From contig NOWV01000016.1 of assembly GCA_003344405.1 (NCBI GenBank), positions 620,001-684,000 on the forward strand: 64,000 nucleotides of DNA, given 5' to 3'. The notes under the pieces are model-generated. The model was given only the letters and a program-made list of their open reading frames with translations. It made no database searches and was not told where the DNA came from. Within the stretch, counting starts at the first letter, position 1; the number at the start of each line of letters is the position of its first letter. Source of the DNA: Trichoplax sp. H2. Its lineage: Eukaryota. Shown here in pieces: positions 1 to 64,000 of this stretch. A program made the translations under genes and the position numbers.

Positions 1-402
1 ACCATACAGTCCTACAGTCCAGTACTGTCCTGAGTACTGTACAGGTCTTGCCAGTACAGTACTGTAGTTGGACGGACGATCCAAGTGGGTACGTACCAGT
101 GTGTCACTGTACACTGGTGTCAACGTCCAGATACCATCAACTCTTGCAATTCCTTGATTTGCGAATGCGCACAGTAAAACTATGCACGCTACAGTACGCA
201 GTACTGTACTCAGTCCGTGACAATACTGTGCTTTATTACTGCATTCCCATGGGGAAAAAGACTAGAGTCCAGTTAAGACCAGTGTCACTCCCTTCTCCGA
301 CTGTACATTACAGTACTGTACAGTACTATACAGTACTGTACTGTACTGTACTGTACTGTAGATAATTCCGCTGTAGCAGGCATGACTAAAGTACAGTACT
401 GT
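1..402. repeat. CAGTA/TACTG pentamer-rich low-complexity tract
   Basis: Dense TACAGTAC/ACTGTAC motifs, including a (CTGTA)n run at ~335-360. Confidence 0.85.
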
Positions 403-637
403 AAAATCATCAAATCAAATTACGTAGTCTTTTGGGGGATAGACTTGCCCTACAGGATGCGCAGCTTCTGGTCTAAGCAGATCGTCACTGGACAACTGCG
501 AGAACCAAAGCAGGCATGACTAAAGTACTGTAACATCGTCAAATCAAATTACGTAGTCTTTTGGGGGGATAGACTTGCCCTACAGGATGCGCAGCTTCTG
601 GTCTAAGCAGATCGTCACTGGACAACTGCGAGAACCA
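375..637. repeat. Tandem duplication, 2 x ~130 bp
   Basis: AGCAGGCATGACTAAAGTAC...GGACAACTGCGAGAACCA at 375-507 and 509-637, near-identical. Confidence 0.95.
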
Positions 638-1966
638 TCAGCACCAACTACAAGGAGTTCGTGGTTGTAAATTGTCACCCAGTGATCGATCGGAGTGAAA
701 CGTCACTCACGACTCCGAGTGACGTCCAGTATAATACGATGGAGGGCGTGTACGAATACGACTCCAATTTGCGCTTTCGTCATGTCCGTTATCCGCTACC
801 ACAGAATCCAATTTGCCTTTCTAACCATCGAATAGTATCTACCTGCTTGTTGTCATCGCGATGAGAAGAACAGTTGTATGATCAAACAGGTTTAATCGTT
901 GAACTAGAATGGACAGAACTTGCGGCACCAGGAGACACTTTGCTGCCAGCAATGAGTAGTACTAAGTAGTACCGTGTGTATTGACTCGATAGTATCGTGA
1001 GAGTAGATTGATCGAATCATGGTAGTATATCACAACTAGACTTGATATTCTCATGGTAATAATAATGCACAAAAATAGGATAGTGGTTGATACATCTACA
1101 CTGGACAACACTGTGCAAATCGCCGACATGTATAATATCATCAGTATGGGCTAGCCCTAACCTTTGGTAATGGAGTAGAACAGCCTAGGTCAAAACTGCA
1201 TTGTCAAAAGAATACTGCCAATTATTTTAATTATCCAACTTATCGTCATATCATAGATATCGATCAACTATAGAATCATCAATACGTAAATGAGCTGAAA
1301 TGACTTGTTCAGAAAAGATTCCCATCAGCCGTATAGATCACGGTAGAGCATATTTAAACACAATTTAGCACAGAAAGATTGATACTGATATTTTCATTGC
1401 ATTGTCGTTAGAAAATGGACTACGTTATAAAGTTAAGAGAGCTTTTTTTATTATTGAAACGCTATCAATGGGTGATTAATAACTAACACACCATCATTTT
1501 CTCCTACATTTCCTATGTGTACAGCATAACATAATATACAGTAGACGTAAACAATCGTGTTAAGTAGATAACAGATATTCTAGAATAGCATCATTAAATT
1601 TCGGTCAAATTGCAATTTACATACAGTATATTCTACGGAGAATCACATAGCATCGCACACCAACATGAATCCTGTTCAGTTTTTCTATTATACTGTACGA
1701 GTATTATTGATTCCAGGCGATTTCAACTTAAACTAGAAAGAATGAATCTTTGTAGTCGACATTAACAATATTACGCTGTTTCATGAATGAATAGGCTTGG
1801 CAAATACAGTGCAGGACATGTTTTTTTACATACATTGCAAAAGCCTGTTCATTTAGATACACTGTTACAGTATAAAATGTAAGCATATTATAAAATAATA
1901 ACATACGACTATTACATTACATATTATGACAATTTTTTCTCCCCACTTTCAATCAATGTTAAATTG

Positions 1967-4900
1967 TTATCTTTCTTTTGGCTTTATATCCAATGATAAT
2001 TGATATAACGACTATAGATTTTTAAGATATCAAAGAATATCCATCATAAAAATGAAGCTACAAAACATAGTGTCAATACTTTCGTACAAGTAGTATCTCA
2101 AAGTTGGAATTTTATAGACACTTTACCTCATCAGTTAAATGATTAACACTTCCACGTAAGAAATCGGCAATAGTAACATCGACATTGATATCGTATGGAC
2201 TACATTAATGCAAATAATTGTCAAAACGTTAGGACAATATGATAATAACATCATGCAATAAAATGAATATATTAAGATATGTAAGAATACGTTATTAATA
2301 CCAATTTTGAAAATTTTCAATATCTTTGACAATTGTGTACAATTTCCACCTTCCTTGAAAATTGATGCTACCATCTGGCAATTTATCTGGATTTCCAAGT
2401 ATAGTGAATGTTACATCCTGGAGTATAAGACCCCTATATTGATAATGGGAAATAATTGCAAATAATTGAATGTTTCAGCACCAAAAAGTAAATAAACTAA
2501 AATCTCCATTGAATAGTGAAGATTATTAAAAATAAATATAAAATGAAACTTACAGATACGGTATGCAAGGAGGCTTAGCCTCGGCCAATGCCGTTCGGTA
2601 AATTTTAAAAGACATGGTATTATCAATAAGACTAGATAATTCTTCAATGGCCTAAAAATTACACATTTTAACATAAGCTCTTAACTAAATCCGTCATAAT
2701 AATTAAGCTATAGCTATCAATTTTTTGGTAACATTAATTTCGTACGGTTGTAAATTGTTTCTGCCAATCGAGACGCCGTACAGAAGCACAATCAAGGGCT
2801 GACAAAATTGCCAAGTACGAATTGAAGTTATTCATGCGGCGCAAACACTAGAAAATGATAGCATACCAAATCCAAATGTTGGAGTTTGCGTAAAGTAATC
2901 TACAACTTGGTTAATAAGGAAATTTATAAACCCTTCCAACCTTCAATATTTTAATACATGTGCCCATTATTTTCTCACGATCTTGCTGTCTCTCTTCTAA
3001 CAAAATACATGTACGAATCCTGCAAATATCCAAGATAAAAGTTTACACAGGAATTCCGTATCAAATGATCGATAAAACCTTTTCATTACTCTTCATAAAC
3101 AACCGGCCATATATGGACTTACCAGTAGGAAATATTATTAAAATGCTCAGTGAAGGCTGTTAAGTTTGGATTTAATTTCTCAGACTGTTTCTTACCCCAT
3201 CTAAGTATTTCCGGAATCTACAAAGTTTTATCACCATAACTTAATGTTATTGATCATAATTTATTTCACACCTGTACGAACCTCAATCTTCTTGAATTGT
3301 TGAAAATCCATTAAAGTAATCTGCTCGGCCAGTTCTTGAGCCGTAAAATCAAATATTTTATACGACCTAATAAAAGAGTAGCATTAGCATCCATATCATT
3401 TGTAAAGCGTAAGAGTAGTAACAATGACAGCTCATTAGGCTACCTAGATTGAACGTTTTCTGCGCACGGTGGAGGACGTAAAGGCTTATTTCTCTTCTTT
3501 CTCATTCGATTACACTATACATATTGAATGGTACGTACTTAACCTCTGTAGAATAATTGAAACTCCATGCTAAACTAAAATTATATTTTACTTGTTCTAG
3601 TTTTACAAGAGCTATATACTACCTCTTGCACTAAAGCTTCCCGTAGCATAACAGTTTCCTTTAATAGACCAGTTTCCAAAAAATTACATTCTAACTCGGC
3701 GAGTCGAAAGACTGCACCGCTATTTAATTCACCACTAATACAATATAACAAATCAACTAGTTAGCTAAACAATATTACGCAACAAATATTTTAGAAAGAA
3801 ACATTTATAATACATGATATAGAGCATAAGTGTAAAATCCTTACCAGCCTGTATGCAAAATTCGCAAAATTAAAGCAAGAGTCTGCTGGCTGACACTGTA
3901 TACTCTCATTTGATCAAACTTTTTAAATGTACGCAAAATTAAGAAAAATAAAATCATAATACTCGTATAATAGGACAAGCTAGCGTATATTCTATAATAA
4001 GATTGAAGATAAAGCAAACACGCTAGGATATCTTAGAAGAAGCTTTTCAATGATTTCAGACGGCGTTATAAAAGTCCTGTAGGTCATGATCAAAGCTTCT
4101 AGGAAGGCTTTATCTAAAAGAATTAATAACATTACTTGTCTAGCAATATATACAAGCTAGAGTCAATATTTAAATTATATATCTATATATGATATTAGTA
4201 TCACAATTGCCAACTAAACTTACTGGTCTTATATGTGTTGGTAGCATAAACAATAAGTGCATTAACTGATCCTCCTTTAATATTGCAGGGACAAGAAGTC
4301 TAGATATCGATATATTTAAGACAATCAATTTAAGTAACAATTTAGGAATTCGCAAGAGGTAAAGAGAATATATAATAACCTACCTTATCTAAGGTTGCAA
4401 AATGAAGATATGAAGATACATCGAATGAAATCAATACATCGTCATCCGATACAACTGAAGCCGGCTTTGCTTTCCTTATATCTTTCAAGCTGTAACGATT
4501 TCATAGTATCCTATAAATAATCTTTACCCACTATAACATTCTATAATAATAAATGTTAATTACTAAAAAATTAATTAATTTTATCTATCTTACACATTAT
4601 CAAAAACTGTCGATATTCGATCGGTATTTTCAATTTCATCTTCCTCTGCAATTGTGCCATCAGCAGATACTTTAGCAAGCACTGAAGGTCGCTGTGTAAG
4701 TAGAAGAGGAATTACCTTGTTTTCTATTCTTAGCATTAAGAAAGTAACAGAGAACATATTGCATTACAAAAGGGACCTTACCTTAGCAGGTAAGGATGCA
4801 CGATCAGGCCTTGATCTATATACCTTTACATAAGAATAATAAAGCAATATTTTATTAACCAAATACATAAATTTTACAATCCCCTACACTTTGTAAATTA

Positions 4901-7900
4901 AAATGCATAGATAGAAACCTTATTTCGACGTAGTGTAGAAGGAGACTTTGTATGCTTTTCCAGTGCTATGGCTACAAGGGAACTATCTTCATCATCACCA
5001 CTTAACGGTGCCTTTGCATCAGCTTCATCATACTCGGTGGCCATGAGTTGAATGTAAGCGGTGACTAAAACAATTTCAAAATAAGCATAGCATTACGCAA
5101 CACATTTCCATCTATTCTTATAATCGTTCAATGTCATGGGAGTATATAGTAACCTGCAATAAAGTTAAGTCTTTTTTGTGCTTACCTGGCTTAGCGTCAA
5201 GTTCGTCATCATTATTAGTTTCCTTATTTTTTTCACTATCATGACTGCCTTCAGTATTTGATGATATCTGATTTCGTTGATTATAAGTTGTATGATCACT
5301 CTTACTACGAAATCTAGCTGGCACAGAATCCGTATTAACTGCGCTCAAATGGCTTGATAAAGGTGCATCAGATTTATCTGAAAATGACGAACTGGAATCG
5401 TCTAGAATTTTTTTATTATTTACCAAACCATCTGAACTGGCATGATTGACGGATTCATTTGATTCTATACGCAATGAAGACTTGTTTAATGGGTCATTAA
5501 CGGATAAATACGAATCATACGATTCTGCCCTAATTTCTCTAGTTACGGGAATATCCAAACTTAACGCCTTCTTAAACCAATTTCTTCGAGACTTGAAGCG
5601 AAACTTTGAAGGAGTAGACTCTTTGGAATTATCGGTAGTTTTAGGCGTAGATTTCTCTGTTAAATTAAAGATAGCGTTCTCCAAAGACTTACAATTTCCA
5701 CTGCTATCAGTCTTTGAGTTATTAAAAGAATTGCTAGAAAAGATGTCATCGACTCCATTGTCCTTTTCTACCGCATGACTGTTTGGACCTTTACCATTTC
5801 GCTAAATTGCCAGAATATTTAGATATTTAATAAAATATACCGTAAGTATGATTAAAGTAATTATTTAAAGTTAATTATTAAATCACTATCAGTAGCATCC
5901 AATACCTTATCCTTCTTTAAAAGCTGCAATCCGTTCCTAATCATAAGATAGTAATTGTTAATACAATATTTGCTAGCATTCATATATTTTCATTCCTCTA
6001 GATTCCTTCAATTAGAAATTTATCTCTTTGATGTGCAATATACATATTATTTGCTTACTTTTTACTCGCCCCGGTTGAAAAAAGTTGCATCACTGAATCT
6101 TTTCTCGCTTTTGTTTCAGCGTATGACACTAATTCCTATAAATTTTAAATTGTCAAGTTACTAATATTGCAAAATTTCATTACAGTAAATTATTTTTTTA
6201 CTAGCAATTTTTGTTACACATGTAAAGTTACTGTAGAGAACATACACCGTGAGGAATCAATGTACCTGAATTCGTGATAAAAATTCTTTAGCTAATGCAT
6301 TGGCTTTTACAGCATCAAATTGGTCCCTGCTTTCATCGACAAGAAGTTTATCAACGTGGCGCATTAAAGCCGCTAATGATAAATATGCCGCACGTTGCTT
6401 GGATGTTAAAATGCTGCTCAATCCACATGTAAGTAAAAATATTTTAATGATCAGTAAGAAAGCAAGCTAATGAATTTAATAAGAAGCTGTTAGCAAACAG
6501 GGATTACGGTCATTTGATGATAAAATTCATCTTTACCTCTCTTTAGCTATTACAGATCCAATGACAATACTTAAAGAATTAATAGTCTCGATAACCGTTG
6601 ATGTTGTCCCGATAGTGAATTCAGGATGTTTCTTCTGTAAGACAGCTGCAATATGAGAAAAAATACAACAATTTACGTTGCTGTTGTCGTTCAAGCAATA
6701 CTAGTTACTAGCCTAGTTAAAACACGTTTTTAGATCCTAGTATTTGATGTCATTTTCAACTCTTGGTTATAATTACTGTAAATTCAGAAGCTGATAACAT
6801 AGGTAACTAGTTTGGAACGTTATAAGTATTAATTGATAAGATAACATTAACTCAGTCTTGAGGCTACAAAATACAATATTCCAAAAGATTTATAAACTTA
6901 CTTTCCATATAACGCAAAGCTACCTTCACATCTTTAACGGCATCCTGTATTTGAACAATTTCCTACGATAACAATTTTTAATATCAATTTTTAGATTTTT
7001 TTAACAATAAATTGTAACGTTGTTCTACAAGTAAAAAAAATTGCAGCAAAACAGTAGTTTAAAGGTAATTCCATTGAGAGTCAAGACAAGGCGAATGAAT
7101 AAGATTTTTTCAACAGAACTGAATTATTAAGAACCTCAATTGTACGGCGTGGCTATTATCTATGAAATATTGGCTATAGCTCAAAGTAAAATACAATGAA
7201 AATATTTATGTCCAACAGAATTAAAATGGGCGTCAAGAAGTGATAAGTCAATTTATTTAAAGATACTCTACAAGAGTGAGTAGAACAATTTTGGAACACC
7301 GCCTTCACGATCATAATTAACGATTTAGCACTATATAATCAAGTATAACAAATTTTTGCCTACTAGCTTTTTATTAATGTTATTTCTTAGAAATGTCGAA
7401 ACAACCTACCATTTTAAATCAGTCTAAATATACAGAATGAACGCTAATAAAGATAGCCTACTTTCAGAGGATCAACACTGGAGCGATCTCCTACTGTTTA
7501 AAATCTCTACTTTTAACTATTAAGAGGCATTCAGGCTAGTACTACTATCCAAGTTGCGATATAATTTTCTACGATTCCCTCCAATATATATATATATATA
7601 TTATAGTCTAGCTTCTGTTAGATTCTAATGATGAAACTCTACACAGGTAAATAACATGTGTGATTTCTTTCTTAACTCTTTGTTCTATTTCTGCTGTTTG
7701 TTTTAGACTAATATGGCACACTAGGAATTGCTCATTAACTTAATTTTGTTATTCTTAGCTCTTTGCTATATATGTCATGTCATTGATATCAGAATATAGA
7801 TGCTGAAATAAAGAGATTTTATACCAAAGTAACAATTCATAAAAATTTCTCTATGCCAAAAATAATGACCGTAATTATGAATGATCACAACAATAAACTG

Positions 7901-9589
7901 CTTTAAAAGACCAAAGTTTCATGAGGCGGTCTTTAATAATTTATAGTGACCATATATGAATTGCTAGGTCATTGCCATTTCGACGGGAAAAATAGTGTAC
8001 GTACTACGAAAATATTGAATTTATCATTACTTCAAGATCAGTTCTTAAAAAATGATAGGTTAATTAATACTACATTAGCACTATAGAGGATCCCGTAGGC
8101 AATTTAATTTTTTTGAATAATTGATGTTTAAGGTGAAATATTCTATCGGCTACATTCGCTATTCTATTTCATTGTATTGTAATTAACGTTGTAGTCTAGA
8201 TGCATCGCTATTCTAAAATGATAGTGATGGTCATTTTTAACTCGAGTAAGAAAAGTAACTATACTTAGCTAGGATCAATAGCAATTACATTAATCATTCC
8301 ATTCAAATCCAAAAGGGTATTATGAAGTTGTTATCCAAAGTAATCAACAATGCCATTAAGATCTATAATCGACCGGCTGCTTATTCATTATCAATGATGA
8401 TATTAGTTCAATTATTCAATAGTCTATTTTACTTCATGGCGCAGCTATGACGAGCAGAATAAGGTAAAACAGTAGTGTTGAAATTTTTTCCTAGGCATTA
8501 TTTATTATTGCCAATTTTACAATAATGATGCTGAAGAATGTCGACAAGTCTTATTTCTAAATTCAGTTAACTTCAATTACGATATACAATTAGCGGTTGG
8601 CTGTATACTGATGTCTGCATTGTACGTGTATGATGATCTAATCGGCAGATGGAGTAAAAGACAGCCTTCGAGGCTTTTACTCGTATGCTAGAAATGTAGG
8701 AGTGTAGGTGTATTATGCGAGAATAACTTAATATGTTATGCGTATATCATCATACCAATTTCTTCTATGCCAAGAAAAATTATGATAATGGATAGTAACT
8801 GATTCCCGGTCAACTTTTACGACTACTTGCTGCTAGAACTAGAATTAGGGGTCTAATATTCTATTGATATAATTCGCAAGCAATTTTCCATTACCTACTT
8901 ATAAAACTAGATGCGAACACAGTAGAGAACGCAGAATAAGTTCATTTCGTAAATTAATTTCATCATTTTAAAGCATTCAAGTTTTTGAAACCCTGTCACT
9001 GCTATGTCAGGAACAGTAGGTAGGGAGTGGAGATAAACAAGGATATTATCGATTTCAGAATAAATTAAGGGATTGTACAGTATACGCGTACAATAGCTTC
9101 ATTGGCTTTACCTAAAGCTATCCAAATCGACTATATTTATAAAACATTGATAAACTAGCTGATCATATTATCCATCGTTAACTTAATTTAACAGCAATGG
9201 CTAACATACAGTATATTAATTAACAGTTCAAAATGAGTTTATGAAGCATGGTCCCAATCGAATAAATCATAAATTAGCATGATATCATAATTGAAATGGC
9301 TATTCAATTTCACGCGGGATAAAATGGATGCACGTTCCATAAGACAGAATATCGATCTACTTCATGCTAGGTGGTTAACATTGAAAAGTATTTCTACAAG
9401 GCTGTATCATTGTCAATGTACACCTACCGTGATCTCGCTAGGCTTGGAGCTATCGAGCGATTTGGCTTCTGATAAAACTTTAGCTTTGCGGCCATTAGGT
9501 GTAGCGTTAACCGATTGATTCTTGGCACTAATATTAAATTGCTTGTGGGAATTGGGCGACCTTAGAAAACTCTTCAATCTCGGCATCAT
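1967..9589 (-). CDS. RAPGEF1: Rap guanine nucleotide exchange factor 1 (C3G)-like, about 24 coding exons; N-terminal domain, REM and CDC25 RasGEF domains
   Basis: Spliced translation starts MMPRLKSFLR (ATG 9589) and includes VKVALRYME, AYLSLAALMRHVDKLL and TAYIQLMATEY (similar to C3G LAYMQLLEDY). REM: IKGGSVNALIVYAT, FLEALIMTYRTFITPSEIIEKLLLR. CDC25: DFTAQELAEQITLMD, IPEILRWGKKQSEKLNPNLTAFTEHFNNISYW, LRRMNNFNSYLAILSALD, PPCIPYLGLILQDVTF. Ends SLYQLSLDIKPKER* (TAA 1969-1967). Exon phases are compatible throughout. ORF 5118-5684 is part of the large central exon (~5186-5801). Confidence 0.92.
3929..4031 (-). other. U12-type (minor spliceosome) AT-AC intron in RAPGEF1
   Basis: Minus-strand donor AG|ATATCCTA, branch-like TTTTCTTAAT about 10 nt before the acceptor TAC|A. 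The phase-2 join restores KLLLR-FKKF; read-through hits a stop codon. Confidence 0.88.
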
Positions 9590-12500
9590 TTTGGAGTCTT
9601 CCCTGCTCGTACATTAATTAATAATGATATGATTGTAAGATTAGAACAAGACCGAAATAAATCAATACTATCGACGTTTTTCCGCATTGATGACGGCCTG
9701 ACAGCTATGTCTAGTAGAATCAAGGTGTGAATAACAGAATGTAAACTAGCAGAGGCGTTTTAGTCGCATTACTTCACCAATGATTGCAACATCAACAAAT
9801 TAATTAGGCATGAATGGCTGGCTATCTGTACAGTACATCACTAATGAACAATCATCGCTGTCGAGAAGTCATCAACGTCTCGTCTCTACTGTTTGATGCT
9901 CTATTGACTTCTGTTTAGTTGTTGTTATTCTTGACTACCTTTCTACTCTACTTACGTCCATGGTACAATGACGTAAGCTGTAGTATTATTTTGCAACATC
10001 ATCTTTTCTTCATTCCAAAATTAGAAGTATTATCCGGTCTGTATACTAGTACTGTCATAATCGCGAGATGGAGACGATGATGACAAGCTAAACACTTCCT
10101 TTCACTACGCCATGGCAATATTGTAGTACACTGTACACAACGGTTGCACAAATTACAGCGGCACGATATATTCTTACTATACACATCCAAGTAATATCCT
10201 TCACATTCAAGTCGAACAGCTTGGTGGAAATTCATGCAGTGATAACATTTTTCTCAGAAATTTATTTTCTTATCTTACTTATAAGAAAAGATAACGTGAA
10301 GGAAGGCATTTAACGTGCATGGCACAAGCCGCTCGCTCCTCCGTCATCAGCTCTCTTTGCCTTAACGTACGAACAGTCAATTGATTATGCAATTACCTGG
10401 ATGACGACTCCAGCAATGCTTGCCTTGTTAAATCTTCTGAATTCGCCTTTAATTTAATGATATAATTCACCAGTAAGAAACATTATAACGAGAGTGCAGA
10501 TTAAAATTTGCTAATCAATTAATACACTATTCGGCTTAGATAACAACATTTTTTACATAAAGTAAATTTTTTAAAACGCGATAATCATGAATTCTAATCA
10601 ACAGATTGAAGTAGGGTATGACGTATTACGGTAGATCATGCAATGGTGTGGATGTTCTGCATCTTTTTTTTCCAGTCGGGAATGATTAAGATGACACAAC
10701 TACAAAATCAGCTACAATCCATGAGCTACGGTAAGCCTTCATTTCCAATTCAAGCCTTAGTTAATAATAACAATATTAAAATTGGGGGAAACCAATTATG
10801 GAAATTATGAATTAGCGTAACAATAGTGGTCATGATAAAAGGATTTAAAAGCGATTCTAAATCGAGTCGAGCAAGTACTGAAAAGATTATGTCAACATGA
10901 CGACCCATGGTAATGTGGTATACGACGTAAACATGGGATAATATACTATAGTTGGCATGTAAATTGGACGAGTTTATGGAATACACTAGCGACGAAGCTT
11001 TAGAAAATGTTGCGATGGAGTTTGCACACCTAGATCGATCCTACGAGTACATACTGCCACTGCAGAAATGAACTGCTCAACTCAAATTTCTCTTCTAGCT
11101 CGCAATTTCAGTCCTTTACAATTCAAAACTCAGGGACTACTCGACTAAAAGTTGCCCGAGTATTAAAACAACTTCACTTGAACTATATATATATACTCTC
11201 ATAACGGTGTGTCGTATAGCGTAATTAAGTGCTCGCTCGACTGTCTTTCCCTATTAGCTATGAGCGATGGCTGCACTGACGCTATTTCTAGGTACATGCT
11301 TGTGCAACTTTTGAAGTCGAAAGTAGCTGATCGTAATTTATTAAACCGCTAAATGTATTACTATTTCGTAGTGCATGGAATTCTTCATTTCAGATTGAAA
11401 CTAAAAAGCTGTGAAAAGTAGAGTTTAGTCACTATCGCAGCACTGACTGAAAGTAAATAATCCTGACTAGAATCCATCTCTATCAGGACTAGGAACACCA
11501 ATACGTATACCCTACTTTCTATCTGCTGTATGTCTATGGCATATTAACATTGACATTTCGCAACGACATTTGAAGTAATGAAGAGCGTTTAACAGGATCC
11601 TACCATACAGGAGCTAAAGAAAGTCAATATTATAAGTCATAAACGATAGATGGATGATTAGAATGACGCAATGCAATTCCATAGTGCATGCAGTGCTTTA
11701 TCAGTTTATTTTGTGCTACTTTTTATGCATCTTTAGTGATTACGCAAGGTCTTATGAAATTGAGGTCCTATTGCGATGGGGATTTATTATATGACTACAC
11801 TTGTACCATCTTCTTACTAGCAAAGAAAGCAGTCGTCAATAGCAGGCATGAGTCATAGATTTATATGTTATGAAAGAATGCGCAATATCGCCATTCAGAC
11901 AGTTCCTTAACAACCAGCTCAATAGAAGTTTATTTTGCTTTCAGTGAATAAACTACCTATCAGCTGTTTAATACAGTTATCTGATAGTTCCTGCTCCTAT
12001 GCTCTTTTACTTGGCTTGAAAAATGAATTTATGGCAGATGAAATTGTACAGTAATTATGATTAACCTTGATGCCCAAAATTATAATTTAAAGATACCGGA
12101 GTACTAAGTATAATCCCTATCCGTACGGTATCTCCAACAAAATATGTCTAAACAGTACAAGCAAATGGAAGAGTAGAATAACTTGAAAACTATTGTATAA
12201 TTACAGTAATTAGTATTGATACCCAACATAATTATTTTGTAGAATCCGCCAAAAAAAAAAACGCCCATACAAGCAAATGTAGGAGTAACAACTAGAAAAC
12301 TACTGCATAATAGTGAATTCATTTAATGAGTATTCTTTGCGCACTATACGTGTACTTTTTACTTTTTACTTTACACATGAGCTGTCTATCCGTATACGGA
12401 ACCACCAAAAATACGCCCATATTAGCAAATATAGGAGTAAAAACTAGTTGGACCGACACTTCGTGCAACGTATAGAATCTCTTTTTCTATCATGTGCAAC

Positions 12501-13052
12501 GACATACGAGCGTAGGGTGCCTAAAATGTCAATTTTATTTCACATTGCTACTACTTGAACACCTGATGATGGCACCATGAACTACAGTTAATCTCAATAT
12601 GTATATTAGTGAAGCAAAATCACGGGTATAATTTATTCCTCATATTAAGACCCATATCGGATAGCACACAGAACAATTCAGAAGTGATGAAATGCGTACA
12701 CTCGTTGAGGATTGGCTAGCACTCAAGTTAAAATTTCAATTCCATCTTTTGCTTGTACAAAGTACTCACTCACCGAAAAACATGGATAAAGTAGCCAAAG
12801 TCGGAACTACCGAATAGAAAAAGGAGACCTTCAGTTTAAGCTATATGTTAACTTGTACCTAGAACACCTCTACCCCCTTATACTTGTTTTGCAAAATTAT
12901 TTGCATCTGTTGAAGACTTTAGATCTAAAGGCATCAACTTGAATAATCTGCTTATAACACTTTGTGTCTAATCATGGTCATTAATACCTGTGTACGCGTA
13001 TACAATCCAAGTAAACGAATCAAAGATTCGATATAATCACACAAACATACGA

Positions 13053-13190
13053 CTTGTAATAAGTTGTATTGTTGCCTATTAAAAGTTGTCAGTAAAATGG
13101 AGAAAGACGAATGGCAAGTTCCTTGTAATAAGTTGTATTGTTGCCTATTAAAAGTTGTCAGTAAAATGGAGAAAGAGGAATGGCAAGTTC
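13053..13190. repeat. Tandem duplication, 2 x 69 bp
   Basis: CTTGTAATAAGTTGTATTG...AATGGCAAGTTC at 13053-13121 and 13122-13190, one mismatch seen. Confidence 0.95.
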
Positions 13191-16100
13191 TTATACACGG
13201 TGATGTATTTTTATCAATATGCAGTGATTGTAGATTTCAATGAAATGTCAATTTTTCACGTATGCTTTAATAAACGGTAACAATGAAACATGAAAAAGGA
13301 ACCAACAATGCCAAAATAAATTAGCGCATGAAAATCCTTGTGAAATTACCGCTTTCAGTTCACCGTAAAAATGATGTGATAATTAGTATTATATCGTAAT
13401 TATTTAGTCTAGCATGAAATAGAGTTTGAACTAACTGAGAGAGTAGACGTTCGATAATGTGTATGGTAAATAGTCTGGAAGGGTTAGAGCAAAGTTAACT
13501 TTATGTTCCTCATACTGCACCATTGTATCGTAATGCAGCAAAAACAGGAGAGATAAAATATTATGCTCGTTAAAGTATACAATACGATCGGATTTCCCAT
13601 AATCCCATTCTAAGTATTATTTAATAGGCTAGAAATAAAACATTGATCTTTATTTCTTGATAACAAACTTGTAATAATGAATTTGCCCAATTTACAACTG
13701 TAACAGTATACTGTTAATTCCTCTTTCCTCGTTAAGAGTCTTAACTTAATTATATCTGTATCTTAATACTGTGGGCGATTAAGCTTTCTCAAGATATTAC
13801 TAGCAGGTAGAGTGTCATAGATAAAAGCAGAAATAATATTTAAAAAAATGATAACTTGTTCATCACCATCATAACATGATGATGGATTAACTCTGAATGA
13901 ACTGTATAAAGTAACTAAAGTAGGATTTTTATTCATCATACAACTATCTTAAAATTTCGGGATTTATCAATTTTAAGTTATTACCAGTAAATTTTATTTA
14001 GAAATAAAGTAAAGGTTTCAAAAATAATACAGCCAATTTTTAATATTACCAAGGCATAAAATCAAATTTGAGACGGTATACAAGTATGTCGGCAATACAG
14101 TTAAACTTACCGAATGGTCCATTACTTTCAGATCAGTTATAACCTTTTCTAGCGCTTTTTTATCCAATCTTTTAAAAAAGTAAGCGTACGTAAGGAAATA
14201 AACTCTGATAATAATGCCTATGCGACCTAACTTTCTCTTCCTTTAACTTATTGTAGCCTGCTACTGTAACATGAAGTCTAAGACATCACTATTTTCTGTA
14301 AATGCTAAATATTGTTATTAATGTTAACCCAAACTGTAACAACCTTCTTACAACTGTACTTTGACATGTCGAACGGTATGTTGTAAGACTACTGTACAAT
14401 CATTTTACATTTTATCCAATATTACATCAACAAGGCTACAGGAAAATCTCATGTAAGATAATCTAGTGCAGCAATCTACAATTCAAGATACCACTTTAAA
14501 AAATTATTATTGCAATTTAATCTTCCAATAGTTACCTTCAGTTCGTACTATTAAGACACGAATGTTAAAAAATGATGCGCCACTGGAATCAAGATAAGGT
14601 ACTAAGTGCAGACTGCTTGAACGTGGCTTATACAGCGTATGATTTATTATTGTTAGAATAACTTGATATGAATTCACGATGAGGTAAGTTATCGGAACAA
14701 CAACATACCAATCATACAGCCAATTTGGTTGGATTAACCGATTTATGTTTGTTTTCCATATACGAAGTAACATTAATAATTTAAGACGTATGCATATCAT
14801 TACAGCCGATGCTACAATAGCGTGAGACGAAGTAATATAAATAATTACACGGTATAATATCTTATTAGTACAACAAAATAGATCCAAATCTCTCATTTGC
14901 TGAACAAGAGATACGCATTGCCGTAACATAATGTAACAACTTAAATATTTGTACATTAACTAATGTTAATCTGTAATTAGAAAAAAGTATAAAATACTTG
15001 ATATTCTCACTTTGTATATGAACTAGTAAAAATGCCGATCCTGATTGTAAAGATTGTCGATTTTAGTAAAGTACAATAAATCTTACAGACTCATAATTTC
15101 GTGCGATGATTAAAATGGATCTATTTTATGAAGAAATTATTCAAACTAGATCATACAGTATTACATAATCATCAATAATTCGATTTGAGGCTACTATTCC
15201 TTATGTATGAATGGTTCATCCGGATAACATTTCTGTACTTTATATTAGATTAGTAATTAAAACAATCCCATCATGTTAAGTTAAGTTCATAATAGTAATT
15301 TCATAATTTTAAAATGATTTACCCAATGTTTCTTCGTGATGAACGATTTTAATTTATTAACGCTTCATACATCATCTATGAATCGTATTAACTTAAAATT
15401 GTGGTTGTATTTCATGGCTATTGGTGAATACTTTTGCATAGTCATGATTCTAATTCTACGAATTATCGCTAACCATTGCTCTAGTACTAGGCAGTTGTTG
15501 CAAGCGCCATACAGATTTTTGTCAGACTATAGAAAGCTAACATTTAATTAATGCGGTTGTACTAGCAAATAAAATTTATGGAATTTGAGCATAAAATCCT
15601 ATCAGCTATATCTGCATTTCTATTAAAAAAGTCGTTTATTAACAATAAAGCTTTCATTTGTATAACTTCCAGGATAAGAATTTGTAAAATCTTGGCAAAA
15701 GAGCTATATCGTTAACGACAAACATACAACTGTACATGACCAAAAATCCACGCCGTAGTTTGAATATAGCTTTAGTAGTCACTTATCTAACAATTTATGT
15801 TTTAGCGATATGAATAAGATTACATAAATATTCGAACAAGAGTTAATGTACAATGTCACAACGGTGACGATCCAAATTTATACAGTTTTGCAAAATTTTT
15901 AAAGCTATACTATGTCAAATCATAGAATGATGCCGTTATCGTCAATGCTTTTCATACCATAACTTAATAGCACAACCATCCGCATAATGGAAATTACTGC
16001 AGAAAAAAACATATGGATCTACATTTCTAACCATCTCTAACTGATTTACACTCTTATTATTTAATACGAGCAAAACAATAAAGATTTTTCGCAGTTGGAT

Positions 16101-16471
16101 ATCTAATCCAAGGGGATTGAACATTGGAGATCATCCTCAGTCCAAATCACTAATATAAATTAACAATACGCACAACGTTTCGTGCTTATTTTGTTGTGAT
16201 TAACTTTGTCATACTTCGTCATGATGTAAAAATAAGAAAATAATCAAGAAATTACTTTCAATCATCAATTCTGAATGATGTACATCGATTTGCAAATTTT
16301 GTTATATTCGCATTTAAATTGTACTTCTTGTAATATAAGGTTAACAGTAAGAATTCCTTTACCATCATGCAGTCAAACTGTATCTGTCATTAATAATTTA
16401 ATTATTAAAATCAACTACTTAAGTCTACAGAAATATTAACATCTCGATATTTTACTCGATCAAAGTTATGG

Positions 16472-19401
16472 CTAGGAGCCACCGAAATCATCATAAAGAT
16501 TTTTTGCTTCTAATTTTCTTTTCTTACGAGCTTGCATATCTTCCTGCCTCATTAACGCCTCACGACTAAAAATCTCTTCTTGGCTCTTTTCGGTATAAGT
16601 AGCTATTAATCTTTCAAGGGCTGTAGCGTAAACAGTTTGTGAAGGTATTATAAAAGGAGATATCTGTAAAGAGATGTCAAGTATACCATCAATTTTCTTC
16701 AATAGTAATCACGATATTATCTACATACAGTTCGGGCGAACTGTACAGAAATATTCACATATATAAAACACGCCATGTGCATTAGCAGATATTCTACCTA
16801 TTGGGTATATTGCATAGTACTTACAATTAAGGTCGTTAGTAATTCCGGTAATGTTAATGGTTTCAAGATATCTGTAGGTTTGCTACAAGCTAGAGATTGT
16901 GCAACATCTGCTTCCATGGTTGCAACGGTACTATAACTCGATCTTAAAAAGTAAATAGCAGATTAGCATTATCATAATTCAAAAATGTAATCTAACCATA
17001 CAGGTATAACAATACTATTAAATGTATAAAATAAGTTTCATAATAATAGCGACTACATAATTAAGAGCATAGATGACGCGAATTTGGAATAAAATAACTT
17101 CTTTTCAATCGCTGACGTGCCAGTGAATGTAGTAAAGCTAAACAATGGACATTTGATGACACATTACAAGACCAATATACTGCAGGCGATAACTAAAAAG
17201 TGGGATTTTATCACGTCAACAGAGTTTCAATACACGCCTTTCAGACTAAGTTTAATTTTATCGGATATTATTTTTTTGATACAAACCTTGGAATTTTACC
17301 AATATTATTTCGTAGTAAGGGATTACCACTACTAGAGCCCATGTTATATTGAAAGCGGCCATCAGTCAGCGAATAAGATGTTCGCCGAGACAAACTTGCA
17401 GAAATGATATTCTTTAAATGGTTCTATATATTCGTATGTAATAAATATGACCGTAGTTAATGCATGAACTTTGATAATATTGATAAGTTACGTAGAACTG
17501 GATCAACATCATTAGATTCTGATCCATCATTACAAGAGCATAACTCACTTCAAGTGCTACCATCACACACTCAGCAATATCATCTGATATCGAATCTAAG
17601 CCATTCTCCCATGAAGTAACAGAAATTCTAAAATGCAAAGCTGCTAAATTTGGTAGCATATGAGTTCTGCTACATAGCCAGAGATCCCCTTCATTTACTT
17701 TATTCTTTGCCGCTAGTAAAATACATCGTTATTTGAATTAGGTAATGGACTTGGTATCATTGCAAAGGTAAGGTTTGTTCGTACCATATTACACACATTT
17801 AAAATAACAGCAATAGTATTAATTCAATAATAGTATCAAACTTTATGTATGTATTAGCGAAAAGGGATACAACCTCAGCAAAATAAGATACTACTTTTTC
17901 ACTCTTTACCTTGCTATATCGGTAATCCGAATAAAGAGGAGTGGAAGTTAATTCATATGAGTTAGTTGTCTGTTATTTAGTATTGAGGAAGACATAAGTA
18001 TAAATGACTTACAGTATGATCCAAGGAAGTTGCATCCCGTAAGGCAGAAACAGGTTGGAAATGATTCTAGCAAAAAAATTTTTTTGCTCATTAGGTCTAT
18101 ATCATTTACGAAAACTATGAAATACTTTTTTACTAATATAGTGCGTTAAATTTCATCGATCAATGCTTGTTCGATCATTACCGTAGAAACGAAAGTATCT
18201 TGATCAAAAGACTCTGAGTCACTGATTTCCTCTTTTGGACATTCAGTACGGACTTCATTTTGGCTACTAGAGCGTTGCCTAGGCAAGGAGACTTTGGAAT
18301 CTAACGATAAAATAAGATTGCACTTAATAAATTGCGCTGTTCGTTTGCTGAAATTCGTCATAGGAGAAGTTGTTTATCGATCAACCTACATTTTACAGTT
18401 CCAATCATTTGGCTTTTATAAAGTATAGCAAGGATAAATTCATTGTGTTTGTGTACTAGCAGAAAAAAAATATTAATTTCAAATGGTAGCATTGACTCTC
18501 TCTGTTATCGCCAATAGCAGCGAAACTGGACACGCATCTTGATCGATGCGTTTAAAGCATGGGGCTATCATGTACATTTTTCTCTCATCTTACCACATCT
18601 AGCACCAAGTAATTCCCGAGCCTTCATATCAAATTCGCTCTTTTTGATCTAATTATAAACAACGTATTGGTACAAGTGATTATCATATTGTCAAAAAGTA
18701 ATTAAAGGCAAAATCTTGGATGATGATTATGCAATAGGCATACAGTATTCAACAGGACGCTAATGCCTAATATCATCATGACCACTGTTGGTAATTGTAT
18801 TGATTTTACTCACCATTCCTTTAAACCACTGTTTTAAGTTACTCCAATACCTGCCAATTAAGAATAGATCACAATGATGGCAATATAATACAACGGATTA
18901 AAGTTAGCATCCAACTACGATACCTACAGTACTGTCAATGATCAATAGCAACGTTGACATTTTAAAGAAAGAAATGAAGAGCAATTGCATTGATATTTGT
19001 GTGAATTATATTGCCAGCTAAGTTCAATTGAATAACGAGCTAAATTCACTGAGATACGACTTCATTTTGATCAGTGCATGCTTTATCGTAGACTTTGTAG
19101 TAGTCTATCGCTTTAGACTGCTTTCGATCACTCAATTGACGTAGAGTAGGTGCTAATAGTGAACATTTTGGGCAGAATAAGATGCATCCGCAAACATAAG
19201 AAATCGACCCCATAATGTATATAACTGTAGGTAAACATATTAGAATTATCAGCAGAACCAATTGAATGTCATTTCAATGACTGTTGTTGTTACATCAATT
19301 TATCCATACTCTGATTCCGAGTCACCAAGTGATTCCGTAAGCTGTTTCTTGGCATATTGTAAGGCAGCAGTAGCTGCAAGCAGGGAGGTATTGGACGCCA
19401 T
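16472..19401 (-). CDS. TADA1: Transcriptional adapter 1 (SAGA subunit), about 10 exons
   Basis: Exons encode MASNTSLLAATAALQYAKKQLTESLG, YWSNLKQWFKGM, IKKSEFDMKARELLG, HKHNEFILAIL, NHFQPVS, LWLCSRTHMLPNLAALHFRISVTSWENGLDSISDDIAECVMVALE, NHLKNIISASLSRR, AQSLACS and IIPSQTVYATALERLI, collinear with TADA1. An alternative in-frame ATG lies at 19410. Confidence 0.9.
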
Positions 19402-20245
19402 TTTTTCCATGGATGTTGAGCAAGATCTACAGTAGTCCTATATTATGACTGTTCAGGAGATGATTGAGCAAGGACTACTGAAAATGAATGCCTAAGCCTA
19501 GCAATTACCATACCAACGGGACCGGACCGGAACGGACCGGACCGGACTGCCAACCCCATGCAGTGCTCGCTGGACATTTGGTGCTTTGCAGTTACTGTGT
19601 ACAGTACCATGAATTGCATCCGACTACAGTTAGCAGTACAGTAGAGAGCCGAGTGCATATGGTTGGTCATTTGACTGTATCCAAAGACTGGTAATGAACA
19701 CAGTACTGTGCGCAACTTGATATAGCATAGGTCAAACGGCCAGTCAGCCTGCACATTTTTGCTAATGAACAGTTATTAACGGCCTCTCTCTTTCTACTGT
19801 AGTGTGTTGAGTGATCCCTGAGACCTCTTTTTTTTTTTTTCCAATTTTGACGTACAGTACAATATGTCTTCAAAGAAAGAGAGCAAGACTGCCAACCACT
19901 GCTCTTTGCCCAAAATGTGCAGGCTGACTACTTGATAGGTCATTGGACTGTATCGCAAGACCGGAACCGTACACTGTACAGTGGCGTTTGCAATAAACTA
20001 GGAGGGCCTGCTTTGGAATGCATCTGCCCGGTACAGTGTACAGTGTACGGTGTACAGTGTACAGTGTACAGTACCGTAAGCACAGTCGGACGGTAACCGT
20101 GATTTTTCGTCTCTCCACGACACTGATATTACCGGACTACAGTACTGTCACCAATACCATGACTATACGATAAAGCAAAAAGCCTTGCAGTGGGACTGCA
20201 TGAACATGCAATGTGCAGTACTGTACAGTACACTACGAGTGTGGA

Positions 20246-20928
20246 GTTCTGTATGAACGACCAACACAAGATCGTGTCTCTTCTATCGTTGACCGGAACA
20301 GTTAGTTGAGGTGCTTAGGTGAGGTGAGGTGCACTGTACACTGTACAGTTCTGTATGAACGACCAACAAGATCGTGTCTCCTCTATCGTTGACCAGAACA
20401 GTCAGTTGAGGTGCTTCGGTGAGGTGAGGTGCACTGTACAGTACTGTACTGTATGAACAACCAACACAAGATCGTGTCTCCTCTATCGTTGACCAGAACA
20501 GTCAGTTGAGGTGCTTAGGTGAGGTGAGGTGCATTGTACTGTACTGTATGAACGACCAACACAAGATCGTGTCTCCTCTATCGTTGACCAGAACAGTCAG
20601 TGGAGGTGCTTAGGTGAGGTGAGGTGCATTGTACTGTACTGTACAAGTGTACAGTTCTGTATGAACGACTAACAAGATCGTGTCTCCTCTATCGTTGACC
20701 AGAACAGTCAGTTGAGGTGCTGAGGTGAGGTGAGGTACACTGTACACTGTACTGTACAGTTCTGTACGAACGACCACCACAAAATCGTGTCTCTTCTATC
20801 GTTGACCATGACAGTCAGTTGAGATGCTGAAGTGAGGTGAGGTACGCTGTACACCGTACAGTTCTGTACGAACGACCACCACAAGATCGTGTCTCTTGAC
20901 GTTGACATGACAGTCAGTTGAGGTGCTT
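20246..20928. repeat. Minisatellite, ~7 copies of a ~100-bp unit, between the divergent TADA1 and TEX264-A starts
   Basis: Unit GTTCTGTATGAACGACCAACACAAGATCGTGTCTCYTCTATCGTTGACCAGAACAGTCAGTTGAGGTGCTTAGGTGAGGTGAGGTGCA plus a variable (CTGTA)n spacer. Confidence 0.95.
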
Positions 20929-21110
20929 GACCTGACTTGCGCGATTCAAAATTTTTCCAAAATTCAATCGTATATAGTAGCTGCTTGGTAATTAGGGGGT
21001 CCGCCATTGATCAATTGAAGCATCTTTTACTCTCCTTCTTGTAAATTCCATCCGATTATTACTTGGATCAATTTTTGGTGTTAGTTGTGCCCGACACCTG
21101 CATTACCTCC

Positions 21111-22644
21111 ATGACGATTACTCAGTTTCTGCTCATCGTCATCTTGTCGATAGCAATATGCTTTTACATTTATCTCATCTTTTGTGGACTCTATCGAACT
21201 GTTATCATTGAAAGAAATAAACTATCCCTGTTAGCTAATCCAACCAATATGGTATATAAATTTATCCGTGGACCGCATAAAGAATGGCATAAAGCTTTCA
21301 ATCAGCTTACTAAAATGCAAGCTAATTGTAAGAGTTTTGGAATATTTTATGACAACCCTCAAGAGGTACAAACCAATTTTTTTCGATCGTTTCTTGCATT
21401 TGAACCGTAGAACAGTATTTATAGAGAAGCTTAATAGAAAACGTACAACGTACAGTACTCGTATAGCGATAAAATGAGATTAGAATTGAACAAACTGAAT
21501 TACTTCTATTACTATTGTGCTACCACAACGTACTGTAGATTAGACGAGAATTTCACCACATAGGTGTTTACGATGTCAGTTTTAATGGCAATTACTGTAC
21601 TTGTCTCATCCAGTGGCGACGCTTCTATTGAAGTAATAAAATAAATAAATATTCAAGTAAAAAGAAAATAGTACGCCTTTGCCTGATCGGTATTGTACAG
21701 TACTGCAAATGATCAAGGCAGGCTTGCTTAGTATAAATTTGTTTTTATTTGCATCAGAGTTTAGAATCAAATACAGACTATTTCTTAATACGTGTATACC
21801 TGACATCAATACCGATAATTAGAATTGAAACTCTAAATAATGTTCATACTAGATGGCAGTTCATCTCCAAATTGCAATTACGACTAGTGATTTCTGTTTA
21901 TTTGCATGCGCACGCACAATGTCCTTCCTATCAAGCCTTGAATTAAATTAGTGTTGTTGTATCTTTGTATGGAGTAATGTATTACGGTAATAATTAAATT
22001 ATACCTTAAATCGATTGTATGCCGAAAAGGAGCGCACTTAGTATATGATTCGAGCTGCACCAAGAGTCACTTTCAGTAGAACATAGCTTATGGCCTTCAT
22101 GATAATCATTGTTATTCATACATTTCTTAATTTGTATACCAATAATAGGTTGCTAGTGAAGATTGCAGATCAATTATAGGGATTCTAACGGATGACAATG
22201 AAATTGATAATGAAATTATGGATAAACTCATAGATGGTGGATATTTGAAAGGCTCCTTTCCTTCTATCCAATCTGCTGTTTACGTCAAATTTCCAATAAA
22301 TAACTATGTATCGGTCATATTGGGTATCAGAAAAATCTATCCTTTAATGAACGCTTACATTCGGGTACATAAACGCATTTTATAAGATGCTTATGTAATA
22401 CATGATTGCTTTTATGCGTACACCTAGGAAGTAATGCTAGCTACTGCTATCACTACCAAGAAATAGATGCTAAAATACTAATACTATCTTTTATTTCTAT
22501 ACATTGCAGCAATTCAAGTTAAATGCATATCCGTTTATAGAATTCTATGATAAAAATAATCTATACATTGCCACACCGCTGGATAATCAAGATAAATTTT
22601 ACGTCCCTGAATATCATCAGACTGGACAGAAAAAAGACGACTAG
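21111..22644 (+). CDS. TEX264: TEX264-like protein A (N-terminal TM anchor plus GyrI-like domain), 201 aa; exons 21111-21365, 22149-22364, 22510-22644
   Basis: Hydrophobic N-terminus, then VYKFIRGPH, GIFYDNPQEVASEDCRSIIG, VKFP...KIYPLMNAYIR, AYPFIEFY and FYVPE, typical TEX264 motifs. Two phase-0 GT-AG introns. Confidence 0.85.
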
Positions 22645-24105
22645 AAGATCCAATTTTCTCTTTAATTTTTTGCCTCATTGTACTGTACATTGTTATTATA
22701 AAATATGCAATTTATATTCCAGTTAAAATTTGTAATAGCTAAACGGGATGTAAGTATTACCATATCGAATATACGCGTATATTGCATTGACTTGCAATGG
22801 CGTTAAATATTCGATATACATCTATACCACATTAAATGTTTTCAGGAATAAATTCATGTACCTATGAAGTATAGTAGTAAAATACTATTGTAGCTATTAT
22901 GATGAGATCAGTATTTTAATTTTTGCTTTCTTCTATTAATGCAACTAGCCTTTTATATTTCCTAATTGAGTTTATCGAGTACGATATCGATGGTGATTGA
23001 TGTCAAAAAATTGCATTATTTTGCTCTATAACTGCAAATAATATTGTACGAGTATGCAACAAAGCTGAGTATACCTTTATAGTATATACGCGTATATACT
23101 GAATATGGCAAGTGTTTCATGTACAATAATGAAAATAACTTAAAATGTCCCATTACTATTCGATAAATTGGTTTTGATAATAAAATGTATATTATTCTAG
23201 GTAGAATTTAAATTTTCTTACACTGCAATTTATGATACTTAAGACGATTGTCAACTAAAATTCATAATGAAATAAAATTGTGTAAATTAAATATTGAATC
23301 ATTTTGTCGTCTTCTATTTATCATGCAACAAATGGTGTAAAGCCACTATGCGATAATGCTGCAAAGTTTATAAACGTCTAATATCAAATTATACCGCCTA
23401 AGTTTCGCTATTCAATTATACTTATGGGGCGCCCCATTTACAATCCTTCACATCATTTGTTACGAGTATACATACCATGTTATATCCATGTCAGGGATAT
23501 TATTCCTGTTATACAATTATAACTTCGCATCAGCCTTACATCAATAGTGTCATTCACATAATATCCTGAGAAATCAATGAATTGATATATAGACAAGTGC
23601 AAAACTCCAGAAGAAATTGAAAGTAAGAAAATATTTCCTATGATTTATTACTTAATTTCATTATGTTCTGCAATTAGAGTTTCATCTTTACTGAAATGTT
23701 TACCTAGTCACACCGCATGCTTTAGACGTCTTCCAGTGAAATACAGTATTTACGACATCAATAAAAATCAGTATCAACAATAAAATCAATAATTAGTAAA
23801 TAATTTCAATTCCAACCTCTTATCTTAAACTATAAATCACATAGCGTTGGTTTTATCTAGCCACGCATATCGCTGTATTGTTTCTAAAAAGATCTGCCTA
23901 ACTTGCAGTATCATTAAGACGTACCAGATTACTGGCAACAATAAAAATTGCAACAATCGCGATACATTTCTATGCAAATTATAGAATTTCTCATCTAAAA
24001 TCTATAAGACATAAAGACTTAAATAGCTATATCGTGGATTTAGGAACACATTTGACATCTATTTAGGGATTTAATATTAAAAAAATTTTTGCTATTCATT
24101 AATAT

Positions 24106-27100
24106 CTAGTGATATCGGCCAGAACCAATAGCAAAGCTAGTAGATCCTTTCTCACAACATAACTCAAATGAAGCCAAGCAGATAAGGAGCTCAAATAAGC
24201 CAACTGCAATAGTAGCAGCGTTAATCAATAGCAGATCGTGTTTCATAACGCAATCGCTTGAATTACCAATAAAAGCAATTAAGTCGACATACAAGTAGTA
24301 GGAACCTAATGACACCGCAGCGGCTGAAATGACGATTGTTACCGAAATACAAATCCAGTGTATGATTGTCTGGTAAGAATGAAATTATTCATTAATATAA
24401 AGTAAATATCTTGTTTAAACAAAAATGCATGCATTTCATTATCTAACAGTATTTGATATTCTAGTCCTCTTATATATTTTTAGAATATTGACGATAAATT
24501 TGATACCGAATGAACAAAATAGAAATCATAAGCTATCAAGTATTGTTAGGAAAATTACCAAGTATTTGTTGGCTGACTCACGAAGCAGCAAATGGGTTAT
24601 GTGGAAAATGCCTGCTAACAATGCCTAGATAAAAATATTGAAAAATTTCACAGATTAGCATGAATATCGATCAATCACAGCTATATCTTTTATCAATGAT
24701 ATCGAAAGAATGCGCCTTCTAATGCAATATGATCGTGAAATCTCAATATTTATAGTTTCGATTCTAAAAATTGTAATTTTATAAGGTACATCAAATTAAA
24801 AACTATCTAAGATCCATTTGCGTAGTAGATTGCTATTCTAGTTTGCGTTGCAATCTTTAATTTGACCATTCAGTGGTGCAATATACTGTAGACCTTCATT
24901 ATTAATCTACCATAAATTTAATTGCTAATTGCAATACCGATAACATTAAGCAGTTCGTGTTACGTCTTCTCTCCTTTATATATTGTATGTAACCTTTTGC
25001 GCGCACATACACGCACTATTACAAATAAATACAGTTATACGTATATACCACGAAACAGGGTTTCGAGGTGATTTTGTTAATATAATTCTATTGAGCTTTC
25101 ACTATAATAATTTCTCTTTATTATGCGTTTGGATTGATTTCTATACTAATTATTGTTTTGACATGTTTAGGTGTATATTTTTTATGTCTAGCGCAATGCG
25201 ATCCTAATATTTAACATATTTTCATGATAATGATGCACCCTATATATACGCTTTTGGATTGAAGTGACTGTTCTGAAGAAGTTGATTACGGAGAATTTAG
25301 TACGTGCTCTCATTTTTGGTCGTTTGATATAGTCGCTACAATAAAGTACTGCTGATATTAGTAAGAGGTTTTTGTGAATGTTCTTGAGAAATATTTATCG
25401 CATTTTTATTGGCAGTTCTCTCTCTATGTATTTATATATGTTATATACAATTTCCATGAGTGACAGTATATGACGTAATTTACTACAGTACTGTATAACT
25501 AGTTATTATTGAATAGTACTAACAAACTAGTGATCCGGACGGCAAATGTTTAATCTAGTACCTTATTAAATTCATATTTATTAATACTCACAAAGTCCTA
25601 TTGAAACCCTCATATTATGTTATTAGCCCAGCCTTAAAAACTAGTGTACACAACAATATAAAAGAATACTATACAACTATTGTATGTAGTCATACGTCAA
25701 GCACTGCATCGTCTATGCACGTAATAAACTATGATGTTGCTTGGCTCTATCATTAATTGTAATTTACACTTATTATCGAGACATATGCTTGTAATGCATG
25801 ATAGAAAAAAATTTTAAAGTAATTTAAAATAACAAATGGAATGATGTAAATTCGAGGTAAATAAATATCCAAAGTTCGTATTACTATGTAAAAAGGGTGA
25901 CGACACGTAAGATAAAAAATATTAGTTTCAGAATTTAACATTTTCAGTAATTATAATCAAAGGCAGTATCATTATTCTATTTCAACCATGGAACAGTTTT
26001 ATAAAGTAGAATTGCGTATTTATAAAAAAAATGTTAAATGAAGAAAGTTCAACATCAAATCAGGCGCTTTACACGTACCCATTAATAAATAACTAATACT
26101 ACGAATTCTAATCACTTTTGCAAATATGCTTTTGAAGAGATCGGCAGAAAATGATCTGCTACTTTTAATGCATTTCTTATAATTTATTAAGTAACTCTTT
26201 CGCATTATCCATTATTACTGCTAGAAAATTTTTCCTTCTCGAATAAATAGACATGACCCTGAGTAGTTGTTACGAGTATTTTACCAATTTTAAAATTTTG
26301 ATGTCATGCACTATGCATTCATTGAAAGTAGGTACGTATAGTTTCATTAGTCCATTAGATTCTTATGCATATTACTGTCTCATGATTCAATCGTCTTTCA
26401 ATTTTCAGGCTTTGATAAAATCATGCAGTCGTACTATGAATAGAGATGATATCTTTACCGAAAATCATTGTATATATTAAATACTGATTTAAAGTTGAGC
26501 ATAAATATAACATAATATCGCTAAATATACTCTATGAACGATAGAATGCTGAGAAAGTGATGACGCATGACGTCTAGCGAAGGCTATTAATTCTATAATA
26601 TGTATATGCGCCCATAGAGTCGAATGGTATATCGAGAGACAATTTCTTTCTTAAAGAAGAGCGTAAAATCTCGAGCTACCTTACATGATGTTTACAATAA
26701 CATTGACCGTTTTTACTGAAATCAGGTCTCATGAAAATACAGCTAGTAGTGGTAATTAAAAAAAAAATTGAAAGTTTCTATCATATAACACCGCTTTACA
26801 GAGTCGGTGTTTAACCGCAAGAAGAAAAGTAAAAAAAGCCAGTCAAGAAGCTTGTAAAATGAACAATACACTATCGCCTTGTTACATCTCCAGTAGTAAA
26901 GTTTAAAATGTGAGATTAATATTATTTCCGTTAGGGTTGATCAGTGTTTCATGCTTATATCATCAGTGAAAACATCAAGTTATTACCCAATCTTCAGTGC
27001 AATGAAAAATGTTGCAACTATGATCAGTTATCACAACGGCTTTTTAAGAATCTATCGTTCCAAGGAACGCGGTAGATAAGTGAACATATAGGTATGGACA

Positions 27101-28089
27101 AGTAGCCAAAGGACATGCATAAGTGAAATTATAATTAATTATGACCATAAACTAACATTCGTAAATCATTGCTGTTTATCGAGAAAGGGCTGTACGATTT
27201 TGAATATGGACATGGAAATACTGTAGATGGTGTATTACGCCAAGTAAGCATTGTCGTAGTTGACAATCGAAATAATAACACCTCTCAAATTGCAATCGCA
27301 AAAGAACACATCAATCAACGTGGATATCTATGCGATACTATAATCTAATAACAGAAAGAACAGAAATAAAATGGTAAATTAAAGGATAGATTTATCTTTT
27401 CCCATATCTAATTCGGCACGGTTGCATGTATAGCAGTATTCAATGAGTCGTATCCGTTTATTTCACTATTAGAATGCAGTTGACAAAAAGTACGACATCA
27501 GTACAGTAATTTGATAATGAATTTATCCTTTTAAGCATTAATGTAAAGCAACTAGCCGTCAAAATAGCTCACTACGTTTAGGATAAATCAACATGGATGA
27601 GTATGTGTTTTTTTAATTTAAGTAATGAGTCGATACTTTTCAGATTGATATAATACCAAAGGTTGAATAAACGGATTAATGGCTGAATGTTTAATTAACG
27701 GAAGGGTAGTTTTATAACAAATTAACATATGCCGATGGCTAAAATGCCATTTCGCCATGCTTTCTTTTTTATTTCTTCAATTCTCAGTAAATTGACTCAA
27801 GGCATCAATCTATTTTATCTACTCTCGACTCTCGACTACCCAAACTGTCAAAATAGCAAGAAGCTGCAAACTTTCCATCTCATGAATCAATCATCTATGC
27901 GATATTACATACCGAACCAGCCAGTGCCATTGGAGCGGCTATCACACCTATTTGAAAGATGTCGATGAAGGGCTTACTGGTACATGATGAATTAACAAAT
28001 TGACTACGGAGCATGATACCCAAACAGCCAGCGACACCAGCGAAAGCAGCTGCCACGATATGATACAGACTTAAAGCGTAACTAGCCAT
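24106..28089 (-). CDS. Small four-transmembrane protein (CD20/MS4A/TMEM196-like topology), ~168 aa; exons 27913-28089, 24559-24624, 24106-24369
   Basis: Three phase-0 GT-AG-joined exons give MASYALSLYHIVAAAFAGVAGCLGIML...PMALAGS|ALLAGIFHITHLLL...|TIIHWICISVTIVISAAAVSLG...LLINAATIAVGLFELLICLASFELCC...*. Four hydrophobic segments and a Cys pair after TM4. The family call rests on topology only. Confidence 0.7.
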
Positions 28090-28838
28090 TTTTCCTAACA
28101 GTTAAGTTGCTTCTTTTTTTCTACCCGTTATTTCATAGGAATCCAACAACAGGCAATGCTTCAATAAATGACGAAATTAGTATAAGCTGGATGATATGCA
28201 GTAGTTATAGATTCTCTATTCTACCGTCATAAATAGAATATTGATTTATGACGCCACAATACAGTATAACAATGGTTGCTAGTGAATTTGCAGCTAATAC
28301 AGTCTAAACCAGATGATTGATAACTTTATCCATTTCAGGTAATTAATTCCACCCAGGCTTAATGCAATATTTTGAAGTCGTTAGAAAAATTTAATACAAT
28401 CAATTAGTCAGTTTGGTTGGGAATCAGCGCATTTTACCTGTCTTGAGCTTTGTTGTGTCAATGTACCGGTTAATTTAATTAACCCTAATAACGGTAGAGT
28501 AAGTTACTCGCGAGACGCTAAACACAATAACTCAGGGCTCCCTATAGTTATACTGTACACTGTACTGAGGGTGTCTTAGTCTCGGCGATTGAAATTCTAT
28601 CAAGTTCTAATTTGAAGTCCTTATTAGATAAAGTTGGCATCATTTGATTGGAAATAAGATGCTTTATGCGACTATGTAATTGAAATTGACATAAAGTGTC
28701 TTCAAGCTACTAATATTAGTACTTAAAGCCAAAAGTACTTCTATAAATTGTGGCCTTTTTCTACAGTACATTGTAAGAAAGACTACGTACTGTACACTGT
28801 ACATACAGTGCAGTACTAAAAAAACGAGAGAACTGAAC

Positions 28839-29220
28839 AATGGAGGCTAAATCAAAGTAGCTATTACAAACAGACTTGAAGATTTGCGGTAAACAGAACT
28901 ACAAACTTTATTTACTTCCCTAGGCTACTCAAAATAACTACGTGACTACACGAGCTGTATAGTGTATACAGTACTATTTGTATATACATATGCATACGTA
29001 ACATATATAGAGAGAGAGAGAGAGACATATATAATGGAGGCTAAATCAAAGTAGCTACTACAGCTTTGAAGATTTACGGTAAACAGAACTACAAACTTTA
29101 TTTACTTCCCTAGGCTACTCAAAATAACTACGTGACTACACGAGCTGTATAGTGTATACAGTACTATTTGTATATACATATACATACGTAACATATATAT
29201 AGGGAGAGAGACATAGACAT
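28839..29220. repeat. Tandem duplication, 2 x ~190 bp, with (GA)n/(TA)n microsatellites
   Basis: AATGGAGGCTAAATCAAAGTAGCTA...ACGTAACATATATAG at ~28839 and ~29033, followed by a TA/CA-rich tract to ~29320. Confidence 0.92.
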
Positions 29221-30168
29221 ATATGTTATATGTACATACTGTATACACATATACATATATGATATACATATATGTCATATGACAATATATAGTAATATAT
29301 ATATACTGTACTGTATACTGTACAACCAACATTGCAGGATAGACCATAATTCTTCCAATCCTTTCAGCGTTCAACTGATGCAAGTCATTCATTGTATTTG
29401 ATTTATGAAGTAGAAAGGATCATGGATGACTACGATTTCGTCTCGACGGTCTCGTGCATACTATGCACGAGTATTTTACAACTGGCAATACTCGTATACT
29501 GTACAGCGTAGAATCATCAATGACTGCGATTTATATCGTACATATGCAAACACGTGCATCATATAGATGCGTATAACTTGACTAAGACCTTTTACTCTGC
29601 TCAATCAAGGCCCAATACAGTAATATAGTCATTTCCAATTTGCTGCACAATATGATGCTTTCAATCACATCAAATTTCTAATGCTTCTTTACACTATGGA
29701 AAGGTAAGAATGATTCAAAGCTGAATTCAGACTTATCTACAATAGCAATAAGAAAATTGGATCAGCATATTTATTATGATAATGATAAGGTACAAGGTAT
29801 GTAAACACAATCAGCATGCATAGCAAATCATGCACGAGTAGTGGGTAAGAAATTGAATCTCAAATTTTTATCACAACTTTCCAATCATTACAAGGAAATC
29901 ATATACGTAGCATTTCAGCATACTGTATAACGATTAAACTAAGTCATAACGCACAGTACGTAAATGACTGATTCAATATCCTAGGGTGGCTATAACCAGA
30001 GAGCAGAGCCTTTTTTAAATAGCTTCGGATAAAAGAGATCAGAGAAGCACAATACATTCTTACGTGAGACTTGATAAAACATGCAAGTAAACGGACCTAA
30101 AGAGGTGTAAAATAGAGATAGATAATTGTATTTCTGCATTACTTAAAATAGTGTCTCTATATATTAGT

Positions 30169-31329
30169 TCACTCTTTTGGAACTTCAATGCCTGGAGGAT
30201 AGAAGAACTTCTGGTGTTCCAATGGTGCGATAAAGGCTACCGTTTGCTTATCATAAACCTCCATCATCGGGAATGCCGTCAATTTATTCTCCTACAAGAT
30301 ACATAGTTATAAACCAGTAATGGAAAATTTATTTCAAGAGGTATCCCATAAACAGTATGAACAATATGAGCTATAAAAACTGACTATGATCACCTATGAT
30401 CAAAGGAGTTCGTATCAGTGCGATAACATGATACTACATACGTAGCGGAATACTTTTCAATACATACTCCTACAGTAAGTTCATTTGTGCGATCAGATGT
30501 AATCTAATCTACAGTACAGTAATCTATTAACCTTTCTGAAGATAGGTCAACTATGCAATAAATACATATACCTATCGTAAAACTAGGTAGTTAATTGATC
30601 TATGTGAATATGTTAGTATCAGTTTGCTCACTATTAATCGCACATTGCATCAATGGAAGCTTTTGGCTAGCAAAGTGATTTAGCATGTGCAATACACTAG
30701 TTGAACGTATGCAAAGTTACACAAGACATCCATTTAACAGGATTTGTAAGGTACCTTACCTGAATGTATTTGCCCAATTTAGGGTATACTCTGATTACTG
30801 ATATTAATATAGACACAATTCCTTTAAATGGAAAATAACAAAACACCGCTTGTGTAACTGCCGGAAGCTCATATTGTTTAAACCCTGCTTGCAAATATCT
30901 CTGCTTGACACTAGCGTCGATGGGAGAACCATTTTCACCTACAACAGCTGCAACGACCGATCGGCAATTTTCCTCTTTGACCTAAAACATACGCAGAATA
31001 CAGTATCCGGTAAGGCGCAGAGCCGTCTCTTCAATTAACTAGACAATAATGTATAATAAGGTTCAAACCGTATTCGGATCGTCATAATAGATGCCTAGTG
31101 TAGATCCATCCGAGCTGGGAAGCAATTTCCTAGCTTCATCAAAGATCGTGCCAACATTACGATATGCTCCAACATGAACTTTGTAAAAAACACTCAGTTG
31201 GTTGCAGATATAGGGCGGTTTAGCAGTCCTCAGGACAATCGGGTAAAGTAAACCGTTATAGATGAGGTAAAGGAAACCTGCAACCAAAAGTGTTACAGCC
31301 AAGTAAGCTAAGCATCCACATTCAACCAT
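30169..31329 (-). CDS. TEX264: TEX264-like protein B, 201 aa; exons 31069-31329, 30760-30981, 30169-30291
   Basis: TM anchor, then FYKVHVGAYRNVGTIFDEA, GIYYDDPNTVKEENCRSVVA, GFKQYELPAVTQAVFCYFPF, RVYPKLGKYIQ and LTAFPMMEVYD. Same two phase-0 introns as copy A. Confidence 0.88.
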
Positions 31330-31684
31330 GTCTCTTTACTTGCTGTCAGCAACTGCAGCTCTTACTCCGAGATCAAGCTATTTATTTGTTTTCAAATACT
31401 GTGCTGTATAAGCACACTATATGTATGTTCTATATGTTAAGACTCCTTGACTGCCGATAGTGTTTTCATACACAATACTATAATATGCACATTAAAATTG
31501 CATTTCCATGTAACAGATGGACAGTCCATCGTGACGATAGTATGACTCACGCAGCATGCAAGACTGGTCTTGTTCGCGTTTTCGCGGTGGCGGGCAAATT
31601 GTACACCAATCACGGCACAGTATTCAAATTCCTCACTATTGTGATGATTGCCGATGCCTCTTGACTACAACACTACAGTCATTC

Positions 31685-32543
31685 TAGCCGCTCTTCAAAT
31701 TCATCAGGCTCCGACTGAAAAGTGTATTAGCTTGTTATTAGTCATGGACTTCAAAGTACTTTGGAAGGTATTTTGAAAAGTCCATGGCGGATCAACCACT
31801 TTGGAAAGGTTGATATGATACAAAACTTTAGTTTCAATACAATCGTTCAAGCCATGGAGCACTAAAAGTATCCCAGTCTGCTACGCAGCAATAGTGATCC
31901 AAGGTACTTTTAAGCATACAAAGTTGTCACTAAAAACACGACAGTAGTTTGCCTATCAGCTCGTGACGATTCACTTCCTATCGATGTTAGCTGCTGCTCA
32001 GATTCATCAGGCTCCGTCTGGAAAGCGTACTAGAAGTATACTAGATCACTATTAGCCATGGACTTTAAAATACCTTGCAAGGTATTTTGAAAAGTCCATG
32101 GCGGATCAACCACATTGGAAAGGTTGATATGATACAAAACTTTAGTTTCAATACAGTTCAAATCATGGAGCTCTCAAAAGTATCCCAGTCTGATACGCAC
32201 CAATATTGATCCAAGGTACTTTTAAGCATACAAAGTGGTCACTAATAACACGACAGTAGTCTGCCTACCAGCTCGTGACGATTCACTTCCTATCGATGTT
32301 AGCCGCTGCTCAAATTCATTAGGCTCCGTCTGGAAAGTGTACTAGATCACTATTAGCCATGGACCTCAAAATACCTTGCAAGGTATTTTGAAAAGTCCAT
32401 GGCGGATCAACAACGTTCGAAAGGTATCATACAAAACTTTAGTTCCAATACAGTCGTTCAAATCATAGAGAACTAAATAGTATCCCAGTCTGATACGCAC
32501 CAATAGTGATCCAAGGTAGTTTTACGCATACAAAGTTGTCACT
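31685..32543. repeat. Tandem array, ~2.8 copies of a 303-312 bp unit with an internal hairpin
   Basis: Units begin at ~31685, ~31988 and ~32300. Each contains GCCATGGACT..AAAATACCTTGCAAGGTATTTTGAAAAGTCCATGGC or a variant. Confidence 0.95.
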
Positions 32544-33866
32544 GGCTCATAGAAATGGCGATTGCAATAACAAAATTAATAATTTATTTTTGTTTTCCTC
32601 CAACTTTTTAACCTGCGTACATTCATTACATGAATTCTATGTACATTAAAATGACCACTAAATTTTGAGTTGTTGCTGTAACAATTTCATACAACAGTTT
32701 TCACATTTCGTCAAATTGATGAAAATTATATTGCAAACAAATGCAGTCAATCGATAGGATACACAGCTGCGACTGTCTGAGAGTTATAAGATGTCACCGG
32801 CGACTGAGTAACTATTCTAGTAGAGAAGGCAAATTTTCAGTCACAACGACGTAATCCGAATATCATAAATAGTCTACCACATAATTAATATTATTAGCAT
32901 AATCATAATGATTAATAAATTAATGACAGATCATTAAGAAAGTTGAGAATCACGTAAATATAGTTGTAGGCGATGATACAGTGATGACGAGATTCCAGAA
33001 TTTCTAGAGTATGCTGTACAAGTGTAGTGTACATGCCATACTGCAGCATTGACAGAAACAATTGAACTAACACTTAATTTATGAAAGGAGAAAGTGAAAG
33101 ACGAGATAGAATTTATCTCTTCAAATTAGACGAAAATCGAAAATCATCTATCAATGACTGGGATTTTTGAGTAGCAATCTGATAATGGGTGATAAAAACA
33201 AACAAATAGGCTTTAACATTCGAGAATGCCAATACAGGCGTTCGTTACAAATAGCAATATGATCAGTTTAAGGGCTATCCAATGATACGCCTAGATACAG
33301 TACGCTAATACTGGCAATCATCTGTAATATTGACTAAACTGGTAATATAAAGCAAGCCTGTGATAATCGATTGGCAGCTAAATGTACAATTCTATTTTTA
33401 AAGTTGCCAGCACCACGCGTACAATATACTCTAGGTTATCGTAATAATTTGAATAAGGGTGGCTATAGAATTTGTAGCAAACGTCTACACAACCACATCC
33501 ACATACACATGTATAGGCCAGTAATTACTATGCATCAAATGCGGCAATCTATGTTTTACTTGATTCTGTTTTGAAGTAGTACAGTAAGTATCCTGCTGGA
33601 AAAAATGAACCACCCCTTGTTTTTAAGCCTAATTCCTAGTGATTAGTCTATATCCATAATTCTATACAGTATCCCATAAATGCTTATAGGATTAAATGAC
33701 AGCAAATACTAAGAATGATTAATGTCCAATTATATACGATCGTAGGACAGTTCTACATATGCATACACATAGGCTTTGATAAAATGAAATAATATAATAT
33801 CACGCGTGGTCCAACTAGAAAATATATATTACTCGATGATCTACCAGAAAGTCCTTGAATAAGTTC

Positions 33867-36800
33867 TTAACGCTGACTTTGATGAGTATGCATGTGTCTT
33901 CGAAGATCGACTTTACGTGGAAAAGCACGGCTACAAATTTCACATGAGAATGGCTTAAATCCTGTATGCTTGCGGCTATGAGTAATTAAATTCGACGATT
34001 GACTAAATGCTTTACCACACAATGTACATTTGTGAGGTTTTTCACCAGTATGAATATAGGTATGCTTTTTCATATCGGATTTTTGATGAAATCTTTTGCC
34101 ACAATATTGACAAGCAAAGGGTCTTGTATTGGTATGGATTAACATATGAGTAGATAGTGTCGATGATCGTTTAAAAATCTTAAAACAAGTCTTACATTCA
34201 TAAGACTTAATATTCGTATGCACTGCCTTATGTTGCTCTAAACTAACTCGATGTCCAAAGGTTTTTCCACAGGCGTCACATTCGAACGGTCTAACACCCT
34301 AGAATGAATTGGATTATATGAAACGAAATGACAGTTAATGATCGTATACGCATATTAGAGCTTAAAAATTTCATTTCTTAGCAATTTTTCAACGTAACTC
34401 TTAACATAGATAATCGAAAATGATACAACACTATATATAAAGTAGAATACATAGCATGAAATAGTATGATACCAACACTAGGCTAAACTGAATCATCCTA
34501 GCTTAACATTCTTTTACATCCGTATAATACTACTTACAGCATGAGAGCGCCGAACATGAATTTCCAATCCATGTGCCGTATTGAAACCTTTCTTGCAAGT
34601 AAAACACTCGAACGTTTCACACGAAACCTTTCCATTACTTATGGAATCACAATTATCTTCCACATCTAAATCTTCGCTATTTTTCGATTCGTGGTCAATG
34701 AGTCGTGTCTTGCCTAATTTATCTTGATTATCCTCGATACCTTTTGTTGATGTAATTTCTCGGTTTCTATCTGTATTACGATAAATTCCTTTAGGAAATT
34801 GATTTAAATTCAATGAATTGAGCGATTTGTTGTATAAATTATTGGCTGCAGTCACAGCAGCCGCCGTTGTATAATTGCTGATAGCATCTTTACGCCAGCA
34901 CATATGTGGTGCTTGATAAGGCCAATAGCACGACGGAAAGGGAGGTGCTTGCCCACCGAATAAATATGGATGGCGAAAATTGACGTAGGACAGTGGTGAT
35001 ATTTGAGAAACTTGATGTGTCATATTAGGATAATAGACTTCAGGATAAGTAGCTTTAGGTACAGCGATATCCAAACGATTGTTTGATCCTAAAATTCAAA
35101 AGGAACAATTAAACACACTTTGTGAGTATTATTCGCTTGCGTCTATTTAGAAAACTGAGCTCAATAAATGCGAAACACTTTTATACTATAATACAATAAA
35201 ACAGTTTTAGCTCATTCAAGAAATAATTTGCATCGTATAGGAAAATCTCATCATTAAAAAACTGTTAAGCTTGGAGTAGATCTCTTGAATTATAGTTCTC
35301 TATCTTAGATCACTTATTCAAATAATATAAAGATGAAACATATTATTACGGTGAAATTAAGCGGCTCACGAATATTTCAGTATGATAATACGCATAATAC
35401 GACATTTCTATAATCGAAAGTTATATTCCATCCTATTTTATTAAGAATAGACTATTGCAAAAATAAAAATAAAGCAGATCTCCATCATAATTAAAATAAG
35501 TCAAGTAAAGCGAAACTCATGCCATAATAAATAATATGATAACCCTGGAATCGTCATTACATGTAGCCATGAATCAATGTCCCAAAATCACTGCTAAGGA
35601 GCTATAAGGTATGATAGACTAAGTTAAGTTAAAATCTGAGCTCTTTTACGGTAAAAAAAAGGGTAAAAAACCGATAGAAATAAAATAATATTTAAAAACT
35701 TTGAATCAGACTAATGTAACAGCAATAGCGAAATCTTCTCTTAAAACAGCCGTAAGTAAATTTATTTTAAATAATAATTATTATAATCAATATACCTTAA
35801 CGGAATTGTTAAATGATTTATTCAACTATGTCGTGAAATTTATATTTTCAGGTACAGCCATAACAGTCAAGGATAGTGAACTGGAATGTAGTCTAAACGC
35901 GTACTATGTAAAGCAGATATTTATATAGGAAAAATTCCTATTTATCAAGCGTCCTTACAAAAAGTCAACGTATGTATTTCCGCATTCTGCAAGAAGTTGA
36001 TTGGGAAATGAAATATTGATTGTATTGTAAAGCAATCATTATCATAAAAAAATTCTACGTCGAAAGTATTACTAACCTATTATAGTGTATCACGATATTA
36101 TCAATAGAATTATAAATTTAAAATTATTATTGACAATCAGTTGTGAGAAAAATTTGCACATGGACGTGCAATCAATGGGATATGATAAAGGATAGAATAA
36201 AATAACGATAATAACCTTTCTCAAGAGGGATTATAATTATTAATGAGATTTTATGTCTTAATGAATAAATCAAGAGTCAATATTGATGACTACTTATTAA
36301 TATAATTAAAATATTGGCCGTTGTCTTGTGTATCATCATTTTCTCCAATTGAAAATTATAGAAAGTAAAAGTATAAAAAGTAATAAATGCATTATTATAA
36401 AATGTACTGTTCAAATCTCATCATCAGTATTATAGAAAATCATTTATATAGAAAAATAAAAGAGTTAATGATCGAACGGATACAAATTATGCTATGTAAT
36501 TTTCTTTTTTAGTCGATTTTAATCACTCAGCATAGTCATTACGATCAGAATCAATAGGCAAAGAAACATAATTAACAGTTTTTGTGCCATTTCCGTTAGG
36601 AATTATTTTGGAAACGCTATTTAAATTACTTCCTTAAACGTTAGCTAGATAATTTCAAGGCTATAAGCTATTTTAATCCTTAGTAGTAATCATTTAAGTC
36701 ATATCGTGTATTGCTCAAAACTGCGCATATTAATGGAAGAGAATACTATGATGCTGAAACAAAATATGGCTAAGGACTATATTATAGGTTATAACTCAGT

Positions 36801-38522
36801 TAATAAATAAGTATTAGTCATGATAGAGAGAATTTCGTATAATTTGTCTAATTTGAAAGTATTAACAGAAAGTCAAATCGAAAACTCTTGGGAATAATCT
36901 CATTCGACAATTATAAAAATCATTATAAGCTAAAGTGTAGGGAGTGCTTAGCTATTTCTATTTTCTGTTTATAAGCGGTAATTTTACAATCAAGGAAGCA
37001 GATGTAAGTGATAACGATGGAAATTGAGAATAATCAACTTAAACTGTCTATAAATCTCAACATGACTGGCTGAAAATGTACCAGAATATCAAATAACTTG
37101 TGGCAATCTTGATTTAACGCTAGTTAGAGAAAGGTTAAAAAAATAAAATCATCGTCATCTCTCTGATCATAATGTCTCAGCTATACAGCAGACATTTTTA
37201 ATTAGTAGTATTATCCTTAACTATACTGTTGTTAAGTTAGAACACGTAATATTAAATGTTCGCTTCGTCTTGATGCCTTTGTGCCGTATGTAATCGAAAG
37301 CAATATTTTTCTCTATTTTCGAAAATATTAGAAATCCTTTCTCTTTTGAATTAACTGATACTTGCCATACATCAAGATGTATACCATTATTAATTAAAAT
37401 TCAAGGAAATTTTAGATATTATATCAATTTATTAGATAATATTCTCAATTCTGTTAAAGTAAAAGCAATAGATTTATAGTTGATGAAAATAGGATGAGAA
37501 TCTACATCTTTTCATGACTGATTAATTAAAGACAGTATTAAGATGATAATAAACAAATATAAATAAATTGCAATACAGAGTACCGACAATAGAATTAAAA
37601 TTAGATAATGTTATTAATAGATTATCTCTTCCTTGTGATGGTGGATAAATTAACTATACTTCAATCTCTTACACCAATGATGACATAATCTCAATCAAGT
37701 TAAATTACTTCTCTTGTAGCTAGGAAAGACGGAATGTTGATGAGAAGAGATTTATTACTCGATCTGGAGAGTAGTATAATGTGGCCCTAGATTGGATTGA
37801 TATCGTGTGTTTATACAAAAAAAAGGCAATATAGTAAACACGGAAAATTGCATCCGATATTGAATAGCGTCTGGGTGCAGAAATATTGACAACGGTTGCA
37901 TTTATATTGTAAATAACTTTAAATTTATCAATGTAGTAGGCACTCATTTCATTTACATGCAACACGGATTAAAATAACAGAACTAAATTTGGCGGAAAAT
38001 GTTAGACTTTATTATCCCTTTTCATAAAATAAATCATTCAGGGGAAAAAAATAATATACCTTCAATGAATTGAAATTTTTCGTTTGATTAGACTAAATAC
38101 ATTAAAGTTAAGTTAGAAACTATACCGCGAACAAATAACCTTTCAACAAAATCAAATAAAATTAATGTAACTACTATTTAAAATACGTGTTATATTGGAA
38201 ACTTCCATTTATGATCTAATTACGTTAGTTTAATGCGTGACATTTTAGAAGTTGTCAAGAGAAAATTGACTTGATTCTTAACTGCAAAAACAAAAATATG
38301 AGACTTCGTAGTTATTATCAACTTGATCGTAATCATTATGCGATGGAAAGATTTATGCGTATGACTATAAATTTTTCTCTCAATTTTGGCTAATATCGAC
38401 AAACTACAAACAGAAAATGCCTTACCTTTTAAATTAGATGTAGTATGAATAAAGTCAGATGGGTAAGAAGAGTTGGCCAGGTTCATTTTATTCTTGATTT
38501 TAACCAGGAAAGATTTTGGCAT
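33867..38522 (-). CDS. GFI1: Gfi1/senseless/pag-3 family SNAG plus six C2H2 zinc-finger repressor, 359 aa; exons 38426-38522, 34538-35088, 33867-34298
   Basis: SNAG motif MPKSFLVK. Fingers include [78 protein letters not shown] and RKVDLRRH, diagnostic of Gfi1. Phases 1 and 0 fit, total 1080 nt. Confidence 0.97.
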
Positions 38523-38599
38523 CGCTTGTTATTCTTGCAAGACGGAAAATGATTTTTTTTTTCTTTCTATTAGTAGTCACCACGGCAGGTTAATCTTTT

Positions 38600-39028
38600 C
38601 AGGTGGGTGTTGGAAGTGTGTTGGCTAGATCAGATTTGATGGAGCATTTATAACCCTATTGCCTCCTTTTATGCACCTAAAATCAAGATATGAAGAAAAA
38701 GTTGTAGACAACGAGTAACAATCGGATGCAACAAACTTCTGTGTATACAGTGTGAGAATAGTGGACAAATACTTTGAGACTGATATTCATTATAGATACA
38801 ATCGGAGAATTATAATCAATAATTTTGGTTTATAATATTACCACTGAATGTAATATCATTGTAAAAGAAAAGGAAAAGAAATTGTAACATCATGTACATA
38901 TTTAATAAACTGTATTATCAGCTGGAGTAGGGGCAGGTGAAAAGTAACTCACGAACAATGAAATATTTATTGTTGTCGGCTTGTTTATTGAAAATTGTTA
39001 CAGCTGTCAATCTATGCTGTCCACCTGC
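38600..39028 (-). promoter_or_regulatory. Putative GFI1 promoter: TATA box, CAGSTG E-box cluster and CSL-type site
   Basis: TATAAAT (minus strand) 38646-38652; E-boxes at 38600, 38919, 38934, 39001 and 39022; TGTGAGAA at 38751-38758. Confidence 0.55.
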
Positions 39029-42000
39029 AAGAATTCTAAACATGATGCTAATATTTAACTACTCAATCTAAGAGATTAAATGATGATGATCACTTTATCC
39101 CTAACTCAATTTAAATACTGTAAACTTAAGTAAATCAACTTATCAATGTAATATAAAAATGGACAAAATCAATCGATCATCATTATCAACTCATAATAAT
39201 ATATTAACCGATATGCATTTAATTTGATGAAATAAAAAATTTTATTAGATATTATGATGATCAGTTTATAGCTTTAGCCAATGTCAGTTCCATTATGTAA
39301 GTATCAACATTCATAAATAGGATATTTAAAATCGATTGGCCTACAATACATATTTTACTAGTTAAAATTCTGAAGCCAAATCATGAGAGTTGAAAAAGGT
39401 AAATCAAAATAGGGAAATTACTACAGATAAATATCGGTGTGTCATTGATGGCTACTATGATCAAAATTTATGGATAAAAAATGTAATCGATTGAAGCAGT
39501 CAATTGCTTTATCAGTAATATATATTTATATTTTATGTGATTAAGGCACTGTAGCACTAAATTAAGGTTTGTTAATTCCTTGTGATTATCAATCTAAATA
39601 CTTTTCATTTATGACCATTATTCATAGCCTTTGTTATCTATTAAGTTAGATTAAGAAATGAAATTATTTCTTTTCTTTGTTGCTAACCAACTGACAATAT
39701 CGCAATTAAAGTTTAATGTGATTTTTACTTTTATGTTATTAGTTACACTTGTGCAATCAAATGGGTCATTGGATTAAACGTAGACAATAACGCATAAAAA
39801 TACCAATGCTGCTTTAGATAGTTATTTTCTCAATACAGCTTGTCATGCCGTGATTTTTTCCAGACGATCATCGCTGGAATAATAAGCTATTGTACAATAT
39901 ATACATATCTCTATATTGTAAAGATAGCTATAAAAACTATTTCAATAATTGCTATCATAATTCACTGAAAATAATATTGACAATTGAAGGAAATGGGATT
40001 TAACAAAGTATCGCACTGTAACCATTTATACCTTTGATAATAAAATAATAATGCCTTACGTATATCAGCAGTATGTTATCCGTGTACATAAAAAATGCAG
40101 TTAAATCTTTAAACTGATATAACTCATTTTAGTAATTTTATTAAATAGTAATCATTATGGCTATGATTTAATAATAACAAATCTTTAAGCATGGCATGAG
40201 TTTACGAAATTATACATTTATATCGTGAACATGTCTAGTTACACTAAATTGAGGTATAGATGATGCAGTGATTAAATTAGTTTAAAGGTGACATTGAAGA
40301 CAGATGGTATACGAGTGATTTCCTGTAATAATGTAATAGGTAGTGAGATTATTGCAGTCACGACTTTAAATGAAAAGATTGAAATAGAGTACCTTATATG
40401 ATGGCTTAAACAAGATTTACTCGTGCTACACAATATGAATACTTTAGACCAGTGTGGAATAATTTGGTTACTGTCACCTCTCTCTTTCACTTAATAATGA
40501 CCATTAACATTTTACCCTACCAGAGTGCGGTACGTACTAACTAGTTAACAATTGGGAATCAATTTTGGAATCCTATAGTGTTAGAATACAACCTATTGCC
40601 ATTGCTTCATGCAGTCAATCTGTCATTATAAGCATGAGTAATAACGATATTTGTTTGGCTCACGCCTGAGAAAATGTTGCATACGTATCATTCCATTATA
40701 ATTGTAAGCGAATTTTGATAATACGCAATCATCAGAGGATTATCATCATTCACAGAAAATAATAGGGAACCCTTGGGGCACTATTATCATGTTTCAAATA
40801 TTTCTTCAATTCATTCATCTACTGATCTACTCGATCCCATCTGATATTATAATAGTATCTATCAATTTATCTATCTGTCTATTTTGTACTTTTCTTCCTT
40901 TCATGTCCATTCTAACCTAATTCGTTCACTTAACTCCAATGATGATAGAATTGTCAGTCCATTGAACGATAACGAATGAAGGACTCTCTCTCTTTTCATT
41001 CCATCTATTTCAGATGGTGTTAATGTGAATTTTTCTTAACTGAATGCTACAATAATCCATTTATTTTTTAACTTTCAATCTAAGAAAGAAAGTATACTTT
41101 ATTTGCAAACAGGCGGGTTATAATCTATCTCTATTGTCTTCTTTTGCCAATGTCAGCGTTTAATAGGAATGTAAAGTTTAAAAAAGATCGTCTATCATGA
41201 TTGCAGTTTTATTATGATGACGATACATCAACATTGGTTATACTCTCTACCATCTTGCAACTATGATGATCAAATAGAGTTTCAACTCAATCCAATATGA
41301 TCATTTTCAAGTACTCCAACTTGGCAATAGATGTAACAACGGATGGAAATTCCATACGATCAGTGCTCGACATTCCATCGTTGATTCACTTATTACAAGT
41401 AAATTTTTCAGATTTTTTAATTTTTAATTTTTCTGATTTATCAACCATTTGCCATGTTCTCACGTTAGTAAAGTAATTAATCTCTTTTATTGGCTAGCAA
41501 TCTAAATAAATGAATATAAAGCTTTTGTATTCTAGTTAAGCCAAGACAATAGCTTCTATTCTCTTTTTTGAATGGACCGTTAAAGCACAGACTAACTCAC
41601 TTAATACTCTGTCTGTTATGACGTGGGTTCGCCCGGATAGTACGGACAGACATAGCGACACAAGTAGCAAATTGATTACAGTTGCTAATCAGTCATTCAG
41701 AAGGTTATTTGCTCTAAATTGTCCTGATTTTAGCATTGTTGCCTATCCAATTTCTGCTTTGGATATCCTATCATGGTAAGAGAGTTTTTCTGGTCTGATT
41801 CAGTGAGATTTGATGGTCTGGCATTTCTAGTCATGCCATGGCTTCCATCGTGAATCTATCGTCCGCAGTCCGCGGTCCGTAACATGTATCTCTCCCATAG
41901 AGTTAAGAGAAAAAACCAACAATAACAAGTCTGTCTATCTGTATCTGGTCGAGAAGTCTGTACATCTGTATATCTGGAATAATTGGAGCTGCCTAGAAGT

Positions 42001-45000
42001 TCCTCCTAGGCCTTGTAGGCTAGAATGGAAGTGAAAGTTGAGAAGAAAGAAAATCTTTCTGATCTCTATCATATTACTAGAGATAAGAATGATATCCTAC
42101 CTGTACAATATACCTTACTTATAACCGTAGGCTGGTTGCTCTTCTATTTTTTTTTTTCTTTTACAGTTGTAAGAATGGCCACCTTTAATGTAATACATAC
42201 TGTGTCGCTGTAGGTAAGGACTATTTAGAAAGAGAAGCTATGCTTTCAGTTTGACACTCTCAGCTGCTTTCAACCAGCTGTACAGGTGGATCCATGGAAC
42301 AAATACCAGTTGAAATTAGCTATTTTGCCGTCTGGTGTCCTCTATACGGAAGACGGGGTTGATAGAGGGGCAAATAGCTAACTTATTAGCAATTTTTGAC
42401 CCTCTAGATCAAAGATATTGCAAGGCATTGAAATGAAATGCACGTATAATCTGTTCTATCGGTTGAAGTAGAAAGATTATAAAGTTAGATGATATTTTAG
42501 TTTATTATATTGGACTGGATCATATATGAAGTTGCTTTAAAGATAGCCTATTTTCATATCTGTCTAGCTAGGGTATACCCTGTAGGTACGTACAATCTAT
42601 CATGAACTACTAGATGCACTTAGTCGTCCACAGTACTATATATACTCGTAGAATAGAAATCTTGTATACGCTCGTATATTACCAAGATACAAAACTTATT
42701 TAATAAGTTTTCGAATCTGCTGTAGACATAAACACGATGATCTTCAATCGACATTATATGATCAGGCAGGTGTCCTATCAAGACATGTAGAAGCCATGAT
42801 ATATAAAGAAAAAAATCAAAGCGATAACTATAAATTGAACTACTGGATAATATACTGTACTTCAACGTACGGAAGAAATAGTTTACTACCTGACTCAATT
42901 TGAAGCGACAGTCCTTTGTATTTGGAAAGGTCATTTTGTAATTAAAACTTATGCATTTAAATAAATGATTTTATTAATTTAACACCTAGTTCAATACAGA
43001 TTTAGATTCAGTGTTCAATAATTATAAAGTTATGAATACATTTGATCCATCTGACTACACAAGCATTATGGATGGGTGGGCAACAAATCAAATATAAAAT
43101 TGACTACCATGTCATCATTTTATCTAATCGAAAATAAGATACACTACACCACGAACAATCTAATTTGTAATCAATACCATTGATAACTTTCAATAATAAT
43201 TTAGGTTATACACTATCTAATTATATCGATCCAATTAACAAAAGTTACTGTATTTAGTACGTTTGTTATTTTTACATTTTTTTCCTATAAATGTTGATAT
43301 GACGTTGAGATCTTTATACTGATACTGGTTAAAAGTAAACTATTAAATCATTAAGAGTATCTAAAGGCTGACATCTATAGATCCTTTTCATTCTGTGCAA
43401 CAAATAACTGCACTACATGACTACCAGTAACTTTAATCAAGGATTAATGCTTATCATGGTCGATTAGTAATAAAGCAGCCAACTATGATTGAATACATTG
43501 TTGCACCTGCTTGAATTCATCAATTTCCTTGTATTCTTATTTGTCAGGAAATAAAAAAAAAGCAGTTTCCCGTTAGGCGCATAATCTGATTATGGTTAGG
43601 ATTTAGCAATCAAGATCGCTCATTTTAAATATAAAAAAATAGAAATCAAGTTAGGATAGTGAAGCTCAATTATCCTTGCTCATGCTTAATTTCACTTTAT
43701 CCAACTTGATGATATTAATTCATTCGTACTATTTGCTTATTTGCATCTGATACTCATCATTTACGTTAATTACTGTTGTTATGAGTATTATAATTGCTAC
43801 TATTATTTATCATTATTAACTTGAAAAGTGATCATTTCTTCATCGATGCTTACACAAATTTTTACGAATTACGTCAATAACAGTACATGATAATGAAAAT
43901 GGGTTTACTAAAGATATTGGCTTTCTTTTATCGTTGATCTTTGCCATTTTAATTGTTTGCTATATTTATGATCCCAATAGATCTATTCAGCTAATAATCT
44001 AATGATATATAAGCTATTAAATTTAATGTTTATATCGTCTATCGTTATCATTCCCTGCCTATATCATCATTAAACAATGAAATCGTTATGCATCTGTCGG
44101 GGCTGTTCTAACATCCAATTCTTCATCATTTATTAAATATTAAACATTAAATAACGTGATCATTCACTTTTTAAATATTAATTATACTAATCAAGTTTAT
44201 TCTACTATAATTCTCTTTCATTCTTGTTATTAAGCAATCCACTTTTCTTTATTTAACTGGCATAATGCATAATTTATGCGTATTTCTATCGATATCACTC
44301 ATTATTTATTGATCTTTTTGCAAGATTATCCGTTACATTAACTTTTTTCTGTCAACAATTATAGCAACAAACTGCTCTATTTATCTATAGCTAAAATAAT
44401 CGCCGTTAGTAATCTGATTATGCCGGAAGCCAAAGTATCGATTAGGATTATTAAATAAAATCTAATCATATAAAATACTGCAACTTAAGATCGTTGTATA
44501 TCCTTTTTTAATTTATAATAATACTATTTTTAATTTTAATTATTCAATTTTATATTTACTAAGAGTTTTGTTGATAATAATATAATCTAAATGGACATAA
44601 ACATGATGTTAAGGTAGGGTTCGTGGTAGTTTATCTTAAAACTTTAAGAAACATCTATACAGGACGATAATAGAGATGGAGTACAGTAGTACATCCATAT
44701 ACATGATAAATCATTTTCTGTTCAATTACTCCTTTTCAATACCTATTTTTAATCTAGATAGATCATTCGGTACCTATGGTAATAGACCAGAGTCGTAAAT
44801 ATAACTGGCTATAGTACATATATCTTTAAATTTATCACAATGTAATCATCAGAAAAATCAAACAATCATTACCAAACAGTTAAAATTTCGATATCGATGT
44901 TAACTAGATGTCCCAGTACAATGATTATTATGAAATCTTTGATGAACAAAATTATCAATAATAATTATATGATACTACATTATATATTTTTAAACTACAA

Positions 45001-45208
45001 ATAGCGGCTTTAGTCTATGACTTGGATTGCTTTACTCCTGTATTTCGCTTGCAGTCATATTGGATCTAATTAAAAGGAAATATGAACTAGTAAAGGATTG
45101 TCACGTTCTGTAATAGTTACATAATTAGTATGTTACCTTCTTTCTATATATGGTTAAATATCACGATGTTATCACGTCAGGCGTATATAGATGTAGTTAT
45201 GGTACTAT

Positions 45209-45228
45209 NNNNNNNNNNNNNNNNNNNN
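45209..45228. other. Assembly gap (20 N) with a duplicated 162-bp segment on either side
   Basis: 44937-45098 is repeated at 45229-45390, directly after the Ns. Confidence 0.95.
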
Positions 45229-48200
45229 CTTTGATGAACAAAATTATCAATAATAATTATATGATACTACATTATATATTTTTAAACTACAAATAGCGGC
45301 TTTAGTCTATGACTTGGATTGCTTTACTCCTGTATTTCGCTTGCAGTCATATTGGATCTAATTAAAAGGAAATATGAACTAGTAAAGGATAAAAGCGGTC
45401 TTAGTCATAACAATCGATAATAGTAATGTTTTTCAAGTTATAGGCTGTATTTGCTCTGAGAGTAGACTTTTATTCATCGTTGATACAGAAATAAAAAACG
45501 CTACATTTTCTTTGTAATCTTTTAATATATTAAAAGAATTATAGTGCTTTTTATGTGTAGCATGAAATCACCTACATTCTATTTAAAGACACTTATTATC
45601 GATCTAAGGGAACAAACTACAAAAATGTTAAGATAGTGGTAGGATTAAAGATAACAAGTTGAAGTATCACTATTTCGTCTGTTTGATATAACTATTGTTA
45701 TAACCTGCAAAACTGTTTAGCTAATGATTTCGTGCTACAGTACCTTAATTTTAATAGTCTAGTGTAGTTTACTGTCAGAAAATTATACTTGTATTGATTA
45801 CACAACATGTATCGATATTATTAGCAAAATCTTTAGTACGCTATTATTCTAGTAACCTCATCTTAGTAGATAATACTTACAAACTTTAATATTTCATCAG
45901 AATTATTCATTATTAATTTTGACTTGATCACTCTTAATTACTTTAACCGATTTATGATAAGATTTATTAGCAGCACTGTATGAAACTGTATTTTGACAAT
46001 TTGGTCGGAGTTGTTGCATTATATATTTTGGTTTATTATTTTCAAGGCATAAAAATTAAAAGTTGAAAGCAGTGCGTGTAAAATTTCAACGTATTTTTAG
46101 TCCCGCTTATGCGATTTGATACTACGCTGATACGGTCATTTTCTATATCATTTATCCCTCCCAACTTACGTCGATAATCATAACAGATGGCTACATCATC
46201 GTCAGAATAGCGCCGACATTTAAATAATTGATCAGGTACATAAAGGTAATAATAATGATCTTGGATGCAATCATGCGAATTATTACCGAAGTCTTTTATT
46301 TCCGATAAAACTATAATAATTTCGTAGCATTCAAAAGAAAATTATTAAACTTCTATCATTGAATTTTTTTACTATATTATCTATTCTGTCTCCTAATATC
46401 TATGAAATATTATCTAAAGAGTATATAATAAACGCATCCATAACATCTCATACTACAGTATTAAACAATAAGTATCAATGATAATAACTGTCATTAGTAA
46501 AACGATATAAAATATTCCTAGAATATATTCCTATCATGCTGGTTTAATATATCGTCTGTTGACATATTTTCTGTTAAAACGATGATACAAGAATCCTTCA
46601 TTGACATGATCTTGGTGTCAATTATTATAGTCGTAAGGTAAAACTAAAAGCTGGATATCCTTGAATGTCGTTATTATTTATTTCCTGGTTTCTGGGCCCT
46701 AAATCTTCAATCCTTAATAAATATTTTAATATTATCGGAAGATAAAGTATAATTAAAAGGGTAACATCAGCGCTAGCAAGTCAAATCAATTTTCTACTGG
46801 CGCTATTGTAGATTGATTGACAATAGATACCGTAGAGAGAACAACTTAATTAAAATTTATAGTATTCAATCTGATTGTTTTATTATTTACTTTTATACAT
46901 CATGATCGTCATTAATGCAGCAACTATTCATACTTTAACAGCTGCAGTACTTTATTTAATCTACGCATAAGCAGCGGTTAAATTAATTTTAGTCTTTAGC
47001 TGTATTATATTAGATTACTACTTTACTTCGAGTGAACTTACATTGAGAAATCTATCTAAACATAGTTAATTAAACTAATTCAGTACAATTATTTTAAACT
47101 AATCTCTCTCTTATAACCCATTATTTAATTGAATTCATTATTAATCAACTGGACTGATATAGAAGGATTACCGTTAAAAGAATGCTTAGAGATTAAACAA
47201 GATTTGGTATTAAAGATCGGGTTTATTGATAATTAAATCCTTCCTTTAATCTTAATAATCAACATTAAGTTGAAGGCTACTTTTTAGGCTTTTATTCATT
47301 ATTGTCTAAATTATAATAAAATAGTAAATGTAGGGTAAGCATAGAGCGAACGGGCTACAGTATTTACCCTCAATTTTAATGCTTTATTGCGTTGGAAATG
47401 ATCAATTAGATCATAACTGATGTAACCTTTACTCGTAATTTAATAAATAAAATGATATTATTTAATTAAAACTGTGTAAATACGCAACTAGCAGTTGAGT
47501 TAATAATTTGATTCATCATTACTCCCTCACTCGCAAAATTAAACAGAGATAATTGAGTTAAAAGTGGGAATGTACATTGTAATATTATTTTACACGCTGC
47601 CTTGTATCAACTTCTTTGCATTATATACTATGTATTATTATATTGAACGTATAAGTATCGATATAAGTCAGCTTTTCTCTCTTAATAGACCTAAGACTTT
47701 GATTATTGTCACAATAATAAAGGGATCAAAGTTGTCTAGACCCCGTGGTTGGGTACTTTTAAAACTACAGCTGGAAAGTATTAATATTTGAATTCATACC
47801 AGAGTTATATAGGGATGGTAGTTAAAAAAACTTCACTATTATATAAATCATGACATAATCATCCCGACAGAATACCTAAAAGTTGCTATGATAAACTTCA
47901 AGTTAAAGCATGAATAAATCACTAGAAGGTATCTTCACGAGCAAATTTATTCGCATTTAAAAAGTACATTAAAAATTATTATGATTTCAAACAAATGTGA
48001 ATAACCAAATGACCCGTGTTGATGTAGTTATTATGAAGATAAGTTAGATTTCGATCGATCTCAAAAATCAACGTTTAAGATTTATCTGTTATAGACTATA
48101 CGAGTATATGAATACAGCTTTATATAGATAGTCGACTTATTGCAAAATATCAACGACGGATTATCTAAACGAATGAGATTAAATACATTATGTACGAGCG

Positions 48201-48599
48201 CTAAAGCCAACTTTAACGGAATGGATATTGTCAATGGAAGAAGCTGAATATTTTAACTACAGTATAGAATAAAGCGTATACCTAAATAATAGGTAAACGA
48301 TCAAAAACTTCAACCAACTGGAGCCAGTATTTTGAATATATACTGTTACTGAAAGTAGCAGCGGCAGTAGTATAGCTCATAAAGCCGACGTTAAAAGCGC
48401 TACACAATAAAGTCATCACATTGGAAGGATACTACCTTAAATTTTTATGAGACATTCTATACTGTACAGTGTAAGTAGAGGTTCTCTATATTAGACCTCT
48501 ACCGTACACTAGTATATATATTTTATTATTATACACAAAGTTACTTTGATTTGACAATTTCTTATAATTTACAGAACTTGTTAACAACGAAAATCGGTC

Positions 48600-51500
48600 T
48601 TAATTAACATAAAATTGGATTATCTTTGGTGCAATATTGAAGAAAATTGAAGAATTTGCTCTTCATTAGTGTCTAAGTTTCGCAATAATTGGTTATAATT
48701 TTCTTGTCGTGATTTCAAGTGAGCACCAATGATAGAATTCTTAAAAGACAATCTATAAGTAGAAATTGCGAACAAAACTCAGAAAGTCATTTTTTATTAT
48801 TTAACTTTTCCTATTACTTAAGAATTCCTCTTTCGTAATAAATGGGTTCAGATCTTACATCCATATATGTAATACCGTCACCTGTAGGTAATTGAATTAC
48901 TATGTCATTTAGTTGTCTATTAGATTTCTTATACTCACATTGTTATAAGAATAACGGCTAGTAACTTCCATTGTTTATGATTTAATGAAATGTTATCCCT
49001 TGATAGCCTAAAAAAATGATTCAATAAAACGTAGCTTTTAAGATTTTACAGTACGAGATCAATAATCTTCAGTAATACGATTGCTATTTAAAATATTGCA
49101 TTGAAAATATATTTCGTCGGCGTTGTCATGATTATAAGAAGTTTTAACTTTATGCTGTAAGCGAGTTTAGGGTTATTCTAACTTGAAATATGCTAATCTC
49201 GAGATTTACAATAAATAAATATTTCACGGCAATAATTCTATTACAATTAAGGCCTATTGTAGAAAATATACGTTTGTTTATTAAATGACGAGATGCAGCG
49301 TCCCCTAAACACTAACAATATAAAACGCGATAGTAGACTTTATTTTAAAGCATACCACGTACCTGAAAGTACGAATCAGATCAGTCATATCTTGTCGAAT
49401 ATCACAATAGATGAGATTAAGGGAAGATAGCGGTTCCCGTAACCTATCATGAAAATTAATGATGCGTTATAGTCAACGAACAGCCGTCAATATCGATGAT
49501 GCATGTGTCATAGTCGTATTTAATTGAAACTGAATGAGCATGAATTACTACATACACATGCTTTCTCTACTCATTTGCTCTAACGGCATTATCTTGCAAA
49601 TAAATGCAATTGTCAAATAAATTGTGGAAAAATAGCTTTTTAAAGTACTTGATAACTAAAATAGAAACGACGTTTTGCGATACACCTAACTACAATAAAT
49701 AGCTCTGCAGTGCTCTAAATATATTATCGTTATCCTGTATTACAAATTGTCAATGCTAATGCTGCTAATAATTATATACTAAGGTCACATGAAATATAGG
49801 GAGATTTTACAAAACTATAGGAAAAGAATAACACTAGTAAAAGTTTAAATAGTACTGTACTCATATAATATAATAACAAGCGCAGGAACTATACACAATT
49901 TTAAGTCTCTTTTGTAAGCTATCTAAGATCGCCTGTCTAATGTCATGAGAATCCAATTCTAATGACAATATGAAGCATCTAAATAGATTTATTGAATCTA
50001 TTACATACCCTTTTTTTATACGATCTAATATAATATTCCGACGTAAAGATGCCTGATAGTTACTTGAATGCAGAGGTAGATAGACGTCAGTTTCCTGTAA
50101 AAGTTTTAAAATTAAACTTTAATTTCATAAATTATTTCATAAGATTAACACATCAGCTATACCTGTCTTTCCGGTTCAGCCAGGTTCTCTTTGGAGATAG
50201 ATCTGTCATGACTCCCATTCTTCGATAATTCAGGTCTACAATCTCGCGTATCATCTATTTTCCAAGAATCCTTTGCTATATGTACAGTGGTTTCAGTTTT
50301 AGAATCACAATTAGGATTATTTAAATCTGCGGGCATTAAGAAATTTTTTGTTTCAGTCGTGCTCCATTCCTGTAAAACATGTATTATTTTTGCATACGGA
50401 TCAGTTTTTTGTGGAACAACAACAGTAGGTTGCATAACTGGGAGAGTGCGACATGGGTCAAAGGTATTTTTTAATTTACTATTAGAATGAAAAGATTGAT
50501 ATTGATGATTGAATGCATGATCGACATCAACACTGGGAATATCGTCTGCGAATAAATCTTCTTTCAATTTAGTTTCTTTGATGTTAACAATCGGACTGAT
50601 ATTCTTCGACGACGAATAAGGTGACGGTGAATCATGATGCATTAACAGAGTTGCATCTAATTCGCGTTTATTGTCGGTCTGTGTTAGCTTTATTTTAGAT
50701 CTTTCAAAGTCTTCCTTTATGGAGGTTGATTCCTTTATTTTATTATTGGATTGGCGTGATAATTTATATGAATTATGACTACCCAAATCGGGTTTAGCTT
50801 CATCGTTTATTTTAAGAAGGTCGACATTGTTGGTAATCAATGTTATTTCATGATCATCTGCTGGTAGTTTGGCACTGTAAATTAAATCATATCAACCTTG
50901 AATGACGCATGGTTTTGATAGATTGTGACAATGTATCTTAGATTTATCAAATTTACACAGTTGCAATTACAATAGGTTACCTTGATTGTTCGTCAGAAGA
51001 TAAATGCTGCAGCAAAACTATCTTGTTCTTACTAAGAGATCAAATAATAAAATACAGCAATATCATATACTGTAATAATAATAACTGTAAAGTACCATTT
51101 ACAGATTTGCTAATATAAATGATAAATGGCAGTAAATCTGCATTTTCAGTCTCATCAGCAGATAAACGGTGAAATTATTAATTATACGGTTTCAAATAAT
51201 TTCGAGTTAATGGTCAGCCTGTGTAGAATGAAACTAATACAGTGGATATTGATGCACGATAGCAACTTTTCATGTAATACGTACAAGCAGGTGGGCATAA
51301 TCATTAAAGCTAGCCCTTGTTGTAATACTTACATTTCGTGGCGCCCCCATAATGGCTCTGTCGATAACTGTTTAGCAAAGAAATTGGAAGCTTTGCAGCA
51401 GAAATTGCTACAAAACCTCTAGATTTACACAGAAAGAAAAAATGTGTTTAAAATCTGCTACTTTAATCAACGTAGTTATATTAAGTTGTTTTCAACTTAA

Positions 51501-52809
51501 ATTAATAATAATTTTGTTAAGTGATTGATTCTAATTCTTAAATTAGTAGACTGAAAATAATTTACCCTTTTCTTTTCCATGTCGTATACCTTATTGCGAG
51601 CAGTATCAATGTGATATTTTTGACGAGTAACCTTATGACAAGCATCAAATTAATAATGACAAAATATTTTCGATTTAAACTATACGTAGATAAGCTGTAA
51701 AATTTTTTGCTACACGGCAAGTTATAATCATAAGGTAATTACATTTTGTAACTGATTTTCACAAATTGGATAACCACATTTTCGGATTATAAAACGTTCT
51801 TCGATTGCATCATCATAGTAGCTTGGATCAATAAATTTCGCCTAGAGTAAATGATCATTGATGTAGGTAGTATTATTTATATTCCGATGAACGATAACGG
51901 GTAGACAGTAGTACTTGATTTCACAGAATTGTGTTATTACAACCTTGTCAGTCGCAAGTTCTAATTATGAATTTAGAAGTAGATCAATAAATTGAAATAT
52001 CTTACACAGTTGAGTAAGAATTCTTGGCTGACAGTATCTAATAACTGCTCAACAATATTCATTGCTTTTCTCTGGTGATGTCCTGAGGGATGACCAATCT
52101 TAATTTCCCTTGGTTTAAGAAATCATTTGAAAGATCAATTAGCAATTATGAAGTCTATCAATGGTCATTTTTTGTTGTTGTATAGTACTACTTGTGTTAG
52201 AATTTTTGAAATGGATTGATGCTCTCGATAGGCATACCCATATTAGTAGATACAACCAGACTAAGTTGATTACACTATCTCATTTAACTCCATTCTAGGC
52301 TAAATTGGATGGAATGAATGCTATACTATGGACTAGTAGATTACCTCGACGTTGTCTATGATGGCAAAACTGTCGCAAGGAATGGTGCAACAGCAGCCCT
52401 CTACAGCACAGTACTATCATTCTGGAACTAGGGTATCAATTGGTGTGAGAAGTTATTACATCACTAGAGTATGATTCCATTCTCCAAGAATATTCTTCTA
52501 CTTAGTTAGAATGTACTTAATTTTGAATCTACTAAATATGCAATAAAATATTGAATCTTATAGCCAACCAACTCGACAAGTTGTGAAGCAATCTTGTGCA
52601 GTGAGAATGAATGAATTGGGAAATTGGCTCAGTTTGCATACCTCGTTTTACCTTGAGATTCATCTTTATTAGGCGATTTATCGAGTTCTATACCTAAATC
52701 ATAGATAACAATAATATGAGTTCTACTATTCTAAGGTTACTTTCTGAATTACCTATAAAGAAAATCCATGCTAACCATGGATTTGCTGAGGATTCCCAAG
52801 GTCGTCCAT
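48600..52809 (-). CDS. RPAP2: RNA polymerase II-associated protein 2 (Rtr1/RPAP2 CTD phosphatase), about 13 exons
   Basis: RKAMNIVEQLL, AKFIDPSYYDDAIEERFIIRKCGYPIC, QKYHIDTARNKVYD and FCSNFCCKASNFFAKQLSTEPLW (RTR1-type zinc finger). C-terminal LRRNIILDRIKK, DLIRTFRLSRDNI..KQWKLLAVILI. The start MDDLGNPQ (52809) is inferred from phase fit and is less certain. Confidence 0.9.
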
Positions 52810-52854
52810 GTTGGTTGAGCTAGCCAAGGCAATGACAAAGCAATCGCTACAGTC

Positions 52855-53006
52855 TTCAGTACTGTAGCGATTGCACCCTCTCATTGTAACCTTCACGTAC
52901 AGTACAGTACAGTACTGTACTGTACGATACGCTACGGTGCGATACGGTACGGTATGGTGCGGTACGGTACGGTGCGATACGGTACGGTGCGATACGGTAC
53001 GGTACC
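52855..53006. repeat. (CAGTA)n / (CGGTA, CGATACGGTA)n microsatellite in the RPAP2-RABGGTB divergent region
   Basis: GTACAGTACAGTACAGTACTG...GGTACGGTACGGTGCGATACGGTACGG repeated. Confidence 0.88.
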
Positions 53007-53959
53007 CGTGGTGAGTGACACCCCACCAACTTGGCAGATCCCCAACTAACGCTATCACTCTGGTTGCCATTTCACCAAGCTTTTCGATGCAGAATGCAAA
53101 TGGCCAAGTAACATTAATGGAGGAAAGTACAGTCCTATCATAGAAAATAAACTCAATCTTCAGTCTAATTGGGTAGACCGACAAATCGACTAACCTGTAG
53201 ATCAAATAGTACCGCTGTTTTCTTGAAGATACAAGACAAAAAATTACTTTTTGCTGACGTCCATCCATCATTCATTTGGACTGCGTGCAAAGTCATTCAA
53301 AGAAAGGAAAGACCCATTTTATTAGGTATATATTTGAGTAACGTCTACTTATTTTGAGAGTATTCTTCTAGTAGAAGTGACAATATGATGTATTATTGCC
53401 ATTGATGAGCTTGTGAAAATGTCGTCATACTATTTTGCAATAATCATCGCTTATGGTCGTGTCATAAAGTCCATCATTTCAGTCATGATACGCATAGGCA
53501 TCAGCATGGACTACTACTGTAGCGAAGTAGTTCAAGGCATCAGGGTTACCGGTGCATGACTCTAATTTTGTTATGCAGATAGAGGTAAAAAAAGACATTT
53601 TACCTCTATCATTTTACAATAATAACCTCAGCTTTTGATCATGTTATATAGAGTTGATGATTTTCTCTATACCAATGTTTTCCCACCCTAACCTATTTTG
53701 TTAGAATCGTTGCTTATAGTCATGTCATGAAGTGAGCCATTTTATCTACAATAATATGTCAAATGCTAATACTGAACTGAATTTATGATAATCCTTACTG
53801 AAGGGTCATGTTGATAAAGCTGATCATTTATCTGTAATGCTGGTCATAATATATAGGTGCTTCAATTTTTGGATCTCAAGGAATAGAAAGAAACCTGGTA
53901 TCGTGCCTGCATATTTGGCTTTAAATTACTATAAGAAGCACCCTACTGAATCCATTGTT

Positions 53960-56900
53960 ATGGTAAGTTAGGTCAATTGGGATTTAGTTTACTACATAGA
54001 ATTCATTAAGTTAAGACTAAATGCAGCCATCGAAGTTACACAAAGAAAACAGCCTCTACTTTCTGTCATATCCTATCGACTATTACGTACATTTCATCGT
54101 TTCCATAGTTATTTTATACGTCACTATTGGATAAGTAACTTAGTAGCGAAGCTACATATCAAGCATATCATTGATTCAGATATCAGCAATATTGACCACG
54201 GTATAATGTACAATATTCTCATTTTATTCAACTGTCCTACTCATTGTATCAATTTTAATAACCTTATTTGTCCTTTTCTACCATTTGTAAACACTCATAA
54301 TAGGGAACGCCACAGAGTGATATCGAATTACCGGTTAATTCACCTGTGCAATTGTGGAAGCTAAAACATCGAGACTATATTGTCAATTATGGCAAAAGTA
54401 AAGACGATTATGTAAGTTCTGTAAGGTGATTTCTTAACTTCAAAACAATTCTCCCTTTTCTTTTATCATGGACATGCTCATACCCTGTCAAATGACAACA
54501 ATTTACACCGCCATCACGTAATATTTTGCATGAGAAAAATAATTAATAAAAATATCTCCCTTTGTCGGGACAAACTAGATTATAATGGATGATAATTTTA
54601 AATTTGATTGATAATTTATAATAAACTAGGAATACTGTATGTCGGAATATCTTCGAATCAATGGTGTCTACTGGGGGATTACAGCTCTTTGCTTATTAGA
54701 TCAACTCGATCAATTAAATAAAACTGAAGTTATAGACTTTGTGAAATCATGCCAGCATCCATCAAGCGGATTTGGCGCTAGTCCCAATCATGATCCGCAT
54801 ATCTTATCTACTTTAAGCGCAATCCAGGTCAGCCATGAGAAAAAGTGTAGACAGTTTAATTTTATCTGTTATCCTTATTTATAGTGGCCTTTTATAGCAC
54901 CAAAGCTACGTACTGCATAGCGCACTGTACTTAGCCAAAGTGGGAATAACTTCATTAATACATTCTAAGCATCTGGCTACATGTTAGTAATATTTCACAT
55001 TGGTAATACTACCTTGCAATGAATTGATAATTATCATTACTTTGGTGGATGATTATCAAAATTGCAGGGGTGTGGATAATTTATGCACTCTAGTATAGTT
55101 TACTATTGCTACTGAGTGATTTGATCACAGCCGGTTACCAATAAATTTTTAGTAGTTCACAATCTAGTGAACAATTCGTAGTTTCATAAGACATGATGGC
55201 TAATTTTTTAAATTCTTTAAAACAACTATAAATTATAAATTAGATCTTAACAATTTATGATGCGGTCGATGAAATCGATGTAGATGGTGCCGTCAATTTT
55301 ATTCATTGTCAACAGCAGAATGATGGCTCGTTTTCTGGCGATAAATGGGGTACTGTTAATCGACCTATAATAGAATTATAACGGTGATTTAGACTTTATT
55401 GAATGACATAAAAGCGAAGCAGAAATTTACATAACAATATTATTGCATTCAGTATACCCATCGATAGGCTAGGGTAGAGTTTTGATGTATTCTCTACTAA
55501 TATAGCGAAAAAAAAAGAGATGAACTAAATGAAATTTCAACATTTTACCTTTCACATTAGGTGAGATTGACAATCGGTTCTCCTTTTGTGCTCTAGCTTG
55601 CTTATCGTTGCTTGTAAGTAATAAAAACAAAAAGAGATATCCAGATATTCTTATGTAATAATTAATGATGATATTCGAACGTTAGATTCCGTTTTACAAA
55701 GTACTTCATTACAAACGGACATTAATTCTTCCGTTAGTAGTTATTGGAGTTTAATCATCATAATTAAAGTATAGAATACAAGCTCTGTTCATTTATTGAC
55801 GTTTCTTGAACAATTTTATAAACAATAGTTTTAATTATATAGTTTAATATACTGCAGCATGCCGGCATACAATTGTCGTATAATATTGATAAGTTAAATA
55901 TTATGTATAATAGATAAGATTAATCTTTGAACTCTGTAAATGATGGGTAAAAATGTTAGTAATAGTTTTTTAATGTTTCGTAATCAATATTTATATTTTG
56001 ATCGCGTAGTTTGAAACAATTCTATTTTCTATATGGTTGGCTTATTTATATATAGGGACGTTTAGATGCTATCAATGTCGATAGTGCTATCGATTTTATC
56101 TTAAAATGTATGAATTTTGATGGAGCGTTTGGTTGTAAGCCTGGTTCGGAATCCCATTCTGCTCAAGTATGTAATACTTAATAGTATAATTTGTATCACT
56201 ATTGGATAACTCTCTATTGTTGCTAGATTACCATATAAATTCTGTTAACCACGTTAAGTAATTACGGTTTCCTTTGCAAATAATTTAATTGCAATTAATA
56301 TAAATTAACGGAAGATATTATGTTGATGCAATATTTTTATAAATGGATTGCTTACAGCACTACATTAAAATTCGTAATAAAGATTTTTGTATTAACGTTG
56401 AAAATAAATTCTTGTATTAAGTGTGTGAGCCATTTTTATCGGTAAGGTAACATGCTTATGCTAAACAATACAGAAATTGCTCGTCAATAAACTAGTAACT
56501 AATTTGATAATCGCTTTAAACCAACTTTATCAATTTAGGTCTATTGCTGTGTAGGATCACTAGCAATCACAGGACGCCTTCATCATCTAAATATTGATGC
56601 ATTAGGCTGGTGGTTAAGTGAAAGACAACTTCCTTCTGGCGGATTGAATGGTATATTGAAAAGTCGCTGTTTTAATATTTATCACAAGTATTAAAGTAAA
56701 ATTGGGATTACATGTAATTAAAATAAGAAGTTTATACGGTGTTTGATTTATCTATTATTTAATTGATTTATGTATTGCTATATAAATAGGCAGGCCTGAG
56801 AAGTTACCTGATGTATGCTATTCATGGTGGGTTTTATCATCATTGGCTATTATCGGCAAATTACATTGGATTAACAAAGTAAAAGCAATTTTATCAAGAG

Positions 56901-57224
56901 ATAATATCTTTCGTCATTGCCCAGAAAATTTATTATTGAATCATATCCTGTTGACTAAAATTAATTAATGATATTTTGCAACTATTGTTCTTATTTTTGA
57001 TTGTAAAGGAGAAATTAATTAACTTCATCTTAGCTTGCCAAGATGAAGAAACTGGAGGAATTGCAGACAAGCCTGGCGACTTAGTTGATCCATTCCACAC
57101 TTTATTCGGTATTGCTGGGTTATCATTACTTGGGGATACGACCTTAAAACAAGTTAATCCTGTCTATTGCATGCCAGAAGAAGTTATACAAAAACTTAGG
57201 TTAAAAGTCCAGATGCTAAATTAA
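53960..57224 (+). CDS. RABGGTB: Rab geranylgeranyltransferase beta subunit, 331 aa; exons 53960-53962, 54304-54411, 54630-54827, 55244-55349, 55561-55613, 56056-56166, 56539-56650, 56790-56878, 57009-57224
   Basis: M|GTPQSDI...[107 protein letters not shown]. The exons sum to 996 nt. Confidence 0.97.
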
Positions 57225-60200
57225 AATTGTAAAGTCTGTCATATATACAGTATATGTATACATATATGTTAAATGTATGAAGAGAGATGGATAAGTATAA
57301 GTATGCGTGTCCATGTTAAAGTAATAGATGGATCATTTACTAACGGATGACAAATTTTACATTTTTATTTATGTATTACACGGCAATTTTGTATAATCAA
57401 ATAACAGATCTTACTCATAGAGAAAATACGTACATCTATTTGCACTGATTTACCAATTTTGTTATGAAAAGCAAATAACGCTCGGCAATATCGATGTTAA
57501 ATAATTTAAAATCAGCCCTTTTGCTTTAGCGAAAGGGCTGCACGAAGATTATACTAATGATAATAGCAATTTTCAACTGTATCAGTAATAAAATTCAATA
57601 TTGCTAAATAGACTGGGATTGCCGCTATAATGGATTAATAGTATCATGGAAGAGATATAATAATAAGCGATTTTTCGCCTATACAACTTGAAGTTTAACT
57701 TGATATAAAAATAAATAGGATTTGTGTTTCAGATACAATACATTTGTTTAGTCTTATCATTTACTCATTAGATTGAAGCATTCTATACAATAGCTATATT
57801 ATTACATCAATAACATAAATTTTATCAACATTTTTCAAACGATCATAATTTCATTTTAATCACAAATAACAATAGTCTATAAACAATGAAAGTATAGATT
57901 AAAATTAGTGATACTGGTATCGATTCCTAATTTTGGAAGGATAATAAACTATTTTCGATAGAAACTGAAGGATGTTTTTACTCCAATTACGTTCGATCAT
58001 GCTGAAGGAATAAGAGAATTTTTTTAATACTCAACAATTACACACTTTCTAACGATACAAGTGCGCTATACTGTACTTTAGTTCGTGATTATCGCTAACT
58101 CATTTTTTCTAGGTACATTATGAAATCAAAATTGAATAAAGGGAAAGTCAATAAAGACTGTCCTATTGATTTACTTGATATATTAATTATTAATATAATG
58201 TCTTATCCAATATAAAAAGCTTTTAACATGATAAAACCTAATATGGAATTTATGAATAAGATTAAAAGCTAATTCCAACTACATCATTTACGTATTATAG
58301 CGTTGTTTTCACAATCAATCCATTTTCCGCTCATCGTGATTTCTATATACCTTGTAGAGATGTTATTTTATTTCACCTGCGCCCCCATAGGATACCGTCA
58401 AAACACCATTTATTCCATAGGATTAATATGAAAGTAATCCTTTCACATTTGAAATCGGTAGTGTAGTCTGTATTACTTCGTTAAAAAATAAAATATGAGA
58501 AAAAAATTATGTCGTTCTTTAGACAGGTTTTCAGCCTGACGGTCTGTAATTTGATTCTAATAATTATTCGATACAGTCATCTTTTAATTGTATTATTACG
58601 TATTCCTTTTATTCAAAAAATTCCAAAAGCGAAATGTCAGGTATTTGTGTCTTTCGAACTTTAATCGACTATATAATAGATAAAGAATGAGAAATATCAA
58701 AATGCTTTTTAATTACTTGTGTGAGTCTCATCCGTTTTTCTTATATGCTCTACATAAAAAAAAATGATGTATTGTATTGATTACTCGAATTGTCATTAAG
58801 ATTTGGAACAGAGATGATACAGTAGAATTATAATTAAAAAATTTTCTCTGTGAAAATACTACCAGGCTATTTAATAAGGAAGCTGAGCCTAGAGTATACA
58901 AATTATTCTAACAACGATTTTTCATAAAATTTCATTGATTTCTATTCTGTCCTTCTTTTGATATGTCATTTTAAATCTTGAATCGAGATATTGATGATGT
59001 CAAATCTCAGATTGGACTTTATCCTACCAATTCGTCAAAGTCAGTCAACGATAGTTATTTGTTGTTTGTTGTTTTCCTTGTATTTGTTCATGTTTGATGT
59101 TTTATGTTTGGTTAACTCACAAAACTATCGTTGGTTTAAATTTGTATTATAGACTTTACGTTTTCTTAAGAACTTATTTACTTCGATATTAAATAAAGGT
59201 CACATCCATTTTGGTACTTTATCGTGCAATACCCTTAACTTTTGTTCGTGTCTCTGCATAACTCAGTTGTCAATTTAAAAGGACTACCTGAAAATTCCTC
59301 TTAATCTAGTTGACTTTCCAAGTGTACGCTTCTTAATCATTTTTCATTATCCATGTACGCTATGGATACATGCTATATATATAATTTTCCCTCTCTTACT
59401 GTATCCTTCTCTTCACCGCTAAATTTATTCTATTCTCAGATATTGTCCAATGAAAATGAGCTAGTTGAATACTTTCATTGATGTCATTTCTAAATCTAAA
59501 TGACATTTATTCGGTAGATCAATGATAATAATTGACAAGTATTATATTTTTAGTATGAAGAATGTTGCATTAAAAACTAGATGATGCCTAATTGAACTTT
59601 CATTTCTTTCTATCCTATTCACCTTGCTTTTAATTTCCTTTCTGAAGCAACACTACAAGTAACATTTCTTTTTTTTTGCCGGTTGGCTCTTGCACCTCTA
59701 ATCTATTTCATACTATTATTCAAGTTATTTTTAATAAGTGAATACTTATTCATTAGGTAAAGCTAATTGATACAGTATTCCATCTAGCCGTAGATATTTA
59801 ACAATTTATTTTATTCATTTTCCGTAACTGATGCAAATTTTTTGTATGCATCATTTTTTAGTTTCGAAGTCTACTTCGAATTTGATAGATTTACTTACTT
59901 TTATAGCAAGCAGTTCATTCATTTTACTAAATTTATCTACATTATTATTTTTCACAGATCTGGATATATTCAAATATATATATACGCATATATATATATA
60001 TATTTATATCTATATATCTCTAATGGTATTCCATTTTCTTTCGCTATCTTGGAATCTCTTTCCTTAAGCTTGCTTTTAAAATTACTTGCTATCCCCTTTT
60101 CTTGGGAAAATTGACTTGAAATACCTCTCATCGTCATCCACGTGGTAGTTTTTTTTGTTACATTAGCAACGATAAAACACCACCAATTTTGAATAAGAAA

Positions 60201-60434
60201 CTCATCGTTGTAAGCATCTTGCTGGTTGTGGTGGCGGAGGTAATACTGTATCCTATTTTGAAAAAGCTTTTTGCAAATTCAGTTCTCATTTTTCCCCATT
60301 GATTACCCTTGACGTGGCTCCTTTTTAAATATCAACAGGACGTTCAAATAGAAAATAAATTTAAAAATTGTAGTCACTTGTTATTCATAACATTTTAGTC
60401 CAATTCTCTTATTTTATTTTCTATCAGACAAAAA

Positions 60435-63400
60435 ATGAGATCTATTTTACTCTTTTATATAGTTATCACTATAATTTCTTTATACGTTATCAAGCCTGCT
60501 AAGACTACATCGGCCCGTCTACGGTGTGGTATATCATTAGATAAAAGGAAAGAAGATTATATTCATTCTCGATATCCTCGACATACACCGATCCATCAGC
60601 CAGTACAAGATGATGGAGCGCTCTATTTCAATGGTAAGGATACTATTCAATTGCCAATTGAAAGTATAGAAATAAGTCGTGGCTTCAGTATTGAATTTTG
60701 GATTAAAGTAGAGGGTGGACAACACGCCAATACTATTATCGTTGGGCTTTATGATCGTTGTTTCTTAAGGTATCAAAGTTTAATAATTGGATTAAAGAAC
60801 AGGAATCAACATCGACAGTCTACTCTATATTACTCATTGCAAACAGATAGTTTCAATTCAATGAGTACTATTGAAGGGCCCACAACTGTCACTATTGGAA
60901 AATGGCTCCATGTCGCTGCAACCTATAACCAAAAAAAAATGCAGCTTTATATTAATGGAGCACGAATGGGCACTGATACACGACAAAAGGGCCAATTATT
61001 GGCTAATCACTCAGCACTATGCCGAGCTATTTATATTGGAGGCGGTCATGGTGATGGACAACAAAATAATGGCACCGATGACAACTTTAATCAATATTAC
61101 CGTGGCAGTATCGATCATTTTCGCATCTATAATTACTCTCGATCACATAGGTCTATTAAGCGTGACATAGATCAATTGAATCATGCAAGCCGTTATCATC
61201 ACTATCATCATCAGCATCATCAGCATCATCTCCATCATCGTCATCATCGTCATCATTCTCGTCATCACCATCGTCATCACAACAATAGCAACCATATTCA
61301 TGATTCAATGGGTTTAATTTATCAAGAATCATTTGATGGTATCGTCCGTTGGACAACACCAAAATTAAATAAACCTAAAAGAATTCATTCTACACGCCAT
61401 GAAAGTTATCATCAAATTGAAATTTATCCACCGCCATGTGGTTTAACATTATGTGATAATCATGAAATTATCAAGACTTATTTGGCTCACTATCCTGATT
61501 GGCAACATACACCTAAGTTGGTACAATATCGCCTAATTAATATCTACAACGATGATGGCAGTAATCCACTAGTAACTCAACAACAGATACAACGGCAACA
61601 CCAATACCTACTGAATCATTTTGCACCATATGGGATCCAGTGGAAACTTCATGAACATAAAATATATAATACAACATTGAGACAGCGCCATGTCTTGGTC
61701 GGTTGTAAATCGAGCATGATTGCTGATGATATTTGCCAAGAAGAATGCAATAGTGTCATTACTGGCTATGATGGTGGCGATTGTTTATCAGGTTCACAAC
61801 ATCAAATTGATGAATTATGTGATAGCAATAACATTGGAAATGGAATCTGTGATAATCAATGCAACTATCGGCATTATAATTGGGATGATGGCGATTGTTG
61901 TCTTCTCAACTCAATCTCAACAGCTACCACTACTACAAGCAATTGTGTTGATCCCGATTCTCCTCACCGGAATTATCTGTCAATTGAAGAATATAAAAAT
62001 ACTATTAATTTAACCAATGAAAATTATTTAAATATCTACTTTGGACATTGGACATGGGAAGATTTACTTGGTATTGCTACTTTTCCATGGGAACGCCATG
62101 TCAAAACCTTGCTAGGTGGAACAATCTTGAAAGCAACCCATTATGGTCATACTGGTCACTTAGATATTATGATTCATGAAATTGGCCATAACTTAGGTTT
62201 ATGGCATGTTCATCATGGTATATCGGAAATGAAATGTAGTGATCCATGCTACGAACGTTATCCATCGATGGAATTAGGTGATTTATGCTCCGATACAGCA
62301 CCTACACCGCTTAATAATTTATGCCTATCCCCTCTATCTCGCGATGATGCATGCTATGATCATTTAAAGTATAATAATACGCCGTATCGTAATTTTATGA
62401 GTTATTCTAACGGATCGTGCTTGCATAAAACTTTTACACCACAGCAAGTAGCTCGTATGCATTGCTATATTGATCAACATTATACTTCTTGGTTGGTTGA
62501 TGATGATCCAGCACCTTCGATTATTCCAATTCCACCACAAATACTATCTAACGATCATCAACAATTACAAATTGCGTGGATATCACCGTTGCGTGATCAA
62601 CGTCATCAAGTATGCGAACATTGTCATTCCAATGGAGCTCTAGTTCAATTTGCAACTAAAGTATCATCACCATTTACTTATCGTACAACTGGTATGAATA
62701 TTTGGTCGCCTGAAGTAGCCTTAAAAGGTTCGCCCGATGCTAAAGCATGTGAATATGATAGGTATGCATGGATTGCACATGAATATTGCAATAGTACATG
62801 TTATGTCGAGGTCGGTTTTGATCAGTTGGTTGTTGGACGCCAATTAAAAATATGGGTTACTGGTAATTATAAAAGTGCTCGCGCTTTACATGATATTATA
62901 TTATATTATCAAGATGGGAGCAAAGAATCATTAGGAAGTCAAGCGGTCCAATGCGATCAGCCATTTACAACACCTTTATGGTCAAGTAAGATACTAACGC
63001 ATTTAAAGATTTACATTTCTCATCCTGATGTAGGTATCGATTCCGTCCAACTAACTTCATCGCAACATCATAGCGTTTGTGATCATTGCCAACTGCTAAC
63101 TTATCGTGTTCATCGCCAACCACCATTTTATTCAAATCAATCGTCGATGATAACAACTACAACTCATTTTCTAGATTTATGGACGAAGCCATCGGTTAAT
63201 TATATCTATACTGTCCAAGCTATTAGTAATAACCGAACTGGACCTCTATCATCACCTTTGCGTTATTTCTTCAAAGAAGGCTTTTGTGGCAATGGTATAA
63301 TTGAAAATGATGAAAGTTGCGATGACGGTAATCGGCATGATGGTGATGGTTGTAATCTTCGTTGTCAAGTTGAAGAATTTTTTCATTGTCAGCATCAACC

Positions 63401-64000
63401 GAGTCTTTGCTATTATCACCTGAATGATGATATATGTGAAGAATTTGAGGAGAGAGTTAGTCCTCATGATTGTGGATTTTATACACCGAAAGGATTTCGT
63501 GATCAATGGGCTTCTCATGCCGTTGCAAATCCCGAATTTCAAGGAGAAAAATGTAGCGATTTTGAAACATTATTATTAGGACCTCCATCTGTTGATCAAG
63601 TAAATGGCATACTTTACTAATTATTGAATGCTATTTTTATAATATCTTATACTTAAAATATCGTAAAATGTTAAGTATTTTAACTACAAAGTTAACTTAT
63701 GGCTTTCTTTTCATTTTTATTGTTTTATATCAGAAATGTACATCTAATCTGGATATGAAATCGTTTTGGCAAGAACTTCCTGTAGCTTGGTATCCATGCG
63801 GTCATCATTATGAAGATGCAAATTTTTGGATTCAAGTAAGCTTCCAGCGTTCAGTTGTTGCATCATCAGTATTGATCTATTTAGCTACAGATGGCAATAT
63901 CGTATTATATACTAAAAGAGTAAGGATATATGTTCAACTAATCGATACAGAAGATAACGTTCACGAAATTACACCTAATGGTATCTTGGCATCATGCAAT
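60435..64000 (+). CDS. PAPPA: Pappalysin (PAPP-A family metzincin, M43B), 3' partial; exon 60435-63599, next exon from 63734 past the window edge
   Basis: Signal peptide, RYPR candidate furin site, LamG-like domain, two LNR modules (YDGGDC, WDDGDCC), zinc motif HEIGHNLGLWH, GDLCSDTAPTP, Met-turn NFMSY and FCGNG..CDDGN..DGDGC repeat. Donor CAA|GTAAAT; the next exon (AWYPC, FWIQVSF) stays open to the end of the window. Confidence 0.95.

Follow-up and report, generated by a model that had tools for sequence, protein, structure and literature searches.

In Trichoplax sp. H2, an intron lies at one aligned codon of the REM (RasGEF_N) domain in seven of ten RasGEF genes, and by predicted junctions and signals these introns belong to three splicing types; this series is what our analysis adds. 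The member supported by RNA interrupts a C3G (RAPGEF1) gene. We are strongly confident that it is an ordinary, ancient U12-dependent AT-AC intron, orthologous to a vertebrate RAPGEF1 intron and a surviving copy of a REM intron that was present before the genes duplicated.

The window, the whole stretch of 64,000 nucleotides that was analysed, contains the following features.

1967 to 9589, minus strand: C3G/RAPGEF1 orthologue, with 16 exons from 4823 to the stop codon at 1969-1967 defined by RNA joints, and predicted 5ʹ exons and start
4032 to 4113, minus strand: upstream exon of 82 nt, running from phase 1 to phase 2 and covering Pfam RasGEF_N positions 24-50
3929 to 4031, minus strand: AT-AC U12-type intron of 103 nt, phase 2, in the REM (RasGEF_N) domain of C3G/RAPGEF1 (sequence and RNA joint)
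4023 to 4031, minus strand: U12-type 5ʹ splice site, ATATCCTAG, following the consensus through +7 and deviating at +8/+9 (sequence)
3992 to 3994, minus strand: TAG in frame upon intron retention, preceding the whole catalytic CDC25 domain (frame-0 translation)
3938 to 3948, minus strand: branch-point region with core TTCTTAAT at 3945-3938 and a putative branch adenosine at 3939, 11 nt upstream of the 3ʹ end
3929 to 3930, minus strand: AC acceptor, with no polypyrimidine tract between branch and acceptor (sequence and RNA joint)
3845 to 3928, minus strand: downstream exon of 84 nt
3919 to 4021, minus strand: GT-AG decoy of the same length as the intron, in frame and shifted by 10 nt, with an alignment score of 104.8 versus 109.4 for the AT-AC pair

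Between 4823 and the stop codon, the spliced C3G frame is open for 459 codons, and its exons matched Pfam RasGEF_N (REM) and RasGEF (CDC25). The named matches among the best 120 were RAPGEF1/C3G or hypothetical proteins (58–64% identity), and the sequence identifies the host gene as the C3G/RAPGEF1 orthologue of Trichoplax. A partial Trichoplax adhaerens model of 185 aa that lacks the REM domain matches one exon at 100% identity, and a homologue search with the 203-aa Ser/Asn-rich N-terminal exon (5186-5801, minus strand) found none. Downstream of the gene, window positions 1-700 form a higher-GC repeat region in which a block of roughly 120 nt is duplicated and short repeats of the CAGTA type occur.

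As originally predicted, the minus strand from 4031 to 3929 reads as a 103-nt intron with a U12-type donor, a branch-like element and an AC acceptor. It is a phase-2 intron, and the Arg codon that it interrupts is shared by the 82-nt and 84-nt exons. To locate the junction, assembled contigs of four of the 22 listed sequencing runs (X1, X4, X5, and X13) were compared; X4, X5, and X13 come from three studies and are RNA-like, X13 alone being recorded as RNA. Contigs of all three RNA-like runs skipped 103 letters at a joint placed at 3926/4030, with the same depth as at neighbouring joints. Two letters are ambiguous at this joint, and a cut two places on gives exactly 3929-4031; one of the three equivalent cuts yields AT-AC with the consensus, indicating that AT...AC termini are used. 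The RNA contigs of 3/3 runs thus join 4032 to 3928, where the original prediction had placed the junction. The remaining 14 C3G joints among those listed were GT-AG, and in the DNA-like run X1 a single unspliced contig spanned 1700-5386 with 0/15 of the listed joints. In the bin 3758-4051, the depth in X5 and X13 equalled the exon share; contigs drop rare forms, and therefore bin depth is uninformative on retention of the C3G intron. A retained intron would, by its reading frame, stop translation at 3994-3992, ahead of the catalytic domain.

Alignment to homologues separated the candidate junctions less sharply than RNA. Among 111 open in-frame donor/acceptor pairs, including 13 GT-AG and 19 GC-AG pairs, the AT-AC pair ranked top against five RAPGEF1 homologues (109.4). 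Originally, no GT-AG alternative that preserves the alignment to C3G had been found; this needs a caveat, since the GT-AG pair 4021-3919 is in frame, equal in length and only 4.6 lower in score. Homology alone is therefore not decisive, and the RNA joint decides: it slides by two letters, not 10, in 3/3 runs, and the decoy joint was absent from the contigs of X4, X5, and X13. The decoy donor is also weak and its acceptor purine-rich. The RNA joints refute 4021-3919 as the main splice form, and we see next to no chance that it or another canonical pair is the true junction.

Compared with the RTATCCTT donor consensus, ATATCCT fits from +1 to +7, AG occupies +8/+9 where T is usual, and AG also stands at -2/-1, a feature linked to minor-like introns (PMC11347168). 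The branch core TTCTTAAT carries 6/8 consensus letters and is TCCTTAAC-like, its putative branch A falls inside the range of about 10–20 nt from the 3ʹ end that is expected of such sites, and its region forms a predicted 10-bp duplex with the U12 snRNA of the same genome. Taken alone the branch feature is weak, as two of the 14 U2 introns of the C3G gene also score 6/8. All 14 remaining introns with RNA support in this gene begin with GT and have at most 5/8 donor consensus letters. The donor heptamer by itself is at chance level (14 seen versus 14.4 expected per window), while the combined pattern of donor, branch and AC was seen once versus 0.05 expected (40 resamples). RTATCCT has 21 further matches in the window besides the C3G donor. 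Unconstrained duplex energies, calculated against U11, U12 and U6atac, failed to tell U12 introns from U2 introns, some of the latter being equal or better.

The genome search returned genes for U11 (99.2 bits), U12 (97.3 bits), U4atac (59.2 bits) and U6atac (104.8 bits), all exceeding the Rfam cut-off. The anticipated minor spliceosome thus appears to be present and probably splices this intron. Trichoplax minor snRNAs have been known since 2008–09 (PMC2655684, PMC2396436), and 121 minor introns were counted in T. adhaerens (PMC11347168 supplement). In the U6atac gene (L001:1501-1629, minus strand), GCCGAGA replaces the donor-pairing box AAGGAGA, a CC variant called hard to reconcile with donor pairing (PMC2396436), and the pairing of this variant with U12 donors is poor. 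No further U6atac carrying the standard box was found in the genome, where one exact and five one-mismatch matches equalled the reversed-control count. Just downstream of the full gene, five 5ʹ-truncated U6atac copies stand in tandem (G000:C503:8305-9231, minus strand), and a similar array is listed for T. adhaerens (PMC11347168 Table S7).

It is highly improbable that the C3G intron is real and yet spliced by the major spliceosome, either as an AT-AC intron of the U2 type or as a minor-like hybrid. Such introns of the U2 type exist (PMC2831892), and the AG at -2/-1, the non-consensus +8/+9 and the CC-variant U6atac would suit that reading. U2-type AT-AC introns, however, carry G at +5 (PMC2831892), whereas the C3G donor has C at both +5 and +6. 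Further against it, the spacing of 11 nt between branch motif and intron end recurs in two other AT-AC paralogue introns, and the human orthologue requires both U12 and U6atac, responding to morpholinos against both (PMC11347168 Table S6). The motif, the RNA joint and the orthologue all agree with the U12-type class first proposed, with minor-spliceosome use the probable consequence.

The RAPGEF1 minor intron has been catalogued in human, with CAG followed by ATATCCTTT, and in mouse, with CCG followed by ATATCCTTC (PMC6717393 supplement). The last exon letters of both donors are compatible with a phase-2 Arg that follows Tyr, the two residues present in vertebrate homologues. The human/mouse intron (human chr9:131589979-131592098; PMC6717393, PMC11347168) thus shares with Trichoplax the gene and an AT-AC U12 donor and, to judge from the flanking letters and the models that read through, also the phase-2 codon; it differs in length (2120 nt in human versus 103 nt) and in donor letters (ATATCCTTT in human versus ATATCCTAG). 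Across 124 RAPGEF1 homologue models, a redundant set that is mostly fish, the codon was intact in 95 (two of them shifted on inspection), read R-Y-P in 16, was broken in eight and lacked the motif in five. R-Y-P-F, found in 14/16 of the R-Y-P models, is the product of reading through a U12 donor; therefore, Trichoplax and vertebrates have the site in common, and it is often mis-modelled. With AT-AC introns in human and mouse and 16/124 models running into a U12-type donor, the comparison of position and class indicates that the C3G intron is conserved in position and, with the human codon deduced as above, orthologous to the catalogued vertebrate intron. In Table S8 of PMC11347168, as available, T. 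adhaerens has a RAPGEF1 protein orthologue only, the orthologous intron not being recorded. Scanning metagenomes for RAPGEF1 loci yielded 27 pattern matches, none of them a confirmed relative.

We then compared the site across the genome, which has 11 RasGEF loci. Ten with a REM exon were counted; the RasGEF gene on C375, for which no REM exon was found in 20 kb, was left out. Seven of the ten have an intron at the aligned codon in phase 2: three U12 AT-AC, one U12 GT-AG and three U2 GT-AG, with three genes lacking it. RNA supports the C3G junction, and the other six junctions are predicted by frame and homology.

C3G: U12 AT-AC, 103 nt, branch A 11 nt from the end
SOS-like (PDB matches SOS1/2): U12 AT-AC, 201 nt, branch A 11 nt from the end
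CDC25-like gene on C206: U12 AT-AC, 499 nt, branch A 11 nt from the end
Epac-like (cNMP domain): U12 GT-AG, 232 nt
RasGRP-like (EF-hand): U2 GT-AG, 204 nt
RalGDS-like: U2 GT-AG, 454 nt
RasGEF gene in L016, family not given: U2 GT-AG, 128 nt
Three REM genes without intron: sequence runs straight through the codon

Two of the intron-less genes appear to be RasGRF-like and PDZ-GEF-like. The C3G, SOS-like and C206 genes share the same 82-nt upstream exon. The C206 gene (L019/L014, G000:C206 about 114900-118400, plus strand), which has no vertebrate family match assigned, is split into two genes at the AT-AC intron by the T. adhaerens annotation, and the H2 model bends round the intron. Together with the R-Y-P read-through models, these breaks bear out the expectation that gene models often fail at U12 introns. 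In protein P0221, which is related to the C206 gene, the reading frame continues through a short intron, with donor-like and branch-like codons visible. Between the REM and CDC25 exons of the L016 gene, positions 3660-3854 (plus strand) gave a weak FERM_M match (E 6e-5).

Read-through at this codon extended to other families. Among 150 cluster representatives matching the REM profile, eight read R-Y-P at the site. Eleven SOS-type matches comprised six R-Y-P, three R-Y-A, one R-Y-V and one spliced; the three R-Y-A matches carry vertebrate SOS exon sequence. As indirect evidence, these read-through models suggest that the SOS donor may be U12 in some animals and U2-like in vertebrates, which accords with the absence of SOS1/2 from the human/mouse minor-intron list. 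As we read the alignments, again with read-through models, six PDZ-GEF-like matches likewise exit the exon at the corresponding codon. Protein P0242, which might be non-animal, has R-Y-P at the site; BLAST and look-alike checks gave it no placement, and it was left out of dating.

A shared position could also arise by independent gains at a favoured AG/AT site. A proto-splice-like context is common to most REM-site junctions, and the single-origin reading draws on animal genomes and on a site alignment. Against this, the same base is used in six of the nine other REM genes at a gene intron density of about one per 90 nt, three genes share the 82-nt exon, and U12 signals occur in four genes, de novo minor-intron gain having little support (PMC10639083). 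We consider independent gains very unlikely. On sequence grounds, the reading that we favour is a single ancestral minor intron that predates the divergence of the RasGEF families, with each known conversion stage kept.

In our model, one REM-exon intron was present before the RasGEF families duplicated, and its descendants here would be the four U12 introns, the three U2 introns and the three losses. Subtype switch, conversion and loss would follow the known route from AT-AC through GT-AG to U2 or loss (PMC2831892). For C3G, whose junction is observed, U11 would pair with donor positions +4 to +7, U12 would bind the branch region with the putative A 11 nt from AC, and U4atac, U6atac and U5 would finish excision, restoring the Arg codon of the REM domain. 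The suggestion that the intron may be ancient thus gains support beyond the original guess, the site being common to paralogous RasGEF genes.

We further think it probable, with less assurance than for the C3G intron itself, that one U12 AT-AC REM intron was there before SOS, C3G, Epac, RasGRP, RalGDS and PDZ-GEF diverged, and so probably before animals; that it is ancestral to the nine human RAPGEF/RASGRP minor introns and to a U2-converted vertebrate SOS intron; and that Trichoplax holds every stage and splices these donors with a U6atac without the standard box. From the placozoan series and the human proteins, we presume that the human RAPGEF/RASGRP paralogue introns lie at the same codon. 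The placozoan Epac-like and RasGRP-like genes likewise have an intron at the C3G site, of U12 GT-AG and U2 GT-AG type, respectively, unlike the AT-AC introns of their human counterparts. Human RAPGEF3/4/5/L1 and RASGRP1-4 have AT-AC minor introns (PMC6717393), and an ATATC donor is listed for each of the nine human RAPGEF/RASGRP entries (PMC6717393 supplement). SOS1/2 are absent from the human/mouse list as available (PMC6717393), whereas the placozoan SOS intron is U12 AT-AC. Drosophila Epac also has an AT-AC intron (PMC2831892).

The class of the C3G intron and its human counterpart are already known, and this intron is largely ordinary. Enrichment of the RAPGEF/RASGRP family in minor introns has been noted, in a passage that does not mention a shared position (PMC6865273); PMC13135317 merely lists RAPGEF1 in the part available, and the supplement of PMC10639083 includes both Trichoplax genomes. 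We found no description of the shared REM site in the available parts of the literature searched, including PMC7367187, PMC11347168 and PMC10639083; subscription papers and online intron databases, outside this scope, may list it. Literature searches on the exon boundaries of human SOS1 and RASGRP2 yielded nothing usable, and PDB searches did not show which Epac or RasGRP residues lie at the junction. The SCN/CACN channel paralogues likewise share U12 introns (PMC2831892), but the RasGEF site has three intron types and absence in one genome, across more deeply split families. The route matches the subtype-switch and conversion model of Burge et al. (per PMC2831892).

The C3G intron chiefly corrects annotation, having been missed by a published survey; both public models of the C206 paralogue break at the REM site. 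Any function beyond splicing, a regulatory one included, would be putative. The paralogue series matters more, as a within-genome set for minor-intron subtype switch, conversion and loss. It suggests that minor-intron enrichment in Ras-pathway GEFs stems from a single ancestral site; if this is true, the "enrichment" in Ras signalling would be inheritance from one site.

Follow-up and report, generated by a model that had tools for sequence, protein, structure and literature searches.

An E-box cluster upstream of the Gfi1/senseless orthologue in the placozoan Trichoplax sp. H2: a candidate cis-regulatory module

In Drosophila, senseless (sens) is one of the known direct targets of Atonal, and the sens enhancer is ectopically activated by Ato (PMC2910651). 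In hair cells of the mouse, ATOH1 acts on Pou4f3 and POU4F3 acts on Gfi1 (PMC10939501). Placozoan peptide-secreting cells employ much of the neuronal gene set in an animal without neurons. A literature search found no paper on placozoan Gfi1 or its regulation. E-box modules of Gfi1/senseless genes are already known, and the one described here is a candidate module of this kind at a placozoan Gfi1.

The module was found in a 64-kb stretch of genomic DNA of Trichoplax sp. H2, which was analysed at its full length and is called the window in the following. The first-pass annotation had described four proneural-type E-boxes and a CSL site upstream of GFI1/senseless, and had proposed a bHLH/Notch circuit acting on Gfi1, possibly in secretory or peptidergic cells of a placozoan. 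From this interpretation, the placozoan origin, the identity of the gene, the position of the boxes, their non-random clustering and the fit to peptidergic cells are retained, whereas the Notch/CSL part and the term 'proneural-type' are given up.

The Gfi1 gene and its transcript

The minus-strand frame 33867-34298 codes for five C2H2 fingers and is 100% identical to a protein of 359 residues (P0110) with the source name 'Zinc finger protein Gfi-1b [Trichoplax sp. H2]', which bears out the supposed placozoan origin. This protein also includes the SNAG motif MPKSFLVK (pattern MP[RK]SFLVK), which begins on the minus strand with the ATG at 38522. By Pfam, five zf-C2H2 stretches are located in exon 3 and one in exon 2, and the solved fingers 3-5 of Gfi-1 (2KMK) align in a single stretch of 82 residues with an E value of 1.4e-44. 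The relatives of high identity (65-80% across the fingers) are Gfi-1/Gfi-1b proteins of cnidarians, vertebrates, a brachiopod and a mollusc; the best named relatives all belong to Gfi-1/Gfi-1b. Because of the protein match at 100%, the SNAG start, the match to 2KMK and these relatives, the earlier assignment of the gene as GFI1/senseless of a placozoan holds. The gene downstream of the boxes, with a SNAG start and six C2H2 fingers, is the Gfi1/senseless orthologue, and the E-box cluster lies on its 5′ side.

For the transcript, the contigs mapped on 33000-43500 were taken from three RNA runs and from one DNA run. Spliced RNA contigs from two studies connect 34297 with 34537 and 35087 with 38425, both with GT..AG ends on the minus strand, and from these two joints a gene of three exons is deduced (Table 1). 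The 3′-UTR extends below 33000 in the RNA contigs. On the other side, the 5′ ends of the RNA contigs are found at 38585 and 38604 (two studies, two organism labels) and no joint is seen further upstream; such ends indicate the start of transcription only weakly, and the contig terminating at 38604 also bears a fold-back artefact. The position of a TATAAA hexamer fits this hint, yet 70 such hexamers occur on the gene's strand in the window. Contigs of the three RNA runs give zero cover in 38616-43500, which is not to be taken as evidence for an untranscribed region. Within the 5′-UTR a haplotype difference was noted at 38543-38555 (two substitution places, a TT-to-GA change and a 2-bp deletion). 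This haplotype is common to an RNA contig of one organism label and a DNA contig of the other.

Elsewhere in the window, the open frame at 60399-63620 (plus strand, 1073 residues) contains Laminin_G_3, an LNR (Notch) repeat and the metzincin motif HEIGHNLGLWH, and is predicted to encode, within one long exon, a pappalysin-like metalloprotease. On the plus strand at 54630-57224, exons are located of a gene like those for prenyltransferase beta subunits (Pfam Prenyltrans, E 8e-14 and 6e-16). Pfam searches with the ORFs upstream of Gfi1 at 41540-41779, 42620-42970, 46042-46341, 49861-50118 and 50157-50891 gave no match, and the upstream 11 kb contain no ORF with a Pfam match. Likewise, no Rfam family matches in 38500-43600.

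Table 1. Features of the Gfi1 locus, in positions of the window
Feature	Position	Strand	Remark
Gfi1 exon 3, coding part: zinc fingers 2-6 and stop	33867..34297	-	Pfam, RNA contigs
Gfi1 exon 2: linker and zinc finger 1	34537..35087	-	Pfam, RNA contigs
Gfi1 exon 1: 5′-UTR and SNAG-domain start, ATG 38522-38520	38425..38604	-	RNA contigs
Fifth box, CAGGTG, at RNA-contig 5′ end	38600..38605	+	
TATAAA on the gene's strand, ~45 bp upstream of RNA-contig end	38647..38652	-	weak
Single CSL-type site TGTGAGAA, GTGAGAA form	38751..38758	+	chance frequency
Proximal module of four CAGSTG E-boxes, spanning 110 bp	38919..39028	.	motif search, RNA contigs
E-box 1, CAGCTG, palindromic	38919..38924	.	
E-box 2, GCAGGTG	38933..38939	+	
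Three Sox-type AACAAT cores (38954 +, 38969 -, 38994 -)	38954..38999	.	between two E-box pairs
E-box 3, CAGCTG within palindrome ACAGCTGT	39001..39006	.	minus strand fits RACASCTGY
E-box 4, CCACCTGC; minus strand reads GCAGGTGG	39021..39028	-	fits GCAGSTGK
Distal E-box group: CAGCTG 42261, CAGCTG 42275, CAGGTG 42283	42261..42288	.	three boxes in 28 bp

The E-box groups upstream of Gfi1

All six motifs listed in the first-pass annotation were found exactly where it had placed them, and the low GC content it had noticed amounts to 0.285 across 38001-40000. With the RNA contigs ending at 38585 and 38604, the four-box module is placed ~315-425 bp upstream of the transcript, in agreement with the supposed position 5′ of the gene; the distance to the ATG of Gfi1 is 397-506 bp.

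As the window contains 25 distinct CAGSTG sites in 64 kb, 0.04 sites are expected per 110 bp, far fewer than one, as had been estimated. Four CAGSTG sites in 110 bp were obtained in none of 2000 dinucleotide shuffles of the whole window and in none of 1000 shuffles inside 2-kb blocks, and three sites in 14 of 2000 and 6 of 1000, respectively. The motif had been picked by eye in the window, and therefore all families were enumerated. In this look-elsewhere control, comprising 18,432 hexamer families of equal degeneracy, the 6130 families with 15-40 sites were compared. At least four sites in 110 bp are reached by 86 of them, 83 of which fall in three tandem-repeat zones; non-repeat clusters this tight are thus formed by only 3 of the 6130 families, CAGSTG included. 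In 38523-39300 all five CANNTG hexamers are of the CAGSTG type, compared to 25 of 211 across the window. The region 38523-43600, whose bounds were set post hoc, makes up 7.9% of the window and holds 10 of the 25 CAGSTG boxes (binomial P ~1e-5). None of the 25 mapped sites lies in the 3.3-kb first intron of Gfi1. The four-box cluster is non-random, and the enrichment check, run on the 64-kb window, places it far above chance in the shuffles.

All cluster and motif statistics were computed on this window, and the genome-wide figure is a Poisson extrapolation, which yields ~0.4 four-box clusters by chance per 95 Mb, the size we assumed for the genome. By this figure a genome may contain one or a few such clusters by chance. 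The cluster could accordingly have arisen neutrally in this lineage, as an accident within a long intergenic region, a view to which the choice of the motif by eye from one window also lends weight. We consider such a functionless cluster unlikely: it would need to have landed less than 0.5 kb from the start of Gfi1, the fly orthologue of which is a listed target of an E-box factor, the second group of three boxes is needed in addition, and the E-box family tops an unbiased ranking at the Gfi1-like genes of other animals (see below).

Another origin is suggested by ACAGCTGT at 39000-39007 and CTGTACAG at 42277-42284, which look like junctions of ACAGT/ACTGT units. The boxes would then have arisen from the ACAGT/CTGTA promoter microsatellite known in Trichoplax, from a mobile element or from a different repeat. 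The three tandem-repeat zones contain none of the 25 CAGSTG sites, at the cluster TRF and a repeat finder revealed neither a tandem array nor a sequence with a second copy, and the cluster is spanned by a DNA contig whose depth is ordinary (28.8). With no CAGSTG in the repeat zones and no array at the cluster, the origin from the ACAGT microsatellite was rejected, and a repeat origin of any kind is extremely improbable. The three zones themselves (~1-520, 19500-20100 and 52890-53010) are rich in GTAC-containing pentamer-like units and are probably the ACAGT promoter microsatellite of Trichoplax. The region upstream of Gfi1 is free of such GTAC-pentamer tandem repeats.

Further characterization of the boxes can be done by their flanks. 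The consensus of Scute is GCAGSTGK and that of Atonal is AWCAKGTGK. Only E-box 4 matches the Scute string in full (1/4), and none of the four boxes matches the Atonal string, by which the label 'proneural-type' proves too specific. A third string, RACASCTGY, which was used in PMC2910651, fits one box out of four. The three AACAAT cores were spotted post hoc, and the last one (38994, minus strand) adjoins E-box 3. At least three such cores per 110 bp are present at only three places in the window, in which AACAAT occurs 104 times.

The distal group is located ~3.66 kb upstream of the RNA-contig end and ~3.3 kb from the proximal cluster, in surroundings with a GC content of 0.40-0.43. Two short inverted repeats at 42328-42412, with arms CCGTCT...AGACGG and CCCTCTA/TAGAGGG, adjoin this group. 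As single-stranded DNA, 42250-42420 folds with -27.1 kcal/mol (z -3.9), and an equal fold was obtained in 0 of 200 shuffles. AGASGG is also among the only three families whose tight clusters in the window lie outside repeats.

For the proposed Notch input, a single TGTGAGAA at 38751 is available. It would allow a combined bHLH and CSL input, in the form of a Notch-responsive element or of a PTF1-type site bound by PTF1A, an E-protein and RBPJ. In favour of such an input, PTF1A, TCF3/4/12 and RBPJ/RBPJL are markers of peptidergic progenitors (PMC10580291 mmc3 sheet d), and the number of progenitors rises under Notch inhibitors (PMC10580291 section 14). Against it, YGTGRGAA is found 7 times in the window where 5.26 are expected, with at least 7 in 30 of 100 shuffles, and the site is single and of the GTGAGAA rather than the GTGGGAA form; GTGGGAA is absent from 38523-43600. 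The distance to the box at 38600 is 151 bp and that to the box at 38919 is 168 bp. In PTF1 elements the TC-box is located one to three helical turns from the E-box, a spacing which both distances far exceed. Neither TTCCCA nor TGGGAA was found near either box group, and the only TGGGAA in 38523-43600 is at 40553. A Su(H)/CSL Notch-response element is not supported, since the motif is not above chance and the site is unpaired, and neither is a PTF1 bipartite E-box/TC-box element, since no CSL/TC-like site comes closer to an E-box than 151-168 bp. The Notch/CSL half of the earlier proposal is hence dropped, and a joint input of bHLH and CSL proteins appears very unlikely.

There is also no case for autoregulation by Gfi1/Sens: RCWSWGATTTR has 0 matches in 38523-43600, and AAATCAC occurs in this region only at 39718, 39850 and 40315. 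Regarding Pou4-type sites, one TAATTAAT was detected at 41474 and none convincing near the module; in such AT-rich sequence this search has no test power.

Gfi1-like loci in other animals and expression in placozoans

The DNA contig of the second placozoan label covers 37936-43500 with 99.4% identity, and because of this similarity the comparison of the two placozoan labels has no power to detect conservation. A scan of metagenome contigs with the Gfi1 protein returned 80 related loci, in seven of which the Gfi1-type fingers are preceded by a SNAG start codon. These are L001-L004, L007 and the pair L009/L011. The proteins of L001-L004 are nearest to coral Gfi-1b (78-83% to Pocillopora/Porites proteins), and the term 'coral-like' used here for these four loci is assigned from protein identity alone.

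At least one CAGSTG box is present within 300 bp upstream of the SNAG ATG in all seven loci, and two boxes in six of them. In L001-L004 a CAGSTG pair is located 156-220 bp upstream of the SNAG start codon. Here TTCACCTGT is invariant in the alignment of all four and forms the border of a conserved promoter block; further upstream L004 diverges from the alignment. Within L001:3265-3745, L002:1838-2318, L003:3499-3979 and L004:298-778, the highly conserved stretch of ~200 bp before the ATG contains TATTGTAAAACGACC as well as a TTTAAAAA box. An ATTGT core is placed 3 bp before the invariant CACCTG in three of these coral-like loci, similar to ATTGTT-A-CAGCTG in Trichoplax.

Motif families were ranked by their over-representation in the proximal regions, the background being each short contig's own density and not the promoters of other genes. 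The E-box family takes rank 1 of 18,432 with Trichoplax included. When this family was specified beforehand and Trichoplax was left out, it again took rank 1 of 18,432 across four loci. Across three less related loci, again with Trichoplax left out, it took rank 6 or 19 of 18,432. For all these comparisons it should be considered that L001-L004 share ancestry and that the contigs are short. The occurrence of the motif family at other Gfi1-like genes is a direct observation, as are the motifs in Trichoplax, their non-randomness, their position relative to the transcript and the identity of the gene.

The expression of the gene can be taken from the published single-cell tables of PMC10580291 mmc3, in which TrH2_TrispH2_002671 (GFI1/GFI1B), corresponding to the window positions 33867-38522 on the minus strand, is assigned to module TrH2.saddlebrown in community gc013 'peptidergic_mu'. 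This agrees with the earlier guess of a role in peptidergic cells. The module has 55 listed genes including many GPCRs and POU4F1/2/3, and the 'peptidergic_mu' community as a whole is very rich in GPCRs (PMC10580291 mmc3). Pou4 belongs to this community in four of four placozoan species and Gfi1 in three of four, with the Gfi1 genes of H. hongkongensis and HoiH23 likewise in its modules; for T. adhaerens H1, mmc3 contains no GFI1 row. In the main text of PMC10580291, neither Gfi nor Pou4 is mentioned. The pairing of Gfi1 and Pou4 in 'peptidergic_mu' is reminiscent of Pou4f3 and Gfi1 in the hair cells of vertebrates.

The Gfi1 module of Trichoplax sp. H2, with its 55 members listed in mmc3, includes no bHLH gene. 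TCF3/4/12 and a PTF1A-like gene are found in pan-peptidergic modules, and four ASC-like genes in peptidergic modules (PMC10580291 mmc3). An ASC-like gene accompanies Gfi1 in the 'mu' community in H. hongkongensis only (Hhon_g00682; PMC10580291 mmc3). The E-protein, the PTF1A-like and the ASC-like proteins are candidate readers of the boxes. In addition, Sox1/2/3 and Sox4/11/12 are markers of peptidergic progenitors, and Sox motifs are enriched in the regulatory elements of these progenitors (PMC10580291 section 14). The three AACAAT cores at the module are consistent with this reported role of Sox proteins.

The boxes may also be read by proteins of another class. CAGGTG/CACCTG is the classical core of Snail, Scratch and ZEB, whereas CAGCTG is not known as the preferred core of Snail/ZEB. 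Two of the four proximal boxes are CAGGTG and would be equally good sites for Snail, Scratch or ZEB, and five RCAGGTG sites are present in 38523-43600. If such zinc-finger repressors were the main readers, they would hold Gfi1 off in epithelial or other peptidergic cells, either alone or in competition with bHLH activators. Genes for such factors are present in placozoans: Trichoplax has one snail and one scratch gene (Kerner et al., PMC2688512 Table 1). In PMC10580291 mmc3 one SCRT/SNAI-family gene is pan-peptidergic in three species and one belongs to a dorsal-epithelial module, and ZEB1/2 is listed for two species. On the other hand, CAGCTG accounts for two of the four proximal boxes and for four of the seven boxes of both groups, and the family ranking first across lineages includes CAGCTG. 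We hold it improbable that repressors mainly read the boxes. In the case of competition with bHLH proteins, repression would refine the reading as a bHLH-driven module rather than replace it.

Proposed mode of action and comparison with known systems

The reading we find most likely, with confidence and doubt in about equal parts, is that of a promoter-proximal module read by class-A bHLH dimers, which would activate Gfi1 in the course of peptidergic differentiation. The identity of the binding protein, activation by its binding and the cell type of action are what we infer in this reading. The four boxes would serve as promoter-proximal cis-regulatory module of Trichoplax Gfi1/senseless, and the likely dimer would consist of an E-protein (the TCF3/4/12 orthologue) and an Achaete-Scute-like or another protein of the Atonal/PTF1A superfamily. 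Sox factors may cooperate via the three AACAAT cores that separate the two pairs of boxes, and the distal group of three boxes 3.7 kb upstream may assist. Occupancy of the boxes would turn Gfi1 on as epithelial-derived progenitors become peptidergic cells, and this switch would act particularly in the GPCR-rich 'mu' type, which co-expresses Gfi1 and Pou4. If a bHLH protein drives Gfi1 here, the link between proneural bHLH proteins and Gfi1/senseless, together with Pou4, which ranks among the best known in the specification of sensory cells, would be older than neurons. For testing such a pre-neuronal link, the module offers a short and concrete DNA element.

Like the proneural-bHLH-responsive enhancers of Drosophila senseless, the candidate module of Trichoplax presents class-A E-boxes as a group in cis to Gfi1/senseless. 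No sequence homology is claimed by this comparison. Unlike the fly enhancers, the Trichoplax boxes carry Scute-type flanks in one of four cases and Atonal-type flanks in none, as measured by the consensus strings given above, and unlike the fly, Trichoplax is without neurons. With the coral-like loci L001-L004, the Trichoplax gene shares CAGSTG boxes in a proximal upstream position at a Gfi1-like gene, the likeness being one of motif family; these loci differ in having two boxes instead of four and in having them nearer to the ATG. The AACAAT cores between the E-box pairs resemble the combination of SoxB/SoxC with proneural bHLH proteins in neural progenitors of Nematostella. In contrast to a progenitor input of Sox and bHLH proteins, Gfi1 is found in the terminal 'mu' module and not in a progenitor module.

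The vertebrate cascade of ATOH1, POU4F3 and GFI1 brings a bHLH protein together with Gfi1 and a Pou4 factor in a single type of sensory cell (PMC10939501), and its placozoan likeness is the common 'peptidergic_mu' community of Gfi1 and Pou4. A difference is that the direct activator of Gfi1 named for the mouse is POU4F3 and not ATOH1 (PMC10939501). Other animals provide a partial precedent for the activation of Gfi1 by bHLH proteins. Tentatively, and with less confidence than we place in the bHLH-driven module as such, E-box input to Gfi1, possibly with Sox, and in company of Pou4 may represent a pre-neuronal sensory-secretory kernel, whose cis-logic of E-boxes closely upstream of Gfi1 would still be visible in placozoans and corals and would have functional counterparts in flies and mice. 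If this holds true, the GPCR-rich 'mu' peptidergic cell of placozoans and the mechano- and chemosensory cells would be sister cell types.
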